Positions 1 through 49,479 of a DNA stretch of 49,479 nucleotides are shown here, piece by piece (position 1 is the first letter of the stretch; every line of letters begins with the position of its first letter). The notes beneath the pieces were generated by a model. The model searched no databases, was not told the origin of the DNA, and was given only the letters and a program-made list of their open reading frames with translations. Location of the stretch: positions 1-49,479 of the forward strand of contig JAJZKW010000006.1 of the NCBI GenBank assembly GCA_021803945.1. The letters run 5' to 3'. The DNA comes from Candidatus Micrarchaeota archaeon. Its GTDB lineage: Archaea > Micrarchaeota > Micrarchaeia > Micrarchaeales > CABMGC01. The translations under genes and the position numbers were made by a program.

Positions 1-72
1 TGGACTCGGCGGGATTCGAACCCGCAATCTCGTCGTTGCGAACAACGCGCGATACCGTTTCGCTACGAGCCC
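1..72 (-). tRNA. tRNA-Ala (anticodon CGC)
   Basis: Reverse complement folds as a 72-nt cloverleaf. Acceptor GGGCTCG/CGAGTCC with G3:U70 (alanine identity pair), D stem GCGA/TCGC, anticodon stem CGTTG/CGACG, loop TTCGCAA (anticodon CGC), T arm GCGGG-TTCGAAT-CCCGC. Discriminator A is window position 1, so 3' CCA status lies outside the window. Confidence 0.92.
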
Positions 73-96
73 ACATAAAGATAGGTCAATTAACTC

Positions 97-105
97 TATT
101 TATAT
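97..105. promoter_or_regulatory. TATA-like box (TATTTATAT) between divergent tRNA-Ala and cca
   Basis: Only strongly AT-rich box in the spacer. It lies 25-33 nt from the tRNA-Ala 5' end (72) and 25-33 nt from the ATG at 130, the spacing expected for archaeal TATA boxes. Purely sequence-based. Confidence 0.3.
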
Positions 106-129
106 CTTATGCATGTAATAAGTTCTACT

Positions 130-1503
130 ATGGAAAAGGCCAAAGAAGAGGCATCGCGAAAAATATTCAAAAGGATACTCTACGACATCAAACCCTCCGA
201 AGCAGAAATAAGAGAAACTACCCATAATGTCAACAAGCTGATAAGTCTCCTAAAGAAAACGGTCCCAACAGAAGTAGAGCTGATGGTTGCAGGCTCAATA
301 GCGAGAGGAACCAACCTTAAGGGAAATTCTGACATTGACTTATTTATGCTCTTCAACAAAAAACTCGGCAGGGATAAAGCCGTCAAGCTTGGGGTTGAAT
401 ACGGGGAGACAGTTGCAAGAAAGGAGAAGGGTAGATACGAGATAAAATACGCAGAGCATCCATACCTAAGACTATATCTAGATTCCATAGGCATGAAGGT
501 GGATCTTGTGCCTGCGCTCAAGATAGACAGTATAGAAGAGATGGGAACAACGGTTGACAGGACGCCTCTTCACAACGAATTCATAAACTCAAACCTAAAC
601 GCCAAGCAGAGGGATGACGTAAGGATACTGAAATACCTTCTCAGGGCGCACGGAATATACGGAGCTGAGGTGAAGACAAACGGCTTTTCAGGGTATCTGT
701 GCGAACTGCTTATTCACCACTACGGATCCATAATCGCGCTTCTTGAATCTGCATCGAAGTTTAAGCTGCCTATATTGATAGAGCCGAAGGAGAGGAAGGA
801 ATCCATCAGCAACGATGCAGTTAAGCGGTTCAATTCGCAGTTCATAGTAATAGATCCGGTTGACAGCAACAGGAATGTTGCCGCTGGGGTATCCCTGGAG
901 TCGCTCGGAAAGTTCGTCCTGGTTTCGCGCAAATTTATAGGGAAGCCCAGCATAGACCTATTCTACGGCCCAAAGTTCTCCTCGGGACAGGCAGGCGTCC
1001 TTGTAAGCAAGTTTGCGGAGTCATTGGGCTTAGACACCTTCATCATAACATGCAATATAAAGAATAAAAGCGAAGACATCATCTACCCGCAGCTTAGGAA
1101 GGTCAATCAGCAGATAGTCAGGCACCTAAGCCAGGGCGGCTTCAGCGTCTACCTGAACCTGCAGTTTATCCTCGGTAAGAAAGGCGTACTTTTCATCGCA
1201 GCGCCCAAGCAGAATGTGGGGTCTAGGGTGCTCAAGGGTCCCAGCGCTTTCATTCCCGGAGCCTCCCAGGATTTCATGAAAAAGCACAGAGGCGCACATG
1301 GATTCATGATGCGTGAATCAGAAATATACGCTTTAGAGAAGACAGCAATAACCTCGATATCAGAATCTCTAAGAAAGCTTCCGAAAGACCTGAAGGTTCA
1401 TAAAGATGTAGTCATCTCAGGCCAAAACATAATTGTAAACAAAATACCGAAGGAATATTCAGCAACCCTCTACTCAGAGCTGCAGAAGAAGATATCTATA
1501 TGA
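130..1503 (+). CDS. cca: CCA-adding enzyme (archaeal class I tRNA nucleotidyltransferase)
   Basis: ORF 109..1503. Pol-beta NTase signature AGSIARGTNLKGNSDIDLFMLF and typical archaeal CCA length and layout. The ATG at 130 (MEKAKEE...) is preferred over 109 because the only TATA-like box ends 4 nt before 109. Confidence 0.9.
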   Translation: MEKAKEEASRKIFKRILYDIKPSEAEIRETTHNVNKLISLLKKTVPTEVELMVAGSIARGTNLKGNSDIDLFMLFNKKLGRDKAVKLGVEYGETVARKEKGRYEIKYAEHPYLRLYLDSIGMKVDLVPALKIDSIEEMGTTVDRTPLHNEFINSNLNAKQRDDVRILKYLLRAHGIYGAEVKTNGFSGYLCELLIHHYGSIIALLESASKFKLPILIEPKERKESISNDAVKRFNSQFIVIDPVDSNRNVAAGVSLESLGKFVLVSRKFIGKPSIDLFYGPKFSSGQAGVLVSKFAESLGLDTFIITCNIKNKSEDIIYPQLRKVNQQIVRHLSQGGFSVYLNLQFILGKKGVLFIAAPKQNVGSRVLKGPSAFIPGASQDFMKKHRGAHGFMMRESEIYALEKTAITSISESLRKLPKDLKVHKDVVISGQNIIVNKIPKEYSATLYSELQKKISI

Positions 1504-1505
1504 GT

Positions 1506-2063
1506 TCAGATTACCTGCTTCCCAAGTTTTTTAGCCAGCCCGTTCAATTCGCCAAGCATGTCTATCTCAGCACCCGTTTTCCTCCTGCCTTTTATTATTG
1601 ATTCTATAAACGCAATCGCCGCGGTCCCTCCCATAACCTCATAAACCTCCATATAGTTTTCTGCTGCATTCACACCGCAGTAGTCTATCGCCTCGGAAAC
1701 TATATTGCCTTCAATCTTGTTTTTACTGTATCCTCGCTTCTTCATCCTGGCCAATAGGGTATTAAGATGTTCCCTTATCACTATCGCCACGGCTCCGCGT
1801 ATTGGGATATCGCAAAGCAGGTGGCCCTCAGCGATCACAAGCTCCGCCTTGCTTGCTCGTATACGCTTCTCCAGCTCCATCCTAAGGGCCTTCATATCAG
1901 CAATCATTTCTCCGCCTTCCGAGTATCCTTTGAACAGCTTTTTGCCCTTTACTATCTCATTCGCCTTTATGAGCTCCGAATTACCCGTGCGCCTTATCAG
2001 TTTCTCAGAAATAGTCGTCTTGCCTGTGCACGGCGTGCCGGTTATTACTATGACTCTTTTCAT
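1506..2063 (-). CDS. Fap7/hCINAP-like adenylate kinase (small-subunit ribosome biogenesis NTPase)
   Basis: P-loop MKRVIVITGTPCTGKTT. Downstream block LVIAEGHLL...REHLNTLLARMKKRGYSKNKIEGNIVSEAID matches the Fap7 pattern (DGH...RL..RGY...KI.EN). Start taken at internal M17 of ORF 1506..2111, 10 nt after the upstream gene's stop. Confidence 0.78.
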   Translation of the reverse strand: MKRVIVITGTPCTGKTTISEKLIRRTGNSELIKANEIVKGKKLFKGYSEGGEMIADMKALRMELEKRIRASKAELVIAEGHLLCDIPIRGAVAIVIREHLNTLLARMKKRGYSKNKIEGNIVSEAIDYCGVNAAENYMEVYEVMGGTAAIAFIESIIKGRRKTGAEIDMLGELNGLAKKLGKQVI

Positions 2064-2073
2064 GAGGATTCTC

Positions 2074-2715
2074 TTACAAGGCCTTCGGCAGCGCCAGTGC
2101 TGCCTGATCAAGCATAAGGTCTATACGATCCCTCGAGTTTTCTACCGATATGACTGCGCTTGTAGGGGCACTGACAGCCAGGACATAGCTCCTGCTGCCT
2201 GAAAATACCCACGTGCCTATGGTGTATTTCCTGTAAGTGCTGGAGATATCGCATATGTAATTTGAGATGTTGATCAGTTTTGTGAGAAGCGCATCGACCT
2301 GGCTGTTGTACTGGTCTATATACACTATTTCAGGACTCGAGTCTCCAAAACTCATATCAGCTGGCTTTATGAAAGGTATTCTCCCTATTCCTGCCCTGCT
2401 ATTTACCGTCTGGTTTACCTGCGTATAGACAGAATCCAGCTTCTCCAGGTCAGCCACTAGGCTTTCCTCTTCTTTTGAAAGGCTTGCGAGGATGTCCTCG
2501 AAGTACCGGTCCGCCTCGGCCCTGATGTTCTTTATCTTTTCCTCCATGCCTGCGGTATCGCCGTATTCCTGCGGGCTGAGGAGGAATTTCCTAAGATCTA
2601 CCCCATATTTCTTCGAGACCGACACTCCTATTTCCCTTATGAACATATCTGTCTGGTCATCCCAGCCTGGCTTGACATCGTCTGCCATAAAACCAGATAA
2701 GTATGAACTGCTCAA
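2074..2715 (-). CDS. hypothetical protein (213 aa), probably co-transcribed with the Fap7-like gene
   Basis: Long ORF in a coding-like frame, no family recognised. Central acidic coiled-coil-like segment (EEKIKNIRAEADRYFEDILASLSKEEESLVADLEKL). Confidence 0.5.
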   Translation of the reverse strand: MSSSYLSGFMADDVKPGWDDQTDMFIREIGVSVSKKYGVDLRKFLLSPQEYGDTAGMEEKIKNIRAEADRYFEDILASLSKEEESLVADLEKLDSVYTQVNQTVNSRAGIGRIPFIKPADMSFGDSSPEIVYIDQYNSQVDALLTKLINISNYICDISSTYRKYTIGTWVFSGSRSYVLAVSAPTSAVISVENSRDRIDLMLDQAALALPKAL

Positions 2716-2774
2716 TTAATTAAACTTTTCGCAGGCTGTAACCAATTTATATTAGGTCTTTCTTATTCCTTATC

Positions 2775-3698
2775 ATGAACGGCGACAGGCCGGATATCGA
2801 CTTCGCATGCAAGTACCCCTTCTCCAGCGAAGCGAAGAAGATCATAGCAGGCGCCGTCCAAGAGCTTGATGACAAGTTCATAAAGGCCGGGATACTGCGT
2901 GTCGAAGAGGACCTAAACAGCAGCGCAATCCCGCCCTATGCCACAAGACTGAAGGAGATAAAGTACATGTATGTAATAAGCTACGTGTATTCCAGGATGC
3001 TGATAAGTGCCGTGAACAGCAAGCCGCACCTTGAGAGGTATATACTTGCAGAAGCCCAGAGGTCAAGGAGCGCCCTCGAGGACGAGTCCATGCCCAACAT
3101 CCTCAGGCTCCTGTCGGAACTGGGGATTGAGATGAGCTATTCTGGAGAAAGGTTCATAATAGGTTTCGGCAAGTTCCTGTCGCTTTCGCCAAGGTCTCCA
3201 GGCCTCGAGCTTGTTAAGGAAGAGCTGGACAGGGGGCTCGTCTATCTCCAGAAGGACAGTGCGCTAAAGCTGATGGAGAACGCGATAGCCGACGAGATAA
3301 GGAAGAACCTGCCCATACCCGCAGGAGAGCTGCCAAAGCGCATAATCGAAGAGTCAAAAAAGATGAAGATGCCAAAGATAGACGTCCGCGTGGACGTGAG
3401 GGAAGGCAGTTACAGGTGGATCGAGAAACTGCTCTCGAATCCCATATCAGACGTGAGGCACAGGACGGTCAACCTTGTCCTTGCCCCGTACCTGGTAAAT
3501 GTCAGAGGCATGGGGGAGGACCAGGCCGCAGAGATAATCCTTGAATACATAGAGCGCTGCAGGCAGATAAACCCTGACACCAGGATAAATTCGTCCTATA
3601 TCAAGTACCAGTGCCGGTATGCCAAATCAAAGGGGTTGAAGCCCCTGTCTCTGGAGAAGGCGCGTGACTTATATAGCGGCGTGCTGGAATTGAATTAG
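2775..3698 (+). CDS. DNA primase large (regulatory) subunit PriL-like protein, lacking Fe-S ligand cysteines
   Basis: N-terminal KYPFSSEAKKII resembles the PriL YPF motif. C-terminal block WIEKLLSNPISDVRHRTVNLVLAPYLVNVRGMGEDQAAEIILEYI...YIKYQ parallels the PriL-CTD pattern (PPC..LL......R..L..FL...G.s.ee......YQ). Only 3 Cys in 307 aa. Confidence 0.6.
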   Translation: MNGDRPDIDFACKYPFSSEAKKIIAGAVQELDDKFIKAGILRVEEDLNSSAIPPYATRLKEIKYMYVISYVYSRMLISAVNSKPHLERYILAEAQRSRSALEDESMPNILRLLSELGIEMSYSGERFIIGFGKFLSLSPRSPGLELVKEELDRGLVYLQKDSALKLMENAIADEIRKNLPIPAGELPKRIIEESKKMKMPKIDVRVDVREGSYRWIEKLLSNPISDVRHRTVNLVLAPYLVNVRGMGEDQAAEIILEYIERCRQINPDTRINSSYIKYQCRYAKSKGLKPLSLEKARDLYSGVLELN

Positions 3699-3705
3699 TG
3701 GTGCC

Positions 3706-3840
3706 ATGACTGGTTTGAAGGGAATATGCCATGTCTGCGGTAAGGTTGCAGAGAGGGCGTGCAGAGTGTGCGGCAGGGCATCATGCGGGCTGCACCTGAA
3801 AAACGGCATCTGCACGTCGTGCCTTTCAGGCAGAGCATGA
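3706..3840 (+). CDS. 44-aa Cys/His-rich zinc-ribbon-like mini-protein (not in ORF track, below 60 aa)
   Basis: ATG 7 nt after the PriL-like stop. Translation: MTGLKGICHVCGKVAERACRVCGRASCGLHLKNGICTSCLSGRA. Eight ligands spaced C-x2-C-x8-C-x2-C-x4-C-x2-H-x5-C-x2-C. First in-frame start after an upstream stop; ends 1 nt before the convergent gene. Confidence 0.45.
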   Translation: MTGLKGICHVCGKVAERACRVCGRASCGLHLKNGICTSCLSGRA

Positions 3841-4107
3841 TCAGAGCCCGGAGAAGTCTGCAGATGACGTGCCCTTCGGAAAGGCCTTCCCATTCTGGGC
3901 TTCCACCGGCAGGCCCATGTCATCCGCTATCTTGGATAGTTCGGAGATGTCAATCTGCCTCTCGCTCGCAAGCTCAACGTACGTTATATTGCCAATCTGC
4001 ACCCTCTTAACGCTGAAAGTAATCTGCTGGAACATACCGTTCCTGACGACTCTTATCTTGAGCGACCCTCTTGCTATAGCCTCCTTCGCCTTTGTTGAAA
4101 GTTCCAT
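3841..4107 (-). CDS. hypothetical protein (88 aa)
   Basis: ORF fills the gap between the mini-ORF and the nuo promoter region and is divergent from nuoA. No family recognised. Confidence 0.4.
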   Translation of the reverse strand: MELSTKAKEAIARGSLKIRVVRNGMFQQITFSVKRVQIGNITYVELASERQIDISELSKIADDMGLPVEAQNGKAFPKGTSSADFSGL

Positions 4108-4187
4108 ATATTTGCACTTGCAGGATATCGGTACGTATTCTCTTCACCACGCAACTAATATTAAATTATCATCGCATTATCTAAATC

Positions 4188-4541
4188 ATGGATTTTAACG
4201 CCACCGCCGTAATCCTATTTATACTCTTTGCAATATTCGTCCCTGTATCAATGATCACGACATCGAAGATGCTCAGGGATAAGACGACAAGGAACCCGGT
4301 GAAAGACGCGTCGTACGAAAGCGCAGAGGCGAGCACAGGCAGCAGGATAACCATAATGGGCGAATATCTTCACTATTTCACGATGTTCATAATGTTCGAG
4401 ATCCTTGTTGCAGTGGTGATCGTATGGGCGCCTCTCGCAAGCTCAATGCAGTTCCTTCCAAGCGCAGCAATCCTCTCCCTCCTGGTCTTCGGCATGGCAT
4501 TCGAGGCGTTCATATTGCTCATTGCAAGACGGGGTGAATGA
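4188..4541 (+). CDS. nuoA: NADH-quinone oxidoreductase subunit A
   Basis: 117 aa, three hydrophobic helices, loop YESAE (YECG-like), first gene of the operon, stop abuts the nuoB ATG. Confidence 0.8.
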   Translation: MDFNATAVILFILFAIFVPVSMITTSKMLRDKTTRNPVKDASYESAEASTGSRITIMGEYLHYFTMFIMFEILVAVVIVWAPLASSMQFLPSAAILSLLVFGMAFEAFILLIARRGE

Positions 4542-5123
4542 ATGATGGAAGACCAGGCAGATGCAAGCAGTGAGGAATTTGCCAATGCCAGGAAGGAGAT
4601 GGACAAGCTTGTGTACGAGTCATTGAAGGGGAGGGAAGTCAAGCCGAACGCGCTCTTCGCCAAGCTTTCAGACCTCACAAGGAACCTGCCTCCGACAAAA
4701 GAGCTGGTAAACTGGGCCAGGGTAAATTCCCTGTGGCCCCTCCAGTTCGGGCTTGCGTGCTGCGCAATAGAGCTCATGGACTTCGGGTCTGCTAGGATAG
4801 ACGCCGAGAGAAAGGGGTACCTGCTGTTCAGGGGCACCCCGAGGCAGTGCGACGTGATGATAATAGCCGGCTGGGTCACGAAGTCGATGGTGCCGGAGAT
4901 AAAGAGGCTTTACGAGCAGATGTCCTCTCCAAGATACATCGTCGCCTTCGGCGAGTGCGCCACGTGCGGAGGGCCGTGGTGGGAGAGCTACAACATAATA
5001 AAGGGAATAGACGAGGTCCTTCCAGTAGACGTCTTCGTGGCGGGGTGCCCTCCAAGGCCCGAAAACCTTTTCGCCGCGCTGATCAAGCTGCAGAAGAAAG
5101 TAGGTGGTAATATTGAAGGCTGA
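4542..5123 (+). CDS. nuoB: NADH-quinone oxidoreductase subunit B
   Basis: WPLQFGLACCAIE, GECATCGGPW and AGCPPRPE (cluster N2 ligand motifs). Confidence 0.95.
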   Translation: MMEDQADASSEEFANARKEMDKLVYESLKGREVKPNALFAKLSDLTRNLPPTKELVNWARVNSLWPLQFGLACCAIELMDFGSARIDAERKGYLLFRGTPRQCDVMIIAGWVTKSMVPEIKRLYEQMSSPRYIVAFGECATCGGPWWESYNIIKGIDEVLPVDVFVAGCPPRPENLFAALIKLQKKVGGNIEG

Positions 5124-5490
5124 AAGGGATGGCCTGCCGGCCACGCTGAGCAGGATGAAATCCGCAGGGTTCGATTATCTGGTAAAGATAACTGCAGTAG
5201 ACTACGTCGACCATGTGGACGTCATATACCTGCTCCGTAACCTGGAACCAATAAAGGACGAAATCGTAGAGGTGACGCTGAGCACATCGGATCTCTGGCT
5301 CCCATCCGTCGAAAATGTGCACAAATCTGCAGACTGGTACGAGAGAGAGCTGTCAGAGATGTTCGGAATAGAGATAAGGGGCAGGAAGGCACCAAGACTG
5401 CTGCTTGAGAAATGGGACGGTACAGATCCGCCCCTGAGGAAGAGCTTCGCATGGGACGCCCCATACAAGACCAAGGGAGAAAAGGCATGA
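5104..5490 (+). CDS. nuoC: NADH-quinone oxidoreductase subunit C (short form)
   Basis: ADWYERELSEMFGIEIRG signature. GTG start overlapping the nuoB end; a TTG at 5113 is an alternative start. Confidence 0.85.
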   Translation: MVILKAERDGLPATLSRMKSAGFDYLVKITAVDYVDHVDVIYLLRNLEPIKDEIVEVTLSTSDLWLPSVENVHKSADWYERELSEMFGIEIRGRKAPRLLLEKWDGTDPPLRKSFAWDAPYKTKGEKA

Positions 5491-6581
5491 ACATAACAAG
5501 GATAAATGTAGGGCCAGTGCATCCAAGCACACACGGAGTTATAAGGCTGGTGGTAGACCTTGACGGCGACACCATAGTCAATGTCGAGCCGCATATAGGG
5601 TTCCTTCACAGAGGCGTTGAGAAACTTGCCGAGACGCGGATGTACATGCAGATACCTCCATACACCGAAAAGCTTGATTATGTGGCTCCTATGTCTTACG
5701 ATGAGGCATATGTCGCAACCGTAGAGGCCGCAATGGGCATCGAGCCAAGCGAGCCAGCGAAATATGCCAGGACGATACTTCTTGAACTCCAAAGGATAGC
5801 GAGCCACCTGCTCTTCCTGGGAACGCTGTGCAATGACATAGGGCAGATGTTCACGGTATTCATGTGGGCCTTCAAGGACAGGGACATGGTACTGGATCTG
5901 CTGCAGGAGGCTGCCGGATCAAGGATGTTCTATGTGAACATGAGGCTTGGGGGACTGAACCAGGATCTTCCTCCATCATTTGCCGAGCACGCCCTGAGCC
6001 TGATGGACTATATGGAGAAGAGGGTATTCGAGTACGAGAAGTACATAGAGAAGAATCCAATCTTCAATGAGAGGATGAAAGGTGTCGGCGTCCTGTCAAG
6101 GGACAAGGCCAAGGAGCTCGGAGTCACGGGACCTGTACTCAGGGCGTCAGGTCTCAATTACGATGTTAGGAAAGCCAATCCATACTACGTGTATGACAAG
6201 TTTCATTTCAATTCAAAGACCCTGCAGGACGGAGACAACTATTCAAGGTACAAGGTGAGGATGCTTGAGATGCAGGAGAGCATAAGGATAGTGAAGGCGG
6301 CTGTCAGGGCAATGCCTGAAGGGAGTGCAAAGGGGATGCCAGTAAAGCTCAGGAGCCCAGTGCCACCTAACCGGATATCTATAGTGAACAGGGAACTCCC
6401 AAGGGGAGAATGCCTCATGTACATGGTTGCAGATCCTCAGAAGCCTTACAGGCTGTCGATACGCTCCCCAAACTTCATAAACCTTGCAGCCATAGGCAGC
6501 CTGGCAAGAGGCGCGAGGTTTGCTGACCTATTCGCGATACTGGGCTCTCTGGACATTATAATGGGATGCGTGGATAGATAG
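5487..6581 (+). CDS. nuoD: NADH-quinone oxidoreductase subunit D
   Basis: MNITRINVGPVHPSTHGVIRL N-terminus and LGSLDIIMGCVDR C-terminus. ATG overlaps the nuoC stop (ATGA). Internal M26 of ORF 5412..6581. Confidence 0.95.
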   Translation: MNITRINVGPVHPSTHGVIRLVVDLDGDTIVNVEPHIGFLHRGVEKLAETRMYMQIPPYTEKLDYVAPMSYDEAYVATVEAAMGIEPSEPAKYARTILLELQRIASHLLFLGTLCNDIGQMFTVFMWAFKDRDMVLDLLQEAAGSRMFYVNMRLGGLNQDLPPSFAEHALSLMDYMEKRVFEYEKYIEKNPIFNERMKGVGVLSRDKAKELGVTGPVLRASGLNYDVRKANPYYVYDKFHFNSKTLQDGDNYSRYKVRMLEMQESIRIVKAAVRAMPEGSAKGMPVKLRSPVPPNRISIVNRELPRGECLMYMVADPQKPYRLSIRSPNFINLAAIGSLARGARFADLFAILGSLDIIMGCVDR

Positions 6582-6582
6582 G

Positions 6583-7599
6583 ATGGCACTGCAGACTGAT
6601 ATAGGTAACATTGCGAACATACCCTACTGGACAGGCGGAGACACTCTGCATCAGGTAATAGGGATAATAATATACATAATAATAGTGTCGATTATATTCT
6701 CCATATTCGGATACATGGTAGGCTGGCTTGAGAGGAAGCTCATAGCCAGGGCCCAGTACAGGCATGGCCCTACATATGTCGGCATGTGGGGACTGCTCCA
6801 GAATCTTGCCGACCTGATAAAACTGCTCTCAAAGGAGGACGTAATACCGGAGAATGCTTTCAGGCCTCTGTTTGCAGTGTCGCTACCCCTCCTCCTTGCT
6901 CTCTCGATCTTCATAGTGCTCCTGCTCCCGTATTCGCCAACTCTCCAGGCCACCAACCTCGGATTCGGGCTTCTGATAATCTTTACAATAGTCTCCTTCC
7001 TGCCTCTTCTCCTCTTCACCGCTGGCTTCTCAAGCGGAAACAAGTTCGCAGGCATCAGCGCGCAGAGGTCAATTCTGGTGCTCCTTAGTTACGAGCTTCC
7101 TGTACTGATAGTCGTGGCCTCAGTCGCAATGCTCGCAGGCGGCTACAGCCTTGATGGTATAATATCTTCGCAGGCAGCCCATTACTACTTCGGGTTGCTG
7201 ATGCCTATAGGTTTTGTAGTGTTCTTCATAGCGCTGCTCGCAGAGTTCGAGAGGCCTCCGTTCGACCTCAGGGAGGCCGATTCAGAGCTGATAGCCGGAT
7301 GGCTTACAGATGTGAGCGCTCCGTATTACGCCATTGCGCTCTTCCTGGATTATGCAAGGATGTTCCTCGGGAGCGTACTGGTATCAATATTATTCCTTGG
7401 CGGATGGCTGGGCCCCTCTTTCCTTCCTCCCCTGTTCTGGATACTCCTTAAGGCGTTCATAGTGTCCGTCTTCGTGATAGTGGTTAGGGCTACGGCATTC
7501 AGGATGAGGGTGGACCGCGTGCTTAGGTTCGGATGGCTCTGGCTTATACCGCTCTCATTAATAAATCTTGTAATGACATATATTGTGTTCGTAAGGTGA
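6583..7599 (+). CDS. nuoH: NADH-quinone oxidoreductase subunit H
   Basis: Polytopic. ERKLIARAQYRHGP and AEFERPPFDLREADSELIAGW motifs. Confidence 0.95.
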   Translation: MALQTDIGNIANIPYWTGGDTLHQVIGIIIYIIIVSIIFSIFGYMVGWLERKLIARAQYRHGPTYVGMWGLLQNLADLIKLLSKEDVIPENAFRPLFAVSLPLLLALSIFIVLLLPYSPTLQATNLGFGLLIIFTIVSFLPLLLFTAGFSSGNKFAGISAQRSILVLLSYELPVLIVVASVAMLAGGYSLDGIISSQAAHYYFGLLMPIGFVVFFIALLAEFERPPFDLREADSELIAGWLTDVSAPYYAIALFLDYARMFLGSVLVSILFLGGWLGPSFLPPLFWILLKAFIVSVFVIVVRATAFRMRVDRVLRFGWLWLIPLSLINLVMTYIVFVR

Positions 7600-7603
7600 A
7601 GAC

Positions 7604-7966
7604 ATGATAGGACCACTTGCAAAGACGACAAAGGTGATGGTCTCTGAAAAAAGCTACACCACCGAATTCCCAGAGCACAGGGAATCGCTGCCTGACAACT
7701 ACAGGGGGAAGCTCAGGCTGGACATGGACACCTGCATAAGCTGTTCGGCATGCGCGATAATCTGCCCAAACAAGACAATAACAATGGTAAACGTCATGAC
7801 AGAAAAGGGCGACAAGATAATGCCGCAGGTCGGGCACGAGAGATGCCTGTTCTGCGCGCTGTGCGAGGAGGTCTGCCCTCCAAAATGCCTCGTACTCACG
7901 AAAAACTACGATTATGAGGCCTACGACAAGAGAGAGCTTGTCACCAGGCCCGAAGAGCTAGAGTAG
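7604..7966 (+). CDS. nuoI: NADH-quinone oxidoreductase subunit I (2x[4Fe-4S] ferredoxin)
   Basis: CISCSACAIICP and CLFCALCEEVCP motifs. Confidence 0.9.
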   Translation: MIGPLAKTTKVMVSEKSYTTEFPEHRESLPDNYRGKLRLDMDTCISCSACAIICPNKTITMVNVMTEKGDKIMPQVGHERCLFCALCEEVCPPKCLVLTKNYDYEAYDKRELVTRPEELE

Positions 7967-7972
7967 ATAGAC

Positions 7973-8452
7973 ATGCTTGACCTATATGCCTTCTTTGCAA
8001 TCTCCGCCATAACCGTTGCATCATCCATATTGATCTTCGCAGCCAAGAGGCTGATCTATGCTGTAGCCGCGCTGGCTGCGGCATTCCTCGGCAGCGCGCT
8101 CCTCTTCTTCCTCCTCGGGCAGACTGTGATGGCGCTGCTGCAGCTCCTGGTCTTCGTAGGAGGCCTCTCAACCTACCTCATAGTCGCCGTATCCACTGAG
8201 GAGAAGGGCGCCAAACTGATATTCCTTCCGGCCTTCCTGGCAGTCGCAGCTGTAACTGCTGCTGGCCTAGGATACGTCATACTGGGCTACGTCCAGCCGA
8301 CAGGCGCCAATGCGGCATCGAGCTTCCTCGGCTCCGCTGCGATAGCGATGCAGGGCTCATATGCACTGTTCTATGTAATGGCAACGCTGCTGGCTGCAGT
8401 TTCAATAAGCGGGGTCATGATAATAAACAAATTCATAAGGTTGGTAGTATAA
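7973..8452 (+). CDS. nuoJ: NADH-quinone oxidoreductase subunit J
   Basis: 159-aa hydrophobic protein in the canonical position between nuoI and nuoK. Confidence 0.8.
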   Translation: MLDLYAFFAISAITVASSILIFAAKRLIYAVAALAAAFLGSALLFFLLGQTVMALLQLLVFVGGLSTYLIVAVSTEEKGAKLIFLPAFLAVAAVTAAGLGYVILGYVQPTGANAASSFLGSAAIAMQGSYALFYVMATLLAAVSISGVMIINKFIRLVV

Positions 8453-8760
8453 TGATAATGCTTGCATACCTGATTGCACTGAGCATCGCGCTCTTCGCCA
8501 TAGGGCTGGCAGGCATAGCAACGGACAGGCACCTTGTGGTGATAATGCTCGCCGTAGAGCTCATATTCGCAGCAAGCATGATCGCCCTTGTATCCTTCTT
8601 TTCATATCCTGGCAAAGCCAGCCCAGGCGCAGTGCTGATGATGTTCGCCATATTCACCGTAGCTGCGGCAGAGATAATAACAGTGATAACCTTCTACGTA
8701 TACATGAAGCGGGGAGGGATAGACTTCGACGTGACGAAGCTGTCAAAACTCAAGTGGTAA
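8452..8760 (+). CDS. nuoK: NADH-quinone oxidoreductase subunit K
   Basis: 102 aa, three helices with a membrane-embedded Glu (LAVELIFAA). 1-nt overlap with the nuoJ stop. Confidence 0.85.
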   Translation: MIMLAYLIALSIALFAIGLAGIATDRHLVVIMLAVELIFAASMIALVSFFSYPGKASPGAVLMMFAIFTVAAAEIITVITFYVYMKRGGIDFDVTKLSKLKW

Positions 8761-8762
8761 AC

Positions 8763-10550
8763 ATGATGGCAATACTGATTATATTCCCTTTGCTGGCTGC
8801 CATGGCCGGAATATCACTGCTCAAGGACTATTCAAAGGCAAAGTATGTCGCGATAGGCGGAGCTGTGGTCAGTGCGGTCCTCCTGCCGCTTGTAAGTTAC
8901 GGCTCAAATACCTTTTCATGGTTTGCCATAGGCAAATTAGTCATAAACCTAACCTTCTCCGTCACCCCGCTGAACCTCATGCTCCTTGCGCTTGTATCTG
9001 TCATAGCCATACTGGTTCTAGTATATTCGAGCGGATACATAAACTCGCCACTGGAGCAGAAGAGGTATTACATAGAGATCCTCGCGTTCCAGGCTGCGAT
9101 GTCGGTCTTCGCTGTGAGCGGCAATTTCATAGTGCTCTTCATTGCCTGGGAGTTCCTGAGCCTCACCAGCTACCTTCTGATAGGTTTCTGGAACAGGCAT
9201 GCTGCTGCCAACAGGGCCGCTCGAAGGGCACTGACGATTATCTTCATAGGCGACCTCGCACTCCTAGGATCTATAATTATTTTCTGGCATGTGTTCGGCA
9301 CATTCGGGTTTGCACAGATACTTTCTTCTGTCGCGTCTCAAACAGGAATAGATACTACAATAGCCGTACTGCTCCTTCTCACTGCAATATTCACGAAATC
9401 TGCGCAGTTCCCATTCCACGAGTGGCTAATAGACGCAATGGAAGGCCCTACTCCTGTCTCCGCGTTCCTGCATTCATCGACAATGGTAAAGGCGGGCGTG
9501 TTTGTCGTAATACTGCTTTATCCATTGTTCCTGATCTCTGGAATAAGGGCTATAATACTGGTATTCGGGTTGGCCACTGCCTTAATATCAACACTTGCAG
9601 CAACGCGCGAGATGCACATAAAGAAGGTCATAGCCTATTCGACGATACAGGAGCTCTCGATAATGCTCGTTGCAGTCAGCAGCGGAGCCGTGCTTGCTGC
9701 AATATACTTCTTCTTCGTGCAGAGCTTCTACAAGGCACTCTTGTTCTTCAGCGCGGGCGTGATAACCAAGTCGACAGGAAAGGAGAAACTGAACGAGATC
9801 TCAGGCCTCAGGTACAATAAGCTTGCCTACATCGCCACCATCTTCGGAGCCCTATCCCTTGCAGGGTTCATTCCATTTTCAGGGTTCTTCTCAAACGCCG
9901 AGGTGAGCACAGCGCTATACTCCAACTTCGCCGTCTATGCCATAATGTCAGGCATATCGATACTGACAAGCTTCTACATAATAAGGTGGCTCTCATACGG
10001 AGCAAAGGACACAAAGAACTCCGCCGTGCAGACAAGGTACATGGGCCTTCCAGGTAGCATGGTATATCCGATGGCTGCACTCGCTGTGCTTACTGTGGCA
10101 GCATCTGCCGCTTTCCTGTACGTGGGAGGATTCCTAAACTTCGGGGGATACCTTGCATACCTGCCAATCCAGGCAAGCGCGTACATAAGCATTACAGACG
10201 GCATCTTTTTCACAGTATTGATAGCAATAGGTGCAGTGCTCAGTTACAACGTCTATTATAGGAACTGCGTCAAGTCCGGCAGCAAGGCATTCGACAGGAT
10301 AATATACACGAGGCAGGCGATGGAATTCGGATACGATCTCGTATCAAGGGTGATGTACGGCCTTTCAGCAGGCATTGCCGAATTCGATTCCTACCTTAAT
10401 GAGGGTTTTGACAGGATAGGGAGAGTGACCGTGAGGTCGGGATACGGGATAAGGAGGTTCTCTGTCGGCAACATAAATTCATACGCGCTGATATTCATAA
10501 TAGGGGTGCTGGTCCTCTTCGTCTCCTTCTATTTCCTGGTGGTGCTATGA
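8763..10550 (+). CDS. nuoL: NADH-quinone oxidoreductase subunit L (antiporter-like, long form)
   Basis: IAWEFLSLTSYLLIGFW, FPFHEWLIDAMEGPTPVSAFLHSSTMVKAGVF. About 596 aa, consistent with a C-terminal lateral extension. First ATG after the nuoK stop. Confidence 0.9.
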   Translation: MMAILIIFPLLAAMAGISLLKDYSKAKYVAIGGAVVSAVLLPLVSYGSNTFSWFAIGKLVINLTFSVTPLNLMLLALVSVIAILVLVYSSGYINSPLEQKRYYIEILAFQAAMSVFAVSGNFIVLFIAWEFLSLTSYLLIGFWNRHAAANRAARRALTIIFIGDLALLGSIIIFWHVFGTFGFAQILSSVASQTGIDTTIAVLLLLTAIFTKSAQFPFHEWLIDAMEGPTPVSAFLHSSTMVKAGVFVVILLYPLFLISGIRAIILVFGLATALISTLAATREMHIKKVIAYSTIQELSIMLVAVSSGAVLAAIYFFFVQSFYKALLFFSAGVITKSTGKEKLNEISGLRYNKLAYIATIFGALSLAGFIPFSGFFSNAEVSTALYSNFAVYAIMSGISILTSFYIIRWLSYGAKDTKNSAVQTRYMGLPGSMVYPMAALAVLTVAASAAFLYVGGFLNFGGYLAYLPIQASAYISITDGIFFTVLIAIGAVLSYNVYYRNCVKSGSKAFDRIIYTRQAMEFGYDLVSRVMYGLSAGIAEFDSYLNEGFDRIGRVTVRSGYGIRRFSVGNINSYALIFIIGVLVLFVSFYFLVVL

Positions 10551-11935
10551 GCTCCATATACTTCTATCTCCTCTTCGTCCTCTCTTCCCTATTCGTGCTG
10601 TTGAACCTGGCAAGCAAGGCACTGGGCAGCAGGAGGAGAGAGCATCTTGCCATAAACGCAGTCATCCTAATCCTGATTCTCGTAGACCTCCTGTTCCTTC
10701 TCATGTCCGGCTATTCAGGTCTGTTCGCCGGGGTGTTCTCCGCTAATCCGTTCTCCCTGTTCATGGCTTCGATATTCACCGCAGGCCTGCTGCTGGTAAA
10801 CCTGATAGCCTTCAACTATTCAGAGAACTATGTGGACTTCGCGGTCATAGGCGCATTCGCACTCATAGGCATGTATGTCGTGTCGTCTTCCACATCTTTA
10901 ATAACGATATTCCTCGGCCTCGAGCTTGCGAGCATACCTATGGTCTTCGCAATACTCCTGTCAAAGAAGAGCATAGAGGCAGCGGCAAAGCTCTTCATAA
11001 TGGCGTCAATAGCCATAGCAGTGATATCATTCGCAATCGTCTTGGTATACGGTGCATCGAGCAGCTTCGCGCTGAGATCGTATTCGCAGGGCACCCTCAT
11101 AGCGTTTGCAGGCATACTCTTCATATCCGCCATTGGGTTTGAGGCGTCAATATTCCCGTTCAACGTCCTTATCCCTGACGTGTACTCGGGGTCTTCTGCA
11201 TACGTCACGGCGATGCTCGGAGGCATGAACAAGAAAGTGGGATTTGCTGCGCTCATACAAATACTAATACTGGTATTCATCGCAGACAAGCAGCTTTTCA
11301 TCATAGTTGCCATCCTATCCGTCCTGACAATGACTTACGGGAACATTGTAGCACTGATGCAGAAGAATTTGAAGAGGATGCTCGCTTATTCGTCGATCTC
11401 ACAGGCAGGATACATACTGATCGGAATAGCCGCTGCTACACCGCAGGGAATCTCGGCAAGCCTGTTCCAGATCTTCTCTCACATGTTTCTATTTATAGGT
11501 CTGATGGCCATAGTCGCGTTGCTGGAGAAGAGGAACAGAGCAGGCATAGACGACTTGATAGGGCTCAGGTCTGAAAACAGCTATCTTGCCATTGCACTTG
11601 CCATTTTCATGCTGTCCCTGCTGGGGCTACCATTCACTACCGGATTCATAGGGAAGCTCCTGCTCTTCCTAAGCGCAATAAATGCGAACCTTGTATGGCT
11701 TGCGATAATAGGGATAATAAACAGCGTAATCTCCATATTCTATTACATCAGGGCGATATCTGCCGCATACACCGAGAAGGAAGGAGGAAGGCAGATAAGG
11801 ACGGATAAGACCATCGCTGCGGTAGTGTTCATATGCCTATTCATAACAATAGCATTCGGAATCTATCCGCAGCCGATAATAGGCCTAACTAATAATGCAG
11901 CTGCATTCCTCTTTCATGCAGCCCAGCATGCATAA
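10547..11935 (+). CDS. nuoN: NADH-quinone oxidoreductase subunit N (antiporter-like)
   Basis: FLGLELASIPM and RMLAYSSISQAGYILIG fit the NuoN pattern better than NuoM (WE..L.P). ATGA overlap with the nuoL stop. Last gene of the operon. Confidence 0.8.
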   Translation: MSSIYFYLLFVLSSLFVLLNLASKALGSRRREHLAINAVILILILVDLLFLLMSGYSGLFAGVFSANPFSLFMASIFTAGLLLVNLIAFNYSENYVDFAVIGAFALIGMYVVSSSTSLITIFLGLELASIPMVFAILLSKKSIEAAAKLFIMASIAIAVISFAIVLVYGASSSFALRSYSQGTLIAFAGILFISAIGFEASIFPFNVLIPDVYSGSSAYVTAMLGGMNKKVGFAALIQILILVFIADKQLFIIVAILSVLTMTYGNIVALMQKNLKRMLAYSSISQAGYILIGIAAATPQGISASLFQIFSHMFLFIGLMAIVALLEKRNRAGIDDLIGLRSENSYLAIALAIFMLSLLGLPFTTGFIGKLLLFLSAINANLVWLAIIGIINSVISIFYYIRAISAAYTEKEGGRQIRTDKTIAAVVFICLFITIAFGIYPQPIIGLTNNAAAFLFHAAQHA

Positions 11936-11947
11936 CATCCAGCACTG

Positions 11948-11956
11948 AAAAAAAAA
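11948..11956 (-). terminator. oligo-T tract (T9 on minus strand) downstream of uS11
   Basis: Nine consecutive A on the plus strand, 29 nt beyond the uS11 stop, in the 49-bp convergent gap with nuoN. Archaeal terminators are typically oligo-T runs. Confidence 0.4.
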
Positions 11957-11984
11957 CAGACCCCGAGTCCAATGAAAGAGAAGC

Positions 11985-12494
11985 CTAAACTCTCCTTCCT
12001 CTCCTTCCTCCAGGCCTCTTTGTCGTATCGGTTGGTATCGGCGTCACGTCCTCTATGCTGCCTATCTTTATGCCGCTCCTTGCAAGCGCCCTTACTACTG
12101 CCTGTGCTCCAGGCCCAGGTATCTTGGAGCCGTGGCCTCCAGGCGCCCGTATCTTTATGTTTATGTTCGTGACTCCCTTCTCTATTGCGACTGCAGCAAC
12201 CTTGTACGCAGCCTGCATCCCTGCATAAGGAGATCCCTCTTCATGATCAGCGCTGACCACCATGCCTCCGCTCCCTGTAGCAATCGTCTCTGCTCCGGAA
12301 AGGTCTGTAAGCGTTATTATCGTGTTGTTCTTTGACGAATGTATATGCGCAACCCCCCATCTGATGGCTTTAGGTATGTACTTCTGCTGCGCCTCTATCG
12401 CAATGTTTTCATATGATATGTTCTCCTTCTTCGTCTCCGTCTGCTGCTTCTCCTGCTTTGCGGCCTTTGGCTCTTGTTTCTTCTTACCTGGCAT
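11985..12494 (-). CDS. rps11: 30S ribosomal protein uS11 with Lys/Gln/Glu-rich N-terminal extension
   Basis: [19 protein letters not shown]...[10 protein letters not shown]...[31 protein letters not shown]...GGRRGRRV. About 35-40 extra N-terminal residues ([24 protein letters not shown]...). Confidence 0.95.
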
Positions 12495-12496
12495 TC

Positions 12497-13048
12497 TTAT
12501 TCCTCTTTAGTCTGCTGTGCAGCTTCTACCTTGACCTCATCAACCTTCGCTGCAGGAGCCGGCTGTTCCGGATTCAGGTCTATCGGTTTGTAGTATCCTA
12601 TCATTGTCTCTTCGCTTGCCTTGACCAGATATCCAGGCGACTTCACCTTTCTCCCGTTTATCGATATAAACCCATGCGTTATAAGCTGCCTTGCCTGCTT
12701 CTGCGTCTTGGCAAGCCCGTTCCTGAACACAACTGACTGCAGCCTTCTGTTCAATATCGATTCTGTAGTGACCTCAAGGAGGTCGTCTATCTTCGCGTCC
12801 TTCCCGACTATGCTATATCTTGCAAGCCTCTCTATCATCTCCTTACCCACACTCTCCTTTACCCTTGTCGACAGCACTTCCCTCGCGTTCCTCTTTATCC
12901 TGCTTACTTCCGTTGCAGCAGTCCAGAGCTCCCTGAGGTTCCTCAGCCCGTATTTCTCCTTGATGTCATGCTCTCGCTCTATCCTTCCGCTGTCCCACAT
13001 GATCTTCGAGCGATCGTACTTCTTCCTTATCCTTTTTGGATCTCCCAT
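12497..13048 (-). CDS. rps4: 30S ribosomal protein uS4
   Basis: [15 protein letters not shown]-terminus. S4 RNA-binding domain [35 protein letters not shown]. Acidic/Ala-rich C-terminal tail. Confidence 0.95.
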
Positions 13049-13053
13049 TCAGC

Positions 13054-13650
13054 TCACTTCTTTGCCTCTGCTGCAGGTGCAGCTGCGCCTCCTCCACCTC
13101 CTGCAGTCTTTGCAGGAGCCTTGGCCGCTTTCTGCGCCTCTTCGGCCGCCTTCTTTGTGACCCCGACAGTCGCGCCTGTCCTTCCTGTGGATCTTGTCTT
13201 CTGTCCGCGCACCTTCTGTCCCCACCTGTGCCTGAATCCCCTCCACGACTGTATCTTTATATCATTATCTATGTCCTGTTTCACTTTGACTATAAGGTCT
13301 GTCCCAACAAGGTGGAGGTTCTCTCCTGTCTCTCTGTCGTTCCTCCTGTTGAGCAGGTATAGCGGGATCTTCGCCTGCTTAGGGTCCTTGAGCAGCCCTT
13401 CTATCTTTTCTATTCCTTCCTCGTCAAGCGACCCTATCTTTGTGCTTTTTGGTATGTTGTACATGTCCCTTATCGATATAGAAAGAGCGCTGGCAAGGTT
13501 GTATCCCACGCCTTTTATCTGCATTAGCGCATCCTGTATGTTCAGGTCGCCGTCTATGTCCCTTCCCGCGATCCTGACTATGCTCTGTGCCTGGGCCTTC
13601 TGCTTTTCCTGATGTTCCTTTGGTTTTTGTTCCTCTTCCTTAGCCATCAA
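13054..13650 (-). CDS. rps13: 30S ribosomal protein uS13 with low-complexity N- and C-terminal tails
   Basis: IVRIAGRDIDGDL...IKGVGYNLA...WRGFRHRWGQKVRGQKTRSTGR core. 198 aa versus about 150 typical. C-tail KKAAEEAQKAAKAPAKTAGGGGGAAAPAAEAKK. Confidence 0.95.
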   Translation of the reverse strand: MMAKEEEQKPKEHQEKQKAQAQSIVRIAGRDIDGDLNIQDALMQIKGVGYNLASALSISIRDMYNIPKSTKIGSLDEEGIEKIEGLLKDPKQAKIPLYLLNRRNDRETGENLHLVGTDLIVKVKQDIDNDIKIQSWRGFRHRWGQKVRGQKTRSTGRTGATVGVTKKAAEEAQKAAKAPAKTAGGGGGAAAPAAEAKK

Positions 13651-13825
13651 TGCACCGAATAATCATAATACATTTTAAAGACGTTAAATTTTGCCGACCT
13701 CGCGAAGGCAAACCCATGTTTTAAGGCATGGAATGTTATATTATACCTGTAATAAAGCTTTTTAAGCTTTCTAAACCTCCGGCATGCATGCAGTTCAATT
13801 GCAGAAGAAAGCGCCAAGGTTGGGA

Positions 13826-13858
13826 TTTCCATAGGTTTTGGATCAGCCCAAAGCCCAA
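13826..13858 (-). other. tRNA intron 2 (non-canonical, T-loop position 59/60, 33 nt)
   Basis: Exon TTCA (54-57) pairs with intron TGGA as a 4-bp central helix. Both bulges are AA|T. Outer helix is the T stem TTGGG/CCCAA; inner helix is TGGG/CCTA plus hairpin TTTGG-GCTGAT-CCAAA. The exact junction is ambiguous by 1-3 nt because AAAT occurs at both ends. Confidence 0.65.
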
Positions 13859-13892
13859 TTTGAACCCAAACGGCTCGTGAGAGCCATACGCT

Positions 13893-13905
13893 TGCTGGAA
13901 AAGAT
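13893..13905 (-). other. tRNA intron 1 (canonical position 37/38, 13 nt ATCTTTTCCAGCA)
   Basis: Intron CCAG pairs with exon CTGG (positions 32-35) as a 4-bp central helix flanked by 3-nt bulges AA|A and CA|A. The distal side is only a short loop (bulge-helix-loop-like). Confidence 0.7.
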
Positions 13906-13969
13906 TTCCAGGCGTACGCGTTACCAGATTCTGCCACCTTGGCACATTATAGCTATTGATCATAGCGCA

Positions 13970-13978
13970 TATTTAAAT
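13970..13978 (-). promoter_or_regulatory. TATA-like box (ATTTAAATA on minus strand) upstream of tRNA-Ser
   Basis: Lies 27-35 nt upstream of the tRNA 5' end at 13943. Confidence 0.35.
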
Positions 13979-13993
13979 CATGCTCTTGGCCGA

Positions 13994-14854
13994 TCAGAAG
14001 AATGCAAGAAGAAGCGCTCCGGCCACTGCCACTATGAGTCCGCCTGCCTGAAGCAGCGTAAGCCTGTCAAGGTATATCTTCCTGGACGCTATTGCTACTA
14101 CTATAGGAGTAAGCGCGATTATGCTTGCGCCCTGCGCCAGCTCCTTGAACAGTATCAGGTATCCAAAGATGAGGCTGCCTGCCCCTATCGCAACGCCTAC
14201 TGCCACAGAGCTCTCCAGTCTCTCCATTCCGCCTTTATGTCCCTGAACCGGCTTTTTTTCAGGCAGTGCAAATGACGCTACTGCCCCGGTAAGGGTTGCA
14301 AATAGCGCAGCGATAAGGCCCTCCAGCAGGTACGTGCCAGAGTTCAGTATAGAGTACGCCATGAGCGTCCATAGCACAGCCCAGCAGATAAATCCAAGCA
14401 GCGCGTAGACAAGCTTCATGTTTATGCGCAGCTTCTCAGTGAGTATCACCATGAACGACCCCAGGAATATAAGTATTATGCCTGCATCCTGCCCTGCTCT
14501 GAGGCTGAATATCTCTCCAAGTATGAAAGCCCCAAGTATGACCAGCCATGCCTTGAAGAATTCCGACAGCGCGAACGTGTTAGTTGTCTGCTCTGTTGCA
14601 AGGGATTTGTAAAGAAGAAGGAATCCAAGCCCATAGAATATGCCTGCCGCAACTGCAAGCGATGCGGAATAGGAGGTCATGTGCTGCGTTCCAGATATCG
14701 CTATCAGGAGAAGGAATGGCACCATGCTGGCCGCTCCGACCACCACAACAGCGCGCCTGTACCCGTATTTTACAACCACCTTCTTGCCGAATATGTCTGC
14801 TACAGAATAAAATATCAGGACAACAGCCGCCAATACGACTCCTGCGCTTATCAT
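13994..14854 (-). CDS. EamA/DMT-superfamily transporter
   Basis: 286 aa, about 10 hydrophobic helices arranged as two similar halves. N-terminal ...VADIFGKKVV... typical of the EamA family. Confidence 0.75.
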   Translation of the reverse strand: MISAGVVLAAVVLIFYSVADIFGKKVVVKYGYRRAVVVVGAASMVPFLLLIAISGTQHMTSYSASLAVAAGIFYGLGFLLLYKSLATEQTTNTFALSEFFKAWLVILGAFILGEIFSLRAGQDAGIILIFLGSFMVILTEKLRINMKLVYALLGFICWAVLWTLMAYSILNSGTYLLEGLIAALFATLTGAVASFALPEKKPVQGHKGGMERLESSVAVGVAIGAGSLIFGYLILFKELAQGASIIALTPIVVAIASRKIYLDRLTLLQAGGLIVAVAGALLLAFF

Positions 14855-14875
14855 GGTCTCACGAGCAATATGGTG

Positions 14876-15379
14876 CTACTCTTTCTTATAGTTTCCCATG
14901 CCAGGCAGCATATGCCTGACTCCGCCAGTCGGATCCTGGACATCGCCGAAATATCTCGGTATTATGTGCAGGTGAAGGTGGTCTATGGTCCTTCCTGCAG
15001 CCCTGCCGTCGTTTATGCCGTAATTGTAGCCGTCAGGCCTCTTCCCAAGCCCGACATGTTTTAGCATGAGTCGGCAGAACTCTTCCGACCTCCTGCTTAA
15101 CGGAGAGTCTGCGAAGCCGCTGTACAGCGCCCTGAAGTCAGTCTTTTCTATGACGCTTATCGCAGAGCGGATCGCGCCGTACAAGTCACTCCACTCCTCG
15201 TCTTCAAGCGACAGCACGGATTCGATATGCCGCTTCGGTATGACTTCTGAATGGCCCGGTGAGGCTGGGAACCTGTCAAACTGGGCGAAGAAGAACTTGG
15301 TCTCAAGTATCACTCCAGTGCGAGACTCATATATCTTGCAGAACGTGCAGCTGCTATTTTTCGTTGCGGTATCGGCCAT
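14876..15379 (-). CDS. HIT-family nucleotide hydrolase/transferase
   Basis: CTFCKI, PASPGHSEVIPKRH and histidine triad DHLHLHIIPR, then DPTGGVRHMLPG tail. Start at internal ATG (MADTATK...) of ORF 14876..15502. Confidence 0.85.
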   Translation of the reverse strand: MADTATKNSSCTFCKIYESRTGVILETKFFFAQFDRFPASPGHSEVIPKRHIESVLSLEDEEWSDLYGAIRSAISVIEKTDFRALYSGFADSPLSRRSEEFCRLMLKHVGLGKRPDGYNYGINDGRAAGRTIDHLHLHIIPRYFGDVQDPTGGVRHMLPGMGNYKKE

Positions 15380-15558
15380 GAAACTACCATAAGCAAGGCT
15401 GTAGAAACTATACCAACATCTAAGTGACAAATTATATAACTGTAGGTCTTGTTGCCGCCAGGGCCGACTCCGGCCAATGCCGAATTCCCGCAGCCTACCC
15501 ATGGCGCATGCATGCAGGCATATGCATAATTATAAACTTTTATAATACAAGTTGAATC

Positions 15559-16167
15559 ATGGCAAAAAGGATAGCGCTGTGCATTACCGGAGCTTCAGGG
15601 GCGGCCTTTGCATACAGATTCCTCGAAGAGGCGTCCAAGGCGAACGGCGTAGAGACGCATCTTGTCATAAGCAAGTCCGGAGGCATGGTGATAAAGCAGG
15701 AGCTGGGCATAAGCGTGCAAGACGTGCAGGGCCTGGCAGACTTCAGCTACGATGAGCACAACTTCATGGCTCCGATAGCGAGCGGATCCTTCAGGCTTTG
15801 CGGGACGCTTGTCTCTCCATGCTCCATGAAGACGCTGTCAGGGATAGCGCATGCGTATGAGAGCAACCTGATAATCCGGTGCGCTTCTATAGCCCTCAAG
15901 GAGAAGTGGAAGCTCGTCCTGATGCCAAGGGAGACCCCATTAAGCACCATACACATAAAGAACATGCTCGAGGCCTCGAGGGCAGGCGCGATAATAATGC
16001 CGCCCATGCCCCAATTCTACTTCAAGCCTAAGGACATCAGCAGCCTTATAGACATGACTGTCGGGAAGATGCTCTCCATCTTCGATATCGAGAGCAGCCT
16101 GAGCAGGGAATGGGGCTCTGACAAGGCAGCGCTGAAGGAGTTCGAGCCTTCCGACGGAATATACTGA
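15559..16167 (+). CDS. ubiX: flavin prenyltransferase UbiX (prenyl-FMN synthase)
   Basis: RIALCITGASGAAFAYRFLE, SPCSMKTLSGIAHAY and LMPRETPLS motifs. Confidence 0.9.
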   Translation: MAKRIALCITGASGAAFAYRFLEEASKANGVETHLVISKSGGMVIKQELGISVQDVQGLADFSYDEHNFMAPIASGSFRLCGTLVSPCSMKTLSGIAHAYESNLIIRCASIALKEKWKLVLMPRETPLSTIHIKNMLEASRAGAIIMPPMPQFYFKPKDISSLIDMTVGKMLSIFDIESSLSREWGSDKAALKEFEPSDGIY

Positions 16168-16176
16168 GGCGAGCCT

Positions 16177-17580
16177 ATGATAAAGGACCTGCGGGGCTAT
16201 CTGGAATACCTTTCAAAGTCCGGCATGCTCGGCACTTCAAAGTCCAGGGTCAGCACGGACCTCGAGATAGCCGCAATAACGGATAAGGAGAACAGGGAAC
16301 GCAGGTATGAGGGGAGGACGCTCCTCTTCGAAAATGTCGATGGCTATGACATCCCCGTGGCAACTAACCTGATGGCGTCCCTCAAGGTGCTTAAAGCCCT
16401 TTTTGCCGATTTTCAGATAGCAGAATTCATAAGCAATCTTTATTACGCGAGGGACCTGTCGCTTGTGAAGGGCGCCAAGGCGATCATGGATTCAAAGCCG
16501 AAAGTGGTGGGCAGGCCCAAGGGCTACAGGAAGATAGGCAGCCTCGACGAGCTCCCGATACTGAGGCTCTGGCCAAAGGATGCAGGCAAGTTCATAACCC
16601 TCCCCCTCGTCATAACAGAGAGCCCGAAGGACGGCACAAAGAACGTAGGGGTATACCGCATGCAGGTCTTCGATGGCGCGACTACAGGAATGCATTGGCA
16701 GTCGCAGAAAGGGGGGGCAGTGCACATGCTCGAGGCGAAAGAGATGGGAAAGACGCTCAACGTATCTGTCGCAATAGGGACGGACCCGTTCAACGTGGTT
16801 TCAGCGGTAGCCCCTCTTCCGCACGGCATAAACGAGTTCGCGTTTGCCGGCATGGCCCGCAAGTCAAGGACAGAGCTCTTCGACTGCGGAGAGTATCCGG
16901 CAGTCCCTTCAAACTCAGAGATAATAATAAACGGATATGTTGATCCTTCAGAGTCTAGGGAAGAGGGCCCGTTCGGGGACCACACCGGATACTATTCCAT
17001 AAAGGAGGCCACGAACGTATTCCATGTAACGAGCATATACTCCAGGGAGAAGCCGATATATCCTGCAAGCGTAGTAGGGCTGCGGTGGAACGAGGACTGC
17101 GTAGCAGCCCAATTCCTCATGGATTACCTGAAGCCCCTTATAAAGCTGATGAACGGGAGCATAAGCGACATATACCTGCCTCCCGAAGGCGTATTCACAA
17201 ACATGTGCTTCATCTCGGTAAAGAAGAGGTTCCCCGGGGACGCAAAGAAGGCAATGTTCTCTGTGCTTGGGTTAGGGCAGCTCTCGGTCACGAAGATCGT
17301 AGTCGCATTCGACGAAGATGTCGACATAAGGGACCTAAGCAGCGTAATGTGGGCGATGTCAACGCGCATAGACCCTGACAGGGACGTGCAGATACTGAAA
17401 GGAGTGCCGACAGACACCCTGGACCACACATCCAACCTTTCCGGATACGGGTCAAAGATGCTCATAGACGCAACTAAGAAGTCCGAAGGAGAGGGATACA
17501 GGAGGAGATGGCCCGAAACCATAACCCCCGAAATGAGTATATTAAAGGAGGTGGAGAAGAAATGGAGAGAGATACGCTGA
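16177..17580 (+). CDS. ubiD: UbiD-family (prFMN-dependent) aromatic acid decarboxylase
   Basis: GVYRMQVFD, WQSQKGGAVH, GPFGDHTGYY and LGQLSVTKIVVAFDEDVDI. Confidence 0.9.
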   Translation: MIKDLRGYLEYLSKSGMLGTSKSRVSTDLEIAAITDKENRERRYEGRTLLFENVDGYDIPVATNLMASLKVLKALFADFQIAEFISNLYYARDLSLVKGAKAIMDSKPKVVGRPKGYRKIGSLDELPILRLWPKDAGKFITLPLVITESPKDGTKNVGVYRMQVFDGATTGMHWQSQKGGAVHMLEAKEMGKTLNVSVAIGTDPFNVVSAVAPLPHGINEFAFAGMARKSRTELFDCGEYPAVPSNSEIIINGYVDPSESREEGPFGDHTGYYSIKEATNVFHVTSIYSREKPIYPASVVGLRWNEDCVAAQFLMDYLKPLIKLMNGSISDIYLPPEGVFTNMCFISVKKRFPGDAKKAMFSVLGLGQLSVTKIVVAFDEDVDIRDLSSVMWAMSTRIDPDRDVQILKGVPTDTLDHTSNLSGYGSKMLIDATKKSEGEGYRRRWPETITPEMSILKEVEKKWREIR

Positions 17581-18410
17581 TCAATGTCGCAAGCGAGCTT
17601 CTTGCCCCCCAGTTCATACTATTCAATCTCTCATTCGTCTACATAGGCATGCTTTTTTCTCCTGTTCAGTCCTCCAGGCTGCTTATCCTGATAACCCTGG
17701 CGTTCATATCAGCTAGGTCGGCCGGGGTCATAATGAACAGGTATATAGGCAGGCCCTTCGACCTGAAGAATCCGAAGAAAGCGGGCATGCCGAGCATGAG
17801 GATATCCAGGACAACCCTCATTCTCCTCTTTGCCGCGCTCTCTGCAGTATTCGTATTCTCAGCCTTCCTGCTGAATACAATGGCCCTGGCGCTCTCCCCC
17901 GTGGTATTGGTCATGCTCGTCATCGACCCGTTTTCAAAAAGATACTCCAGCAAGAGGCATTACGCCCTCGGGCTGATACAGGGATTTGACGTGATGGGCG
18001 GATACATAGGTGCAGCAGGGGCATTCCCAACAAACATAGCCCTCTACCTATTGATGTTCGCCATAATCTTCATAGGTGGGGGATTCGACGCGATATACTC
18101 TATAACTCATGTGAGATCTGACATGCGGAACGGCCTAAAGACGTTTGCGTCGACAAAAGGCGTCAAGAAGGCGCTCGCATATTCCCTCTATTCCCATGTA
18201 ACTGCCGTTTTGTTCATCATGGCATTTGCACTGGTATCGCGGAACCTGATAATACTGGCAGGCTCAGTGGCCGCTTCTGCAGTCCTTCTTGCGCAACACT
18301 CGGACATCAACCTGGACTCTGACAGGGAAATATTCGCAAGGGTGGTAAAATACAACACCGCCGTCGCCATAATACTGGCATCCTCAGTCGCCACGGCATT
18401 TTTCGCATGA
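17562..18410 (+). CDS. ubiA: UbiA-superfamily prenyltransferase homolog with degenerate first Asp-rich motif
   Basis: ARSAGVIMNRYIGRPFD aligns to E. coli UbiA ARSAGCVVNDYADRKFD. Second motif region FDAIYSITHVRSDMRNGLKTFA. About 8-9 helices. ATG overlaps the ubiD 3' end by 19 nt. Confidence 0.8.
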   Translation: MERDTLINVASELLAPQFILFNLSFVYIGMLFSPVQSSRLLILITLAFISARSAGVIMNRYIGRPFDLKNPKKAGMPSMRISRTTLILLFAALSAVFVFSAFLLNTMALALSPVVLVMLVIDPFSKRYSSKRHYALGLIQGFDVMGGYIGAAGAFPTNIALYLLMFAIIFIGGGFDAIYSITHVRSDMRNGLKTFASTKGVKKALAYSLYSHVTAVLFIMAFALVSRNLIILAGSVAASAVLLAQHSDINLDSDREIFARVVKYNTAVAIILASSVATAFFA

Positions 18411-18419
18411 GGCAAGATC

Positions 18420-19106
18420 ATGAGCAAAAAGATAAAGGACACATTCACGCGCATACACAGGCATTACGACTTCTTCAACCACCTATTCAGCATGATGGCT
18501 GACATAGAGTGGAGGAGAGACGCAGCTATGGAGACGATAATGCCAAAGAGATCATACGCCGTCCTCGATGTCGCCACAGGCACCGGTGATCTGGCAATAG
18601 CGATAAGCAGGGCAGCGCGCTCAAGCGGAAGGATTGCACGCATCACAGCCACTGACTTCAACACGCACATGCTATCACATGCAAAGGAGAAGGCAGTAAG
18701 GATGGGGATCAAGGACATAAAGTTCGAGGAGGGGGACGCCCTGCGCACCGGCTACCCGGATTCAACATTCGACGTGGTGACAAGCGGGTTTGCGCTGAGG
18801 AACTTCGACAGTCTAGACAAGTTCGCGGCAGAGGCAAGCAGGGTGACAAAGAGGGGCGGAAGGATAGTGATGCTGGACATGGCGAAGCCGGACAGGACAC
18901 CGCAGTTCATGAAGGCTTATTTCAAGGTCCTCGAAGCCGTAGGATCGCTTGTGGCAAAGAACGCGTACAGATGGCTTACATACAGCATAATGAAGTTCGA
19001 CAAGGAGAAGGCGGCAGGCATATTCAGGAGGCACGGATTTACAGACGTCAAGATAACGAACCTGAGGTACGGCGTCGCATTCATGATTACAGGCACGAAA
19101 GGATAA
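18420..19106 (+). CDS. ubiE: demethylmenaquinone/ubiquinone C-methyltransferase (UbiE/MenG family)
   Basis: YDFFNHLFS...WRR N-terminal signature, SAM motif VLDVATGTGDLA, and GGRIVMLD. Confidence 0.85.
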   Translation: MSKKIKDTFTRIHRHYDFFNHLFSMMADIEWRRDAAMETIMPKRSYAVLDVATGTGDLAIAISRAARSSGRIARITATDFNTHMLSHAKEKAVRMGIKDIKFEEGDALRTGYPDSTFDVVTSGFALRNFDSLDKFAAEASRVTKRGGRIVMLDMAKPDRTPQFMKAYFKVLEAVGSLVAKNAYRWLTYSIMKFDKEKAAGIFRRHGFTDVKITNLRYGVAFMITGTKG

Positions 19107-19279
19107 GTCAAGCGAGCTAGATCCGTCTAAAAACATCTCCAGAACATGCCGTATTGAAGAAGTAAAACGGGTTTCTTCAAAACAGGGCTAATGCCAAAAT
19201 AACAAATAATACTGTTATATTGTTAAAAAAAGAAAGATATTAATATGAGGAATCACGCTACATAATGCGTGTGTATTTT

Positions 19280-19906
19280 ATGACCAATGCTAGATATGCG
19301 AGAAGAGAAGTAACCGGAGACGAAAGGGAACCGTTATTTAAAAGCTTAAAAAGGATGAGAGACACAGTCCCTGCTGCTTACAGGTACGCAACGCTGCCGG
19401 TATTGCTTGCCAGTGTGGCTGCATATTCCTTCTTTGGCTATGTAATGCCGTCTTCTGTACAAGGAGTTAAAGCAGAGCAACAAGCTACAACTGCATTCGC
19501 AAGAACAATTCAGGAAGCTGCCCAGACTGGCAACGAACAACTTCTCAGTATTATAAATGCTGAGACAGGAAATTCGTTTAAAGGAAGTGTGCTGATACCT
19601 CCAAATTCATCTTCAGGCTCCAAGCAGTTGGCCAGAATAACCCTTTCCGCACTCAATAACGAATATGTGGATCCTAATGCCGGTTCGCCTGTATATGGCA
19701 GTGTGTCTGGGTATGTTAAATCAGATCCACTCGTTTATTCATTAAACAAATCGAGCAACGGAGCAATAGTTGAGTATCTGGATGCGCAACAAGGTCCATC
19801 CGGGCTTCCTGTATTTATCATATCCGCATGTGCCACCGTTCTGTCTGTTTGGTGGAAGCGCCAGAGCTATCTCATAAATGAAAAAGGTTATATGCTTTAC
19901 CCATAA
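19280..19906 (+). CDS. hypothetical two-TM membrane protein (orphan, AT-rich gene)
   Basis: ORF 19265..19906; ATG at 19280 or GTG/ATG at 19265. TM segments YATLPVLLASVAAYSFFGYVM and GLPVFIISACATVLSVWW flank a ~120-aa Ser/Asn/Gln-rich domain. No family recognised. Confidence 0.4.
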   Translation: MTNARYARREVTGDEREPLFKSLKRMRDTVPAAYRYATLPVLLASVAAYSFFGYVMPSSVQGVKAEQQATTAFARTIQEAAQTGNEQLLSIINAETGNSFKGSVLIPPNSSSGSKQLARITLSALNNEYVDPNAGSPVYGSVSGYVKSDPLVYSLNKSSNGAIVEYLDAQQGPSGLPVFIISACATVLSVWWKRQSYLINEKGYMLYP

Positions 19907-19929
19907 ACTTTATTGCTAGCGTGAAAATC

Positions 19930-20343
19930 ATGCACCAAAAACCCAAATCACAAACTCCGTTTAAACCTCCCCAACGCCAACCAGATGGAGAAAAGCATGC
20001 AGAAGAGAGGATCAGAACACCGCCGAAAAGATCCAAATATCCTCTTGTCGAATGGAAGGGTAATGACATCTCAGGCTCAGGTAGTATTTATATTTTATTT
20101 CCGCTATCTGTAATGAATCTATCCCCAATAGCCAATGAGATAACTGCCTGCTTAAAAGGACTAATGATTAGTTCTCCTCCCATGGAACCAATAACTGAAC
20201 CTGCGAACGGAATTATAGAGTTAACCCTTAAAATAGACCAGATAGAGATGTCCTTGCCTGAATTTGTAAAATTATACACAAAACTTGAGGGAATATATCA
20301 CAAGGCACTGAAAGAAAGCCTTGGAGATATTACAAGGCCTTAA
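19930..20343 (+). CDS. hypothetical protein (orphan, basic Pro-rich N-terminus)
   Basis: ORF 19921..20343 (GTG) or ATG at 19930. N-terminus HQKPKSQTPFKPPQRQPDGEKHAEERIRTPPKRSK. No family recognised. Confidence 0.4.
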   Translation: MHQKPKSQTPFKPPQRQPDGEKHAEERIRTPPKRSKYPLVEWKGNDISGSGSIYILFPLSVMNLSPIANEITACLKGLMISSPPMEPITEPANGIIELTLKIDQIEMSLPEFVKLYTKLEGIYHKALKESLGDITRP

Positions 20344-20406
20344 AGGGCCGCAAGCTGCTTTTGTCCGCCAGCGCTGTAGCTTATATGCGTATTAAACAGA
20401 CAGCAG

Positions 20407-21285
20407 TTACAAGCGCACTTTTATCAGTTCGGCATAGCTGGAGAATATCTTCCCAGGCATCGACCTGGCCATCCTTCTCTCAGCCCTTTCGACATAATCG
20501 TTGTTCATCTGCACTGCCTTCATCAATGCAGAGTACCTGCCAACCCTATAATCCTTTTCCAGGCTTGCAACGACGTTCGGTATGAACTTGCCTGCTCCCC
20601 TGCCGTTCGATGCATTTATGAAATCAAATATATCGTCCCTTATCTGGAATGCCATCCCCAGGTCCTTTCCGGCCAGGTACATTGCCTCATAGTTTCTGTG
20701 CGAACTGCAGACAGCTGCCGCATTCGCGCATGATCCAATCAGTGAGGCGCTCTTAAGCGAAGCCATTCTTGTATAATCTTTCAGGTTAGGGATCAGCCTT
20801 CTCTTCTGATAGTAATAGTCCAGTGCCTCGCCCGCGCACATGTCCATGCTGGCCCGGCTTATCGACTTGAGCATGCGTTCCCCGTATTTTGCAGATATGG
20901 AAACGGCCAAGGATGTCAATGCATCGCCTGCAAGTATTGCCATATGCTCCCCATACCTCGCTTGGACAGAGAACGATCCCCTCCTTCTAGTATCTCCGTC
21001 TATTATATCATCGTGTATCAGCGATGCCGTATGGATGAGTTCGGCAGAGACTGCAAGGTCAACGAACCTGTGCGGATCGCGGCCTATGGCATAGGTGCCC
21101 ATAAGGACCAGCGTAGGCCTGAATAGCTTGCTCTTCCTCCCAAGCAATGCGACTGACGGGCCGGACAATGCGGTGTCAACGAAATCCGAAGACCTGAAAG
21201 ATGACAGCCTTTCAGACACTTCGCACAGGCTCTCAATCACACTGCCAGGAAGCCGCATTCTCCTATTGCCCTCTACAAGTCCCAT
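20407..21285 (-). CDS. trans-polyprenyl diphosphate synthase (short- or medium-chain; chain length not determinable)
   Basis: First Asp-rich motif LIHDDIIDGDTRRRG and second Asp-rich motif FQIRDDIFD. Confidence 0.9.
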   Translation of the reverse strand: MGLVEGNRRMRLPGSVIESLCEVSERLSSFRSSDFVDTALSGPSVALLGRKSKLFRPTLVLMGTYAIGRDPHRFVDLAVSAELIHTASLIHDDIIDGDTRRRGSFSVQARYGEHMAILAGDALTSLAVSISAKYGERMLKSISRASMDMCAGEALDYYYQKRRLIPNLKDYTRMASLKSASLIGSCANAAAVCSSHRNYEAMYLAGKDLGMAFQIRDDIFDFINASNGRGAGKFIPNVVASLEKDYRVGRYSALMKAVQMNNDYVERAERRMARSMPGKIFSSYAELIKVRL

Positions 21286-21346
21286 AAAATCAAAGACGAG
21301 ATATTGACTATATCATAATAAATTTAAATAACCGAGCTAGGATACA

Positions 21347-21748
21347 TCAATAATGGCCTATTCTGATCCTGTCCCCAATCCTCAGCCTGAGTGCAGACGC
21401 AGTGCCTGCCTTCACTTCAAGCACGTACCTAGAGTCCTCGTCAGGCTTCACCGTCATGCATGAGAATATCGATCTGCATGGCTCAGCATCCCTGCAGATA
21501 TACACTACCCTGCAGTCTTTGTCAAGCCATATTATATCTATGCTGAACTTCATGTTCAGCATCCAGAACCCGTACTTCCCGTCCCTCCTGAACACGAAAA
21601 GCATGCCTCCGCCAGAAGGAAGGCCGCTTCGGCCCATGAGTCCCTTCATTATCTTCATGAAGCTGTCTGCCACCTCCACAGTGAAGCGCTTACCCTTCAT
21701 GCTCACCGAAGCCTTCCTGTATCCCGTTTTGTCAAGGAGAATGGTCAT
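21347..21748 (-). CDS. DUF192 (COG1430) domain protein
   Basis: MKGLMGR...GGGMLFVF...FWMLNMKFSIDIIWLD pattern typical of DUF192. Confidence 0.7.
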   Translation of the reverse strand: MTILLDKTGYRKASVSMKGKRFTVEVADSFMKIMKGLMGRSGLPSGGGMLFVFRRDGKYGFWMLNMKFSIDIIWLDKDCRVVYICRDAEPCRSIFSCMTVKPDEDSRYVLEVKAGTASALRLRIGDRIRIGHY

Positions 21749-21766
21749 ATGCGCGCCTCAGTGGCA

Positions 21767-23386
21767 TCATTTCACAAGCGCCTGGCTCTGCTCCCTCATG
21801 AACTGCTGGAGGTAGAACCTGCTTCCGCTCCCTTTTCCAGTAAGCCCGCTCCCCTTCCACCCTACGAATGTGTGCAATCCCACTATCGCCCCTGTAGTCG
21901 CGCTGGTCTCCCTGTTCACATAGACCACCCCGGCCTCAATGTCCCTAAGAAATTCCTTTATCTCGCTGTTTTTTTCGCTGTATAGCCCTGCAGTAAGGCC
22001 GTAATCAGTATCGTTCGCCATTGCTATCGCATCCCTGAACTTATTGTATGTGGTTATCATAAGGAACGGCAGGAAGAGCTCTTCGTGGAAGAGGCGGTTG
22101 CCGTGCTCGGCCTCTACTATTGTAGGCTCGACATACGCTCCGTCAAGCCCGGAGTCAACCTGCCTCCCTCCATATATCACCCTCCCGCCGCTTGCCGCTT
22201 CCTGCGCTGCCTTTTTATATCTCTCAAGCGCGGTGCCGCTTATAAGCGGGCCCATATAATTCTCCTTCTTCAGCGGATCGCCAACCTTAAACGCCCTCAC
22301 CGAGTCAAGTAGCTTGCTTATGAACTGCTCTTTCACAGATTCATGGACGTATACTCTTGATGCCGCGCTGCATTTCTGGCCTGCGAAGCCGAACGCCGCG
22401 CTGGCAATTCCAGATGCAGCATTGTCAAAGTTCGCGTATTTTGAAACTATCACCGGGTTCTTACCTCCCATTTCAACCACAAAGACCTTCTGGCGGTCAA
22501 GGCTATACGATTTCTTCAGCATATTGATGCCTGTCGCCCTTGATCCGGTGAATGCGATGCCCTTTACTTTGTTGTTGACAGCGAGCTCATCCCCAACTTC
22601 GGATCCAGGCCCTGTGACAAAGTTGAATACTCCGGGAGGCACTCCTGCATCCGAAAATATCCTGTATATCTCAATGCCGGTGAGCATTGTCATGTTGTCT
22701 GTGGAGGAGGGCTTGAATACGACAGTGTTTCCTGTTATCAGCGCTCCTGCGCTCATGCCTACAGATATGGATACCGGGAAGTTGAAAGGCGCAATGACGC
22801 CGAACACCCCGTACGGTTTCATTGCTATGCATACCTTCTCCGCCCTACCCGGAGCGCCCTGGAACCCAGACTTCACGCTTGCCGTGCTTGCAAGCAGGGC
22901 ATTTCTCCTGGTATATCCCTTGTTTTTTGCCATGTCCGCCGAGTAATACCTGAGAAAGTCTATCGCTTCGTCGACTTCCCCCACTGATTCATACCTGCTC
23001 TTGCCGTTCTCCATGCTCAATATCGCCGACACCTCAAATTTCCTCTTCGAGAGCAGGTCTGCGGCCTTCTCGAATATCGCAACCCTTTCCTTGTATCCTG
23101 TCTTCCTCCATTCGTCAAATGCGCTGCTCGCAGACTCAATTGCGAGTTTTGAGGTCTCCCTGTCCCCTTTCTGGAACTTGCCCATGACCGTTCTGTCTAT
23201 CGGAGAGTATTCTACTATCTCAGCGCCTGTGAATACCTCCTCGCCACTGATGTATATCGGATGTTTCTTTCCTAGCGCACTGCTTCTCACCCTGGCCACG
23301 GCTTCGTCAAAGGCCCTGTCAAATTCAGCCTCTCTCCCGGATTCGACAAACTTCTTGTAAGTGAACTCGTTTTTAAAATCAGCCAT
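21767..23386 (-). CDS. L-glutamate gamma-semialdehyde (1-pyrroline-5-carboxylate) dehydrogenase, ALDH superfamily
   Basis: FKNEFTY N-terminus typical of RocA/PruA-type P5CDH. ALDH motifs FTGSRATG, VVEMGGKNP and FAGQKCSAASR. Start at internal ATG (MADFKNE...). Confidence 0.85.
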   Translation of the reverse strand: MADFKNEFTYKKFVESGREAEFDRAFDEAVARVRSSALGKKHPIYISGEEVFTGAEIVEYSPIDRTVMGKFQKGDRETSKLAIESASSAFDEWRKTGYKERVAIFEKAADLLSKRKFEVSAILSMENGKSRYESVGEVDEAIDFLRYYSADMAKNKGYTRRNALLASTASVKSGFQGAPGRAEKVCIAMKPYGVFGVIAPFNFPVSISVGMSAGALITGNTVVFKPSSTDNMTMLTGIEIYRIFSDAGVPPGVFNFVTGPGSEVGDELAVNNKVKGIAFTGSRATGINMLKKSYSLDRQKVFVVEMGGKNPVIVSKYANFDNAASGIASAAFGFAGQKCSAASRVYVHESVKEQFISKLLDSVRAFKVGDPLKKENYMGPLISGTALERYKKAAQEAASGGRVIYGGRQVDSGLDGAYVEPTIVEAEHGNRLFHEELFLPFLMITTYNKFRDAIAMANDTDYGLTAGLYSEKNSEIKEFLRDIEAGVVYVNRETSATTGAIVGLHTFVGWKGSGLTGKGSGSRFYLQQFMREQSQALVK

Positions 23387-23526
23387 GCCATCATCAAGAT
23401 AAAAATACGGATAAAAGCTATAAAAACATTCCACCCCGTATGCCGCTCAGACTCAAAAAACCGGCAGGGACGGAGAAACCGGCGCAGAGTCAAATAATAA
23501 ATATCTTAGCCTACCATAATTAACGT

Positions 23527-24231
23527 ATGGCGGCCATACAGGCAGAGTTACAGGTAGAGATACACAACAGCTCCGATGTTATAAACCTAGTCAATACCGA
23601 TGCCACATGGAGGGACCTTATCATCGAGCTGGTGGACAAGAACAAGCTCGACCCCTGGAATATAGACATAATAGAGATAGTGGACAAATACGTAGACACT
23701 GTGAAGAAGCTCCGGGTCCTCGACTTCCGCGTGCCTGCCAACATAATACTGGCAGCAGCGGTGCTGCTCAGGCTTAAGAGCAACTACCTGATCTTCAAGG
23801 AGTACGAGGACACAGGCGAGGCTGTGGCAGAGGCTGATGTGCAAGACTACAACATAACTACAGATCCATTGAACTTCAGGCTCAGGCTACCGCCTAAGAG
23901 GAAGATATCGCTGACGGAGCTCATATCCGCGCTCGATGAGGCCATGGCCATGAAGGAGACAAGGCTGCTGCCCCACAGAGCCGAATCGCTGCCGATTCAG
24001 ATAAAGCTGGACAATTTCGACATAGAGGCCGAGACCGAAAACATATACAGCATAATAAAAGACAATGTAGACAAGAGCAAAATGGTGACATTCTCATACC
24101 TTTCAAAGGTGTCCTCCATAAATGACGTGATCCTTGGAATCTTCATACCTCTCCTCTTCCTTGCGCACAAAGGCAAGATATCGCTCATACAGGAGAGGTT
24201 CTTTTCCGAGATAATTATAGCACTGAAGTAG
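23527..24231 (+). CDS. scpA: segregation and condensation protein A (kleisin)
   Basis: LDPWNIDIIEIVDKYVDTVKK, FRVPANIILAAAVLLRLKS, and C-terminal winged-helix-like LLFLAHKGKISLIQE. Confidence 0.85.
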   Translation: MAAIQAELQVEIHNSSDVINLVNTDATWRDLIIELVDKNKLDPWNIDIIEIVDKYVDTVKKLRVLDFRVPANIILAAAVLLRLKSNYLIFKEYEDTGEAVAEADVQDYNITTDPLNFRLRLPPKRKISLTELISALDEAMAMKETRLLPHRAESLPIQIKLDNFDIEAETENIYSIIKDNVDKSKMVTFSYLSKVSSINDVILGIFIPLLFLAHKGKISLIQERFFSEIIIALK

Positions 24232-24236
24232 GTTTG

Positions 24237-24698
24237 ATGGAAGACAATGCTGAGTACAAGAAGATTATAGAGGCTGCGCTATTCATGTCGCCTAATGCCA
24301 TGAGCATAAACGACATAACCAAGGCCACAGGAATAATGTCCCCGGGCATAATAGAGAAGCTCCTTGCTGAATTGACATCGGAATACGAAAGCAGGGACAC
24401 GTCCCTGAAAATAATGGGCATAAGCGGGAAGTACATGTTCAGCCTGAAGGACGAGTACATATCTAAGGTAAGCTCTCTTGCATCAGGCCCTGACATAAGC
24501 AGGGGAGCACTAAGGATACTGGCTTACATAAGCAAGAATGAAGGGGCGATACAGAGCGACCTTGTAAAATACTTCGGCTCCTCCACCTACGACTACATGA
24601 AGGAACTTGAGGAGAAGGAGTTCGTGGAGGCGAAGAAGTACAAAAGGAGCAAGAAGCTGAGCGTTACGCCCAAGTTCAACGAGTATTTCAGCATATGA
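24237..24698 (+). CDS. scpB: segregation and condensation protein B
   Basis: IIEAALFMSPNAMSINDI and GALRILAYISKNEGAIQSDL winged-helix repeats. Sits directly after scpA. Confidence 0.8.
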   Translation: MEDNAEYKKIIEAALFMSPNAMSINDITKATGIMSPGIIEKLLAELTSEYESRDTSLKIMGISGKYMFSLKDEYISKVSSLASGPDISRGALRILAYISKNEGAIQSDLVKYFGSSTYDYMKELEEKEFVEAKKYKRSKKLSVTPKFNEYFSI

Positions 24699-24709
24699 CC
24701 TAGCGTTTT

Positions 24710-25270
24710 TCAGTAAGTCGGATTCGATTCCTTTATTCCCTTGGCGTGGTTCAGGTAAACAGCCGCAGCGAAAAGGTATGATGAAAGCCTGTTCAGGTAC
24801 GCAACTATCCGCCTGTCTATGCTATGCTCGCCGCTCGCTACTATCACGCTCCTCTCCGCCCGCCTTGCTATGGCCCTTGACATATGAAGGCATGCGCTTC
24901 CCCTGCTACCGCCAGGAAGGACGAACTTTTTAAGGTCCGGAGTCTTCCCTGCGATCTCCCTTATCCTGGCCTCGAGGCGCAGTATGGCAGCCTCGCCCCC
25001 AAAACCCTCTCTCCTATCATTCTTGTCTGAAGAAGCGAGGCTCGCTCCGATAACGAAGAGATCGTTCTGCACCGACTTCAGTCCAGTTTTCAGCGATTCG
25101 TCTTCTATCTCGCAGATGGCCACTCCTATAGAGCTGTTAAGCTCGTCAATGTCACCTATCGCTGATATCAGCGTGTCGGATTTGCTGATCCTGGCTCCAG
25201 AAATGACTCCTGTAGTGCCGTCGTCCCCCTTTCCCGTGAAGTATGATGTTGGCATAAAATCAATATGCAC
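24710..25270 (-). CDS. ATP:cob(I)alamin adenosyltransferase, PduO/MMAB type
   Basis: FTGKGDDGTTG N-terminal motif; LPGGSRGSACLHMSRAIARRAER; YLNRLSSYLF. An alternative start at M6 (25255) is possible. Confidence 0.85.
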   Translation of the reverse strand: MHIDFMPTSYFTGKGDDGTTGVISGARISKSDTLISAIGDIDELNSSIGVAICEIEDESLKTGLKSVQNDLFVIGASLASSDKNDRREGFGGEAAILRLEARIREIAGKTPDLKKFVLPGGSRGSACLHMSRAIARRAERSVIVASGEHSIDRRIVAYLNRLSSYLFAAAVYLNHAKGIKESNPTY

Positions 25271-25318
25271 TGCATATATTTATTTATCCAGGTTATGCAA
25301 CGATAAGAACAACTTCTT

Positions 25319-26182
25319 CTACTGCGTTTTCCTGCCTTCCACGATTCCAGCAACGTTCTCAAGCTCCCTTATGCTCTTCTGTATACTGCTGGTGCTGTCT
25401 ATCGAGTACCAGGGGCCTGAAAAGACGTATCCAAACAGCTGGCCCATGGCCACAAGCTTCGGGAACAGGCTCTCCTCAAGCATAACTCTCTCCTTCGACT
25501 TCTTTATCAGCCCAAATACCTCAGTGCCGAATAGGTATATCCCCGCATTCACAAGCGTGGCTTCCTTGCCCTGCTCATGCCTTTGCGTAAACCTGGTTAT
25601 CCTATTCCCCTCAAGCTTCGTAACCCCGAACCTCGACATCGAATCTGCAGGGGTCAGCGCGACTGTCGAAACGGCTTTATTTGCAATATGCTGCCTGTAC
25701 ATATCCTCCATATCAAGCATGAATATGTTATCTCCGTTAAGTGCAAAGAACGGCTCGCCTTCCACCATACTCTCTACCATCCCCAGCGCCCCTTCAGTGC
25801 CTTTCGGCACATCCTCCACTATATACTTTATACGCAGGCCGTATTCCGCCCCATCGCCTAGGTACGAGCGTATGTCCTCCGAGTCTTTCCCAATGGATAT
25901 TATCACGTCAAGGATCTGATTTCTCTTGAGCTCATTGATTATGTAGTGTATTATCGGCTTGCCCTTTATCGCCACCATAGGCACATTCACAGCCCTGCCA
26001 TTTACCATGGCTTTAGACCCTCCCGCGAATATTACCCCTTTCTTGCGGTTGCTGCGATGTATCGAGGAGTTAAGCAGGTGCTCTATAGCGTGCGACCGGT
26101 TCCTTATATTGACTCCGTCTATGGTGGAATCCACTGCAGCCAGAAGGTTCTTATCAAGCGTTATGGTTAACCTCTCCTTCAT
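25319..26182 (-). CDS. ribbon-helix-helix (CopG-like) domain fused to a sugar-phosphate nucleotidyltransferase-like domain
   Basis: N-terminus MKERLTITLDKNLLAAVD...NRSHAIEHLL (RHH pattern). Remainder matches the NTP_transferase fold: VIFAGGS..., KGKPIIHYIINEL, ALNGDNIF, VNAGIYLF, GYVFSGPWYSIDS. The G-loop GGxGTRL is degenerate (GGSKAMV). Confidence 0.7.
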   Translation of the reverse strand: MKERLTITLDKNLLAAVDSTIDGVNIRNRSHAIEHLLNSSIHRSNRKKGVIFAGGSKAMVNGRAVNVPMVAIKGKPIIHYIINELKRNQILDVIISIGKDSEDIRSYLGDGAEYGLRIKYIVEDVPKGTEGALGMVESMVEGEPFFALNGDNIFMLDMEDMYRQHIANKAVSTVALTPADSMSRFGVTKLEGNRITRFTQRHEQGKEATLVNAGIYLFGTEVFGLIKKSKERVMLEESLFPKLVAMGQLFGYVFSGPWYSIDSTSSIQKSIRELENVAGIVEGRKTQ

Positions 26183-26300
26183 CTACCCATCCTTCTGCAT
26201 TGTTCAATACCTTTATACAAACTTTGGACAGGAAAGTTTTTATATATATGATATTATAATATTTCGTATGAAAAAGTATGATAATTAACGGGTAGTATCA

Positions 26301-27380
26301 ATGGCAATCAAAATGATAAGCAGCTTAAAAAACGAAAGCGCAGCAAAACGTCTAGCCGGAATAAATCTGACCGACAGTCAGGCTACGCAGGGGGAGGAGA
26401 TATTATCAAGGCTCAGGCGCGGCGACGGAGCCATAATCCTAGACAAAGACGGAGTAATCTCGCACACAGCAGAGCAGATAGCAGAGGCGCTGAAGAGGGC
26501 ATTCAAAGAGCATTATGACCCAGAAAGGGGCATAGAATACGACTTCGACAGCAAGAGCATATACAAGATGTTCGGATTGGATAAAAGGTACAATGATGGG
26601 CCTACTCCGATACTCGCCATAATGTCGCTCAACCTGGAGGCCAGGGAAATGAGCGCAAGACTGCGCAGATCAGGAGGGCGCGTGATCAGCGCAGACGCCC
26701 TTCTACGCGAGATACTCGAATCAGACAACGCAGCCGGAGCGCTTGATGCGCTGATAGCAAAACACGCTTCGCAGGGAAAGCTGCCGTCGTCCCAGTTCGT
26801 GGCAGAGAACATGTATTGGTGGAGGGATCCTGACGGCTTCTTCAGGTCTGCCGAAGCGTCAAACTTCATATACCCGTATACTGGCCCAGAGAATGTTACA
26901 TCATGGGATGCCGCCATTGCGCTTCATGATGCCGGCCTTAAGGTCGCCTTCTTGACTAACGGCCCGTTTATACGAAGCGATTGGATAAAAGCTGGCTGCA
27001 CAGAGGAGGACATGGCCGCAAGGGTCTCTGTAGGGACTTACGTAGACGGCACGGTATTCCTGGTTACAAGGGATCAGCTCGGCGAAGCCAGGATGAAGCC
27101 TGATCCGTTCGGATTGTTTTATATAGCGAAAGAGATGGGCATTTCGCTGGAGAACTCCTATTTCGTAGGGGATACAAAGTCTGATATCAAGTGCGCGCAG
27201 AATACCAGAGCAGTAGCGCCTATAGCTGTCCTGTCAGGGATGGGCAGGGAGGCCGACCTAAAGGAAGGCGCCCCGGATCTCATAGTCTATCCAGATTTCC
27301 CGACCCTTGCAGCGGCGATACTAAGGCCCATGCAAAATATCGCAAGCCCCATTGACAAGGCGCTGCTTCGACCATCTTGA
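26301..27380 (+). CDS. HAD-superfamily hydrolase (subfamily IA-like) with N-terminal extension and large cap insert
   Basis: Motif I IILDKDGV, motif II VAFLTNG, Lys motif RMKPDP, motif IV FVGDTKSDIKCA. Confidence 0.7.
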   Translation: MAIKMISSLKNESAAKRLAGINLTDSQATQGEEILSRLRRGDGAIILDKDGVISHTAEQIAEALKRAFKEHYDPERGIEYDFDSKSIYKMFGLDKRYNDGPTPILAIMSLNLEAREMSARLRRSGGRVISADALLREILESDNAAGALDALIAKHASQGKLPSSQFVAENMYWWRDPDGFFRSAEASNFIYPYTGPENVTSWDAAIALHDAGLKVAFLTNGPFIRSDWIKAGCTEEDMAARVSVGTYVDGTVFLVTRDQLGEARMKPDPFGLFYIAKEMGISLENSYFVGDTKSDIKCAQNTRAVAPIAVLSGMGREADLKEGAPDLIVYPDFPTLAAAILRPMQNIASPIDKALLRPS

Positions 27381-27404
27381 GCCAATGAATTGAGACGCAT
27401 TTTT

Positions 27405-28328
27405 ATGAGATATGCCATAGGGCTGGATATAGGTGGGACAAAGATCAGGTCCGCGCTAGGAAACGAAAAAGGCGAGCTTTCTGAGTTTTTGTCAGAGGAG
27501 ACGGACAGCATGAGGATAGAGGAGCAGATATACCGGATGCTTGACAGCTACTCCAGATACGACTGCATAGGGATAGGCTCTATGGGTCCTCTAAATTCCG
27601 AAAAAGGCATAATAACAAACCCTCCGAACACAAAAGCAAAAATAAGGAACCTGAAGATAGTCAGCCTTCTGGAGAAGAGATACAAAGTGAGGTGCAAGCT
27701 CCTAAACGACTGCATAGCAGGGGTGTACGGAGAAAAGGCGTTCGGCGCAGGAAAAGGAGTAAAGAGCCTCGCATATGTGACATTCAGCACAGGCGTGGGA
27801 TCCGGAGTAATAGACAATAACAGGATAATAACCGGAAAGGACGGCAATGGGCAAGAGGTAGGCCACTGCGGGGTCGATGCCGATATAAGGATGGCATGCC
27901 GATGCGGATGCCTAGGCAGGCATTGGGCGGCCTATTCAGCAGGAATAAGCATGCCTGGCTTCATAAAGCAGATGCTGCTTACAAAGTACCGCGGGAGAAA
28001 ATCCAAGCTAAGCGCAAGGAGGAGCATAACCCCAAAAGAGTTCTTCGATATAGCTTCAAACGACGAAGTAGGCTCTGAACTGCTCGAAGACCTCGGCAGG
28101 ATAAACGCAAGCGGCATATCAAACATAGTAAACGCCTTTGATCCGGAGCTTATAACAATAGGAGGTTCCATAGCCCTGAACAACCAGGAAGAGATACTCG
28201 ATCCAATAAAGAGATATGTGAAGGACTATTCGATAAACAGGGTGCCCAAGATAATGATGACGCCTCTGAAAGGCGACATAATTCTGGCAGGGGCAATTGC
28301 GTTCATACTTGATGCAACCAAAATGTGA
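27405..28328 (+). CDS. ROK-family sugar kinase (glucokinase-like)
   Basis: YAIGLDIGGTKIR, FSTGVGSGVI, GHCGV...CRCGCLGRHWAAYSAG (variant ROK zinc motif). ATG at 27405 inside ORF 27390..28328 (TTG). Confidence 0.85.
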   Translation: MRYAIGLDIGGTKIRSALGNEKGELSEFLSEETDSMRIEEQIYRMLDSYSRYDCIGIGSMGPLNSEKGIITNPPNTKAKIRNLKIVSLLEKRYKVRCKLLNDCIAGVYGEKAFGAGKGVKSLAYVTFSTGVGSGVIDNNRIITGKDGNGQEVGHCGVDADIRMACRCGCLGRHWAAYSAGISMPGFIKQMLLTKYRGRKSKLSARRSITPKEFFDIASNDEVGSELLEDLGRINASGISNIVNAFDPELITIGGSIALNNQEEILDPIKRYVKDYSINRVPKIMMTPLKGDIILAGAIAFILDATKM

Positions 28329-28389
28329 CACAGGCCAATATGCTACCTATTCAAGCATAAAGATTGGACAATCTTCAGAAGCAAGGCCT

Positions 28390-28989
28390 TCATGCATTCA
28401 AGAGCATCTGTTTTAGCTTTTTCAAGTTCTTTTTCTTCCTGTCGCAACGCATTTTTCTTGCCGATTCTGTAAAATACTTGTGACTAGCTAGGAACTTTAT
28501 CTGGATCATGTCCCATTCTTTATCAGAAAACCTAAATCCTCTCCTAGTCTCAAGCTCCTTTCTCAGATAGGATCCTCTCAAAAAGAAATCCCTTCTCCCT
28601 AAGCTATCTAAATCCGAGTCGCATATTATCTCTTGCATAAGATTCTTTGGCCTCTGCGGCATCTGTGTTGCAAGGATAAGTTTGGAGATTATCGATATCT
28701 CTTTTCTTCCAAACCCTGCCGTTGTCAAGTATTTCTTTGCAATATCTGCTCCCTCATGTTCATTTTTATTATATTTCCTAACATATCCTGTATCATGGAA
28801 TATCCCAGCTAGCGCCAGTAGTGTTATGTCTTTTTTCGATAAGCCTTCCATCTTACCATATCTTATTGCGCTCCTGTAGACTTCAAGAGTATGCTTTATA
28901 TCATGGTAATACATACTCTTAGGAAGCTTCTTTCTGAACAATCCACGCACATACTGTAAGGCTTCGTATATCTGTGTCTTATCATTCAT
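28390..28989 (-). CDS. HD-domain metal-dependent phosphohydrolase
   Basis: YYHDIKHTLEV, GIFHDTGY, ICDSDLDSLG. The ATG lies 8 nt inside the upstream gene (TATGAATGA junction). Visibly AT-rich. Confidence 0.8.
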   Translation of the reverse strand: MNDKTQIYEALQYVRGLFRKKLPKSMYYHDIKHTLEVYRSAIRYGKMEGLSKKDITLLALAGIFHDTGYVRKYNKNEHEGADIAKKYLTTAGFGRKEISIISKLILATQMPQRPKNLMQEIICDSDLDSLGRRDFFLRGSYLRKELETRRGFRFSDKEWDMIQIKFLASHKYFTESARKMRCDRKKKNLKKLKQMLLNA

Positions 28990-29773
28990 AATCTCCTTCC
29001 TTCAAAAGCGAGACTATTCTGTCTTCGAATCCTACCCCAAGGTATTGTCTAATCTCCCTCAATCTTTCAATACCTCCGCCCTCAGCAAAAATGTCGAAAT
29101 TTCCATAATAATACTTCACTATCTCATGCATATCTTCAATATCCTTTACTCCTCCACGGAGTCTCAAGAGATTGTATTTTATTCCAAGCTGATGGATTGG
29201 GTCTGGGACTTTTATTAGCATCACCTCTCCGTCGTCTGTTTTTACAAGTATGCTTATTGCATTACTGATTATCAAATCAGACGGAAATCCCATTAGCGTA
29301 TCCGTGCTCTCTGGACATCCAAGTAGTCTACACAGTTGTCTATGGTCTGTTATTACGTTTCCCCCAACAGTCAGGCTACTGTTTGCGGCTTCTATCTTTA
29401 TCCCAGATCTTTTATCAATAACTGAGTATATTTTGTTGTCTTTGAAGTATGCAATCTCAAATCCTTCATTCTCAAGTCTTTTTTTGAGATCTTCAGTAAT
29501 AAATAATTTTGATTCCCTAACTACTACATCAACGTCATTGACTTTCCGTTTTTGTGATATCAAATGTATTGACGAACCGCTAAATATTACCACCTCATCT
29601 CCCAGCGCTCTTTTAAACCTCCTATAGGCATCAGCGACAGTCTCCGTATCCCATTCGGTGCGTCTAATGGCACCTTTCAACCCTTTGGATATGTCATCAT
29701 CAACTGCTTTCGAAGCTCCAGCCATCCCGCTGTTTTTTAATCTATTCATAGTCTCACCAATAGCAAATTCCAT
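28982..29773 (-). CDS. Pol-beta-superfamily minimal nucleotidyltransferase-domain protein (unassigned subfamily)
   Basis: FSGSSIHLISQKRKVNDVDVVV fits hG[GS]x9-13Dh[DE]h. Candidate third carboxylate in GIKIEAAN. N-terminal ~60 aa and C-terminal ~120 aa are unassigned. AT-rich. Confidence 0.55.
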   Translation of the reverse strand: MEFAIGETMNRLKNSGMAGASKAVDDDISKGLKGAIRRTEWDTETVADAYRRFKRALGDEVVIFSGSSIHLISQKRKVNDVDVVVRESKLFITEDLKKRLENEGFEIAYFKDNKIYSVIDKRSGIKIEAANSSLTVGGNVITDHRQLCRLLGCPESTDTLMGFPSDLIISNAISILVKTDDGEVMLIKVPDPIHQLGIKYNLLRLRGGVKDIEDMHEIVKYYYGNFDIFAEGGGIERLREIRQYLGVGFEDRIVSLLKEGDYE

Positions 29774-30067
29774 AATCTATTTTTACAGGATTAACACTAG
29801 ATGTAGGCAAATGCATCAAAGAGGAGTCTAAACTTGAAAAAAAGTACTGATTAATGTGGGTGTATTTTATGTCCATAGGATATATGAAACGTACCCATAT
29901 TTAATACTTTCCTATCAATTGCTAGCATCCCCGTTTTTAAACAGGTCAATTCACATTTTTCATATCCTTCAATCATCTTATCTAGCCTATCTTTAGCATG
30001 TCTAAATGCATTCACCTAATATATATTTCAAATTGCAAATCATTGTTGCATGCGAATATATTGTGTT

Positions 30068-30079
30068 ATTTATATTTAA
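30068..30079 (+). promoter_or_regulatory. TATA-like box (ATTTATATTTAA) upstream of tRNA-Val
   Basis: Centred about 29 nt upstream of the tRNA 5' end at 30102. Confidence 0.35.
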
Positions 30080-30101
30080 CTACTATATAACTCATCTGCA
30101 C

Positions 30102-30172
30102 GGGCTCGTAGTCCAGCGGTAAGACGCTACCCTCACACGGTAGAGATCGGAGTTCGACTCTCCGCGGGCCCA
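30102..30172 (+). tRNA. tRNA-Val (anticodon CAC), no encoded CCA
   Basis: GGGCTCG-TA-GTCC-AGCGGTAA-GAC-G-CTACC-CTCACAC-GGTAG-AGAT-CGGAG-TTCGACT-CTCCG-CGGGCCC-A. 7-bp acceptor (one G.U), anticodon loop with U33-CAC-A37, T-loop TTCGA. Followed by TATCAA rather than CCA. Confidence 0.9.
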
Positions 30173-30223
30173 TATCAATACATCTTTCAGTATACTCTGG
30201 TGCAAAACCACACACCAATTATT

Positions 30224-30340
30224 ATGGCAGAGCACGTCAAGGATATAAAGCAGCATTATCTAGGTTATCATGGCGGACTTAGTAAGAATGAAATGTTGAT
30301 TCCGCTAGGAATGGCAAGATTACCAGATCTGATATGGGCT
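30224..30340 (+). pseudogene. possible C-terminal remnant of an alkaline-phosphatase-superfamily (COG1524/PglZ-like) gene
   Basis: ORF 30200..30409 translates to ...HYLGYHGGLSKNEMLIPLGMA..., resembling the C-terminal G.HGG.s..E..vPl motif of AP-superfamily phosphodiesterases. No upstream body, since the tRNA sits 28 nt before the ORF. The tail overlaps the convergent tandem-HIT gene. Confidence 0.25.
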
Positions 30341-30353
30341 TTCCATAAGCCAT

Positions 30354-31301
30354 CTAGACAAGCCGCCTCAATGCTGCAACATCTTCCCTTATCTCATCCT
30401 CAGTCATAACCTTGGGCGGGCTCCCGTTTTCATACAAGTCATAATATATGTGATCCCCAGCGCCCGTATACCTATCCACATTTCTCCTCACAATCAGGTG
30501 TATATGCATCCTGTCCAATGGCATGGATACATATCCTCCGGTCTGCATGGACGTTATGTACGACCTGCTCTCATCGCCGTACATCTTAAGCAGGATAGTC
30601 ATGACCTTAGCGTATGTCCTTGCCAGGTCCTCAGCCTCTTCGCGGCTAAGCTGTGATATGTCGGATATGTCTCTTTTTGGGACCAAAAGCGCCTGTCCCT
30701 CTATAATCGGCTTCGGATTGTATACCGCGCTCCAACTCTCCGATTCATAAAATACGTTGCTGGACAGCTCAGGATCCAAGGCTGCAAATTTGCCGCTATT
30801 GCCTGTAACTGCGCTGATTGCAGGCCTTGCTCCCTCAAAATCCCTCCTAAGCATTTTTACTTCTTCCTCTATGCTGGCCAAGAATGGCCTTTCCTCGCCT
30901 TGAAGCGTTTTTTCATATATGTTGTCATAAGCTGGCTTGCCATCCTTCATACCCACTCGTTTCCTTGGTATTATGTGGATATGGAAATGGTCCACAGTCC
31001 TCCCAGACGCCTCTCCGCTCCGTATCATCAAGCAATAAGCATTCTCCCCTACGTTCCACAGGTCCATACTCGCCTTGACAGACTTGTTTATCATGCTAAA
31101 CAGTTCTCCTGTTTCCTGCGTTGTAAGATCCAGGAGTCCAGCCTTGTGCTCCTTAGTTATTAAGAGCAGATGCCCGTCAGTGCGCGCTATGACATCGTAA
31201 AGGCAGGCAAAATATCTTCCGGAGAAACCAAGTTGCCTTCCGACTCTGTTGCTATCGCAGAACGGGTCCTTTGCAGCTTGGAGCTTTTCTTTTGCCGCCA
31301 T
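30354..31301 (-). CDS. tandem (duplicated) FHIT-like HIT-domain protein
   Basis: Domain 1: DGHLLLITKEH...GRTVDHFHIHIIPRK...YDNIYEK. Domain 2: EGQALLVPKRD...DRMHIHLIVRR...GDHIYYDLYE. ATG at 31301 preferred over the TTG at 31325. Confidence 0.8.
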   Translation of the reverse strand: MAAKEKLQAAKDPFCDSNRVGRQLGFSGRYFACLYDVIARTDGHLLLITKEHKAGLLDLTTQETGELFSMINKSVKASMDLWNVGENAYCLMIRSGEASGRTVDHFHIHIIPRKRVGMKDGKPAYDNIYEKTLQGEERPFLASIEEEVKMLRRDFEGARPAISAVTGNSGKFAALDPELSSNVFYESESWSAVYNPKPIIEGQALLVPKRDISDISQLSREEAEDLARTYAKVMTILLKMYGDESRSYITSMQTGGYVSMPLDRMHIHLIVRRNVDRYTGAGDHIYYDLYENGSPPKVMTEDEIREDVAALRRLV

Positions 31302-31618
31302 ATCATAAACCCCAAGCCACAGCAATGCCAGGTATTGCTGTTAAATGTGAATATGATAAGATTAGAATGTGCATATAATATAATGCTGAATACTATTTAT
31401 ATATCTTTCCAGAATCAATGAGACAGTTTTATAAACAAAACAAAAATCAGCGCTGCATAACGAACATAATTATCAAAATATGCATAACGTTCTGTCACTC
31501 AGGCAACCCATATCAATCATTCCGAGCCGTTTTCTCAGGCAATAATGCATCCCTGTCATCAAACCGCCGCAACTAAGTAATAAAAATATACGTGCTCATA
31601 GTATAGCGTTGCGTGCTT

Positions 31619-32674
31619 ATGGACATAGACTCAAAGATGGCGCTTATAAAGTCAGAGCCTACGGAGGAGATAATAACAGACCAGGGCATGCGCGAATTGC
31701 TTGAGACAAACCAGAGCCCCAAGCATTACATCGGGCTGGAAATAAGCGGAATGCCGCACATAGGGCATATACTCGTTGCAGGGAAAAAGATAAACGACCT
31801 GAACGAGGCAGGAGTGCGCACGCAGGTGCTTCTTGCTGACTGGCATACTGTGGCAAACAACAAGCTTGGCGGTGACTGGGAGAGGATACTAGAAGCTTCA
31901 AAGTTCTACAGGGAGCTCTTCAATACTGTGTGCCCAGGCACGAAGGTGGTGCTCGGGTCAGATCTCTACAAGGGCAACGACGATTATTGGAAGCTCGTAG
32001 TGCAGATAGCTAGGCGCACCACCATAGCAAGGGCAACAAGGACGCTGATTATACAAGGGAGGAGCGAGAAGGACACTCTCCAGGTGTCGCAGTACATATA
32101 CCCCATTATGCAGATAGCCGACATATCCATGCTGGACGTAGACATACCGCATGCCGGAATGGACCAGAGGAGGGTGCATGTACTCGCAAAGGAGATATTC
32201 AGCGAGCTAAAGATGAAGCAGATCGTCCCAATACACCATCACCTCCTGCCAAGCCTTTCAGAGCCTCCGAAGGTGGCAGACAGCGCCCAGAAGGAGGAGA
32301 TAGTCGCAGCCATGAAGATGAGCAAGTCAAGGAAAGGGTCGGCCATACCGATACTCGCAGACGAGGTCGAAGTAAGCTCCATACTCAGGACTGCATGGTG
32401 CCCTGAAGGAGTCGTTGACGGCAATCCGGTCCTCCTTCTATGCAAGTATGTCATAATCCCTACTCTCGGCGGACTTAAAGTCGAGCGCGACGCGAAGTAT
32501 GGCGGAGACGCAGACTACGCAACATACCATAGCATAGAATCCGACTTCGCTGACAAGAAGCTTCACCCTTCAGACCTCAAGAATGCCGTAGCGAAATCGA
32601 TATCAAGGATAACCAGCCCCATAATGCAGAAATTCGGGCACAGGAAGCAGGAGCTCCTCGAGCTGTTTGCCTAG
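31619..32674 (+). CDS. tyrS: tyrosine--tRNA ligase (archaeal type)
   Basis: HIGH motif (GMPHIGH), LLADWH, YIYPIMQIAD, GMDQRRVHVLAKE, KMSKS, AWCPEGVVDGNPV and KLHPSDLKNAVAK closely parallel M. jannaschii TyrRS. Confidence 0.93.
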   Translation: MDIDSKMALIKSEPTEEIITDQGMRELLETNQSPKHYIGLEISGMPHIGHILVAGKKINDLNEAGVRTQVLLADWHTVANNKLGGDWERILEASKFYRELFNTVCPGTKVVLGSDLYKGNDDYWKLVVQIARRTTIARATRTLIIQGRSEKDTLQVSQYIYPIMQIADISMLDVDIPHAGMDQRRVHVLAKEIFSELKMKQIVPIHHHLLPSLSEPPKVADSAQKEEIVAAMKMSKSRKGSAIPILADEVEVSSILRTAWCPEGVVDGNPVLLLCKYVIIPTLGGLKVERDAKYGGDADYATYHSIESDFADKKLHPSDLKNAVAKSISRITSPIMQKFGHRKQELLELFA

Positions 32675-32753
32675 CTGCCTCATCCTATTTAATAATGACT
32701 GGATAATATATAATCCGGTTATAGATAGACAAGAATGGCAAAGTGGTTGATGT

Positions 32754-33518
32754 ATGATAAGTTTATACCTGACAATCGGCCTTTCATTCCTCATGGGCTT
32801 CTCAGTCTTCCTTTCAATGCCCATAATATTCTACAAGAAGACAGGAGTCAGGGGAATGATCTTCCTGAATGCCGTAGCCATCGGAATACTGGTCTTCCTC
32901 CTCATGGACATATACGGGGATGTCGCAGCGATATTCGGCAGCAACACGATAGCAAGCCCGGCAGAGCTGGTATTTGTCGTGGCATTCATAGCGGCATTCC
33001 TCTTCTTCATATCTCCTAAAGCCAGCAGGGATCCGGAAGACAACCCAAAGATGACCTCCGTAATCGCAGCTATGGGAATAGGACTGCAGAACCTCACAGA
33101 GGGCCTTGTCTTCGGCTCTGCGGCAGCTGCAGGGCTTGTAACCGTATATGCCGTATCAGCAGTAGGCTTCATGCTCCAGAACATAACTGAGGGTTTCCCC
33201 ATAGCCGCGCCGCTCGTAGGTTCGAAGGTAAAGATAGAGAAAAAATTCGTGTCAGCCGCGTTTCTCATAGGCGGGCTTCCGACAATCCTCGGGACACTGA
33301 TAGGGCTGCTCTTCTTCTCCAGCATGTTCATAGTGTTCTTCGACGCGCTGGCAAGCGCAGCGATCCTTTATGTCGTGCTTGTGCTGTTCCATGTCAACAT
33401 AAACAGGAGCACGTCGGAGTACAGGAAGGAGCCGCACCGCATGATGCTGCGCACATACCTGGGCATACTTGCCGGTTTTGTAATCGCCTTCATTGTGAAC
33501 TATATCGTGATAGCGTAA
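32754..33518 (+). CDS. ZIP-family divalent metal transporter (ZupT-like)
   Basis: Eight hydrophobic helices. Paired GLQNLTEG and MLQNITEGF motifs (the ZIP HN.pEG equivalent). Confidence 0.8.
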   Translation: MISLYLTIGLSFLMGFSVFLSMPIIFYKKTGVRGMIFLNAVAIGILVFLLMDIYGDVAAIFGSNTIASPAELVFVVAFIAAFLFFISPKASRDPEDNPKMTSVIAAMGIGLQNLTEGLVFGSAAAAGLVTVYAVSAVGFMLQNITEGFPIAAPLVGSKVKIEKKFVSAAFLIGGLPTILGTLIGLLFFSSMFIVFFDALASAAILYVVLVLFHVNINRSTSEYRKEPHRMMLRTYLGILAGFVIAFIVNYIVIA

Positions 33519-33519
33519 G

Positions 33520-34332
33520 CTACTGCTCAAGTATCCACCTGCCTGCCTCTTTCAGGTCAGCGAAGATTCTGTCAGGCTTCTCAAGCTCTATGTGCTGCCT
33601 AAGCCCCATCCCGCTCAGCACCGAAACCGAGATGCACCTTGCATCCTTTGCGGCCCTTACGTCTATCACAGTGTCTCCAACATACGCTATTTTCCCAGGC
33701 TTGACTCCGGAGACTGAGGAGAGGAGCTTCAGGCCTTCGCCGGACGGCTTTGAGGCCTTCACATCCTCAGGGGTTATCACAGCCTCGAATTTTTTTATCA
33801 TCCCTTCCGGCAGGTCCTTCTTCACGGATTCGAGGCTTGAGTTGGTCACTATCGCAAGCCTCTTGCCGCCCTTCAGGAACCTTGAGAGCATCGCCGCCAC
33901 TCCAGGATACACGTGCGTCAGCTTCGCTGAGCTATCGGACCTGAACTTCGCGACGTAAGCGGATACCATGGCGTTCATGTTGCCGCGTATATCGTCGTGC
34001 GGCTCGCTGTCAACGATATCCATTATATGGTCCTCGGCGTCGGCCCTGGATATCAGATCGCTGACATCCTTCGCGTTCCCTGTCTTGAGCAATACAGCTA
34101 TCGCCATAAGCGAAAGCCTCTTGCTGTTGAATTTGCCAAGCCCCTTGAAATGCCACAGCTCCTTAACAGTGAAGCTTTTTCCGAATTCGCCATCAAGCCC
34201 CACCTCCTTCAGCGCTGTTCTGTGGCACTCATAAACCAGCTCTGAAGCGTCCCTAAGCACCCCGTCCACATCAAGCGCTACGAGATCTATCCTTGTCATA
34301 ACATACTTCTCCATTATCCAGTATTTATGCAT
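33520..34332 (-). CDS. HAD-superfamily hydrolase (phosphoglycolate phosphatase-like)
   Basis: LVALDVDGVLRD, LAIVTNSS, SKPSGE and YVGDTVIDVRAA. Alternative starts at 34314 or 34299. Confidence 0.8.
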   Translation of the reverse strand: MHKYWIMEKYVMTRIDLVALDVDGVLRDASELVYECHRTALKEVGLDGEFGKSFTVKELWHFKGLGKFNSKRLSLMAIAVLLKTGNAKDVSDLISRADAEDHIMDIVDSEPHDDIRGNMNAMVSAYVAKFRSDSSAKLTHVYPGVAAMLSRFLKGGKRLAIVTNSSLESVKKDLPEGMIKKFEAVITPEDVKASKPSGEGLKLLSSVSGVKPGKIAYVGDTVIDVRAAKDARCISVSVLSGMGLRQHIELEKPDRIFADLKEAGRWILEQ

Positions 34333-34410
34333 TGCTATGAAAAAGTGCCGGCGGCAAGCACGCTACCATTTTTATTACTTTCCCACGATATATAAAGAAG
34401 GCGAACACTC

Positions 34411-35478
34411 ATGCCAGATATACTGTCCCAGGACGACGAAGAGCTTTTGAAGTTTATAGAGTCTGCAAAGCCGAAGATATATGTGGTAGGGGCAGGAGGC
34501 AGCGGATCCAACACTGCCACAAGGATGTCGGAGCTGAACATAGACGGCGCGTCTGTCATAGCCATGAATACCGATGCCCCTCACCTTGCAAGGACCAAGT
34601 CGCACAGGAAAGTACTGCTTGGGAAGAAGACAACAAGGGGATTGGGCGCAGGGAGCGACCCAAAGATAGGCGAGGATTCTGCATTGGAGAGCAAGGAGGA
34701 CATAAGGCACATGCTTAGCGACGCGCAGCTCGTCTTTGTCACGTGCGGGCTGGGAGGGGGAACAGGCACAGGCTCCGCTCCTATAATTGCGCACGAGTCC
34801 AAGGAGCTCGGGGCGCTGACAGTAGGAGTCGTAACTCTGCCATTCTCGAGCGAGGGCAGGCCGAGGATGAGGAACGCACTTGAAGGCCTCGCGAAGCTCA
34901 AGAGGATGACGGACACAACAATAATAATACCTAACGACAAGCTGCTCACAGTGGCGCCTGACCTGCCGTTGAACATGGCCTTCAAGATAAGCGACGAGAT
35001 ACTGGCGAACGCGACGAAAGGGATAATAGAGATGGTGACAAAGCCTGGCATGGTAAACCTTGACTTCGCGGACCTGAAGAGCGTGCTGAAGGATTCCGGC
35101 TATGCTGTGATCGGGATGGGCGAGGCGAACTCTGGCCAGTCAAACGACAGGGCAGTGATAGCGATCGAGAACACGCTAAGGAGCCCTCTTCTCGATGTTG
35201 ACATCTCCACAGCAAAAAAGGCGCTTGTCAATATAGTCGGGGGCGAAGACCTCACGCTGAGGGAGGCGGAGAGCGTATTCCAGAACGTCTCAAGCCGCAT
35301 AAGCCCAGACGCGCTGCTCAAGTGGGGAGCAAGGATAGAGCCGAAGATGCAGAAGAGCACGATGAAGGTGATGGTGGTCCTCAGCGGCGTGGAGTTCCCG
35401 AACTATACTGAGGAGGGAATAAAGAAGGCAGTGGATGAAAGCAAGGAATTCGACCTGGACAAGATATTCGATGACTGA
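34411..35478 (+). CDS. ftsZ: cell division GTPase FtsZ
   Basis: VVGAGGSGSNTATRM, tubulin signature GLGGGTGTGSAPIIA, VTLPFSSEG, NLDFADLKSVL. Confidence 0.95.
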   Translation: MPDILSQDDEELLKFIESAKPKIYVVGAGGSGSNTATRMSELNIDGASVIAMNTDAPHLARTKSHRKVLLGKKTTRGLGAGSDPKIGEDSALESKEDIRHMLSDAQLVFVTCGLGGGTGTGSAPIIAHESKELGALTVGVVTLPFSSEGRPRMRNALEGLAKLKRMTDTTIIIPNDKLLTVAPDLPLNMAFKISDEILANATKGIIEMVTKPGMVNLDFADLKSVLKDSGYAVIGMGEANSGQSNDRAVIAIENTLRSPLLDVDISTAKKALVNIVGGEDLTLREAESVFQNVSSRISPDALLKWGARIEPKMQKSTMKVMVVLSGVEFPNYTEEGIKKAVDESKEFDLDKIFDD

Positions 35479-35479
35479 A

Positions 35480-35674
35480 ATGAAATTCAACCCCGTCAGT
35501 TCAATAAAAAGCATGTATTCGGACTCAAAGCACGTCATGAGCGTCAGCTACAAGCCCGACATAGAGACGTTCAAGAGGACGCTCAAGGTAGTGCTGATAG
35601 GCATAATACTCCTGGGCATACTAGGATTCATAATCTACCTGATAATAAATAACCTTATACTTGCCTCCCCATAG
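35480..35674 (+). CDS. secE: protein translocase subunit SecE/Sec61-gamma
   Basis: 64 aa. YKPDIETFKRTLKVVLIGIILLGILGFIIYLI (KP..eF plus a single TM). Position right after ftsZ is typical. Alternative ATG at 35471. Confidence 0.75.
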   Translation: MKFNPVSSIKSMYSDSKHVMSVSYKPDIETFKRTLKVVLIGIILLGILGFIIYLIINNLILASP

Positions 35675-35703
35675 TAGATCGGCGAAGCATTACAAGTGTT
35701 CAG

Positions 35704-36483
35704 ATGAAAATAGAGATAGATTACACCAGGTCTGCACAGGACAACGCTGACCAATACTTCAAGCTCTCTAAGAAGCTCAAGAAGAAGGCCGAGGGCGCGG
35801 CGATTGCGATAAGGGACCTGGAGCTCAAAAGGAAGGAGATAGGGAGCATACAGCCGAAGCAGGCCAAGATAAAGAAGATAGCAGAGAAGAAGTGGTATGA
35901 GAAGTTCAACTGGTTCACAACGAGCAGCAAAGAGCTGGTGATAGGCGGGAAGAGCGCCATACAGAACGAGATCATAAACGCGCGCCACTTCGAATCCAAT
36001 GACCTGTTTTTCCATGCGGACGTATTCGGAGCCTCTGCAGTAATCCTAAAGGGCGGTATAAGCGCGCCAAGAGAGATAAGGGAGGAGGCCGCGCAGTTTG
36101 CCGTCTGCTTTTCCAAGGCATGGGAGAACGGCATGGCCGCTGCGAATGCGTACTCGCTTAGGAGGGACCAGGTCTCGAAGTCAAGGGAGAAGGGCTCGCT
36201 CGGAACAGGCAGCTTCCTGCTCCAGGGGGAGAGGGAGTGGTTCAAGGGGGTGTCGCTTGAGCTGTGCGCATATGCACCCAGGGAGGAGGGGCAGCCCCAG
36301 ATCTGCATATCTCCTATGTCAACAGGCATTGCGCTAGGGATAAAGAGATACATACTGCTCAAGCCAGGCAGTATAAAGAAATCAGACGCAGCGAAGGCGA
36401 TAGCAACGAAGCTCAGGTTTGAAGACATAGATTATGTGATGCAGCACCTGCCCCCTGGCAGCTTCTCTATCAGGGACATATAA
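35704..36483 (+). CDS. NFACT-R (DUF814) domain protein, short form lacking the NFACT-N module
   Basis: WYEKFNWFTTSSKELVIGGKSAIQNEIINARHFESNDLFFHADVFGASAVILKGG matches the DUF814/NFACT-R consensus. A Lys-rich coiled coil precedes it. Only 259 aa. Confidence 0.75.
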   Translation: MKIEIDYTRSAQDNADQYFKLSKKLKKKAEGAAIAIRDLELKRKEIGSIQPKQAKIKKIAEKKWYEKFNWFTTSSKELVIGGKSAIQNEIINARHFESNDLFFHADVFGASAVILKGGISAPREIREEAAQFAVCFSKAWENGMAAANAYSLRRDQVSKSREKGSLGTGSFLLQGEREWFKGVSLELCAYAPREEGQPQICISPMSTGIALGIKRYILLKPGSIKKSDAAKAIATKLRFEDIDYVMQHLPPGSFSIRDI

Positions 36484-36512
36484 TCGTTGGATATCCGGAG
36501 CAGAAGGAATCG

Positions 36513-37040
36513 CTACTCCTTTTTCTCCTTCTCCCTTTCCATGGCCTTTTTTATGAATTCGTAAGCTCGCTCCGCGCCGTCCCATCCTTCCACCTTGGCC
36601 CACTTCCCTGGCTCTATGCTCTTGTAGTAGGAGAAGAAATGGCCTATCAGCGCCTTTATGTGCTCGTTCAGGTCTCCGGCATCCTTGACTCCTGCGAAGT
36701 CCGGGTCTATCTTCTCCATGGGCACTGCCATGATCTTCGTGTCGATCCCTTCCTCATCTTTCATCAGTAGCACCCCTACAGGCCTGGCCATCACCGTAGT
36801 CCCAGGCGCGAAAGAGCCGTTGCTTATGACCATTATGTCGAGAGGGTCGCCATCCTCTCCAAGTGTGCCGGGTATAAACCCGTAATTATAGGGATAGTAC
36901 ATCGCAGTATGCAGTATCCTGTCCGCCTTTATGAATCCCGTCTTCTCATCGTACTCGTACTTCACGCTGCTGCCTTTCGGTATCTCTATGAACGCCCTTA
37001 CACTCTTAGGCGCGTCTGCCCCAGCATCTAGTTTAAGCAT
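36513..37040 (-). CDS. ppa: inorganic pyrophosphatase (family I)
   Basis: IEIPKGSSVKYEYD, YPYNYGFIPGTLGEDGDPLDIMV, DTKIMAVP. Confidence 0.95.
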   Translation of the reverse strand: MLKLDAGADAPKSVRAFIEIPKGSSVKYEYDEKTGFIKADRILHTAMYYPYNYGFIPGTLGEDGDPLDIMVISNGSFAPGTTVMARPVGVLLMKDEEGIDTKIMAVPMEKIDPDFAGVKDAGDLNEHIKALIGHFFSYYKSIEPGKWAKVEGWDGAERAYEFIKKAMEREKEKKE

Positions 37041-37158
37041 GCTATCACACTTACCCTATAATGATAAGAAATATTTATAAATTCAAATGTCGCTCCTGCG
37101 CCTGTTTTTTGCGGCACGAAATCAAAAGCTTTAAAACCCTTTTTTATCATAACTAACT

Positions 37159-38784
37159 ATGCAGACCAAGTATGTTGTTGTGTTAGGCTCACTCATGAGC
37201 GGACTCGGCAAAGGAGTCGTAACATCGTCCATACTCAAGCTTCTCGATTTCTACGGATACAAGGTCTTCCCGGTAAAATTCGACGGATACCTGAACTATG
37301 ACTGCGGGACAATGAACCCATATCAGCATGGCGAGGTCTTTGTCCTTGACGACAAGAGCGAAGTCGACATGGATTTCGGGATCTATGAAAGGTTCCTGAA
37401 CAAGAGCCTTACAGGAGACCTGTCAATAACCGGCGGAAAGCTCTTCAGCACAATAACCTCGAAGGAGAGGCAGGGGGAGTACCTTGGCGAGGACATACAG
37501 ATAATACCGCACCTTACAAACGACATAATAAAGAGGATAGAGGGCATATCGGAAGCGAAGAGGCCCGACGTCCTTGTGATAGAGGTCGGCGGGACTGTCG
37601 GAGACATAGAGAACAGCTACTTCATAGAGGCAATGAGGCAGCTCTCCCTAAAGCACGACGTGGTCTTCGTGAACCTCACATATGTCCACGATCTCAAGCT
37701 TACCGGGGAGCAGAAAACAAAGCCCGCGCAGATAGGCCTAAGGCTGCTACTTCAGGACGGGATAAGGCCCAACTTCCTGATATGCAGGGCTTCATCAAAG
37801 CTGCTGGAAAGCACAAAGGAGAAGCTGGCAATGTTCGCCAACCTGAACAAGGAGAGGGTGATAGACGATTCGGATCTGCTTACGCTTTACAGCCTGCCCC
37901 TGCAGTTCATGAAGCAGGATTTCGACAGGCTATTGATAAAGGACCTTGGCCTGGCCCCAAGGTCTCCTGACAGGAAAAAGATATCTGCCTGGAAGATGAA
38001 GGTGGACAGGATAATAAGCCCAAAGCGCGAAGCCACGATTGCGGTTGTCGGCAAGTACACGTCCATGAGGGACGCGTATGCGAGCGTAAAGGAGGCGCTT
38101 GTTCACTCAGGCGCAGAAGCTGACTCAAAGATCAACATAAAGTGGGTAGAGTCCACAGATTTCGAATCAAGGCTTCCGGATTTCTCGGCTTTCAGGGACG
38201 TCGACGGTGTGATTGTGACCGGAGGGTTCGGGACAAGGGGAATAGAGGGGATGGTCAACATAATAAGGCATTCCAGGGAGAACGGCCTGCCATATCTCGG
38301 CCTCTGCCTGGGCATGCAGCTCATGGCCGTTGAGTTCGCAAGGAACGTGTGCGGGCTCAGGGGCGCTAATTCATCGGAGTTCGACAAGGGTGCGAAGTAC
38401 AAGATAATAGATCTCCTCCCGTCGCAGAGGAAGATAGACAAGATGGGAGGCACGATGCGCCTCGGCTCGCAGGAATGCGACGTTGTGGACAAGGACACCA
38501 TAACATACAGGTCTTACAAGAGCATGGCAATACGTGAAAGGCATAGGCACAGGTACGAGTTCAACAATAAATTCAAGAAGACACTCATGGCAAAGGGCCT
38601 TAAGGTGGCTGCTGTCAACAGGCAGTTCAACCTGGTCGAGTTCATAGAATGGCCAGTCGGGTTCGGAGTGGCCACGCAGTCCCATCCAGAGCTCAAGTCA
38701 AGGCTGGAGACCCCGTCGCCCCTCTTCGTGAGCCTTGTCGAAGCAGCAGTCAGCCATCACGAGAGGAAAGATTTGAAGAGATAG
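37159..38784 (+). CDS. pyrG: CTP synthase
   Basis: KYVVVLGSLMSGLGKG, VIEVGGTVGDIE, glutaminase domain GLCLGMQL and HRHRYEFN. Confidence 0.97.
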   Translation: MQTKYVVVLGSLMSGLGKGVVTSSILKLLDFYGYKVFPVKFDGYLNYDCGTMNPYQHGEVFVLDDKSEVDMDFGIYERFLNKSLTGDLSITGGKLFSTITSKERQGEYLGEDIQIIPHLTNDIIKRIEGISEAKRPDVLVIEVGGTVGDIENSYFIEAMRQLSLKHDVVFVNLTYVHDLKLTGEQKTKPAQIGLRLLLQDGIRPNFLICRASSKLLESTKEKLAMFANLNKERVIDDSDLLTLYSLPLQFMKQDFDRLLIKDLGLAPRSPDRKKISAWKMKVDRIISPKREATIAVVGKYTSMRDAYASVKEALVHSGAEADSKINIKWVESTDFESRLPDFSAFRDVDGVIVTGGFGTRGIEGMVNIIRHSRENGLPYLGLCLGMQLMAVEFARNVCGLRGANSSEFDKGAKYKIIDLLPSQRKIDKMGGTMRLGSQECDVVDKDTITYRSYKSMAIRERHRHRYEFNNKFKKTLMAKGLKVAAVNRQFNLVEFIEWPVGFGVATQSHPELKSRLETPSPLFVSLVEAAVSHHERKDLKR

Positions 38785-39464
38785 GCTCCCTGCCTGAAGC
38801 CTGCCTTCGACGCTCCATGCTTCCTGATCCCGAAGGAGTAAGGGACTTCAGATATCCTTATACTATCCCGCTTCATGCACTTGAGGAAGTCGAACAGCAC
38901 CTTGTATCCTCCAGTCACAAACCTCCTGCGGTTGAGCGAATATGTACTACTGAATAGGCGCCTGTCGACACCGAAGAACCCGGAGAAGATATCATTTGAT
39001 CTCTCGCTGCGCCTGAGCAGCATGACCATGTAGCCAAGGCTGATAAGCATCTTCGATATCATCTTCCTGTGAAGCGCCCAGCCCTTCACCTCTGCCCGTA
39101 CTGCGATTGCAAGGTCCGCCCCTCCTTCAAGCTCCTTTGCGATCTTCCCGACAACTTCTGGAGGGTGCTGGAGATCGGCGTCCATGACTACGACAAACCT
39201 CGTCCTTGCTGCCGATATACCGTCAACCACGCTTCCTGTAAGCCCCTTCTCCAGGCGCGCCGCGGCCCTGTCTATGAGTCTGACCCTTCGGCTTCTCCCA
39301 GAGGCAGTTTTAACGTCTTCCACAGTGCTGTCGCGCGATCCGTCGTCCACCACTATCACGTGTATCCCGCCGTAAAGCTTTAGGAGCCTGCGTATGAGCA
39401 TGCCAATGCTCTTCCCTTCGTTCAGGGTAGGCAGCACCACTGTGAAATCATCGTAATCCATCAA
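38757..39464 (-). CDS. GT2-family glycosyltransferase, polyprenol/dolichol-phosphate hexose synthase-like (module a)
   Basis: VVLPTLNE, VIVVDDGSRDST, VVMDADLQHPP. Its 3' end overlaps the convergent pyrG by 28 nt. 4-nt overlap with the upstream flippase gene. Confidence 0.8.
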   Translation of the reverse strand: MMDYDDFTVVLPTLNEGKSIGMLIRRLLKLYGGIHVIVVDDGSRDSTVEDVKTASGRSRRVRLIDRAAARLEKGLTGSVVDGISAARTRFVVVMDADLQHPPEVVGKIAKELEGGADLAIAVRAEVKGWALHRKMISKMLISLGYMVMLLRRSERSNDIFSGFFGVDRRLFSSTYSLNRRRFVTGGYKVLFDFLKCMKRDSIRISEVPYSFGIRKHGASKAGFRQGAYLFKSFLS

Positions 39465-41083
39465 GACCTGACCCTGTGCATAAGCGATCTGTTAAGGCAT
39501 TCAGAGTAGTCCACAAGTATGCCCATTATCCTTCCAAGCATGCCAAGCTTTTCTGCAGTGAGCCTCATATATGCTATGTCCTTCATGTCAACCGCCTTAA
39601 GAAGCGTAAGTATTATTGGATAGACCACTATCAAGGCAGCAAGGCCCACGGCGATCTGTATTATGTATCTCAGGTCAGGCGACAGAGCCAGGAGATACGC
39701 TCCGCTTGCATACAGCCATGCCATGATCAGCGCCCAGATCAGAATGCTCGATATGTACAGCAATGCCATGTTCCTGTAATCAAGCGCGAGCCCGAACCTC
39801 CTCTTCGTCTCGACCGCGAACATAGCCGCCCTAACAAGGTTGCCTGCAAAATATATCGAGACTATGGCTCCGATTATCTGGACAGACGGCACAAGCGCAA
39901 TGAGCAGTACCAGCTGGACCGCAGCTGAGACCAGGTTCACTTTAAGCACGCTCTTTGTATGGCTCCCTGATATGAGAAGGTTGCTCGTGTATACCCCGAA
40001 TATGCCTATCATGGTGCCAATGGCCATAAGAGCCAGGTAAAGCGGCGCAGTGCTGAAACTGCTTGAGACAAGGAGATAGAGCCCCGGGACGGCCATCGCC
40101 CCCACAAACACTATCATCGGCAGCGTGAGCATAAGGCTGAATCTTATTATTGCATTGTATGTCCTGTTCACCTCCTCGGGCCTCTTCATCGCCCTTGCAG
40201 TGGTAAACGTTGTCAGCACGCCCATAGCGAAGGAGCCGTACACTATAGAGAGCAGTGTAAGGCCCCTGTTTGCCGCTCCGTAGTTTCCAAGCGCGGCGGT
40301 CATGACATAAAAGCCCAGGAGAAGTACAGAGAAGCTCTGCATACCGGTGTTGAGGAAGTTGTTTGCAGCCAGAGGAGTTGCAAAGGACAGGACATCCCTG
40401 AGCTCCTGCCTTGAAGGCAGGCGTATCCTGAACTTAACGTACCTCGATACCGAGATGTATATGAAATAGGCAGTGATCACTGCTCCTACAGCATATCCTA
40501 TCAGCATGGCCTCCACAGATCCGTTTATGCCGTACTCAATCGTGAGTATTATGCTGAGCGCGAGCTGTACGATGTCAACGACTATGTTAGATATGGCTGC
40601 CAGCCCTGCGCGCGACAGCCCTACAAGCCCATTGACAGCCGCAGTGTTCGCCATCAGGAAGAATATCATTGCTGATGCGAGCTCAAGCGTTATGGGCTGT
40701 ACTCCTATGTTCGGGAACAGACCTGCGACATAGCCGCTTATGGCGATGCCGAACAGGCTCAGCGCCATCCCTACTGCCATCACTATCGCGTATCCTGATG
40801 AGAGCACCTTCAGCATGCCTCTTCCATCCTTTTTGTAATGAAGGGCAGCCAGCTGCCTGTTCCAGTACGTCCCTATGCCAAACGCTGCAACTGCGTTTAC
40901 AAGCGCCGAGAACCCGAAAGCGAATACGTATATCCCGTACCGCGAAGGTCCGAGTATGCGTGTGACTGCAATGAAGGTTGCCGCAGTAAGCAGAAGCCCC
41001 AAAAACTGGCCGACAAACAAAGGATATATGAGCTTCGCGGCCCTCGACCCCATGTTCTCGCCCGTTTCAGTATGCATCCCCAA
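39461..41083 (-). CDS. MOP-superfamily (Wzx-like) oligo/polysaccharide flippase
   Basis: About 14 hydrophobic helices. N-terminal AAKLIYPLFVGQFLGLLLTAATFIAVTRILGPSRYGIY is typical of the polysaccharide biosynthesis protein family. Alternative start at 41053. Confidence 0.75.
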   Translation of the reverse strand: MGMHTETGENMGSRAAKLIYPLFVGQFLGLLLTAATFIAVTRILGPSRYGIYVFAFGFSALVNAVAAFGIGTYWNRQLAALHYKKDGRGMLKVLSSGYAIVMAVGMALSLFGIAISGYVAGLFPNIGVQPITLELASAMIFFLMANTAAVNGLVGLSRAGLAAISNIVVDIVQLALSIILTIEYGINGSVEAMLIGYAVGAVITAYFIYISVSRYVKFRIRLPSRQELRDVLSFATPLAANNFLNTGMQSFSVLLLGFYVMTAALGNYGAANRGLTLLSIVYGSFAMGVLTTFTTARAMKRPEEVNRTYNAIIRFSLMLTLPMIVFVGAMAVPGLYLLVSSSFSTAPLYLALMAIGTMIGIFGVYTSNLLISGSHTKSVLKVNLVSAAVQLVLLIALVPSVQIIGAIVSIYFAGNLVRAAMFAVETKRRFGLALDYRNMALLYISSILIWALIMAWLYASGAYLLALSPDLRYIIQIAVGLAALIVVYPIILTLLKAVDMKDIAYMRLTAEKLGMLGRIMGILVDYSECLNRSLMHRVRS

Positions 41084-41170
41084 TCTCCAAAAGACATATA
41101 AAAATAAACATTTATATTATCGCATACGTAACCTTGTCTTTGAAAGTGGGGCGCAAAAGGGCGGATTTGT

Positions 41171-43387
41171 TTGAAGCAGAAAATTGCAGACTACCTGATA
41201 TCCAGGAAGCATTACCTAAAGGCGTTTGCAGTATATCTCCTGATCTCCCTTGTGATGTTCTGGCAGGTGACAATAAACCTCTTCAGTTATGTTGTCAATG
41301 GGTATGGGGATGTCTACCAGTCCCTCTTCAACCTCTGGTGGGTGCCGCATGCCGTCTTCTCGCTGCACCAGTCCCCGTATTTCACAGGCCTCCTCTTCTA
41401 TCCGATCGGAGCCAACCTTGTCACGCAGACGCTCACCCCGTTGGCCGGCCTGCTCACGCTTCCCCTTCAGCTGATAAGCGGAGCATTCGCCTATAATGCG
41501 CTCTTCTTCAGCAGCTTCGCGCTCTCAGGCGTATTCATGTTCGCCCTGTCAAACTACTTCGTGAAGAACAAATATGCCTCTTTCCTTGCAGGGCTGGTCT
41601 TCGCCTTCGCCCCAATGCACATAGCGCAGGCGTACGGCCATCTTGACTGGACCATAATCGAGTGGGTGCCCCTCTTCCTCCTGCTTTACATAAAGACGAT
41701 AGACGAGAAGAAGCTCAAATATGCAGCGTTTGCATCCATAAGCTTCGTCCTGCTGACGTTCATGGGTGACATCGAGCAGGGGATAATGGTCTTCTTCGCG
41801 ACAATAGTCTTTACCCTATTATACCTCCTTCTCGACCGCAGGAAGCTGCTCAATAGGGGAACAATCATGAATCTCGGGGCATTCGCAGTGCTCACGCTGA
41901 TATTTTCTTCCCCATTCATAATCGCAATGCTGCCCTACCTGGGCAGCGGTGCCTTCTCAGCAGCGCAGCAGAACTCCGGGGTGACAAGCAGCATGATGTG
42001 GAGCAACAATCTACTCTCATTCCTCCTGCCGAGCTATTATAACGGCATATTCAACTCCGCAGCCCAGTCGTACACAGCGCAGCTCTACGGCCTGACCTAC
42101 AAGGGGATAACGTACCAGATAGACATAGGCGACAGGGTCTCCTTCATAGGCTATACTGTCCTTGCGCTTGTCCTGATCGCGCTCTACTTCGACCTGAAGA
42201 GGAACAGGCTCAGGCACCTGTCCATATGGCTTATACTCGGCATAGTCTTCGCCTGGCTATCCCTCGGCCCATACCTGCAGGTAGGCAGCGTGGTGACGGG
42301 CGTGCCAACCATATACATGCTCTACAGGGCGGTCCCGATATTGAATATAATACGCGAGCCAGGGCGATTCGACCTCATAGTCACGATATGCCTTGCAATG
42401 ATGGCAGCCTTCGGCTTCGACCAGCTTGTAAGGGACAGGGGCAGGAAGTACGCATTCAACATGCTGCTTGTCCTGTCAGTGCTCATACTCATAGAGTACA
42501 ACGGCATGCCCCTCTCCCAGGCATTCGCAAGCCAGCTAATAACCTCGACGCACATACCAAGGGCCTACACAGAGATTGGTAAGATACCTGGAAACTTCTC
42601 GGTCCTGATACTGCCGGCCCTGCTGAACTCGTCCAACGCTCCGGCCAGGTTCCCCGGCCTCTCCACATACTATGTCTCAGCGCTGCAGAAGCCGATAATC
42701 GGAGGCTATACGAGCAGGGAGACGTACAACCAGTCAGTCTCTGTCAGCGCAGTGCCCCTTATCCAATCCGCTTCATACCTCGAGCAGGGCTTCGGGCTCA
42801 TATATCCGTCACCGATAAACGAGAACTTCAGCAACGTCACCCTGCTGTGGCTTGCAAACTACAATACTGAATTCGTCTCTGTCACAAGGTCTGCATACGA
42901 TGCATCTGGGCAGGCTGCGCTATACGCGTACCTGACGGGCCTCTTCGGGCAGGCGGTGTACCAGAGCAATTCCACATTCGTCTTCTCAACCGCAAACGCA
43001 ATACGGGCAAAGGCCGCAAAATCGCTTGTCGCGTACACAATGGGGAACTGGACTCCTGGATACTCCTTCTGCAGCTCGTACCAGTGCAACCGCACCCTCG
43101 CAAGCGAGTGGTGGGGCCCTAATCCAAGGCTATTGATAATCTTCTCTCCGAAGGTGGACAATGTCAGGATGTCGTTCACTTCACTGGCACTGGCTCCTAA
43201 CACAACGCTCGGCCTGTACCTGAACAACAATCCGGTACAGAACCTGATGCTGCACCAGTCCCCGACAGGATACTCGGTGAATATGACCCTGCCGCAGGGA
43301 TTCAGTCAGCTCGTCTTCTATTCCAAGTCTGCCCCTGTCCAGCCATACCTGACATTCGGAGTAGAGAACATAACCTTCTCCCGCTGA
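41171..43387 (+). CDS. 738-aa polytopic membrane protein with C-terminal exodomain, GT-C-like (paralog A); function unknown
   Basis: About 12-13 N-terminal helices. First-loop motif GDVYQSLFNLWW. Blocks YPIGANLV, FAFAPMHIAQAYGHLDWT, REPGRFD, LIEYNGMP, IIGGYTSRE, SPINEN, and terminal GVENITFS. The TTG start is supported by alignment to paralog B. Confidence 0.6.
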   Translation: MKQKIADYLISRKHYLKAFAVYLLISLVMFWQVTINLFSYVVNGYGDVYQSLFNLWWVPHAVFSLHQSPYFTGLLFYPIGANLVTQTLTPLAGLLTLPLQLISGAFAYNALFFSSFALSGVFMFALSNYFVKNKYASFLAGLVFAFAPMHIAQAYGHLDWTIIEWVPLFLLLYIKTIDEKKLKYAAFASISFVLLTFMGDIEQGIMVFFATIVFTLLYLLLDRRKLLNRGTIMNLGAFAVLTLIFSSPFIIAMLPYLGSGAFSAAQQNSGVTSSMMWSNNLLSFLLPSYYNGIFNSAAQSYTAQLYGLTYKGITYQIDIGDRVSFIGYTVLALVLIALYFDLKRNRLRHLSIWLILGIVFAWLSLGPYLQVGSVVTGVPTIYMLYRAVPILNIIREPGRFDLIVTICLAMMAAFGFDQLVRDRGRKYAFNMLLVLSVLILIEYNGMPLSQAFASQLITSTHIPRAYTEIGKIPGNFSVLILPALLNSSNAPARFPGLSTYYVSALQKPIIGGYTSRETYNQSVSVSAVPLIQSASYLEQGFGLIYPSPINENFSNVTLLWLANYNTEFVSVTRSAYDASGQAALYAYLTGLFGQAVYQSNSTFVFSTANAIRAKAAKSLVAYTMGNWTPGYSFCSSYQCNRTLASEWWGPNPRLLIIFSPKVDNVRMSFTSLALAPNTTLGLYLNNNPVQNLMLHQSPTGYSVNMTLPQGFSQLVFYSKSAPVQPYLTFGVENITFSR

Positions 43388-43488
43388 AACCTGCGAGGAC
43401 AACAGGTGTTTTTGTAGATAAACTTTAAATACATTGTCCAGGTCAATAGCATCTGCGACCAAAGATCTGGTAGCAGGTTTGGGTAAGA

Positions 43489-43725
43489 ATGGGAATCGAA
43501 GATATCGTCGTAGGTGAGACCTACGACATGCGAATCGCGGCAAAGGACCCCCGGGGCGAGGGGATTGGAAGGATAAATGATGTGGTGGTCTTCATGAAGA
43601 ACACCAAGCCAAGGCTTGGCAAGATATACAAAGTGAGGATAACCAATGCTCACAAGACCTTCGCGTATGCAGAACCGATTGACAACAGCAAGCCTTTTAT
43701 AGGTAACGGGACTTTAATATTATAG
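43489..43725 (+). CDS. TRAM-domain RNA-binding protein
   Basis: VGETYDMRIAAKDPRGEGIGRINDVVVFMKNTKPRLGKIYKVRITNAHKTFAYAEPI matches the stand-alone archaeal TRAM pattern. Confidence 0.8.
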   Translation: MGIEDIVVGETYDMRIAAKDPRGEGIGRINDVVVFMKNTKPRLGKIYKVRITNAHKTFAYAEPIDNSKPFIGNGTLIL

Positions 43726-43779
43726 ACTAACACAACATCTTTTAGTCATTATTTTTATTCCCTAATCATAGGTGTACTA

Positions 43780-44415
43780 ATGGTGGATAGAGACTTCTAC
43801 GAAAATATAAAGAAGGGGACAACGACTGTCGGGATAGTCTGCAGCGACGGAGTGGCCATGGGCGCAGACTCACGCGCTACGATGGACACGTTCATATCGA
43901 GCTCCGAGGCGGTCAAGATATACCACATAAACGACGGCCTTGCGATGACAATCGCCGGAGGCGTAGGAGACGCAGAGTACCTGGTCAAGCTCCTGAAGAT
44001 GCAGGACGAGATGTACACGATGGAGGAGAAGAAGCCGCTGACGCCAACTTCGGCCACATCACTCCTCTCGCTCATCCTGCAGGAGAACAAGGGCTTCCCG
44101 TTCTACGTCCAGCTGGTGCTAGGAGGGCTCAACAAGAATGCTCACGAGATATACAACATAGACCCTGTCGGAGGCTATACTAAGGAATCGAGGTTCACCT
44201 CGACCGGGAGCGGATCGCTGACAGCCCTGGGATACCTGGAAGGCATATACGAAAGCAGCATAACGACGCAGGAGGCGGTGAAGCACATAGCAAAGGCGCT
44301 GAAGATAGCGATGAAGAGGGACTCAGCAACGGGGGACAGCACGAAGATAGTGACAATAACCAAGAAGGGCTTCAAGGACTACACGAAGGAAGAGATGGAG
44401 AAGCTCCTCAAGTGA
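43780..44415 (+). CDS. psmB: proteasome subunit beta
   Basis: Propeptide followed by GTTTVGIVCSDGVAMGADSRAT (catalytic Thr), then GSGS...A. Confidence 0.95.
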   Translation: MVDRDFYENIKKGTTTVGIVCSDGVAMGADSRATMDTFISSSEAVKIYHINDGLAMTIAGGVGDAEYLVKLLKMQDEMYTMEEKKPLTPTSATSLLSLILQENKGFPFYVQLVLGGLNKNAHEIYNIDPVGGYTKESRFTSTGSGSLTALGYLEGIYESSITTQEAVKHIAKALKIAMKRDSATGDSTKIVTITKKGFKDYTKEEMEKLLK

Positions 44416-44478
44416 TGCGGCATAATAACGCTTAATTTTCTTTTTCAATTTTTGGGATAGTACGCATTTTGTGATATA

Positions 44479-46419
44479 TTGAGCGACGAAGAGTACAACA
44501 AGGAGATACTGGAGAAGGTAAGCGGCTTGATCCCAAGCGACGCCGAACTGTCCAGCGTGGAGTTCGAGGGGCCCGATGTGGCAGTCTACGTCAATAACAT
44601 AGGCGCCATATACAGGGACGAGGGCATAATCAAGAACATCTCTGCGTCGGTGAAGAAGAGGCTCATAGTCAGGAGCAATCCCTCGAAGCTGATGGAGCCA
44701 GAGGAGGCGCTCCAGAAGATAAAGCTGATCATACCCGCAGATGCAGGCGTGCAGCCGGAAGGCATAAGGTTCATGCCCGATTTCTCCGAGGTCTATATAG
44801 AGGCGCTCAAGCCCGGCCTTGTAATAGGCAAGGGCGGATCCACGCTAATGCAGATAATAAGGGAGACGAACTGGGTACCGCGCGTCCTGAGGCAGCCGAC
44901 AATGAACAGCGATGTCATAAAAGGCGTCAGGCAGCTGATGTTCAAGGAGAGCGCCTTCAGGAAGAAATTCCTGGGATCGCTGGGAAGGAAGATAAACAGG
45001 ATAAATACAAAGAGCGAATGGGTCAAGGCCACGGCACTTGGAGGGTTCAAGGAAGTCGGGAGGAGCAGCCTGCTGATAGAGACCAACCACTCAAAGATAC
45101 TCATAGACTGCGGGATAAGCCCTGAGCCCGGGATAAAGGGCGGTGACGCCAACACCGGAGGGGAGAACAAGGCCTATCCATACCTAGACAGCATGAACAT
45201 AACGATAAACGACCTCGACGCGGTAATACTAACCCACGCGCACATGGACCACATGGGGTTCGTGCCTTACCTCTTCAAGTTCGGCTACACCGGTCCGGTA
45301 TACTGCACTCCTCCCACAAGGGATCTCGCAGCCCTGCTCCTGTACGATTACAACAAGCTCGTGATGAAGACAGGGGGCACGCCACTCTACGGGGAGAAGG
45401 ACATAAAGACAATGCTCATGCACATGGTCACCAGGGACTACGGCGAGGTCACAAACGTGACAGACGAGATAAAGCTCACGTACCATAACGCAGGCCACAT
45501 ACTCGGAAGCGGCACTGTGCACCTGCACATAGGCGAGGGGATGTACAACATAGTGAGCACAGGGGACATGAAATACGGGTTCACGAGGCTGCTCGACGAG
45601 GCAGACACGAGATATCCAAGGATAGACTCGCTCTTCATAGAGAGCACATACGGTGGCCCGAATGACATAACGACCAACAGGAAGATGGCAGAGATAGAGC
45701 TGATGAATATAATAAAGAACACAGTGAAGAACGGAGGCAAGGTGATGGTGCCCCTCTTCGCCGTGGGAAGGAGCCAGGAGCTGATGCTGATCCTGGAGAG
45801 CTACATGACCAACAATCCAGAGTACAAGCTTGACGTTCCCATCTACCTGGACGGCATGATACTGGAGGCAAGCGCAATACACACTGCATATCCCGAGTAC
45901 CTGAGGATGGGCGTGCAGCAGAGGATACTGAGCAACAACTCCCCGTTCGAGAGCGAGATATTCGAGATCGCCAAGGGGGAGAGGGGAGATATACTGGACA
46001 AGGGGCCGTCTGTCATACTTGCAAGCGGCGGAATGCTGAACGGAGGAGTAAGCCTCGAATACTTCAAGGCCATGGCAGAGGACCCGAAGAATGCCGTAAT
46101 ATTCGTGGGATACAACAGCGTAAGCTCGCTGGGCAGGAGGATCCAGAACAAGGCCAGCGAGATAGCTATCCCAGGCGAGGACGGGAAGATGGTGAAAAAG
46201 AAGATAAACGCGCAGATAAGGACTGTGGAGGGATTCTCAGGGCACAGCGACAGGAGGCAGCTTATGGACTTCGTAAGGAACCTCAGGCCGTCTCCAAGGA
46301 AGATATTCACCATGCATGGCGAGGAATCCAAGTGCGAAGACCTCTCAAGGTCGCTGGGAAACATGATGCGCTGCGAATCCAGGGCCCCCATGGATCTTGA
46401 CACAATAAGGTTCAAATAG
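44479..46419 (+). CDS. aCPSF1/FttA: KH-domain beta-CASP metallo-beta-lactamase ribonuclease
   Basis: N-terminal KH region (SSVEFEGPDVAVYV, GLVIGKGGSTL), MBL motif LTHAHMDHMG, and beta-CASP motifs. TTG start is required to include the conserved N-terminus. Adjacency to a proteasome subunit gene is a conserved archaeal arrangement. Confidence 0.92.
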   Translation: MSDEEYNKEILEKVSGLIPSDAELSSVEFEGPDVAVYVNNIGAIYRDEGIIKNISASVKKRLIVRSNPSKLMEPEEALQKIKLIIPADAGVQPEGIRFMPDFSEVYIEALKPGLVIGKGGSTLMQIIRETNWVPRVLRQPTMNSDVIKGVRQLMFKESAFRKKFLGSLGRKINRINTKSEWVKATALGGFKEVGRSSLLIETNHSKILIDCGISPEPGIKGGDANTGGENKAYPYLDSMNITINDLDAVILTHAHMDHMGFVPYLFKFGYTGPVYCTPPTRDLAALLLYDYNKLVMKTGGTPLYGEKDIKTMLMHMVTRDYGEVTNVTDEIKLTYHNAGHILGSGTVHLHIGEGMYNIVSTGDMKYGFTRLLDEADTRYPRIDSLFIESTYGGPNDITTNRKMAEIELMNIIKNTVKNGGKVMVPLFAVGRSQELMLILESYMTNNPEYKLDVPIYLDGMILEASAIHTAYPEYLRMGVQQRILSNNSPFESEIFEIAKGERGDILDKGPSVILASGGMLNGGVSLEYFKAMAEDPKNAVIFVGYNSVSSLGRRIQNKASEIAIPGEDGKMVKKKINAQIRTVEGFSGHSDRRQLMDFVRNLRPSPRKIFTMHGEESKCEDLSRSLGNMMRCESRAPMDLDTIRFK

Positions 46420-46459
46420 CCTGCCCTGGCAAGAAGATACCATAAACAGAGGAACTCCC

Positions 46460-47149
46460 ATGCTCTCATTGATACTGCCGATATACAACGAGTACGATAA
46501 TCTAAACAAGAACTTCGACATAATATACAGGGCTGCCAGAAAGCTCGGGAAGTTCGAGATCATACTGGCAGAGGACGGCTCAAGCGATGGATCACCAGAG
46601 TTCATAAAAAGCAGGGGAAGGCTGAGCGGGGTCAGGATCCTGACCTCTCCGAAGCGGCTAGGGCGCGGCGGAGCAATAAAAAATGCAGTCAGTATAGCAA
46701 GGGGGGAGGTGATAGGATACATGGACATAGACCTCGCAGTGCCGATAAAGTACCTTCCGCGCGCAGTCAGGCTGATAGAGGACGGAGAGAAGTTCGTCAC
46801 AGGATCAAGATACATAAAGGACTCCAGGATAGACAGGAAGTTCGACAGGCTATTCCAGAGCGTGTCCTACAATGCAATACTGAAGCTGGTCTTCAATTCC
46901 AGAGTAAATGACCACCAATGCGGGTTCAAGTTCTGGTCGTCAGGATTCATAAAGAGGATAATCCCAGAGATAAAGGACAGGCACTGGTTCTTTGATACCG
47001 AGCTGATAATAAAATCAGAACGCGAGGGCATAAGGGTGTACGAGCTGCCGGTCGAATGGAAGGAGCAGAGCTCGACAAAAGTCAGATTGTCAGACATATT
47101 CTACTTCCTTAAGTCCATAATAAGGCTCAAGACCGGGGCATACCGATAA
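46460..47149 (+). CDS. GT2-family glycosyltransferase, dolichol-phosphate hexose synthase-like (module b)
   Basis: SLILPIYNE, ILAEDGSSDGS, GYMDIDLAVP, HQCGFKFW. Its stop lies 10 nt from the stop of convergent paralog B. Confidence 0.8.
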   Translation: MLSLILPIYNEYDNLNKNFDIIYRAARKLGKFEIILAEDGSSDGSPEFIKSRGRLSGVRILTSPKRLGRGGAIKNAVSIARGEVIGYMDIDLAVPIKYLPRAVRLIEDGEKFVTGSRYIKDSRIDRKFDRLFQSVSYNAILKLVFNSRVNDHQCGFKFWSSGFIKRIIPEIKDRHWFFDTELIIKSEREGIRVYELPVEWKEQSSTKVRLSDIFYFLKSIIRLKTGAYR

Positions 47150-47159
47150 AATCAGCCTA

Positions 47160-49370
47160 TCAAGAGAACGTTATGTTCTCAACCCCGTAATCCATATACT
47201 GGTATGCGCTTTGGGTCGTATTGCGCGCATAAAAGACCACCTGGTTGAAGCCTCCATGCAGCGTGACAGCCGCAGAATAACTCTCCGGAGCGGCCGTCAG
47301 GTTAATGCCTTTGACCAGTTTCCCGTTCGCATAAAGGTACAGTTCAGAACCGACTGGAGAGAACGCATCAAAGCCGAGCGTCACTGATGCTCCAGCCGGG
47401 GAGTAGATCTCCACGCCCCTGGCATTCCCTCCGAACCACATATCCGCTATTGTCTGGTTGCACCTGGCCAGGTAGCTGCATAAAGACTGCCCAGGTATCC
47501 ATTCTCCTGCAGTATAGGCTACCGTGTATCCGGAGTTCTTGAGTATTGCTCCTCCAGCGTCGAACAGCACGACTGCCTTCCCATCATAGACCGGGGCTCC
47601 GAAAACGCTGTAAAGGTAATGATGCAGTTCGGAGTATGAGCTTTGGTTATATGCCTGCTTTATGACACCTACATACTGCACGTTGTCTTCCTGCATGAGC
47701 AGTAGGGTAAGCCTCGTGTAATTTTCGTTGATAGGGGAGGCGTAGGAGAATCCGTTCCCCATCTCAAGGTTCCCGCCCTCTATTGAAAGCGGTATGATGT
47801 ATGTGGAAAGATACTGGGTGCTGTTTTCCCTGGAGGTATATCCGCCTATCATAGGTTTCTTGAATGCAGTCTGGTAGTACATCGACTCGCCCAGGTAAAA
47901 GGCAGGCAGCGTCTGGTTCGGAGTGTCAGGCAGCAGCATGACCGTGTAGTTCTGCGTAGAGTTTCCGATGCTGTAAAATACCTTTGGGATGCTTACGTTC
48001 ATGTACCACTGCTGCGCAAGCGCATTGCTGGGCATGCCGTTGTACTCTATGAGTATGAACGCAAGGAAGAGCGCAAACAGCCAGGTCCTGGCGCGGCCTG
48101 CCGGATACCTCTTGGCAGCCGCCTCTGAAAGGTACACAAACCCGAAAGCCGCGAGCATTGCGAACCCGAGCTCTGCAATCACGTCAAACCGCCCAGGTTC
48201 CCTAAGCAGATTGAACAGCGGGATATTCGCGTATAGAAGGTATATGCCAGGAAGTCCGGTGCTGCTCCCGCCCAGTGATACGTACGGGCCTAGGGCGAGC
48301 CATGCAAAGACGATTATCACGAATAGCCACAAGAACACCATAGGGAACCTCCTGTTCCTATACTCGTTCAACACCGCAAGCGCAGAGAGGAAGAGTACGC
48401 TGTACCCTATGTAAGAGACCTTCTCGTTTATGTCCGCCTTGTATATCTGGTAATAGCCTGCAGCGACCCCGTTGAAGACCGCATTGAAAGAGCTGGGAAG
48501 GAAGAATGCAGCCAGGTCGTCGCTGAACTGCATGTTCTGGCTGATCGTGGAGACTCCGAGCGATTCGCCTACTATCCCGGAGTTCATGACAGAGCTGACT
48601 ATCTGTATCAGGAAGGGGGATCCGATTATGGCGAATATGGCAACGATCTCGCACAGCCCAATGAGGAATCTCCTGTCAAGCACCCTTTTCCTGTCGAATA
48701 CGAGCATGTAAGCCAAAAAAAGCGCGATGAAGACAGAGGTCATCACGGCCTGCAGGAGGTCCCCGGCAAATGTCAACAGGACAAAGGAGACTGCAGCCCC
48801 AAATACGTAAACCTGCTTCCTCTCATTGAAGAACATGAGGAAAAAGAGGATGAACAGCGGTATAAACTCAAGCGAAGTCCAGTTGAGATGCGCATATGCA
48901 TGGGCGATGTGGACAGGGGCGAATGCGAATATCGCGCCTGCTATGAACGCCGCGCGCCTGTCCCTTGCAAGGTAGTATGCCAGGGCATATGTGAAGAGTC
49001 CGGTCAGGACGAACCCGAGCACAAATATGGTATTGTATTCCGCAGCGAGCCCGAGGAGCTGCAGCGGAGCCCCGATTATGCCGGCCAGCGGCATGAGGTC
49101 CTGGACTACGAGGTTCGCCCCTATCGGATGGTATAGGAGGCTGGTGAAATACAGGTTCGTATGCAGCGTGAATGTGGAGTAGCCAGACCACCAGAGGTTC
49201 CACATGCTCTGATATGCGTCTCCGCTGTGCACTACCGTACTGCCAAACCCGAGCGTCACCGGCCAGAACATCACCAGCGTCATGAGCAGGTATGCCAACG
49301 AGACCAGTGCAAGGGTTTTGCGCTCAGATTTCAGGAACCTGTACATATCCGTGTCTGTTATATCGTACAC
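47160..49370 (-). CDS. 736-aa polytopic membrane protein with C-terminal exodomain, GT-C-like (paralog B); function unknown
   Basis: Collinear with paralog A over the full length, roughly 40 percent identity by eye: GDAYQSMWNLWW, HPIGANLV, FAFAPVHIAHAYAHLNWT, REPGRFD, LIEYNGMP, MIGGYTSRE, SPINEN, and terminal GVENITFS. Confidence 0.6.
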   Translation of the reverse strand: MYDITDTDMYRFLKSERKTLALVSLAYLLMTLVMFWPVTLGFGSTVVHSGDAYQSMWNLWWSGYSTFTLHTNLYFTSLLYHPIGANLVVQDLMPLAGIIGAPLQLLGLAAEYNTIFVLGFVLTGLFTYALAYYLARDRRAAFIAGAIFAFAPVHIAHAYAHLNWTSLEFIPLFILFFLMFFNERKQVYVFGAAVSFVLLTFAGDLLQAVMTSVFIALFLAYMLVFDRKRVLDRRFLIGLCEIVAIFAIIGSPFLIQIVSSVMNSGIVGESLGVSTISQNMQFSDDLAAFFLPSSFNAVFNGVAAGYYQIYKADINEKVSYIGYSVLFLSALAVLNEYRNRRFPMVFLWLFVIIVFAWLALGPYVSLGGSSTGLPGIYLLYANIPLFNLLREPGRFDVIAELGFAMLAAFGFVYLSEAAAKRYPAGRARTWLFALFLAFILIEYNGMPSNALAQQWYMNVSIPKVFYSIGNSTQNYTVMLLPDTPNQTLPAFYLGESMYYQTAFKKPMIGGYTSRENSTQYLSTYIIPLSIEGGNLEMGNGFSYASPINENYTRLTLLLMQEDNVQYVGVIKQAYNQSSYSELHHYLYSVFGAPVYDGKAVVLFDAGGAILKNSGYTVAYTAGEWIPGQSLCSYLARCNQTIADMWFGGNARGVEIYSPAGASVTLGFDAFSPVGSELYLYANGKLVKGINLTAAPESYSAAVTLHGGFNQVVFYARNTTQSAYQYMDYGVENITFS

Positions 49371-49479
49371 GCACTATTATCCGAATGGACATAATAAAAA
49401 GCTTGCTTTACGCCATCTGAAGCATATGAAATCGGGTTGTCTTTTATACGCAACAACCAAAATATGAACGCCCTGGCCG

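Follow-up and report, generated by a model that had tools for sequence, protein, structure and literature searches.

[quoted passage not shown] The interval lies in the window, as we call the whole 49,479-nt stretch of DNA that was analysed. Such a gene had been proposed from the letters of the window alone (the sequence-only reading), and the comparative data now go further than that proposal, with the two-intron architecture conserved and covarying across about 50 species.

The gene and its surroundings

When the window sequence was read again on the minus strand from 13943 to 13812 it was identical to that set out in the sequence-only reading, and the segment lengths given there add up (38 + 13 + 34 + 33 + 14 = 132 nt, or 86 nt when spliced). 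The segments and the neighbouring features are listed in Table 1. The lineage had been guessed as ARMAN/Micrarchaeota, and independent evidence confirms it: the best uS13 homologues are from Ca. Micrarchaeaceae/Micrarchaeota, and the 80 related loci discussed below are essentially all from Micrarchaeota-type MAGs.

Table 1. Segments of the tRNA-Ser(GGA) gene and other features of the window
Feature	Position	Strand	Details
pre-tRNA-Ser(GGA) coding region	13812..13943	-	132 nt; CCA not encoded; spliced product called by ARAGORN; 56 orthologues found
Exon 1	13906..13943	-	38 nt; acceptor 5' strand, D arm, anticodon stem 5' strand, loop nt 32-37 (CUGGAA)
Intron 1	13893..13905	-	13 nt, AUCUUUUCCAGCA; canonical position 37/38; relaxed hBH/BHL motif
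Exon 2	13859..13892	-	34 nt; A38, anticodon stem 3' strand, 5-bp variable arm, T-stem 5' strand, T-loop 54-59 (UUCAAA)
Intron 2	13826..13858	-	33 nt; non-canonical T-loop position 59/60; strict hBHBh'
Exon 3	13812..13825	-	14 nt; U60, T-stem 3' strand, acceptor 3' strand, discriminator G73
TATA-like box TTTAAATA	13970..13977	-	27-34 nt upstream of tRNA 5' end; directly after EamA stop codon
uS13	13054..13650	-	first gene of uS13-uS4-uS11 operon; syntenic anchor of the tRNA
uS13-uS4-uS11	13650-11985	-	flanks tRNA gene on one side
EamA-family transporter gene	13994-14854	-	flanks tRNA gene on other side
Archaeal class-I CCA-adding enzyme gene	109-1503	+	directly beside tRNA-Ala(CGC)
tRNA-Ala(CGC)	1-72	-	at very edge of window; found by Rfam, missed by default ARAGORN
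tRNA-Val(CAC)	30102-30172	+	re-found in deletion scan

The TATA-like TTTAAATA is the probable promoter of the tRNA gene, and nearly all of the relatives have an A/T box at about -27 to -36 that is comparable to it.

The spacer from the tRNA gene to uS13 (13651-13811) is 161 nt in the window and includes a further TATA-like sequence, TTTAAAAT, at 13679-13672, which places it about 25-32 nt ahead of the ATG of uS13 (13647). Also between the two genes is an A/T-rich imperfect hairpin at 13717-13777, in a region that hardly differs in L083, a relative at strain level. The match of the hairpin to mir-753 in Rfam, at 28.8 bits as against a gathering score of 62, is almost certainly due to chance and was rejected. 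In many relatives, including L013, L016, L018, L026, L036, L044 and many other loci, the spacing is short, with the uS13 start codon and the GGTG before it only about 10-20 nt past the tRNA 3' end. In these the tRNA-Ser(GGA) may be co-transcribed as a processed 5' leader of the ribosomal-protein operon.

Elsewhere in the window there is a complex-I-like Nuo operon (subunits A, B, C, D, H, I, J, K and L/M/N-type), and also a cluster for a UbiX-type flavoprotein (PF02441), UbiD, UbiA and UbiE, with a polyprenyl synthase gene. The Nuo and Ubi/quinone genes span 4188-11935, 15559-19106 and 20407-21285, and amount to a gene set for respiration and quinones in an archaeon of DPANN type.

The spliced product

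The sequence-only reading had predicted that removal of 13 nt and 33 nt would leave an 86-nt class-II tRNA, and when given the spliced product ARAGORN does call a tRNA-Ser(gga) of 86 nt. The 7-bp acceptor stem, the loop CUGGAAA, the 5-bp variable arm, the discriminator G and the T arm TTGGG/TTCAAAT/CCCAA that had been described are all in the ARAGORN structure, and the anticodon stem has 5 bp and is extended by a G26·U44 pair. The product has the features of a class-II tRNA-Ser, namely a variable arm with a 5-bp stem and 4-nt loop, G73, and GGA between U33 and A37. G73 and the long variable arm are Ser identity elements. None of the 57 sequences compared departs from anticodon GGA, A38, U60 or G73.

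The D stem had been pointed to as the weak part of the structure, and rightly so: in the window only G10-C25 and C11-G24 are paired, with a mismatch at A12·C23. Those two pairs are invariant among the relatives and GG is present in the D loop. At position 12 many of the relatives have G, which restores the third pair, and A12 is common to the others.

The product folds at -34.6 kcal/mol (z = -3.0). For the precursor the value is -52.7 kcal/mol, which is better than that of all 200 shuffles (z = -4.46).

Detection of the gene and control for chance

The unspliced locus is not called by ARAGORN, either by default or with anticodon-loop introns allowed (-i), and RF00005 of Rfam has no match at the locus, at the gathering score for the whole window or at E<=10 for a 361-nt local region. 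The only Rfam matches near the locus are to mir-753, WLE3 and Cyano-2, all of them below threshold and attributed to chance. The locus had been described as an annotation trap, and in the case of ARAGORN and Rfam this is so, as both miss the unspliced gene. The archaeal mode of tRNAscan-SE 2.0 includes a default screen for BHB introns, with BHB models that were trained on Crenarchaeota/Euryarchaeota and Thaumarchaeota (PMC8450103).

In a blind scan every single deletion of 10-60 nt was made in all 17 intergenic gaps of the window (3.4 kb), and the products were given to ARAGORN with canonical introns allowed. A new tRNA was found at the tRNA-Ser locus only, and only if the deletion removed 31-35 nt and began at 13823-13832. 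No false positive came from fourteen other gaps, which yielded no tRNA at all, and from the remaining two only the known tRNA-Ala(CGC) and tRNA-Val(CAC) were recovered. The scan thus found no further hidden tRNAs with one or two introns in the other intergenic gaps of the window. The scan, together with the presence of the same architecture in 56 related genomes, puts the architecture of this locus far beyond chance.

Orthologues in related genomes

Species-representative genomes were scanned with a uS13 alignment, giving 80 loci (L001-L080), and 56 of these have an orthologous tRNA-Ser(GGA) upstream of uS13 and on the same strand. The distance to uS13 is 350 nt or less in about two thirds of the 56 orthologues, and in the others it reaches up to 2.6 kb. 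No tRNA-Ser(GGA) was found in the fetched flanks of 23 of the 80 loci, and the synteny of tRNA-Ser(GGA) and uS13 is common but not universal. Both insertions are present in 51 of the 56. The other five (L031, L032, L048, L067 and L078) have the 37/38 intron alone and a plain T-loop, UUCAAAU, and they score 41-47 bits on RF00005 (gathering score 29) with the canonical intron left in.

The surroundings of the gene vary. In the closest species-level relatives (L001, L002, L004, L005 and L008) the tRNA-Ser gene is 1.6-2.1 kb upstream of uS13, as against 161 nt in the window, with the tRNA at about 880-1420 and uS13 at 3001, and there is an insertion or rearrangement between the two genes. A tRNA-Lys(UUU) gene is found alongside that for tRNA-Ser upstream of uS13 in L036 and L041, and tRNA-Ile(UAU) is upstream of uS13 in L064 and L080, where no tRNA-Ser(GGA) was found.

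The exons are nearly invariant across the orthologues, with exon 1 84-97% identical to that of relatives. There are 38 distinct spliced products, which together fold into a class-II cloverleaf (RNAalifold) with none of its 24 pairs broken in any sequence, and with double compensatory changes at 8 pairs in the acceptor, anticodon, variable and T stems. L083, a strain-level relative with uS13 97% identical, has a contig that ends 20 nt into the tRNA, and 4 of 112 positions differ. Of the four changes three fall within introns, where they affect one base of a bulge, one of a hairpin loop and a pair that goes from G-C to G·U, and the fourth is in an unpaired base beside the variable arm. In L085, the relative that comes next (uS13 81% identical), there is no tRNA beside uS13.

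It could be argued from the silence of the standard detectors and from the weak D stem that this is a decaying tRNA pseudogene, no longer used, that has accumulated two insertions. However, the exons have remained near-invariant over about 56 species while the inserts were free to diverge, the stems have compensatory changes with no pair ever broken, the inserts keep the exact BHB register and the promoter-like box is conserved. Such conservation over a phylum-scale radiation is unlike the behaviour of pseudogenes, and for that reason we consider a pseudogene to be effectively refuted, and its probability to be very slight.

The anticodon-loop intron

The BHB that the sequence-only reading had drawn for intron 1 was checked base by base and is as described, with a CUGG/CCAG helix and bulges AA↓A and CA↓A (the arrow marks the splice site). 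The CCAG of the intron pairs with exon bases C32-G35 in a relaxed hBH/BHL motif that lacks an inner helix. The MFE fold of the precursor in the window contains the CA↓A bulge as well as the anticodon stem and the CUGG/CCAG helix, with pair probabilities of 0.79-1.0. The 5' splice site is a point against, as in the MFE fold it is taken up by three weak A-U pairs and there is no bulge; these three pairs are not conserved in the relatives.

Among the relatives the intron is 11-19 nt long, and the BHB geometry is held in essentially all of the 57 anticodon-loop introns. The anticodon BHB is 90.7% paired, and C32-G, G34-C and G35-C are kept in 35-36 of the 36 distinct sequences. Variation is free at the two bases that the intron contributes to the 3' bulge. 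U33 faces a mismatched base in 27 of the 36, which for the relatives counts against the motif; in the window there is a U-A pair.

With intron 2 alone removed, ARAGORN (-i) reads the gene as tRNA-Ala(ggc) and puts a 13-nt intron at what it numbers as 36/37; the same call is made for L078. The gene would then be for tRNA-Ala(GGC), with the anticodon-loop intron two bases further 5', between G35 and A36. That register ignores the BHB, and its third anticodon base would be the second-to-last base of the intron, where the relatives differ (C, T, G or A), whereas the BHB register yields GGA and the invariant A38 in all 57 sequences. The class-II body, long variable arm and G73 fit Ser and not Ala, and L031 and L048 are called as Ser(gga) by ARAGORN itself. 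We find a tRNA-Ala(GGC) hardly credible, and treat the gene as one for tRNA-Ser(GGA).

The T-loop intron

The base-by-base check also upheld the BHB proposed for intron 2, with its UUCA/UGGA helix and two AA↓U bulges. The T stem is the outer helix, and UGGG/CCUA with a UUUGG/CCAAA hairpin forms the inner helix, making this a strict hBHBh' motif.

Fifty-two sequences, including that of the window, have a T-loop intron, whose length is anywhere from 13 to 43 nt and whose sequence is all but impossible to align. The central helix with exon U54-A57 has four of four pairs in 51 of the 52, with UGAA, UGGA or UGAG as the intron partner; without exception the bulges are AA↓N and NA↓U60. In extracts of fixed register the T-loop BHB is 95.9% paired and its central helix 99.4%, and if the 3' partners are slid by one column pairing is at most 58%. 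All three inner-helix pairs covary, with double changes among GC, UA, AU and CG, and the covariation score is 0.334 as against 0.138 ± 0.014 in column shuffles, none of 500 shuffles reaching 0.334. The pattern points to selection on the T-loop intron acting on structure, that is a strict hBHBh' at 59/60, and not on sequence.

The mature sequence would be unchanged if the cut sites of intron 2 were to slide by up to 3 bases 5' or by 1 base 3'. We place the intron at 59/60 because the BHB geometry fixes the position of the cut, and 60/61 is ruled out since U60 is invariant while the first base of the intron varies.

There are two points against from the folding of naked RNA. The UUCA/UGGA helix has a probability of only about 13% in the ensemble, and the explicit double-BHB conformer is at -45.4 kcal/mol as against -52.7 for the MFE. 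The low probability of the helix is a mild caveat, as a low value is to be expected when a helix is this short, has a bulge on either side and is normally clamped by the enzyme. One could nonetheless suppose that only the 37/38 intron is removed and that the mature RNA keeps the 33-nt insert of the T-loop, as an expansion segment, and the marginal flanking 4-bp helix and the stable inner hairpin of intron 2 (pair probabilities >0.9) could be cited for this. However, an insert at 59/60 would break the elbow formed by the T-loop and D-loop, which all elongator tRNAs need. Furthermore the exact 3-4-3 BHB geometry is present in 51 of 52 sequences despite the range in length from 13 to 43 nt, five relatives lack the insert and have the plain loop UUCAAAU, and a 59/60 intron from the same phylum has been cleaved in vitro (PMC3239211). 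Retention of the insert is in our view very improbable, and we prefer the removal of both introns.

Proposed splicing and the endonuclease

We propose that tRNA-Ser(GGA) is transcribed from its own TATA-type promoter to give a precursor with a 132-nt body, in which four bases of each intron pair with the adjacent exon loop, CCAG with C32-G35 and UGGA with U54-A57. Because of this four-base pairing the splice sites fall after the second base of 3-nt bulges, with the two bulges 4 bp apart, and this 3-4-3 geometry is that cut by the archaeal splicing endonuclease. Ligation of the exons, which in archaea is RtcB-type, would then give the 86-nt class-II tRNA, with the CCA end presumably added post-transcriptionally; the presence of a gene for a CCA-adding enzyme in the window counts in favour of the proposal. 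The locus is probably transcribed, and by analogy with the systems discussed below cleavage is likely to be by a broad-specificity (ε2 or αβ-type) EndA, followed by ligation. It is also probably the only tRNA-Ser(GGA) gene of the cell, the sequence covered being 49 kb.

In PMC5829648 the cutting of non-canonical introns is reported for (αβ)2 and ε2 enzymes only. A Pfam scan of about 50 window ORFs found no PF01974 or PF02778 domain, and hence no EndA, and there is no RtcB encoded in the 49-kb window. The sequences of the three ARMAN-2 EndA units were taken from a PDB sequence search (4fz2), and used in tblastn they had no match in the window or in L001-L080. As there is no EndA domain in the window, the type of endonuclease cannot be read from it. 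An ε2-type EndA is nonetheless probable for this genome, given the literature on ARMAN-1/2 (PMC3239211, PMC4033280) and the ε-type genes on L081 and L082, two unassigned metagenomic contigs.

In the protein database the ARMAN-2 catalytic unit has homologues that are mostly proteins of 165-218 aa, and it was through such ARMAN-2-like units that L081 and L082 were found. In these two contigs the catalytic unit is 60-73% identical to that of ARMAN-2, and the three ARMAN-2 units map colinearly, at 3446-4615 in L081 and 3379-4555 in L082, with changes of frame between units. The gene is called in both as a small N-terminal-domain ORF and a catalytic ORF of 184-204 aa, and one of the frame breaks resembles the loss of a G from a G-run. 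For L081 and L082 only, the colinear units and frameshift-broken gene calls led us to reject a stand-alone "short EndA" as opposed to ε2. At least L081 and L082 therefore have three-unit EndA genes of the ε type, and the short protein in the database is, in these two cases, an artefact of frameshift or gene calling.

History of the T-loop intron

A neighbour-joining tree of uS13, which is rough and indicative only, being based on a single protein alignment of 172 columns, has carriers of the T-loop intron on all major branches, and the intron-less state in three small separate groups. This suggests one old gain of the T-loop intron and a few losses. A more specific reading would be a single ancient gain near the base of the sampled Micrarchaeota, with loss on about three occasions and retention for a function, and this we think unlikely. 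Possible roles for the 59/60 intron are gating of tRNA maturation where the tRNA adjoins the uS13 start (10-20 nt), acting as a guide for T-loop modification, and shielding of the gene against integrating elements.

The lengths of the T-loop introns are bimodal, at about 13-22 nt and about 28-43 nt. A distal hairpin of the CUUUUG…CAAAAG type is common to many of the long introns, that in the window (13826-13858) being CUUUGG…CCAAAA; the comparison covers the window and L002, L008, L025, L040, L053, L054, L068, L074 and L075. This suggests that the T-loop introns all go back to one long form, from which the short ones were derived when the distal hairpin was lost.

The apparent long stability of a T-loop intron in one orthologous gene bears on how such introns persist beside broad-specificity endonucleases. 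The set of 57 sequences is in effect a natural mutagenesis series for a 59/60 BHB intron, with a strict junction and a free interior.

Implications for annotation

Annotation based on ARAGORN or Rfam would score this genome as having no tRNA-Ser(GGA), and the same probably applies to most Micrarchaeota MAGs. There is also the possibility of a mis-call by ARAGORN as tRNA-Ala(GGC), once the T-loop intron alone has been removed in silico. In either case, with tRNA-Ser(GGA) missed or mis-called, inferences on completeness and codon usage would be distorted for DPANN archaea.

Comparison with known systems

The two-intron tRNA-Ser(GGA) gene is of a kind already known from ARMAN-2 and the Thermoproteales. 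In ARMAN-2 (Ca. Micrarchaeum acidiphilum) 56% of the tRNA genes are disrupted (Fujishima et al. 2011, PMC3239211; PMC4033280). Among them pre-tRNA-Cys(GCA) has a 13-nt 59/60 intron and pre-tRNA-Pro(GGG) has introns at 53/54 and 59/60, and the three-unit ε2 EndA cleaves both canonical and 59/60 introns in vitro (PMC3239211). The gene described here is in the same phylum as these disrupted tRNAs and has its non-canonical intron at the same T-loop site, but it differs from the Cys and Pro examples in isoacceptor, Ser(GGA), and in the combination of sites, 37/38 with 59/60. It is also the 59/60 intron that is strict hBHBh' in our case and the canonical one that is relaxed, whereas the published Cys gene of ARMAN-2 has a relaxed 59/60 intron. 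An ARMAN-2 tRNA-Ser(GGA) with the same structure may already be in the supplementary tRNA table of PMC3239211. In the literature that was searched we found no account of phylum-wide conservation of this two-intron architecture for Ser(GGA).

With regard to the Thermoproteales, the multi-intron tRNAs of Sugahara et al. (2007/2008; cited in PMC4033280 and PMC8450103) likewise have BHB introns at non-canonical sites. There are up to three such introns per tRNA, together with a broad-specificity endonuclease that processes them, and it took BHB-aware software to find these tRNAs. The Thermoproteales are in another phylum and have an (αβ)2 enzyme, in contrast to ε2 in ARMAN-1/2. Their introns bear signs of recent transposition between tRNAs, whereas here the intron is stable in position in one orthologous gene over the whole sampled radiation.

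Intron 1 resembles the canonical 37/38 BHB intron of Marck & Grosjean (2003; cited in PMC8450103) in its site, in the pairing with anticodon-loop bases 32-35 and in having both cuts after the second base of a 3-nt bulge. It differs from it in having no h' (hBH/BHL), and in the U33·Y mismatch in the central helix of most of the relatives.

The known mechanism of splicing is unchanged by the finding of this tRNA-Ser(GGA) gene. What is added is the comparative series, which documents long-term retention of a 59/60 intron together with strict geometry at its junction.

Follow-up and report, generated by a model that had tools for sequence, protein, structure and literature searches.

A Micrarchaeota gene region that probably encodes two copies of a three-component system for outer-face glycosylation

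We analysed a stretch of 49,479 nucleotides from Candidatus Micrarchaeota archaeon (contig JAJZKW010000006.1; referred to as the window), and a region within it probably encodes, in duplicate, a three-component system for glycosylation on the outer face, made up of a GT2 synthase, a flippase resembling Wzx/AglR and a GT-C transferase. The two large membrane proteins of this region, big1 and big2, fold like GT-C glycosyltransferases according to structure modelling, and their most likely role is the transfer of sugars to the cell surface. Systems composed of GT2, flippase and GT-C are already known, e.g. AglD/AglR/AglS and Gtr; the GT-C family to which big1 and big2 belong is uncharacterised. 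A role in surface glycosylation had been proposed in an original prediction. The GT-C fold, the identity of the GT2 and Wzx proteins and the conserved linkage of their genes all support this reading, but nothing suggests that the two modules form a functional unit with the TRAM, psmB and aCPSF1 genes they bracket.

Gene arrangement and the GT2 and flippase proteins

All open reading frames were found exactly at the predicted positions. In the left module, the genes encoding GT2a (38757..39464, minus strand, 235 aa) and the Wzx-type MOP flippase (39461..41083, minus strand, 540 aa) overlap by 4 nt, and the two are thus probably co-transcribed. The gene big1 (41171..43387, plus strand, 738 aa) is divergent from the Wzx gene, and the AT-rich spacer of 87 nt between them (41084..41170; ACATATAAAAATAAACATTTATATTA) is, judging by its sequence, a likely site of divergent archaeal promoters. 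The big1 gene is followed on the plus strand by the genes for TRAM (43489-43725), the proteasome beta subunit (psmB; 43780-44415) and aCPSF1/FttA (44479-46419). In the right module, GT2b (46460..47149, plus strand, 229 aa) is convergent with big2 (47160..49370, minus strand, 736 aa), the stop codons being 10 nt apart. The two modules had been described as inverted paralogs, which is correct at the protein level; at the DNA level, no long inverted repeat occurs between them and a single stretch of 29 nt is identical. As the order big1-TRAM-psmB-aCPSF1 recurs in dozens of MAGs, the bracketing reflects conserved synteny and not function.

GT2a matched PF00535 (E 6.7e-25), and its best relative in the PDB was the Dol-P-Man synthase of P. 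furiosus (5mlz, E 1.8e-27); the whole catalytic domain was aligned and the block VVMDADLQHPPEV, containing the catalytic DADLQH, was identical. GT2b matched PF00535 (3.1e-23) as well as 5mlz (1.2e-13) and ArnC (4.6e-11) in the PDB, and its best NCBIfam match, which lay below the cutoff, was haloarchaeal dolichyl-phosphate hexose transferase (3.3e-13). Against the structures of GtrB (sll0501) and ArnC, both proteins gave E-values of 1e-10 to 1e-11. With P. furiosus Dol-P-Man synthase as the nearest relative, followed by ArnC and GtrB, the GT2s are polyprenyl-phosphate glycosyltransferase-like, as had been expected. GT2a is of the DPM1 type and is predicted to act in the left module as dolichol-phosphate hexose synthase; GT2b is of the DPM1/ArnC type. 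Unlike PfDPMS, GtrB and ArnC, neither has a membrane anchor, a point against the three-component reading: no TM helix was predicted in GT2a, which would be soluble or peripheral, and GT2b is soluble. The flippase matched PF01943 (Polysacc_synt, 4.8e-18) and PF13440 (3.2e-16) and displayed about 14 hydrophobic segments by hydropathy, in agreement with its assignment to the Wzx-type MOP proteins.

Sequence family, predicted fold and conserved residues of big1 and big2

By BLASTP, big1 and big2 are collinear and 42% identical over 729 aa (E 9e-176), matching the earlier estimate of about 40%, and all shared blocks noted before (GD.YQ..NLWW, YPIGANLV, FAFAP.HIA.AY.HL.WT, REPGRFD, LIEYNGMP, IGGYTSRE and SPINEN) occur in the alignment. 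Both have the same architecture. In an NJ tree, big1 falls within a clade of syntenic orthologues conserved across Micrarchaeota; big2, a paralogue for which few close orthologues exist, branches deeply, near the related family gene of locus L063. Scans against Pfam-A and NCBIfam at E<=1 returned no match for either protein save one chance-level hit to DUF6069, and no significant sequence match to characterised GT-C enzymes was obtained among PDB sequences and Pfam/NCBIfam models. Sub-threshold Pfam hits of family members were scattered over GT-C families only (AftD N-terminal domain, STT3, YfhO and GT87), with weak matches to GT-C_AftD in 2 and to YfhO in 1 of 53 members. The claim that the proteins belong to no named family requires qualification: PF19830 (DUF6311), a model absent from the Pfam copy scanned with big1, big2 and their relatives, is the precomputed label of more than half of the homologues and also of distant relatives, and among existing database labels it probably comes closest to the family. 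The window's own proteins do not carry this label, and DUF6311 is itself a domain of unknown function without a characterised member that is not mentioned in the literature searched.

The AlphaFold2 model of big1 had a pLDDT of 90.3 and a pTM of 0.87. In a Foldseek search against the PDB, all 28 matches at E<=1e-3 were GT-C enzymes (AftD, STT3, AglB, PglB, DPY19, EmbA/B/C and Pmt4), headed by AftD (6wby, 1.5e-9), STT3 (2.4e-9) and AglB (1.9e-8), which bears out the anticipated GT-C plan; structural likeness was moderate, with TM-scores of 0.38-0.47 and 10-13% identity. Instead of the 12-13 N-terminal helices proposed earlier, the model and the positive-inside pattern indicate 11 TM helices and short interfacial helices. 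The N-terminus is predicted to be inside and the C-terminal domain outside, the N-terminus and the cytoplasmic loops being rich in K/R. The most conserved polar residues over 138 diverse representatives, D47, H150, R399 and E442, are all predicted to be on the outer face.

The first outer-loop motif (residues 46-57, GDVYQSLFNLWW; 41306..41341, plus strand) opens a helix (46-65) that follows TM1. It contains the near-invariant D47, conserved to >=90% in alignment A1 and to 88% in the 138 wider representatives, which we propose as catalytic acid/base. The loop 38-108 is free of K/R and is preceded by the K/R-rich N-terminus, and the predicted topology places the GD.YQ motif on the outer face, where it had been expected. 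REPGRFD (residues 395-401; 42353..42373, plus strand) is located in the outer loop before TM10 and was found in 66 of 83 members of the family; its R399, the most conserved polar residue of the family (93% of the representatives), is a proposed phosphate ligand. IEYNGMP (residues 441-447; 42491..42511, plus strand) sits where the last TM helix reaches the outer face and lies within the 29-nt identity common to big1 and big2. E442 and Y443 are invariant in alignment A1, and E442 is conserved to 89% in the wider set. STT3 enzymes have WWDYG at this place, a likeness by positional analogy only.

The C-terminal domain of big1 (residues 446-738; 42506..43384, plus strand; domain model pLDDT 81) consists of an alpha/beta subdomain and, at its end, a beta-sandwich resembling CBM35/CBM6 (about residues 620-738; nt 43028-43384, plus strand), for which Foldseek matches to CBM35/CBM6 covered about 130 residues with E-values of 4e-6 to 1e-4. 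It contains 11 N-x-S/T sequons and a conserved Cys634/Cys639 pair; in big2, 11 of 12 sequons are located in this domain. Across the family, the median number of sequons in the C-terminal domain is 13, where 4.5 would be expected from composition, and sequon density is 11-fold lower in the TM domain. The original prediction had the system independent of AglB, which is doubtful because of the roughly 13 conserved sequons in the extracellular domain and the AglB-type hits in Ca. Micrarchaeum harzensis, for which two TIGR04154 hits appear in a published analysis. Surface glycosylation has a precedent in a cultivated Micrarchaeon, whose S-layer protein carries glycans (bioRxiv 10.1101/2021.04.28.441871).

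The family might itself be a highly divergent oligosaccharyltransferase, an analogue or replacement of AglB: GT2a would start a short glycan on Dol-P in an AglJ-like manner, Wzx would flip it and the GT-C protein would transfer it en bloc to Asn (or Ser/Thr). STT3, AglB and PglB (GT66) are among the closest solved folds to big1 (E 2.4e-9 to 4e-4) and rank high among its structural neighbours (E 2.4e-9 to 1e-7). They share the N-in orientation, a large outer C-terminal domain and conserved acidic and basic outer-loop residues, and the positions of the outer-loop-1 acid, of REPGRFD before TM10 and of E-Y-x-G after the last TM helix are STT3-like, again by positional analogy only. In addition, one family member had a sub-threshold match to Pfam STT3 (2e-5), the big1 orthologue is part of the syntenic core of most Micrarchaeota, as would be expected for a housekeeping function, and oligosaccharide carriers are the normal cargo of Wzx proteins, which classically flip lipid-PP-oligosaccharides and not monosaccharide carriers. 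However, at 10-13% identity and with 11 TM helices compared to 13, big1 lacks the WWDYG, DK and MI motifs, WW[DE]xG occurring in no window ORF of >=90 aa, and Pfam STT3 or NCBIfam AglB was matched by neither big1, big2 nor 10 relatives. The glycan-acting AftD matches equally well, and the C-terminal domain ends in a CBM35/6-like sandwich, with no C-terminal domain of AglB in the best 50 matches of the domain. A scan of window ORFs found no further glycosyltransferase able to assemble an oligosaccharide, which favours a monosaccharide donor. Taken together with the two separate TIGR04154-type candidates reported in Ca. Micrarchaeum harzensis and the AglB described for DPANN archaea in their own right (PMC8993221), an oligosaccharyltransferase role is unlikely.

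Linkage of GT-C, GT2 and Wzx genes across Micrarchaeota

Gene linkage was surveyed around 85 family genes in loci of Micrarchaeota MAGs. Within 4 kb, a Wzx gene was present in 53 cases, a DPM1-type GT2 gene in 47 and either in 62, and in 42 the Wzx gene was at a distance of 200 nt or less. GT2 density was 1.0 per 10 kb near a family gene and 0.13 per 10 kb further away, a 7.5-fold enrichment of DPM1-type genes within 4 kb. Orthologues of GT2a (42-62% identity) adjoin the family gene in many MAGs, and in L007, L011, L016, L017, L050 and L063 a GT2b-type gene lies directly beside the family gene. The predicted co-localisation was thus recovered in other Micrarchaeota, and it is kept in three different gene orders, including the rearranged gt2b>big>wzx>gt2a, which is co-directional, and <wzx<gt2a big>.

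Part of this linkage could be inherited synteny, as the conserved block also keeps the unrelated housekeeping genes for pyrophosphatase, CTP synthase, TRAM, psmB and aCPSF1. On this basis, big1 and big2 might be real GT-C enzymes uncoupled from their neighbours: adjacency would be inherited in small, syntenic DPANN genomes, GT2 and Wzx would serve an ordinary AglB pathway, and the GT-C protein would use another donor or acceptor, e.g. in glycosylation of membrane lipids or glycolipids. Consistent with such uncoupling, at least six loci (including L020, L024, L026, L027, L035 and L080) keep Wzx with no GT2 nearby, and neither GT2 nor Wzx was found near about 20 orphan paralogues or three distant DUF6311-type relatives. 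However, the linkage outlasts three rearrangements, and in two of these, the orders gt2b>big>wzx>gt2a and <wzx<gt2a big>, the family gene has lost its usual housekeeping neighbours but is still next to GT2 and/or Wzx; big2 has a GT2 of its own at 10 nt, as has the related L063 at 27 nt, upstream of the family gene. Along with the local GT2 enrichment, this pattern makes uncoupled function quite improbable.

Relation to known systems and proposed mechanism

The best single Foldseek match to big1, mycobacterial AftD, and EmbA/B/C likewise have extracytoplasmic beta-sandwich modules of carbohydrate-binding type attached to a GT-C membrane core and use a polyprenyl-phosphate monosaccharide donor, as proposed for big1 and big2. 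With 1000-1400 aa and 15-16 TM helices, AftD and Emb far exceed big1 and big2 in size, target-normalised TM-scores are only 0.21-0.29, and organisms and acceptors are unrelated. That big1 and big2 are Emb/AftD- or Wzy-like polymerases or elongases, building exopolysaccharide or a cell-wall polymer from Wzx-flipped lipid-linked units and not decorating glycoproteins, is very unlikely: the matches to these arabinan-building enzymes, the CBM35/CBM6-like sandwich and the typical occurrence of Wzx in Wzx/Wzy pathways agree with it, but Wzy-type polymerases have a fold unlike the STT3/AftD-type matches of big1, no repeat-unit assembly genes are nearby and the published Ca. Micrarchaeum harzensis genome analysis gave no sign of cell-wall polymer synthesis.

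The same three roles are found together in a system of another archaeon. In Hfx. volcanii, the GT2 AglD charges a separate dolichol phosphate with hexose at the cytoplasmic face, the Wzx-like AglR is needed for translocation of the charged carrier, and the polytopic, Dol-P-Man-dependent AglS completes the N-glycan of the S-layer outside the cell by adding its final mannose (PMC3871713). The flippase is of the Wzx and not the GtrA type in both; in contrast to AglD/AglR/AglS, the Micrarchaeota GT2s are short and free of TM helices, and the genes are tightly linked and duplicated. GtrA/GtrB/GtrC, CsbB/GtcA/YfhO and ArnC/ArnEF/ArnT follow the same logic of GT2 polyprenyl-P sugar synthase, flippase and GT-C transferase, and a GT-C enzyme with lipid-linked donor is the hallmark of such bacterial systems (PMC11127046). 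Compared to these, the Micrarchaeota carrier would be dolichol phosphate instead of undecaprenyl phosphate, a 14-TM MOP/Wzx protein takes the place of the small GtrA or SMR-type flippase, and the GT-C proteins belong to a different sequence family.

For the three-component glycosylation system that we favour, homology suggests that GT2a and GT2b would use a nucleotide sugar to load a hexose onto dolichol phosphate at the cytoplasmic face. The Wzx/AglR-like MOP protein, as its family and gene linkage imply, would carry the Dol-P-sugar to the outer leaflet. There, big1 and big2 would accept it in an outward-facing active site built of D47 in the first outer loop, H150, R399 and E442, an activity suggested by the predicted fold, and pass the sugar to an extracytoplasmic acceptor. 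This is most likely a protein or a glycan belonging to the cell surface or the glycosylated S-layer, and a glycan acceptor may be held with the help of the CBM35/6-like C-terminal domain. With a GT2 for each, the paralogues big1 and big2 would handle different sugars or different acceptors.

Gene content and organization of the locus

An ORF map of the region from 36 to 49.5 kb agreed with the gene layout given in the original prediction. In the left module, the gene for GT2a, a putative lipid-sugar synthase (38757-39464, minus strand; 235 aa), overlaps by 4 nt the gene for a Wzx-type flippase (39461-41083, minus strand; 540 aa), and an AT-rich spacer of 87 nt separates the latter from the divergently oriented big1 (41171-43387, plus strand; 738 aa). 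The genes encoding a TRAM protein (43489-43725; PF01938), the proteasome beta subunit PsmB (43780-44415), and aCPSF1/FttA (44479-46419) follow. The right module comprises the gene for a second putative synthase, GT2b (46460-47149, plus strand; 229 aa), and big2 (47160-49370, minus strand; 736 aa), which are convergent with stop codons 10 nt apart. The two giant membrane proteins align collinearly with 42% identity over 729 residues (E 9e-176), close to the roughly 40% estimated before. A recent inverted DNA duplication as the origin of the two modules was ruled out by an overall nucleotide identity of 53%, the sole notable repeat being a 29-nt stretch. This perfect identity between big1 and big2 (42483-42511 and 48030-48058), inverted since the genes lie on opposite strands, covers the codons of LILIEYNGMP around the invariant residues E442/Y443. 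Nine consecutive identical codons have a probability of ~0.002 under a simple codon-choice null, and the stretch may reflect micro gene conversion or a constraint at the nucleotide level.

According to the ORF scan, the remaining genes of the window have ordinary archaeal functions, among them complex I subunits, a polyprenyl synthase, ribosomal proteins, a UbiX/UbiD/UbiA/UbiE cluster, FtsZ, the CCA-adding enzyme, and CTP synthase. The scanned window ORFs included neither STT3/AglB nor an additional glycosyltransferase. The closest database relatives of the window proteins belong to MAGs of Candidatus Micrarchaeota/Micrarchaeaceae, and the locus is linked only to sequencing runs of mine-drainage samples. 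Three mine-drainage metatranscriptomes of the same study contained none of the sequence words of the locus; the sole item mapped from RNA runs was one 59-nt contig piece within aCPSF1.

Two further regions of the window stood out. A quinone-type biosynthesis cluster (UbiX-like flavoprotein, UbiD, UbiA prenyltransferase, and UbiE methyltransferase, with the polyprenyl synthase close by) and several complex I (Nuo) subunits, at 15559-21285 and 5412-11935, amount to respiratory equipment in a member of the DPANN archaea. For the supply of lipid carrier, the polyprenyl synthase could be relevant as well. At 28001-30172 the G+C content falls to 0.39, compared to ~0.50 in the rest of the window. This stretch, which holds an ORF with an HD domain (28390-28989) and a 263-aa ORF without family assignment (28982-29773) and directly adjoins the only tRNA gene of the window, tRNA-Val(CAC) (30102-30172), may be a short stretch of integrated or foreign DNA.

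Predicted fold, topology, and family assignment of the giant proteins

The AlphaFold2 model of Big1, built on an alignment of 53 sequences, had a mean pLDDT of 90.3 and a pTM of 0.87. When this model was compared to the PDB by Foldseek, all 28 matches at E≤1e-3 were GT-C glycosyltransferases. The best matches were AftD (1.5e-9), eukaryotic STT3 (2.4e-9), and AglB of A. fulgidus (1.9e-8); DPY19, PglB, EmbA/B/C, and Pmt4 were also found. The relationship is remote, with TM-scores of 0.38–0.47 and identities of 10–13%. As every significant match is a GT-C enzyme and the predicted polytopic core resembles these enzymes at the level of the fold, the proposal that the giant proteins follow the GT-C plan is supported. 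By sequence, PDB chains searched with Big1 and with the 53-sequence profile gave nothing relevant, the best being chance matches at E>2. Scans of Big1 and Big2 against Pfam-A and NCBIfam matched no model, and relatives were likewise assigned to no family; the few sub-threshold Pfam matches of family members were to GT-C families only. None of the profiles for GT39 PMT, YfhO, GT87, and the AftD N-terminal region scored above its curated threshold or matched Big1 or Big2. Isolated sub-threshold matches in one or two of the 53 members had best E values of 0.0076 (GT-C_AftD), 3.8e-4 (YfhO), and 6.1e-4 (GT87).

The statement that these proteins belong to no named family was only partly correct. The nearest label is probably the uncharacterised DUF6311 (PF19830), which is precomputed for many homologues, though not for the cluster of the window protein. 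A literature search found no paper mentioning DUF6311, and family members are named 'hypothetical protein' in every public-database source. The profile matched 21,310 clusters at E≤1e-3 and 3,085 clusters of 50% identity at E≤1e-30, and the wider family, as judged from these matches, is therefore large. Based on the model, we assign Big1 to a predicted, uncharacterised GT-C sequence family that is conserved across the sampled Micrarchaeota MAGs.

DSSP assignment on the model and the positive-inside pattern place the N-terminus of Big1 in the cytoplasm and the C-terminal domain outside. Both proteins are polytopic as predicted, but the N-terminal part of Big1 has 11 predicted TM helices rather than 12–13. 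Among 138 diverse representatives, the most conserved polar residues were D47, W56, N109, H150, S278, R399, E442, and R516 (Big1 numbering), all located at outer loops or outer helix ends. The GD.YQ loop with its near-invariant acidic D47 is placed on the outer face by the model and the positive-inside pattern alike, as had been expected. In GT-C enzymes such as PglB, ArnT, and PMT, an acidic residue opening the first outer loop and a conserved basic residue usually function in catalysis and donor-phosphate binding. The C-terminal domain spans residues 446–738 of Big1 (42506-43384), contains a conserved Cys634/Cys639 pair, and ends in a CBM35/CBM6-like beta-sandwich (Foldseek, E ~4e-6). In a separate model of this domain, the last ~130 residues matched only generic beta-sandwiches of the CBM35/CBM6, MAM, and BcsB types, and the alpha/beta subdomain (446–615) had no match within the top 50 of the Foldseek search; hence, the domain model does not settle the acceptor.

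STT3/AglB/PglB and AftD thus have the folds closest to that of Big1, but membership in these families was not borne out. A divergent oligosaccharyltransferase of the STT3 type would agree with the structural matches; we nevertheless consider it unlikely. As the original prediction had stated, Big1 and Big2 are devoid of the WWDYG motif of STT3/AglB. The pattern WW[DE][YWFN]G was absent from both and from any ORF of 84 loci, with I-E-Y-N-G at the equivalent position. Neither Big1 nor Big2 matched Pfam STT3 (PF02516) or NCBIfam AglB at E≤1, and the STT3 profile produced one sub-threshold match (2e-5) in a single one of the 53 relatives.

Associated putative synthases and flippase, and gene linkage

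Residues 8–221 of GT2a aligned with residues 26–231 of the Dol-P-Man synthase of P. furiosus (5mlz), covering the whole catalytic domain (E 1.8e-27), and the VVMDADLQHPPEV block, which carries the DAD..Q metal/nucleotide-sugar motif, is identical in the two proteins. The next matches were GtrB and ArnC. GT2b matched 5mlz (1.2e-13) and then ArnC (~5e-11) and has D-I-D-L-A at the position of the DAD..Q motif; its top NCBIfam match, below the cutoff, was a haloarchaeal dolichyl-phosphate hexose transferase. These matches agree with the predicted similarity of both proteins to Dol-P-hexose synthases. Such synthases (DPMS) are attached to the membrane by C-terminal TM helices in type I/III enzymes and by partner subunits in type II, human DPM1 being a synthase with a partner subunit. 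A hydropathy scan revealed no hydrophobic segment or TM helix in GT2a or GT2b, and in this respect they do not resemble a self-anchored DPMS. By analogy to human DPM1, a membrane partner is possible; none was found.

The gene next to GT2a encodes, as proposed, a MOP protein of the Polysacc_synt/Wzx type with about 14 hydrophobic segments (540 aa), for which no solved structural relative was detectable by sequence. This gene is adjacent to the GT-C gene of the left module, and AglR of Haloferax is likewise a Wzx-like protein; a separate flippase gene is lacking in the right module. The GT2a gene lies 1.7 kb from its own GT-C gene, the GT2b gene 10 nt. Sugar-activation-type genes are located 10–13 kb upstream, at 25319-28328 and 30354-31325. 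They encode an NTP_transferase of the sugar-1-phosphate nucleotidyltransferase type, a HAD phosphatase, a ROK-family kinase, and a HIT/GalT-like protein, and could supply nucleotide sugars to the GT2 proteins. These genes are of note since, for the cultivated Ca. Micrarchaeum harzensis, an inability to synthesize activated sugars was reported.

When one genome per species was scanned, 79 loci with family genes (34–64% identity) were obtained, nearly all in Micrarchaeota MAGs, and their neighbours were searched using HMMs built from the window proteins. Within 4 kb of a family gene (n = 85), a Wzx gene was present in 53 cases, a DPM1-type GT2 gene in 47, either in 62, and both in 38. GT2 genes occurred at 1.0 per 10 kb near family genes compared to 0.13 per 10 kb farther off, a 7.5-fold enrichment. 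The linkage of the giant protein to GT2 and Wzx is thus kept in other genomes, and it occurs in three gene orders. The commonest (ppase, ctps>, <gt2a, <wzx in one or two copies, big>, tram>, psmB>, cpsf>) retains the surrounding housekeeping genes as well, and part of the linkage is plain synteny. That the linkage of a GT-C enzyme to GT2 and Wzx is nothing but synteny is, however, rather improbable, and slightly more so than an STT3-type enzyme, since two other orders keep the association although the surroundings have changed: gt2b>, big>, wzx>, gt2a>, all co-directional (loci L007, L016, L017, and L018), and <wzx, <gt2a, big> (L051, L053, L055, L058, L059, L066, and L074). The linkage to DPM1-type GT2 genes supports, if only indirectly, a polyprenyl-phosphate-linked sugar as the predicted GT-C donor.

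In a rough NJ tree, Big1 fell within the clade of syntenic orthologues, and Big2 was a deep paralogue near L063, a locus with a GT2b-type gene directly upstream. For about 20 paralogues, no GT2 or Wzx gene lies nearby; some of these are next to GT4, sulfatase/LtaS-like, or CDP-alcohol transferase genes, others next to housekeeping genes. Near three remote relatives, of which two carry the DUF6311 label, no GT2 or Wzx gene was found; the linkage therefore appears, in this small sample, to be a feature of the Micrarchaeota clade and not of the whole superfamily. In loci L046 (1-5022) and L052 (2-7585), mutually related giant ORFs of at least 1673 and at least 2527 aa, both reaching past the locus ends, directly adjoin orphan family paralogues; they may encode large surface proteins and are candidate acceptors. 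Many Micrarchaeota (L002, L003, L008, L009, L022, L024, L026, L027, and others) have two tandem, diverged Wzx paralogues between GT2 and GT-C, 24–29% and 31–44% identical to the single Wzx of the window, and some of these loci have lost GT2 there.

We attribute the bracketing of TRAM-psmB-aCPSF1 by the two modules to conserved synteny. We rejected the trio as part of the system because it follows the big1 orthologue in most MAGs, whether or not a second module is present. In two other MAGs, a second paralogue follows shortly downstream of aCPSF1 (L035, 16405-18273; L060, 10464-12755) and shares its strand with the first copy. Thus, a second copy beyond the trio is recurrent, its orientation and GT2 partner are not.

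A putative outer-face glycosylation pathway

The predicted fold, the GT2 matches, and the gene linkage support the main proposal of a GT-C enzyme combined with a supply of Dol-P-sugar, and we think it probable that the region encodes a three-component system for outer-face glycosylation. In the cytoplasm, the GT2 proteins would form Dol-P-hexose, which the Wzx/AglR-like protein would expose outside; the GT-C protein would transfer the sugar onto a surface acceptor. We favour a monosaccharide as donor because no oligosaccharide-assembly genes are located nearby and the GT2 proteins are of the DPM1 type. A glycan as acceptor is weakly favoured by the structural match to AftD/Emb and by the CBM-like module. 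An enzyme that builds polysaccharide is the least probable of the readings considered here.

The system had also been proposed to be independent of AglB. Neither the window nor ~1.2 Mb of related loci contained a WWDYG-type aglB ORF. However, three points speak against independence. The first is the outer domain of the family itself. The median number of N-x-S/T sequons was 13 per protein (83 family members), with a density of 4.3 per 100 aa in the C-terminal domain versus 0.38 per 100 aa in the TM domain, an 11-fold difference. In the C-terminal domain, 13.0 sequons were observed and 4.5 expected from composition (~3-fold), and positions 475, 518, 552, 640, and 733 are kept in 57–76 of the 83 sequences. 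This pattern supports a C-terminal domain that would be extracellular and N-glycosylated; apparently, the transferase is itself heavily N-glycosylated. It also implies that N-glycosylation takes place in these organisms. Secondly, two hits to TIGR04154 (AglB-type) and a number of GT2s of the AglJ type are listed for Ca. Micrarchaeum harzensis (Table S7 of bioRxiv 10.1101/2021.04.28.441871); in the same study, the organism was concluded to express an N-glycosylation system and to have a glycosylated S-layer protein. None of ten family relatives had an NCBIfam match, and these TIGR04154 hits are therefore probably other proteins. Thirdly, an AglB type of their own was stated for DPANN archaea (PMC8993221).

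The closest functional precedent is AglD/AglR/AglS of Hfx. volcanii (PMC3871713), and the Gtr, CsbB/GtcA/YfhO, and Arn systems are bacterial counterparts (PMC11127046). The type of system is already known while the GT-C sequence family is uncharacterised; bacteria and haloarchaea offer well-known examples of this class of mechanism, and no new principle is involved. The three-component system would be a second archaeal case of the AglD/AglR/AglS-type logic of outer-face glycosylation, and the GT-C superfamily would gain a sequence family that is uncharacterised.

The Micrarchaeota, DPANN archaea with tiny genomes, depend on hosts, and their glycosylated S-layer is the interface to the host. 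To our knowledge, annotation of their glycosylation machinery is essentially lacking. A gene that is conserved and frequently duplicated now becomes a candidate GT-C with linked genes for Dol-P-sugar synthase and flippase, which provides a concrete, testable pathway of surface decoration for the phylum. It is conceivable, but about as improbable as an association by synteny alone, that the family is a Micrarchaeota-wide, unrecognised class of protein glycosyltransferases, strongly diverged STT3-like enzymes with E-Y-x-G in place of WWDYG that would glycosylate surface proteins, the S-layer included, directly from Dol-P-sugars, in parallel to or instead of AglB and with nucleotide sugars scavenged from the host. 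If so, the family would be a key determinant of the symbiont surface and of host recognition.
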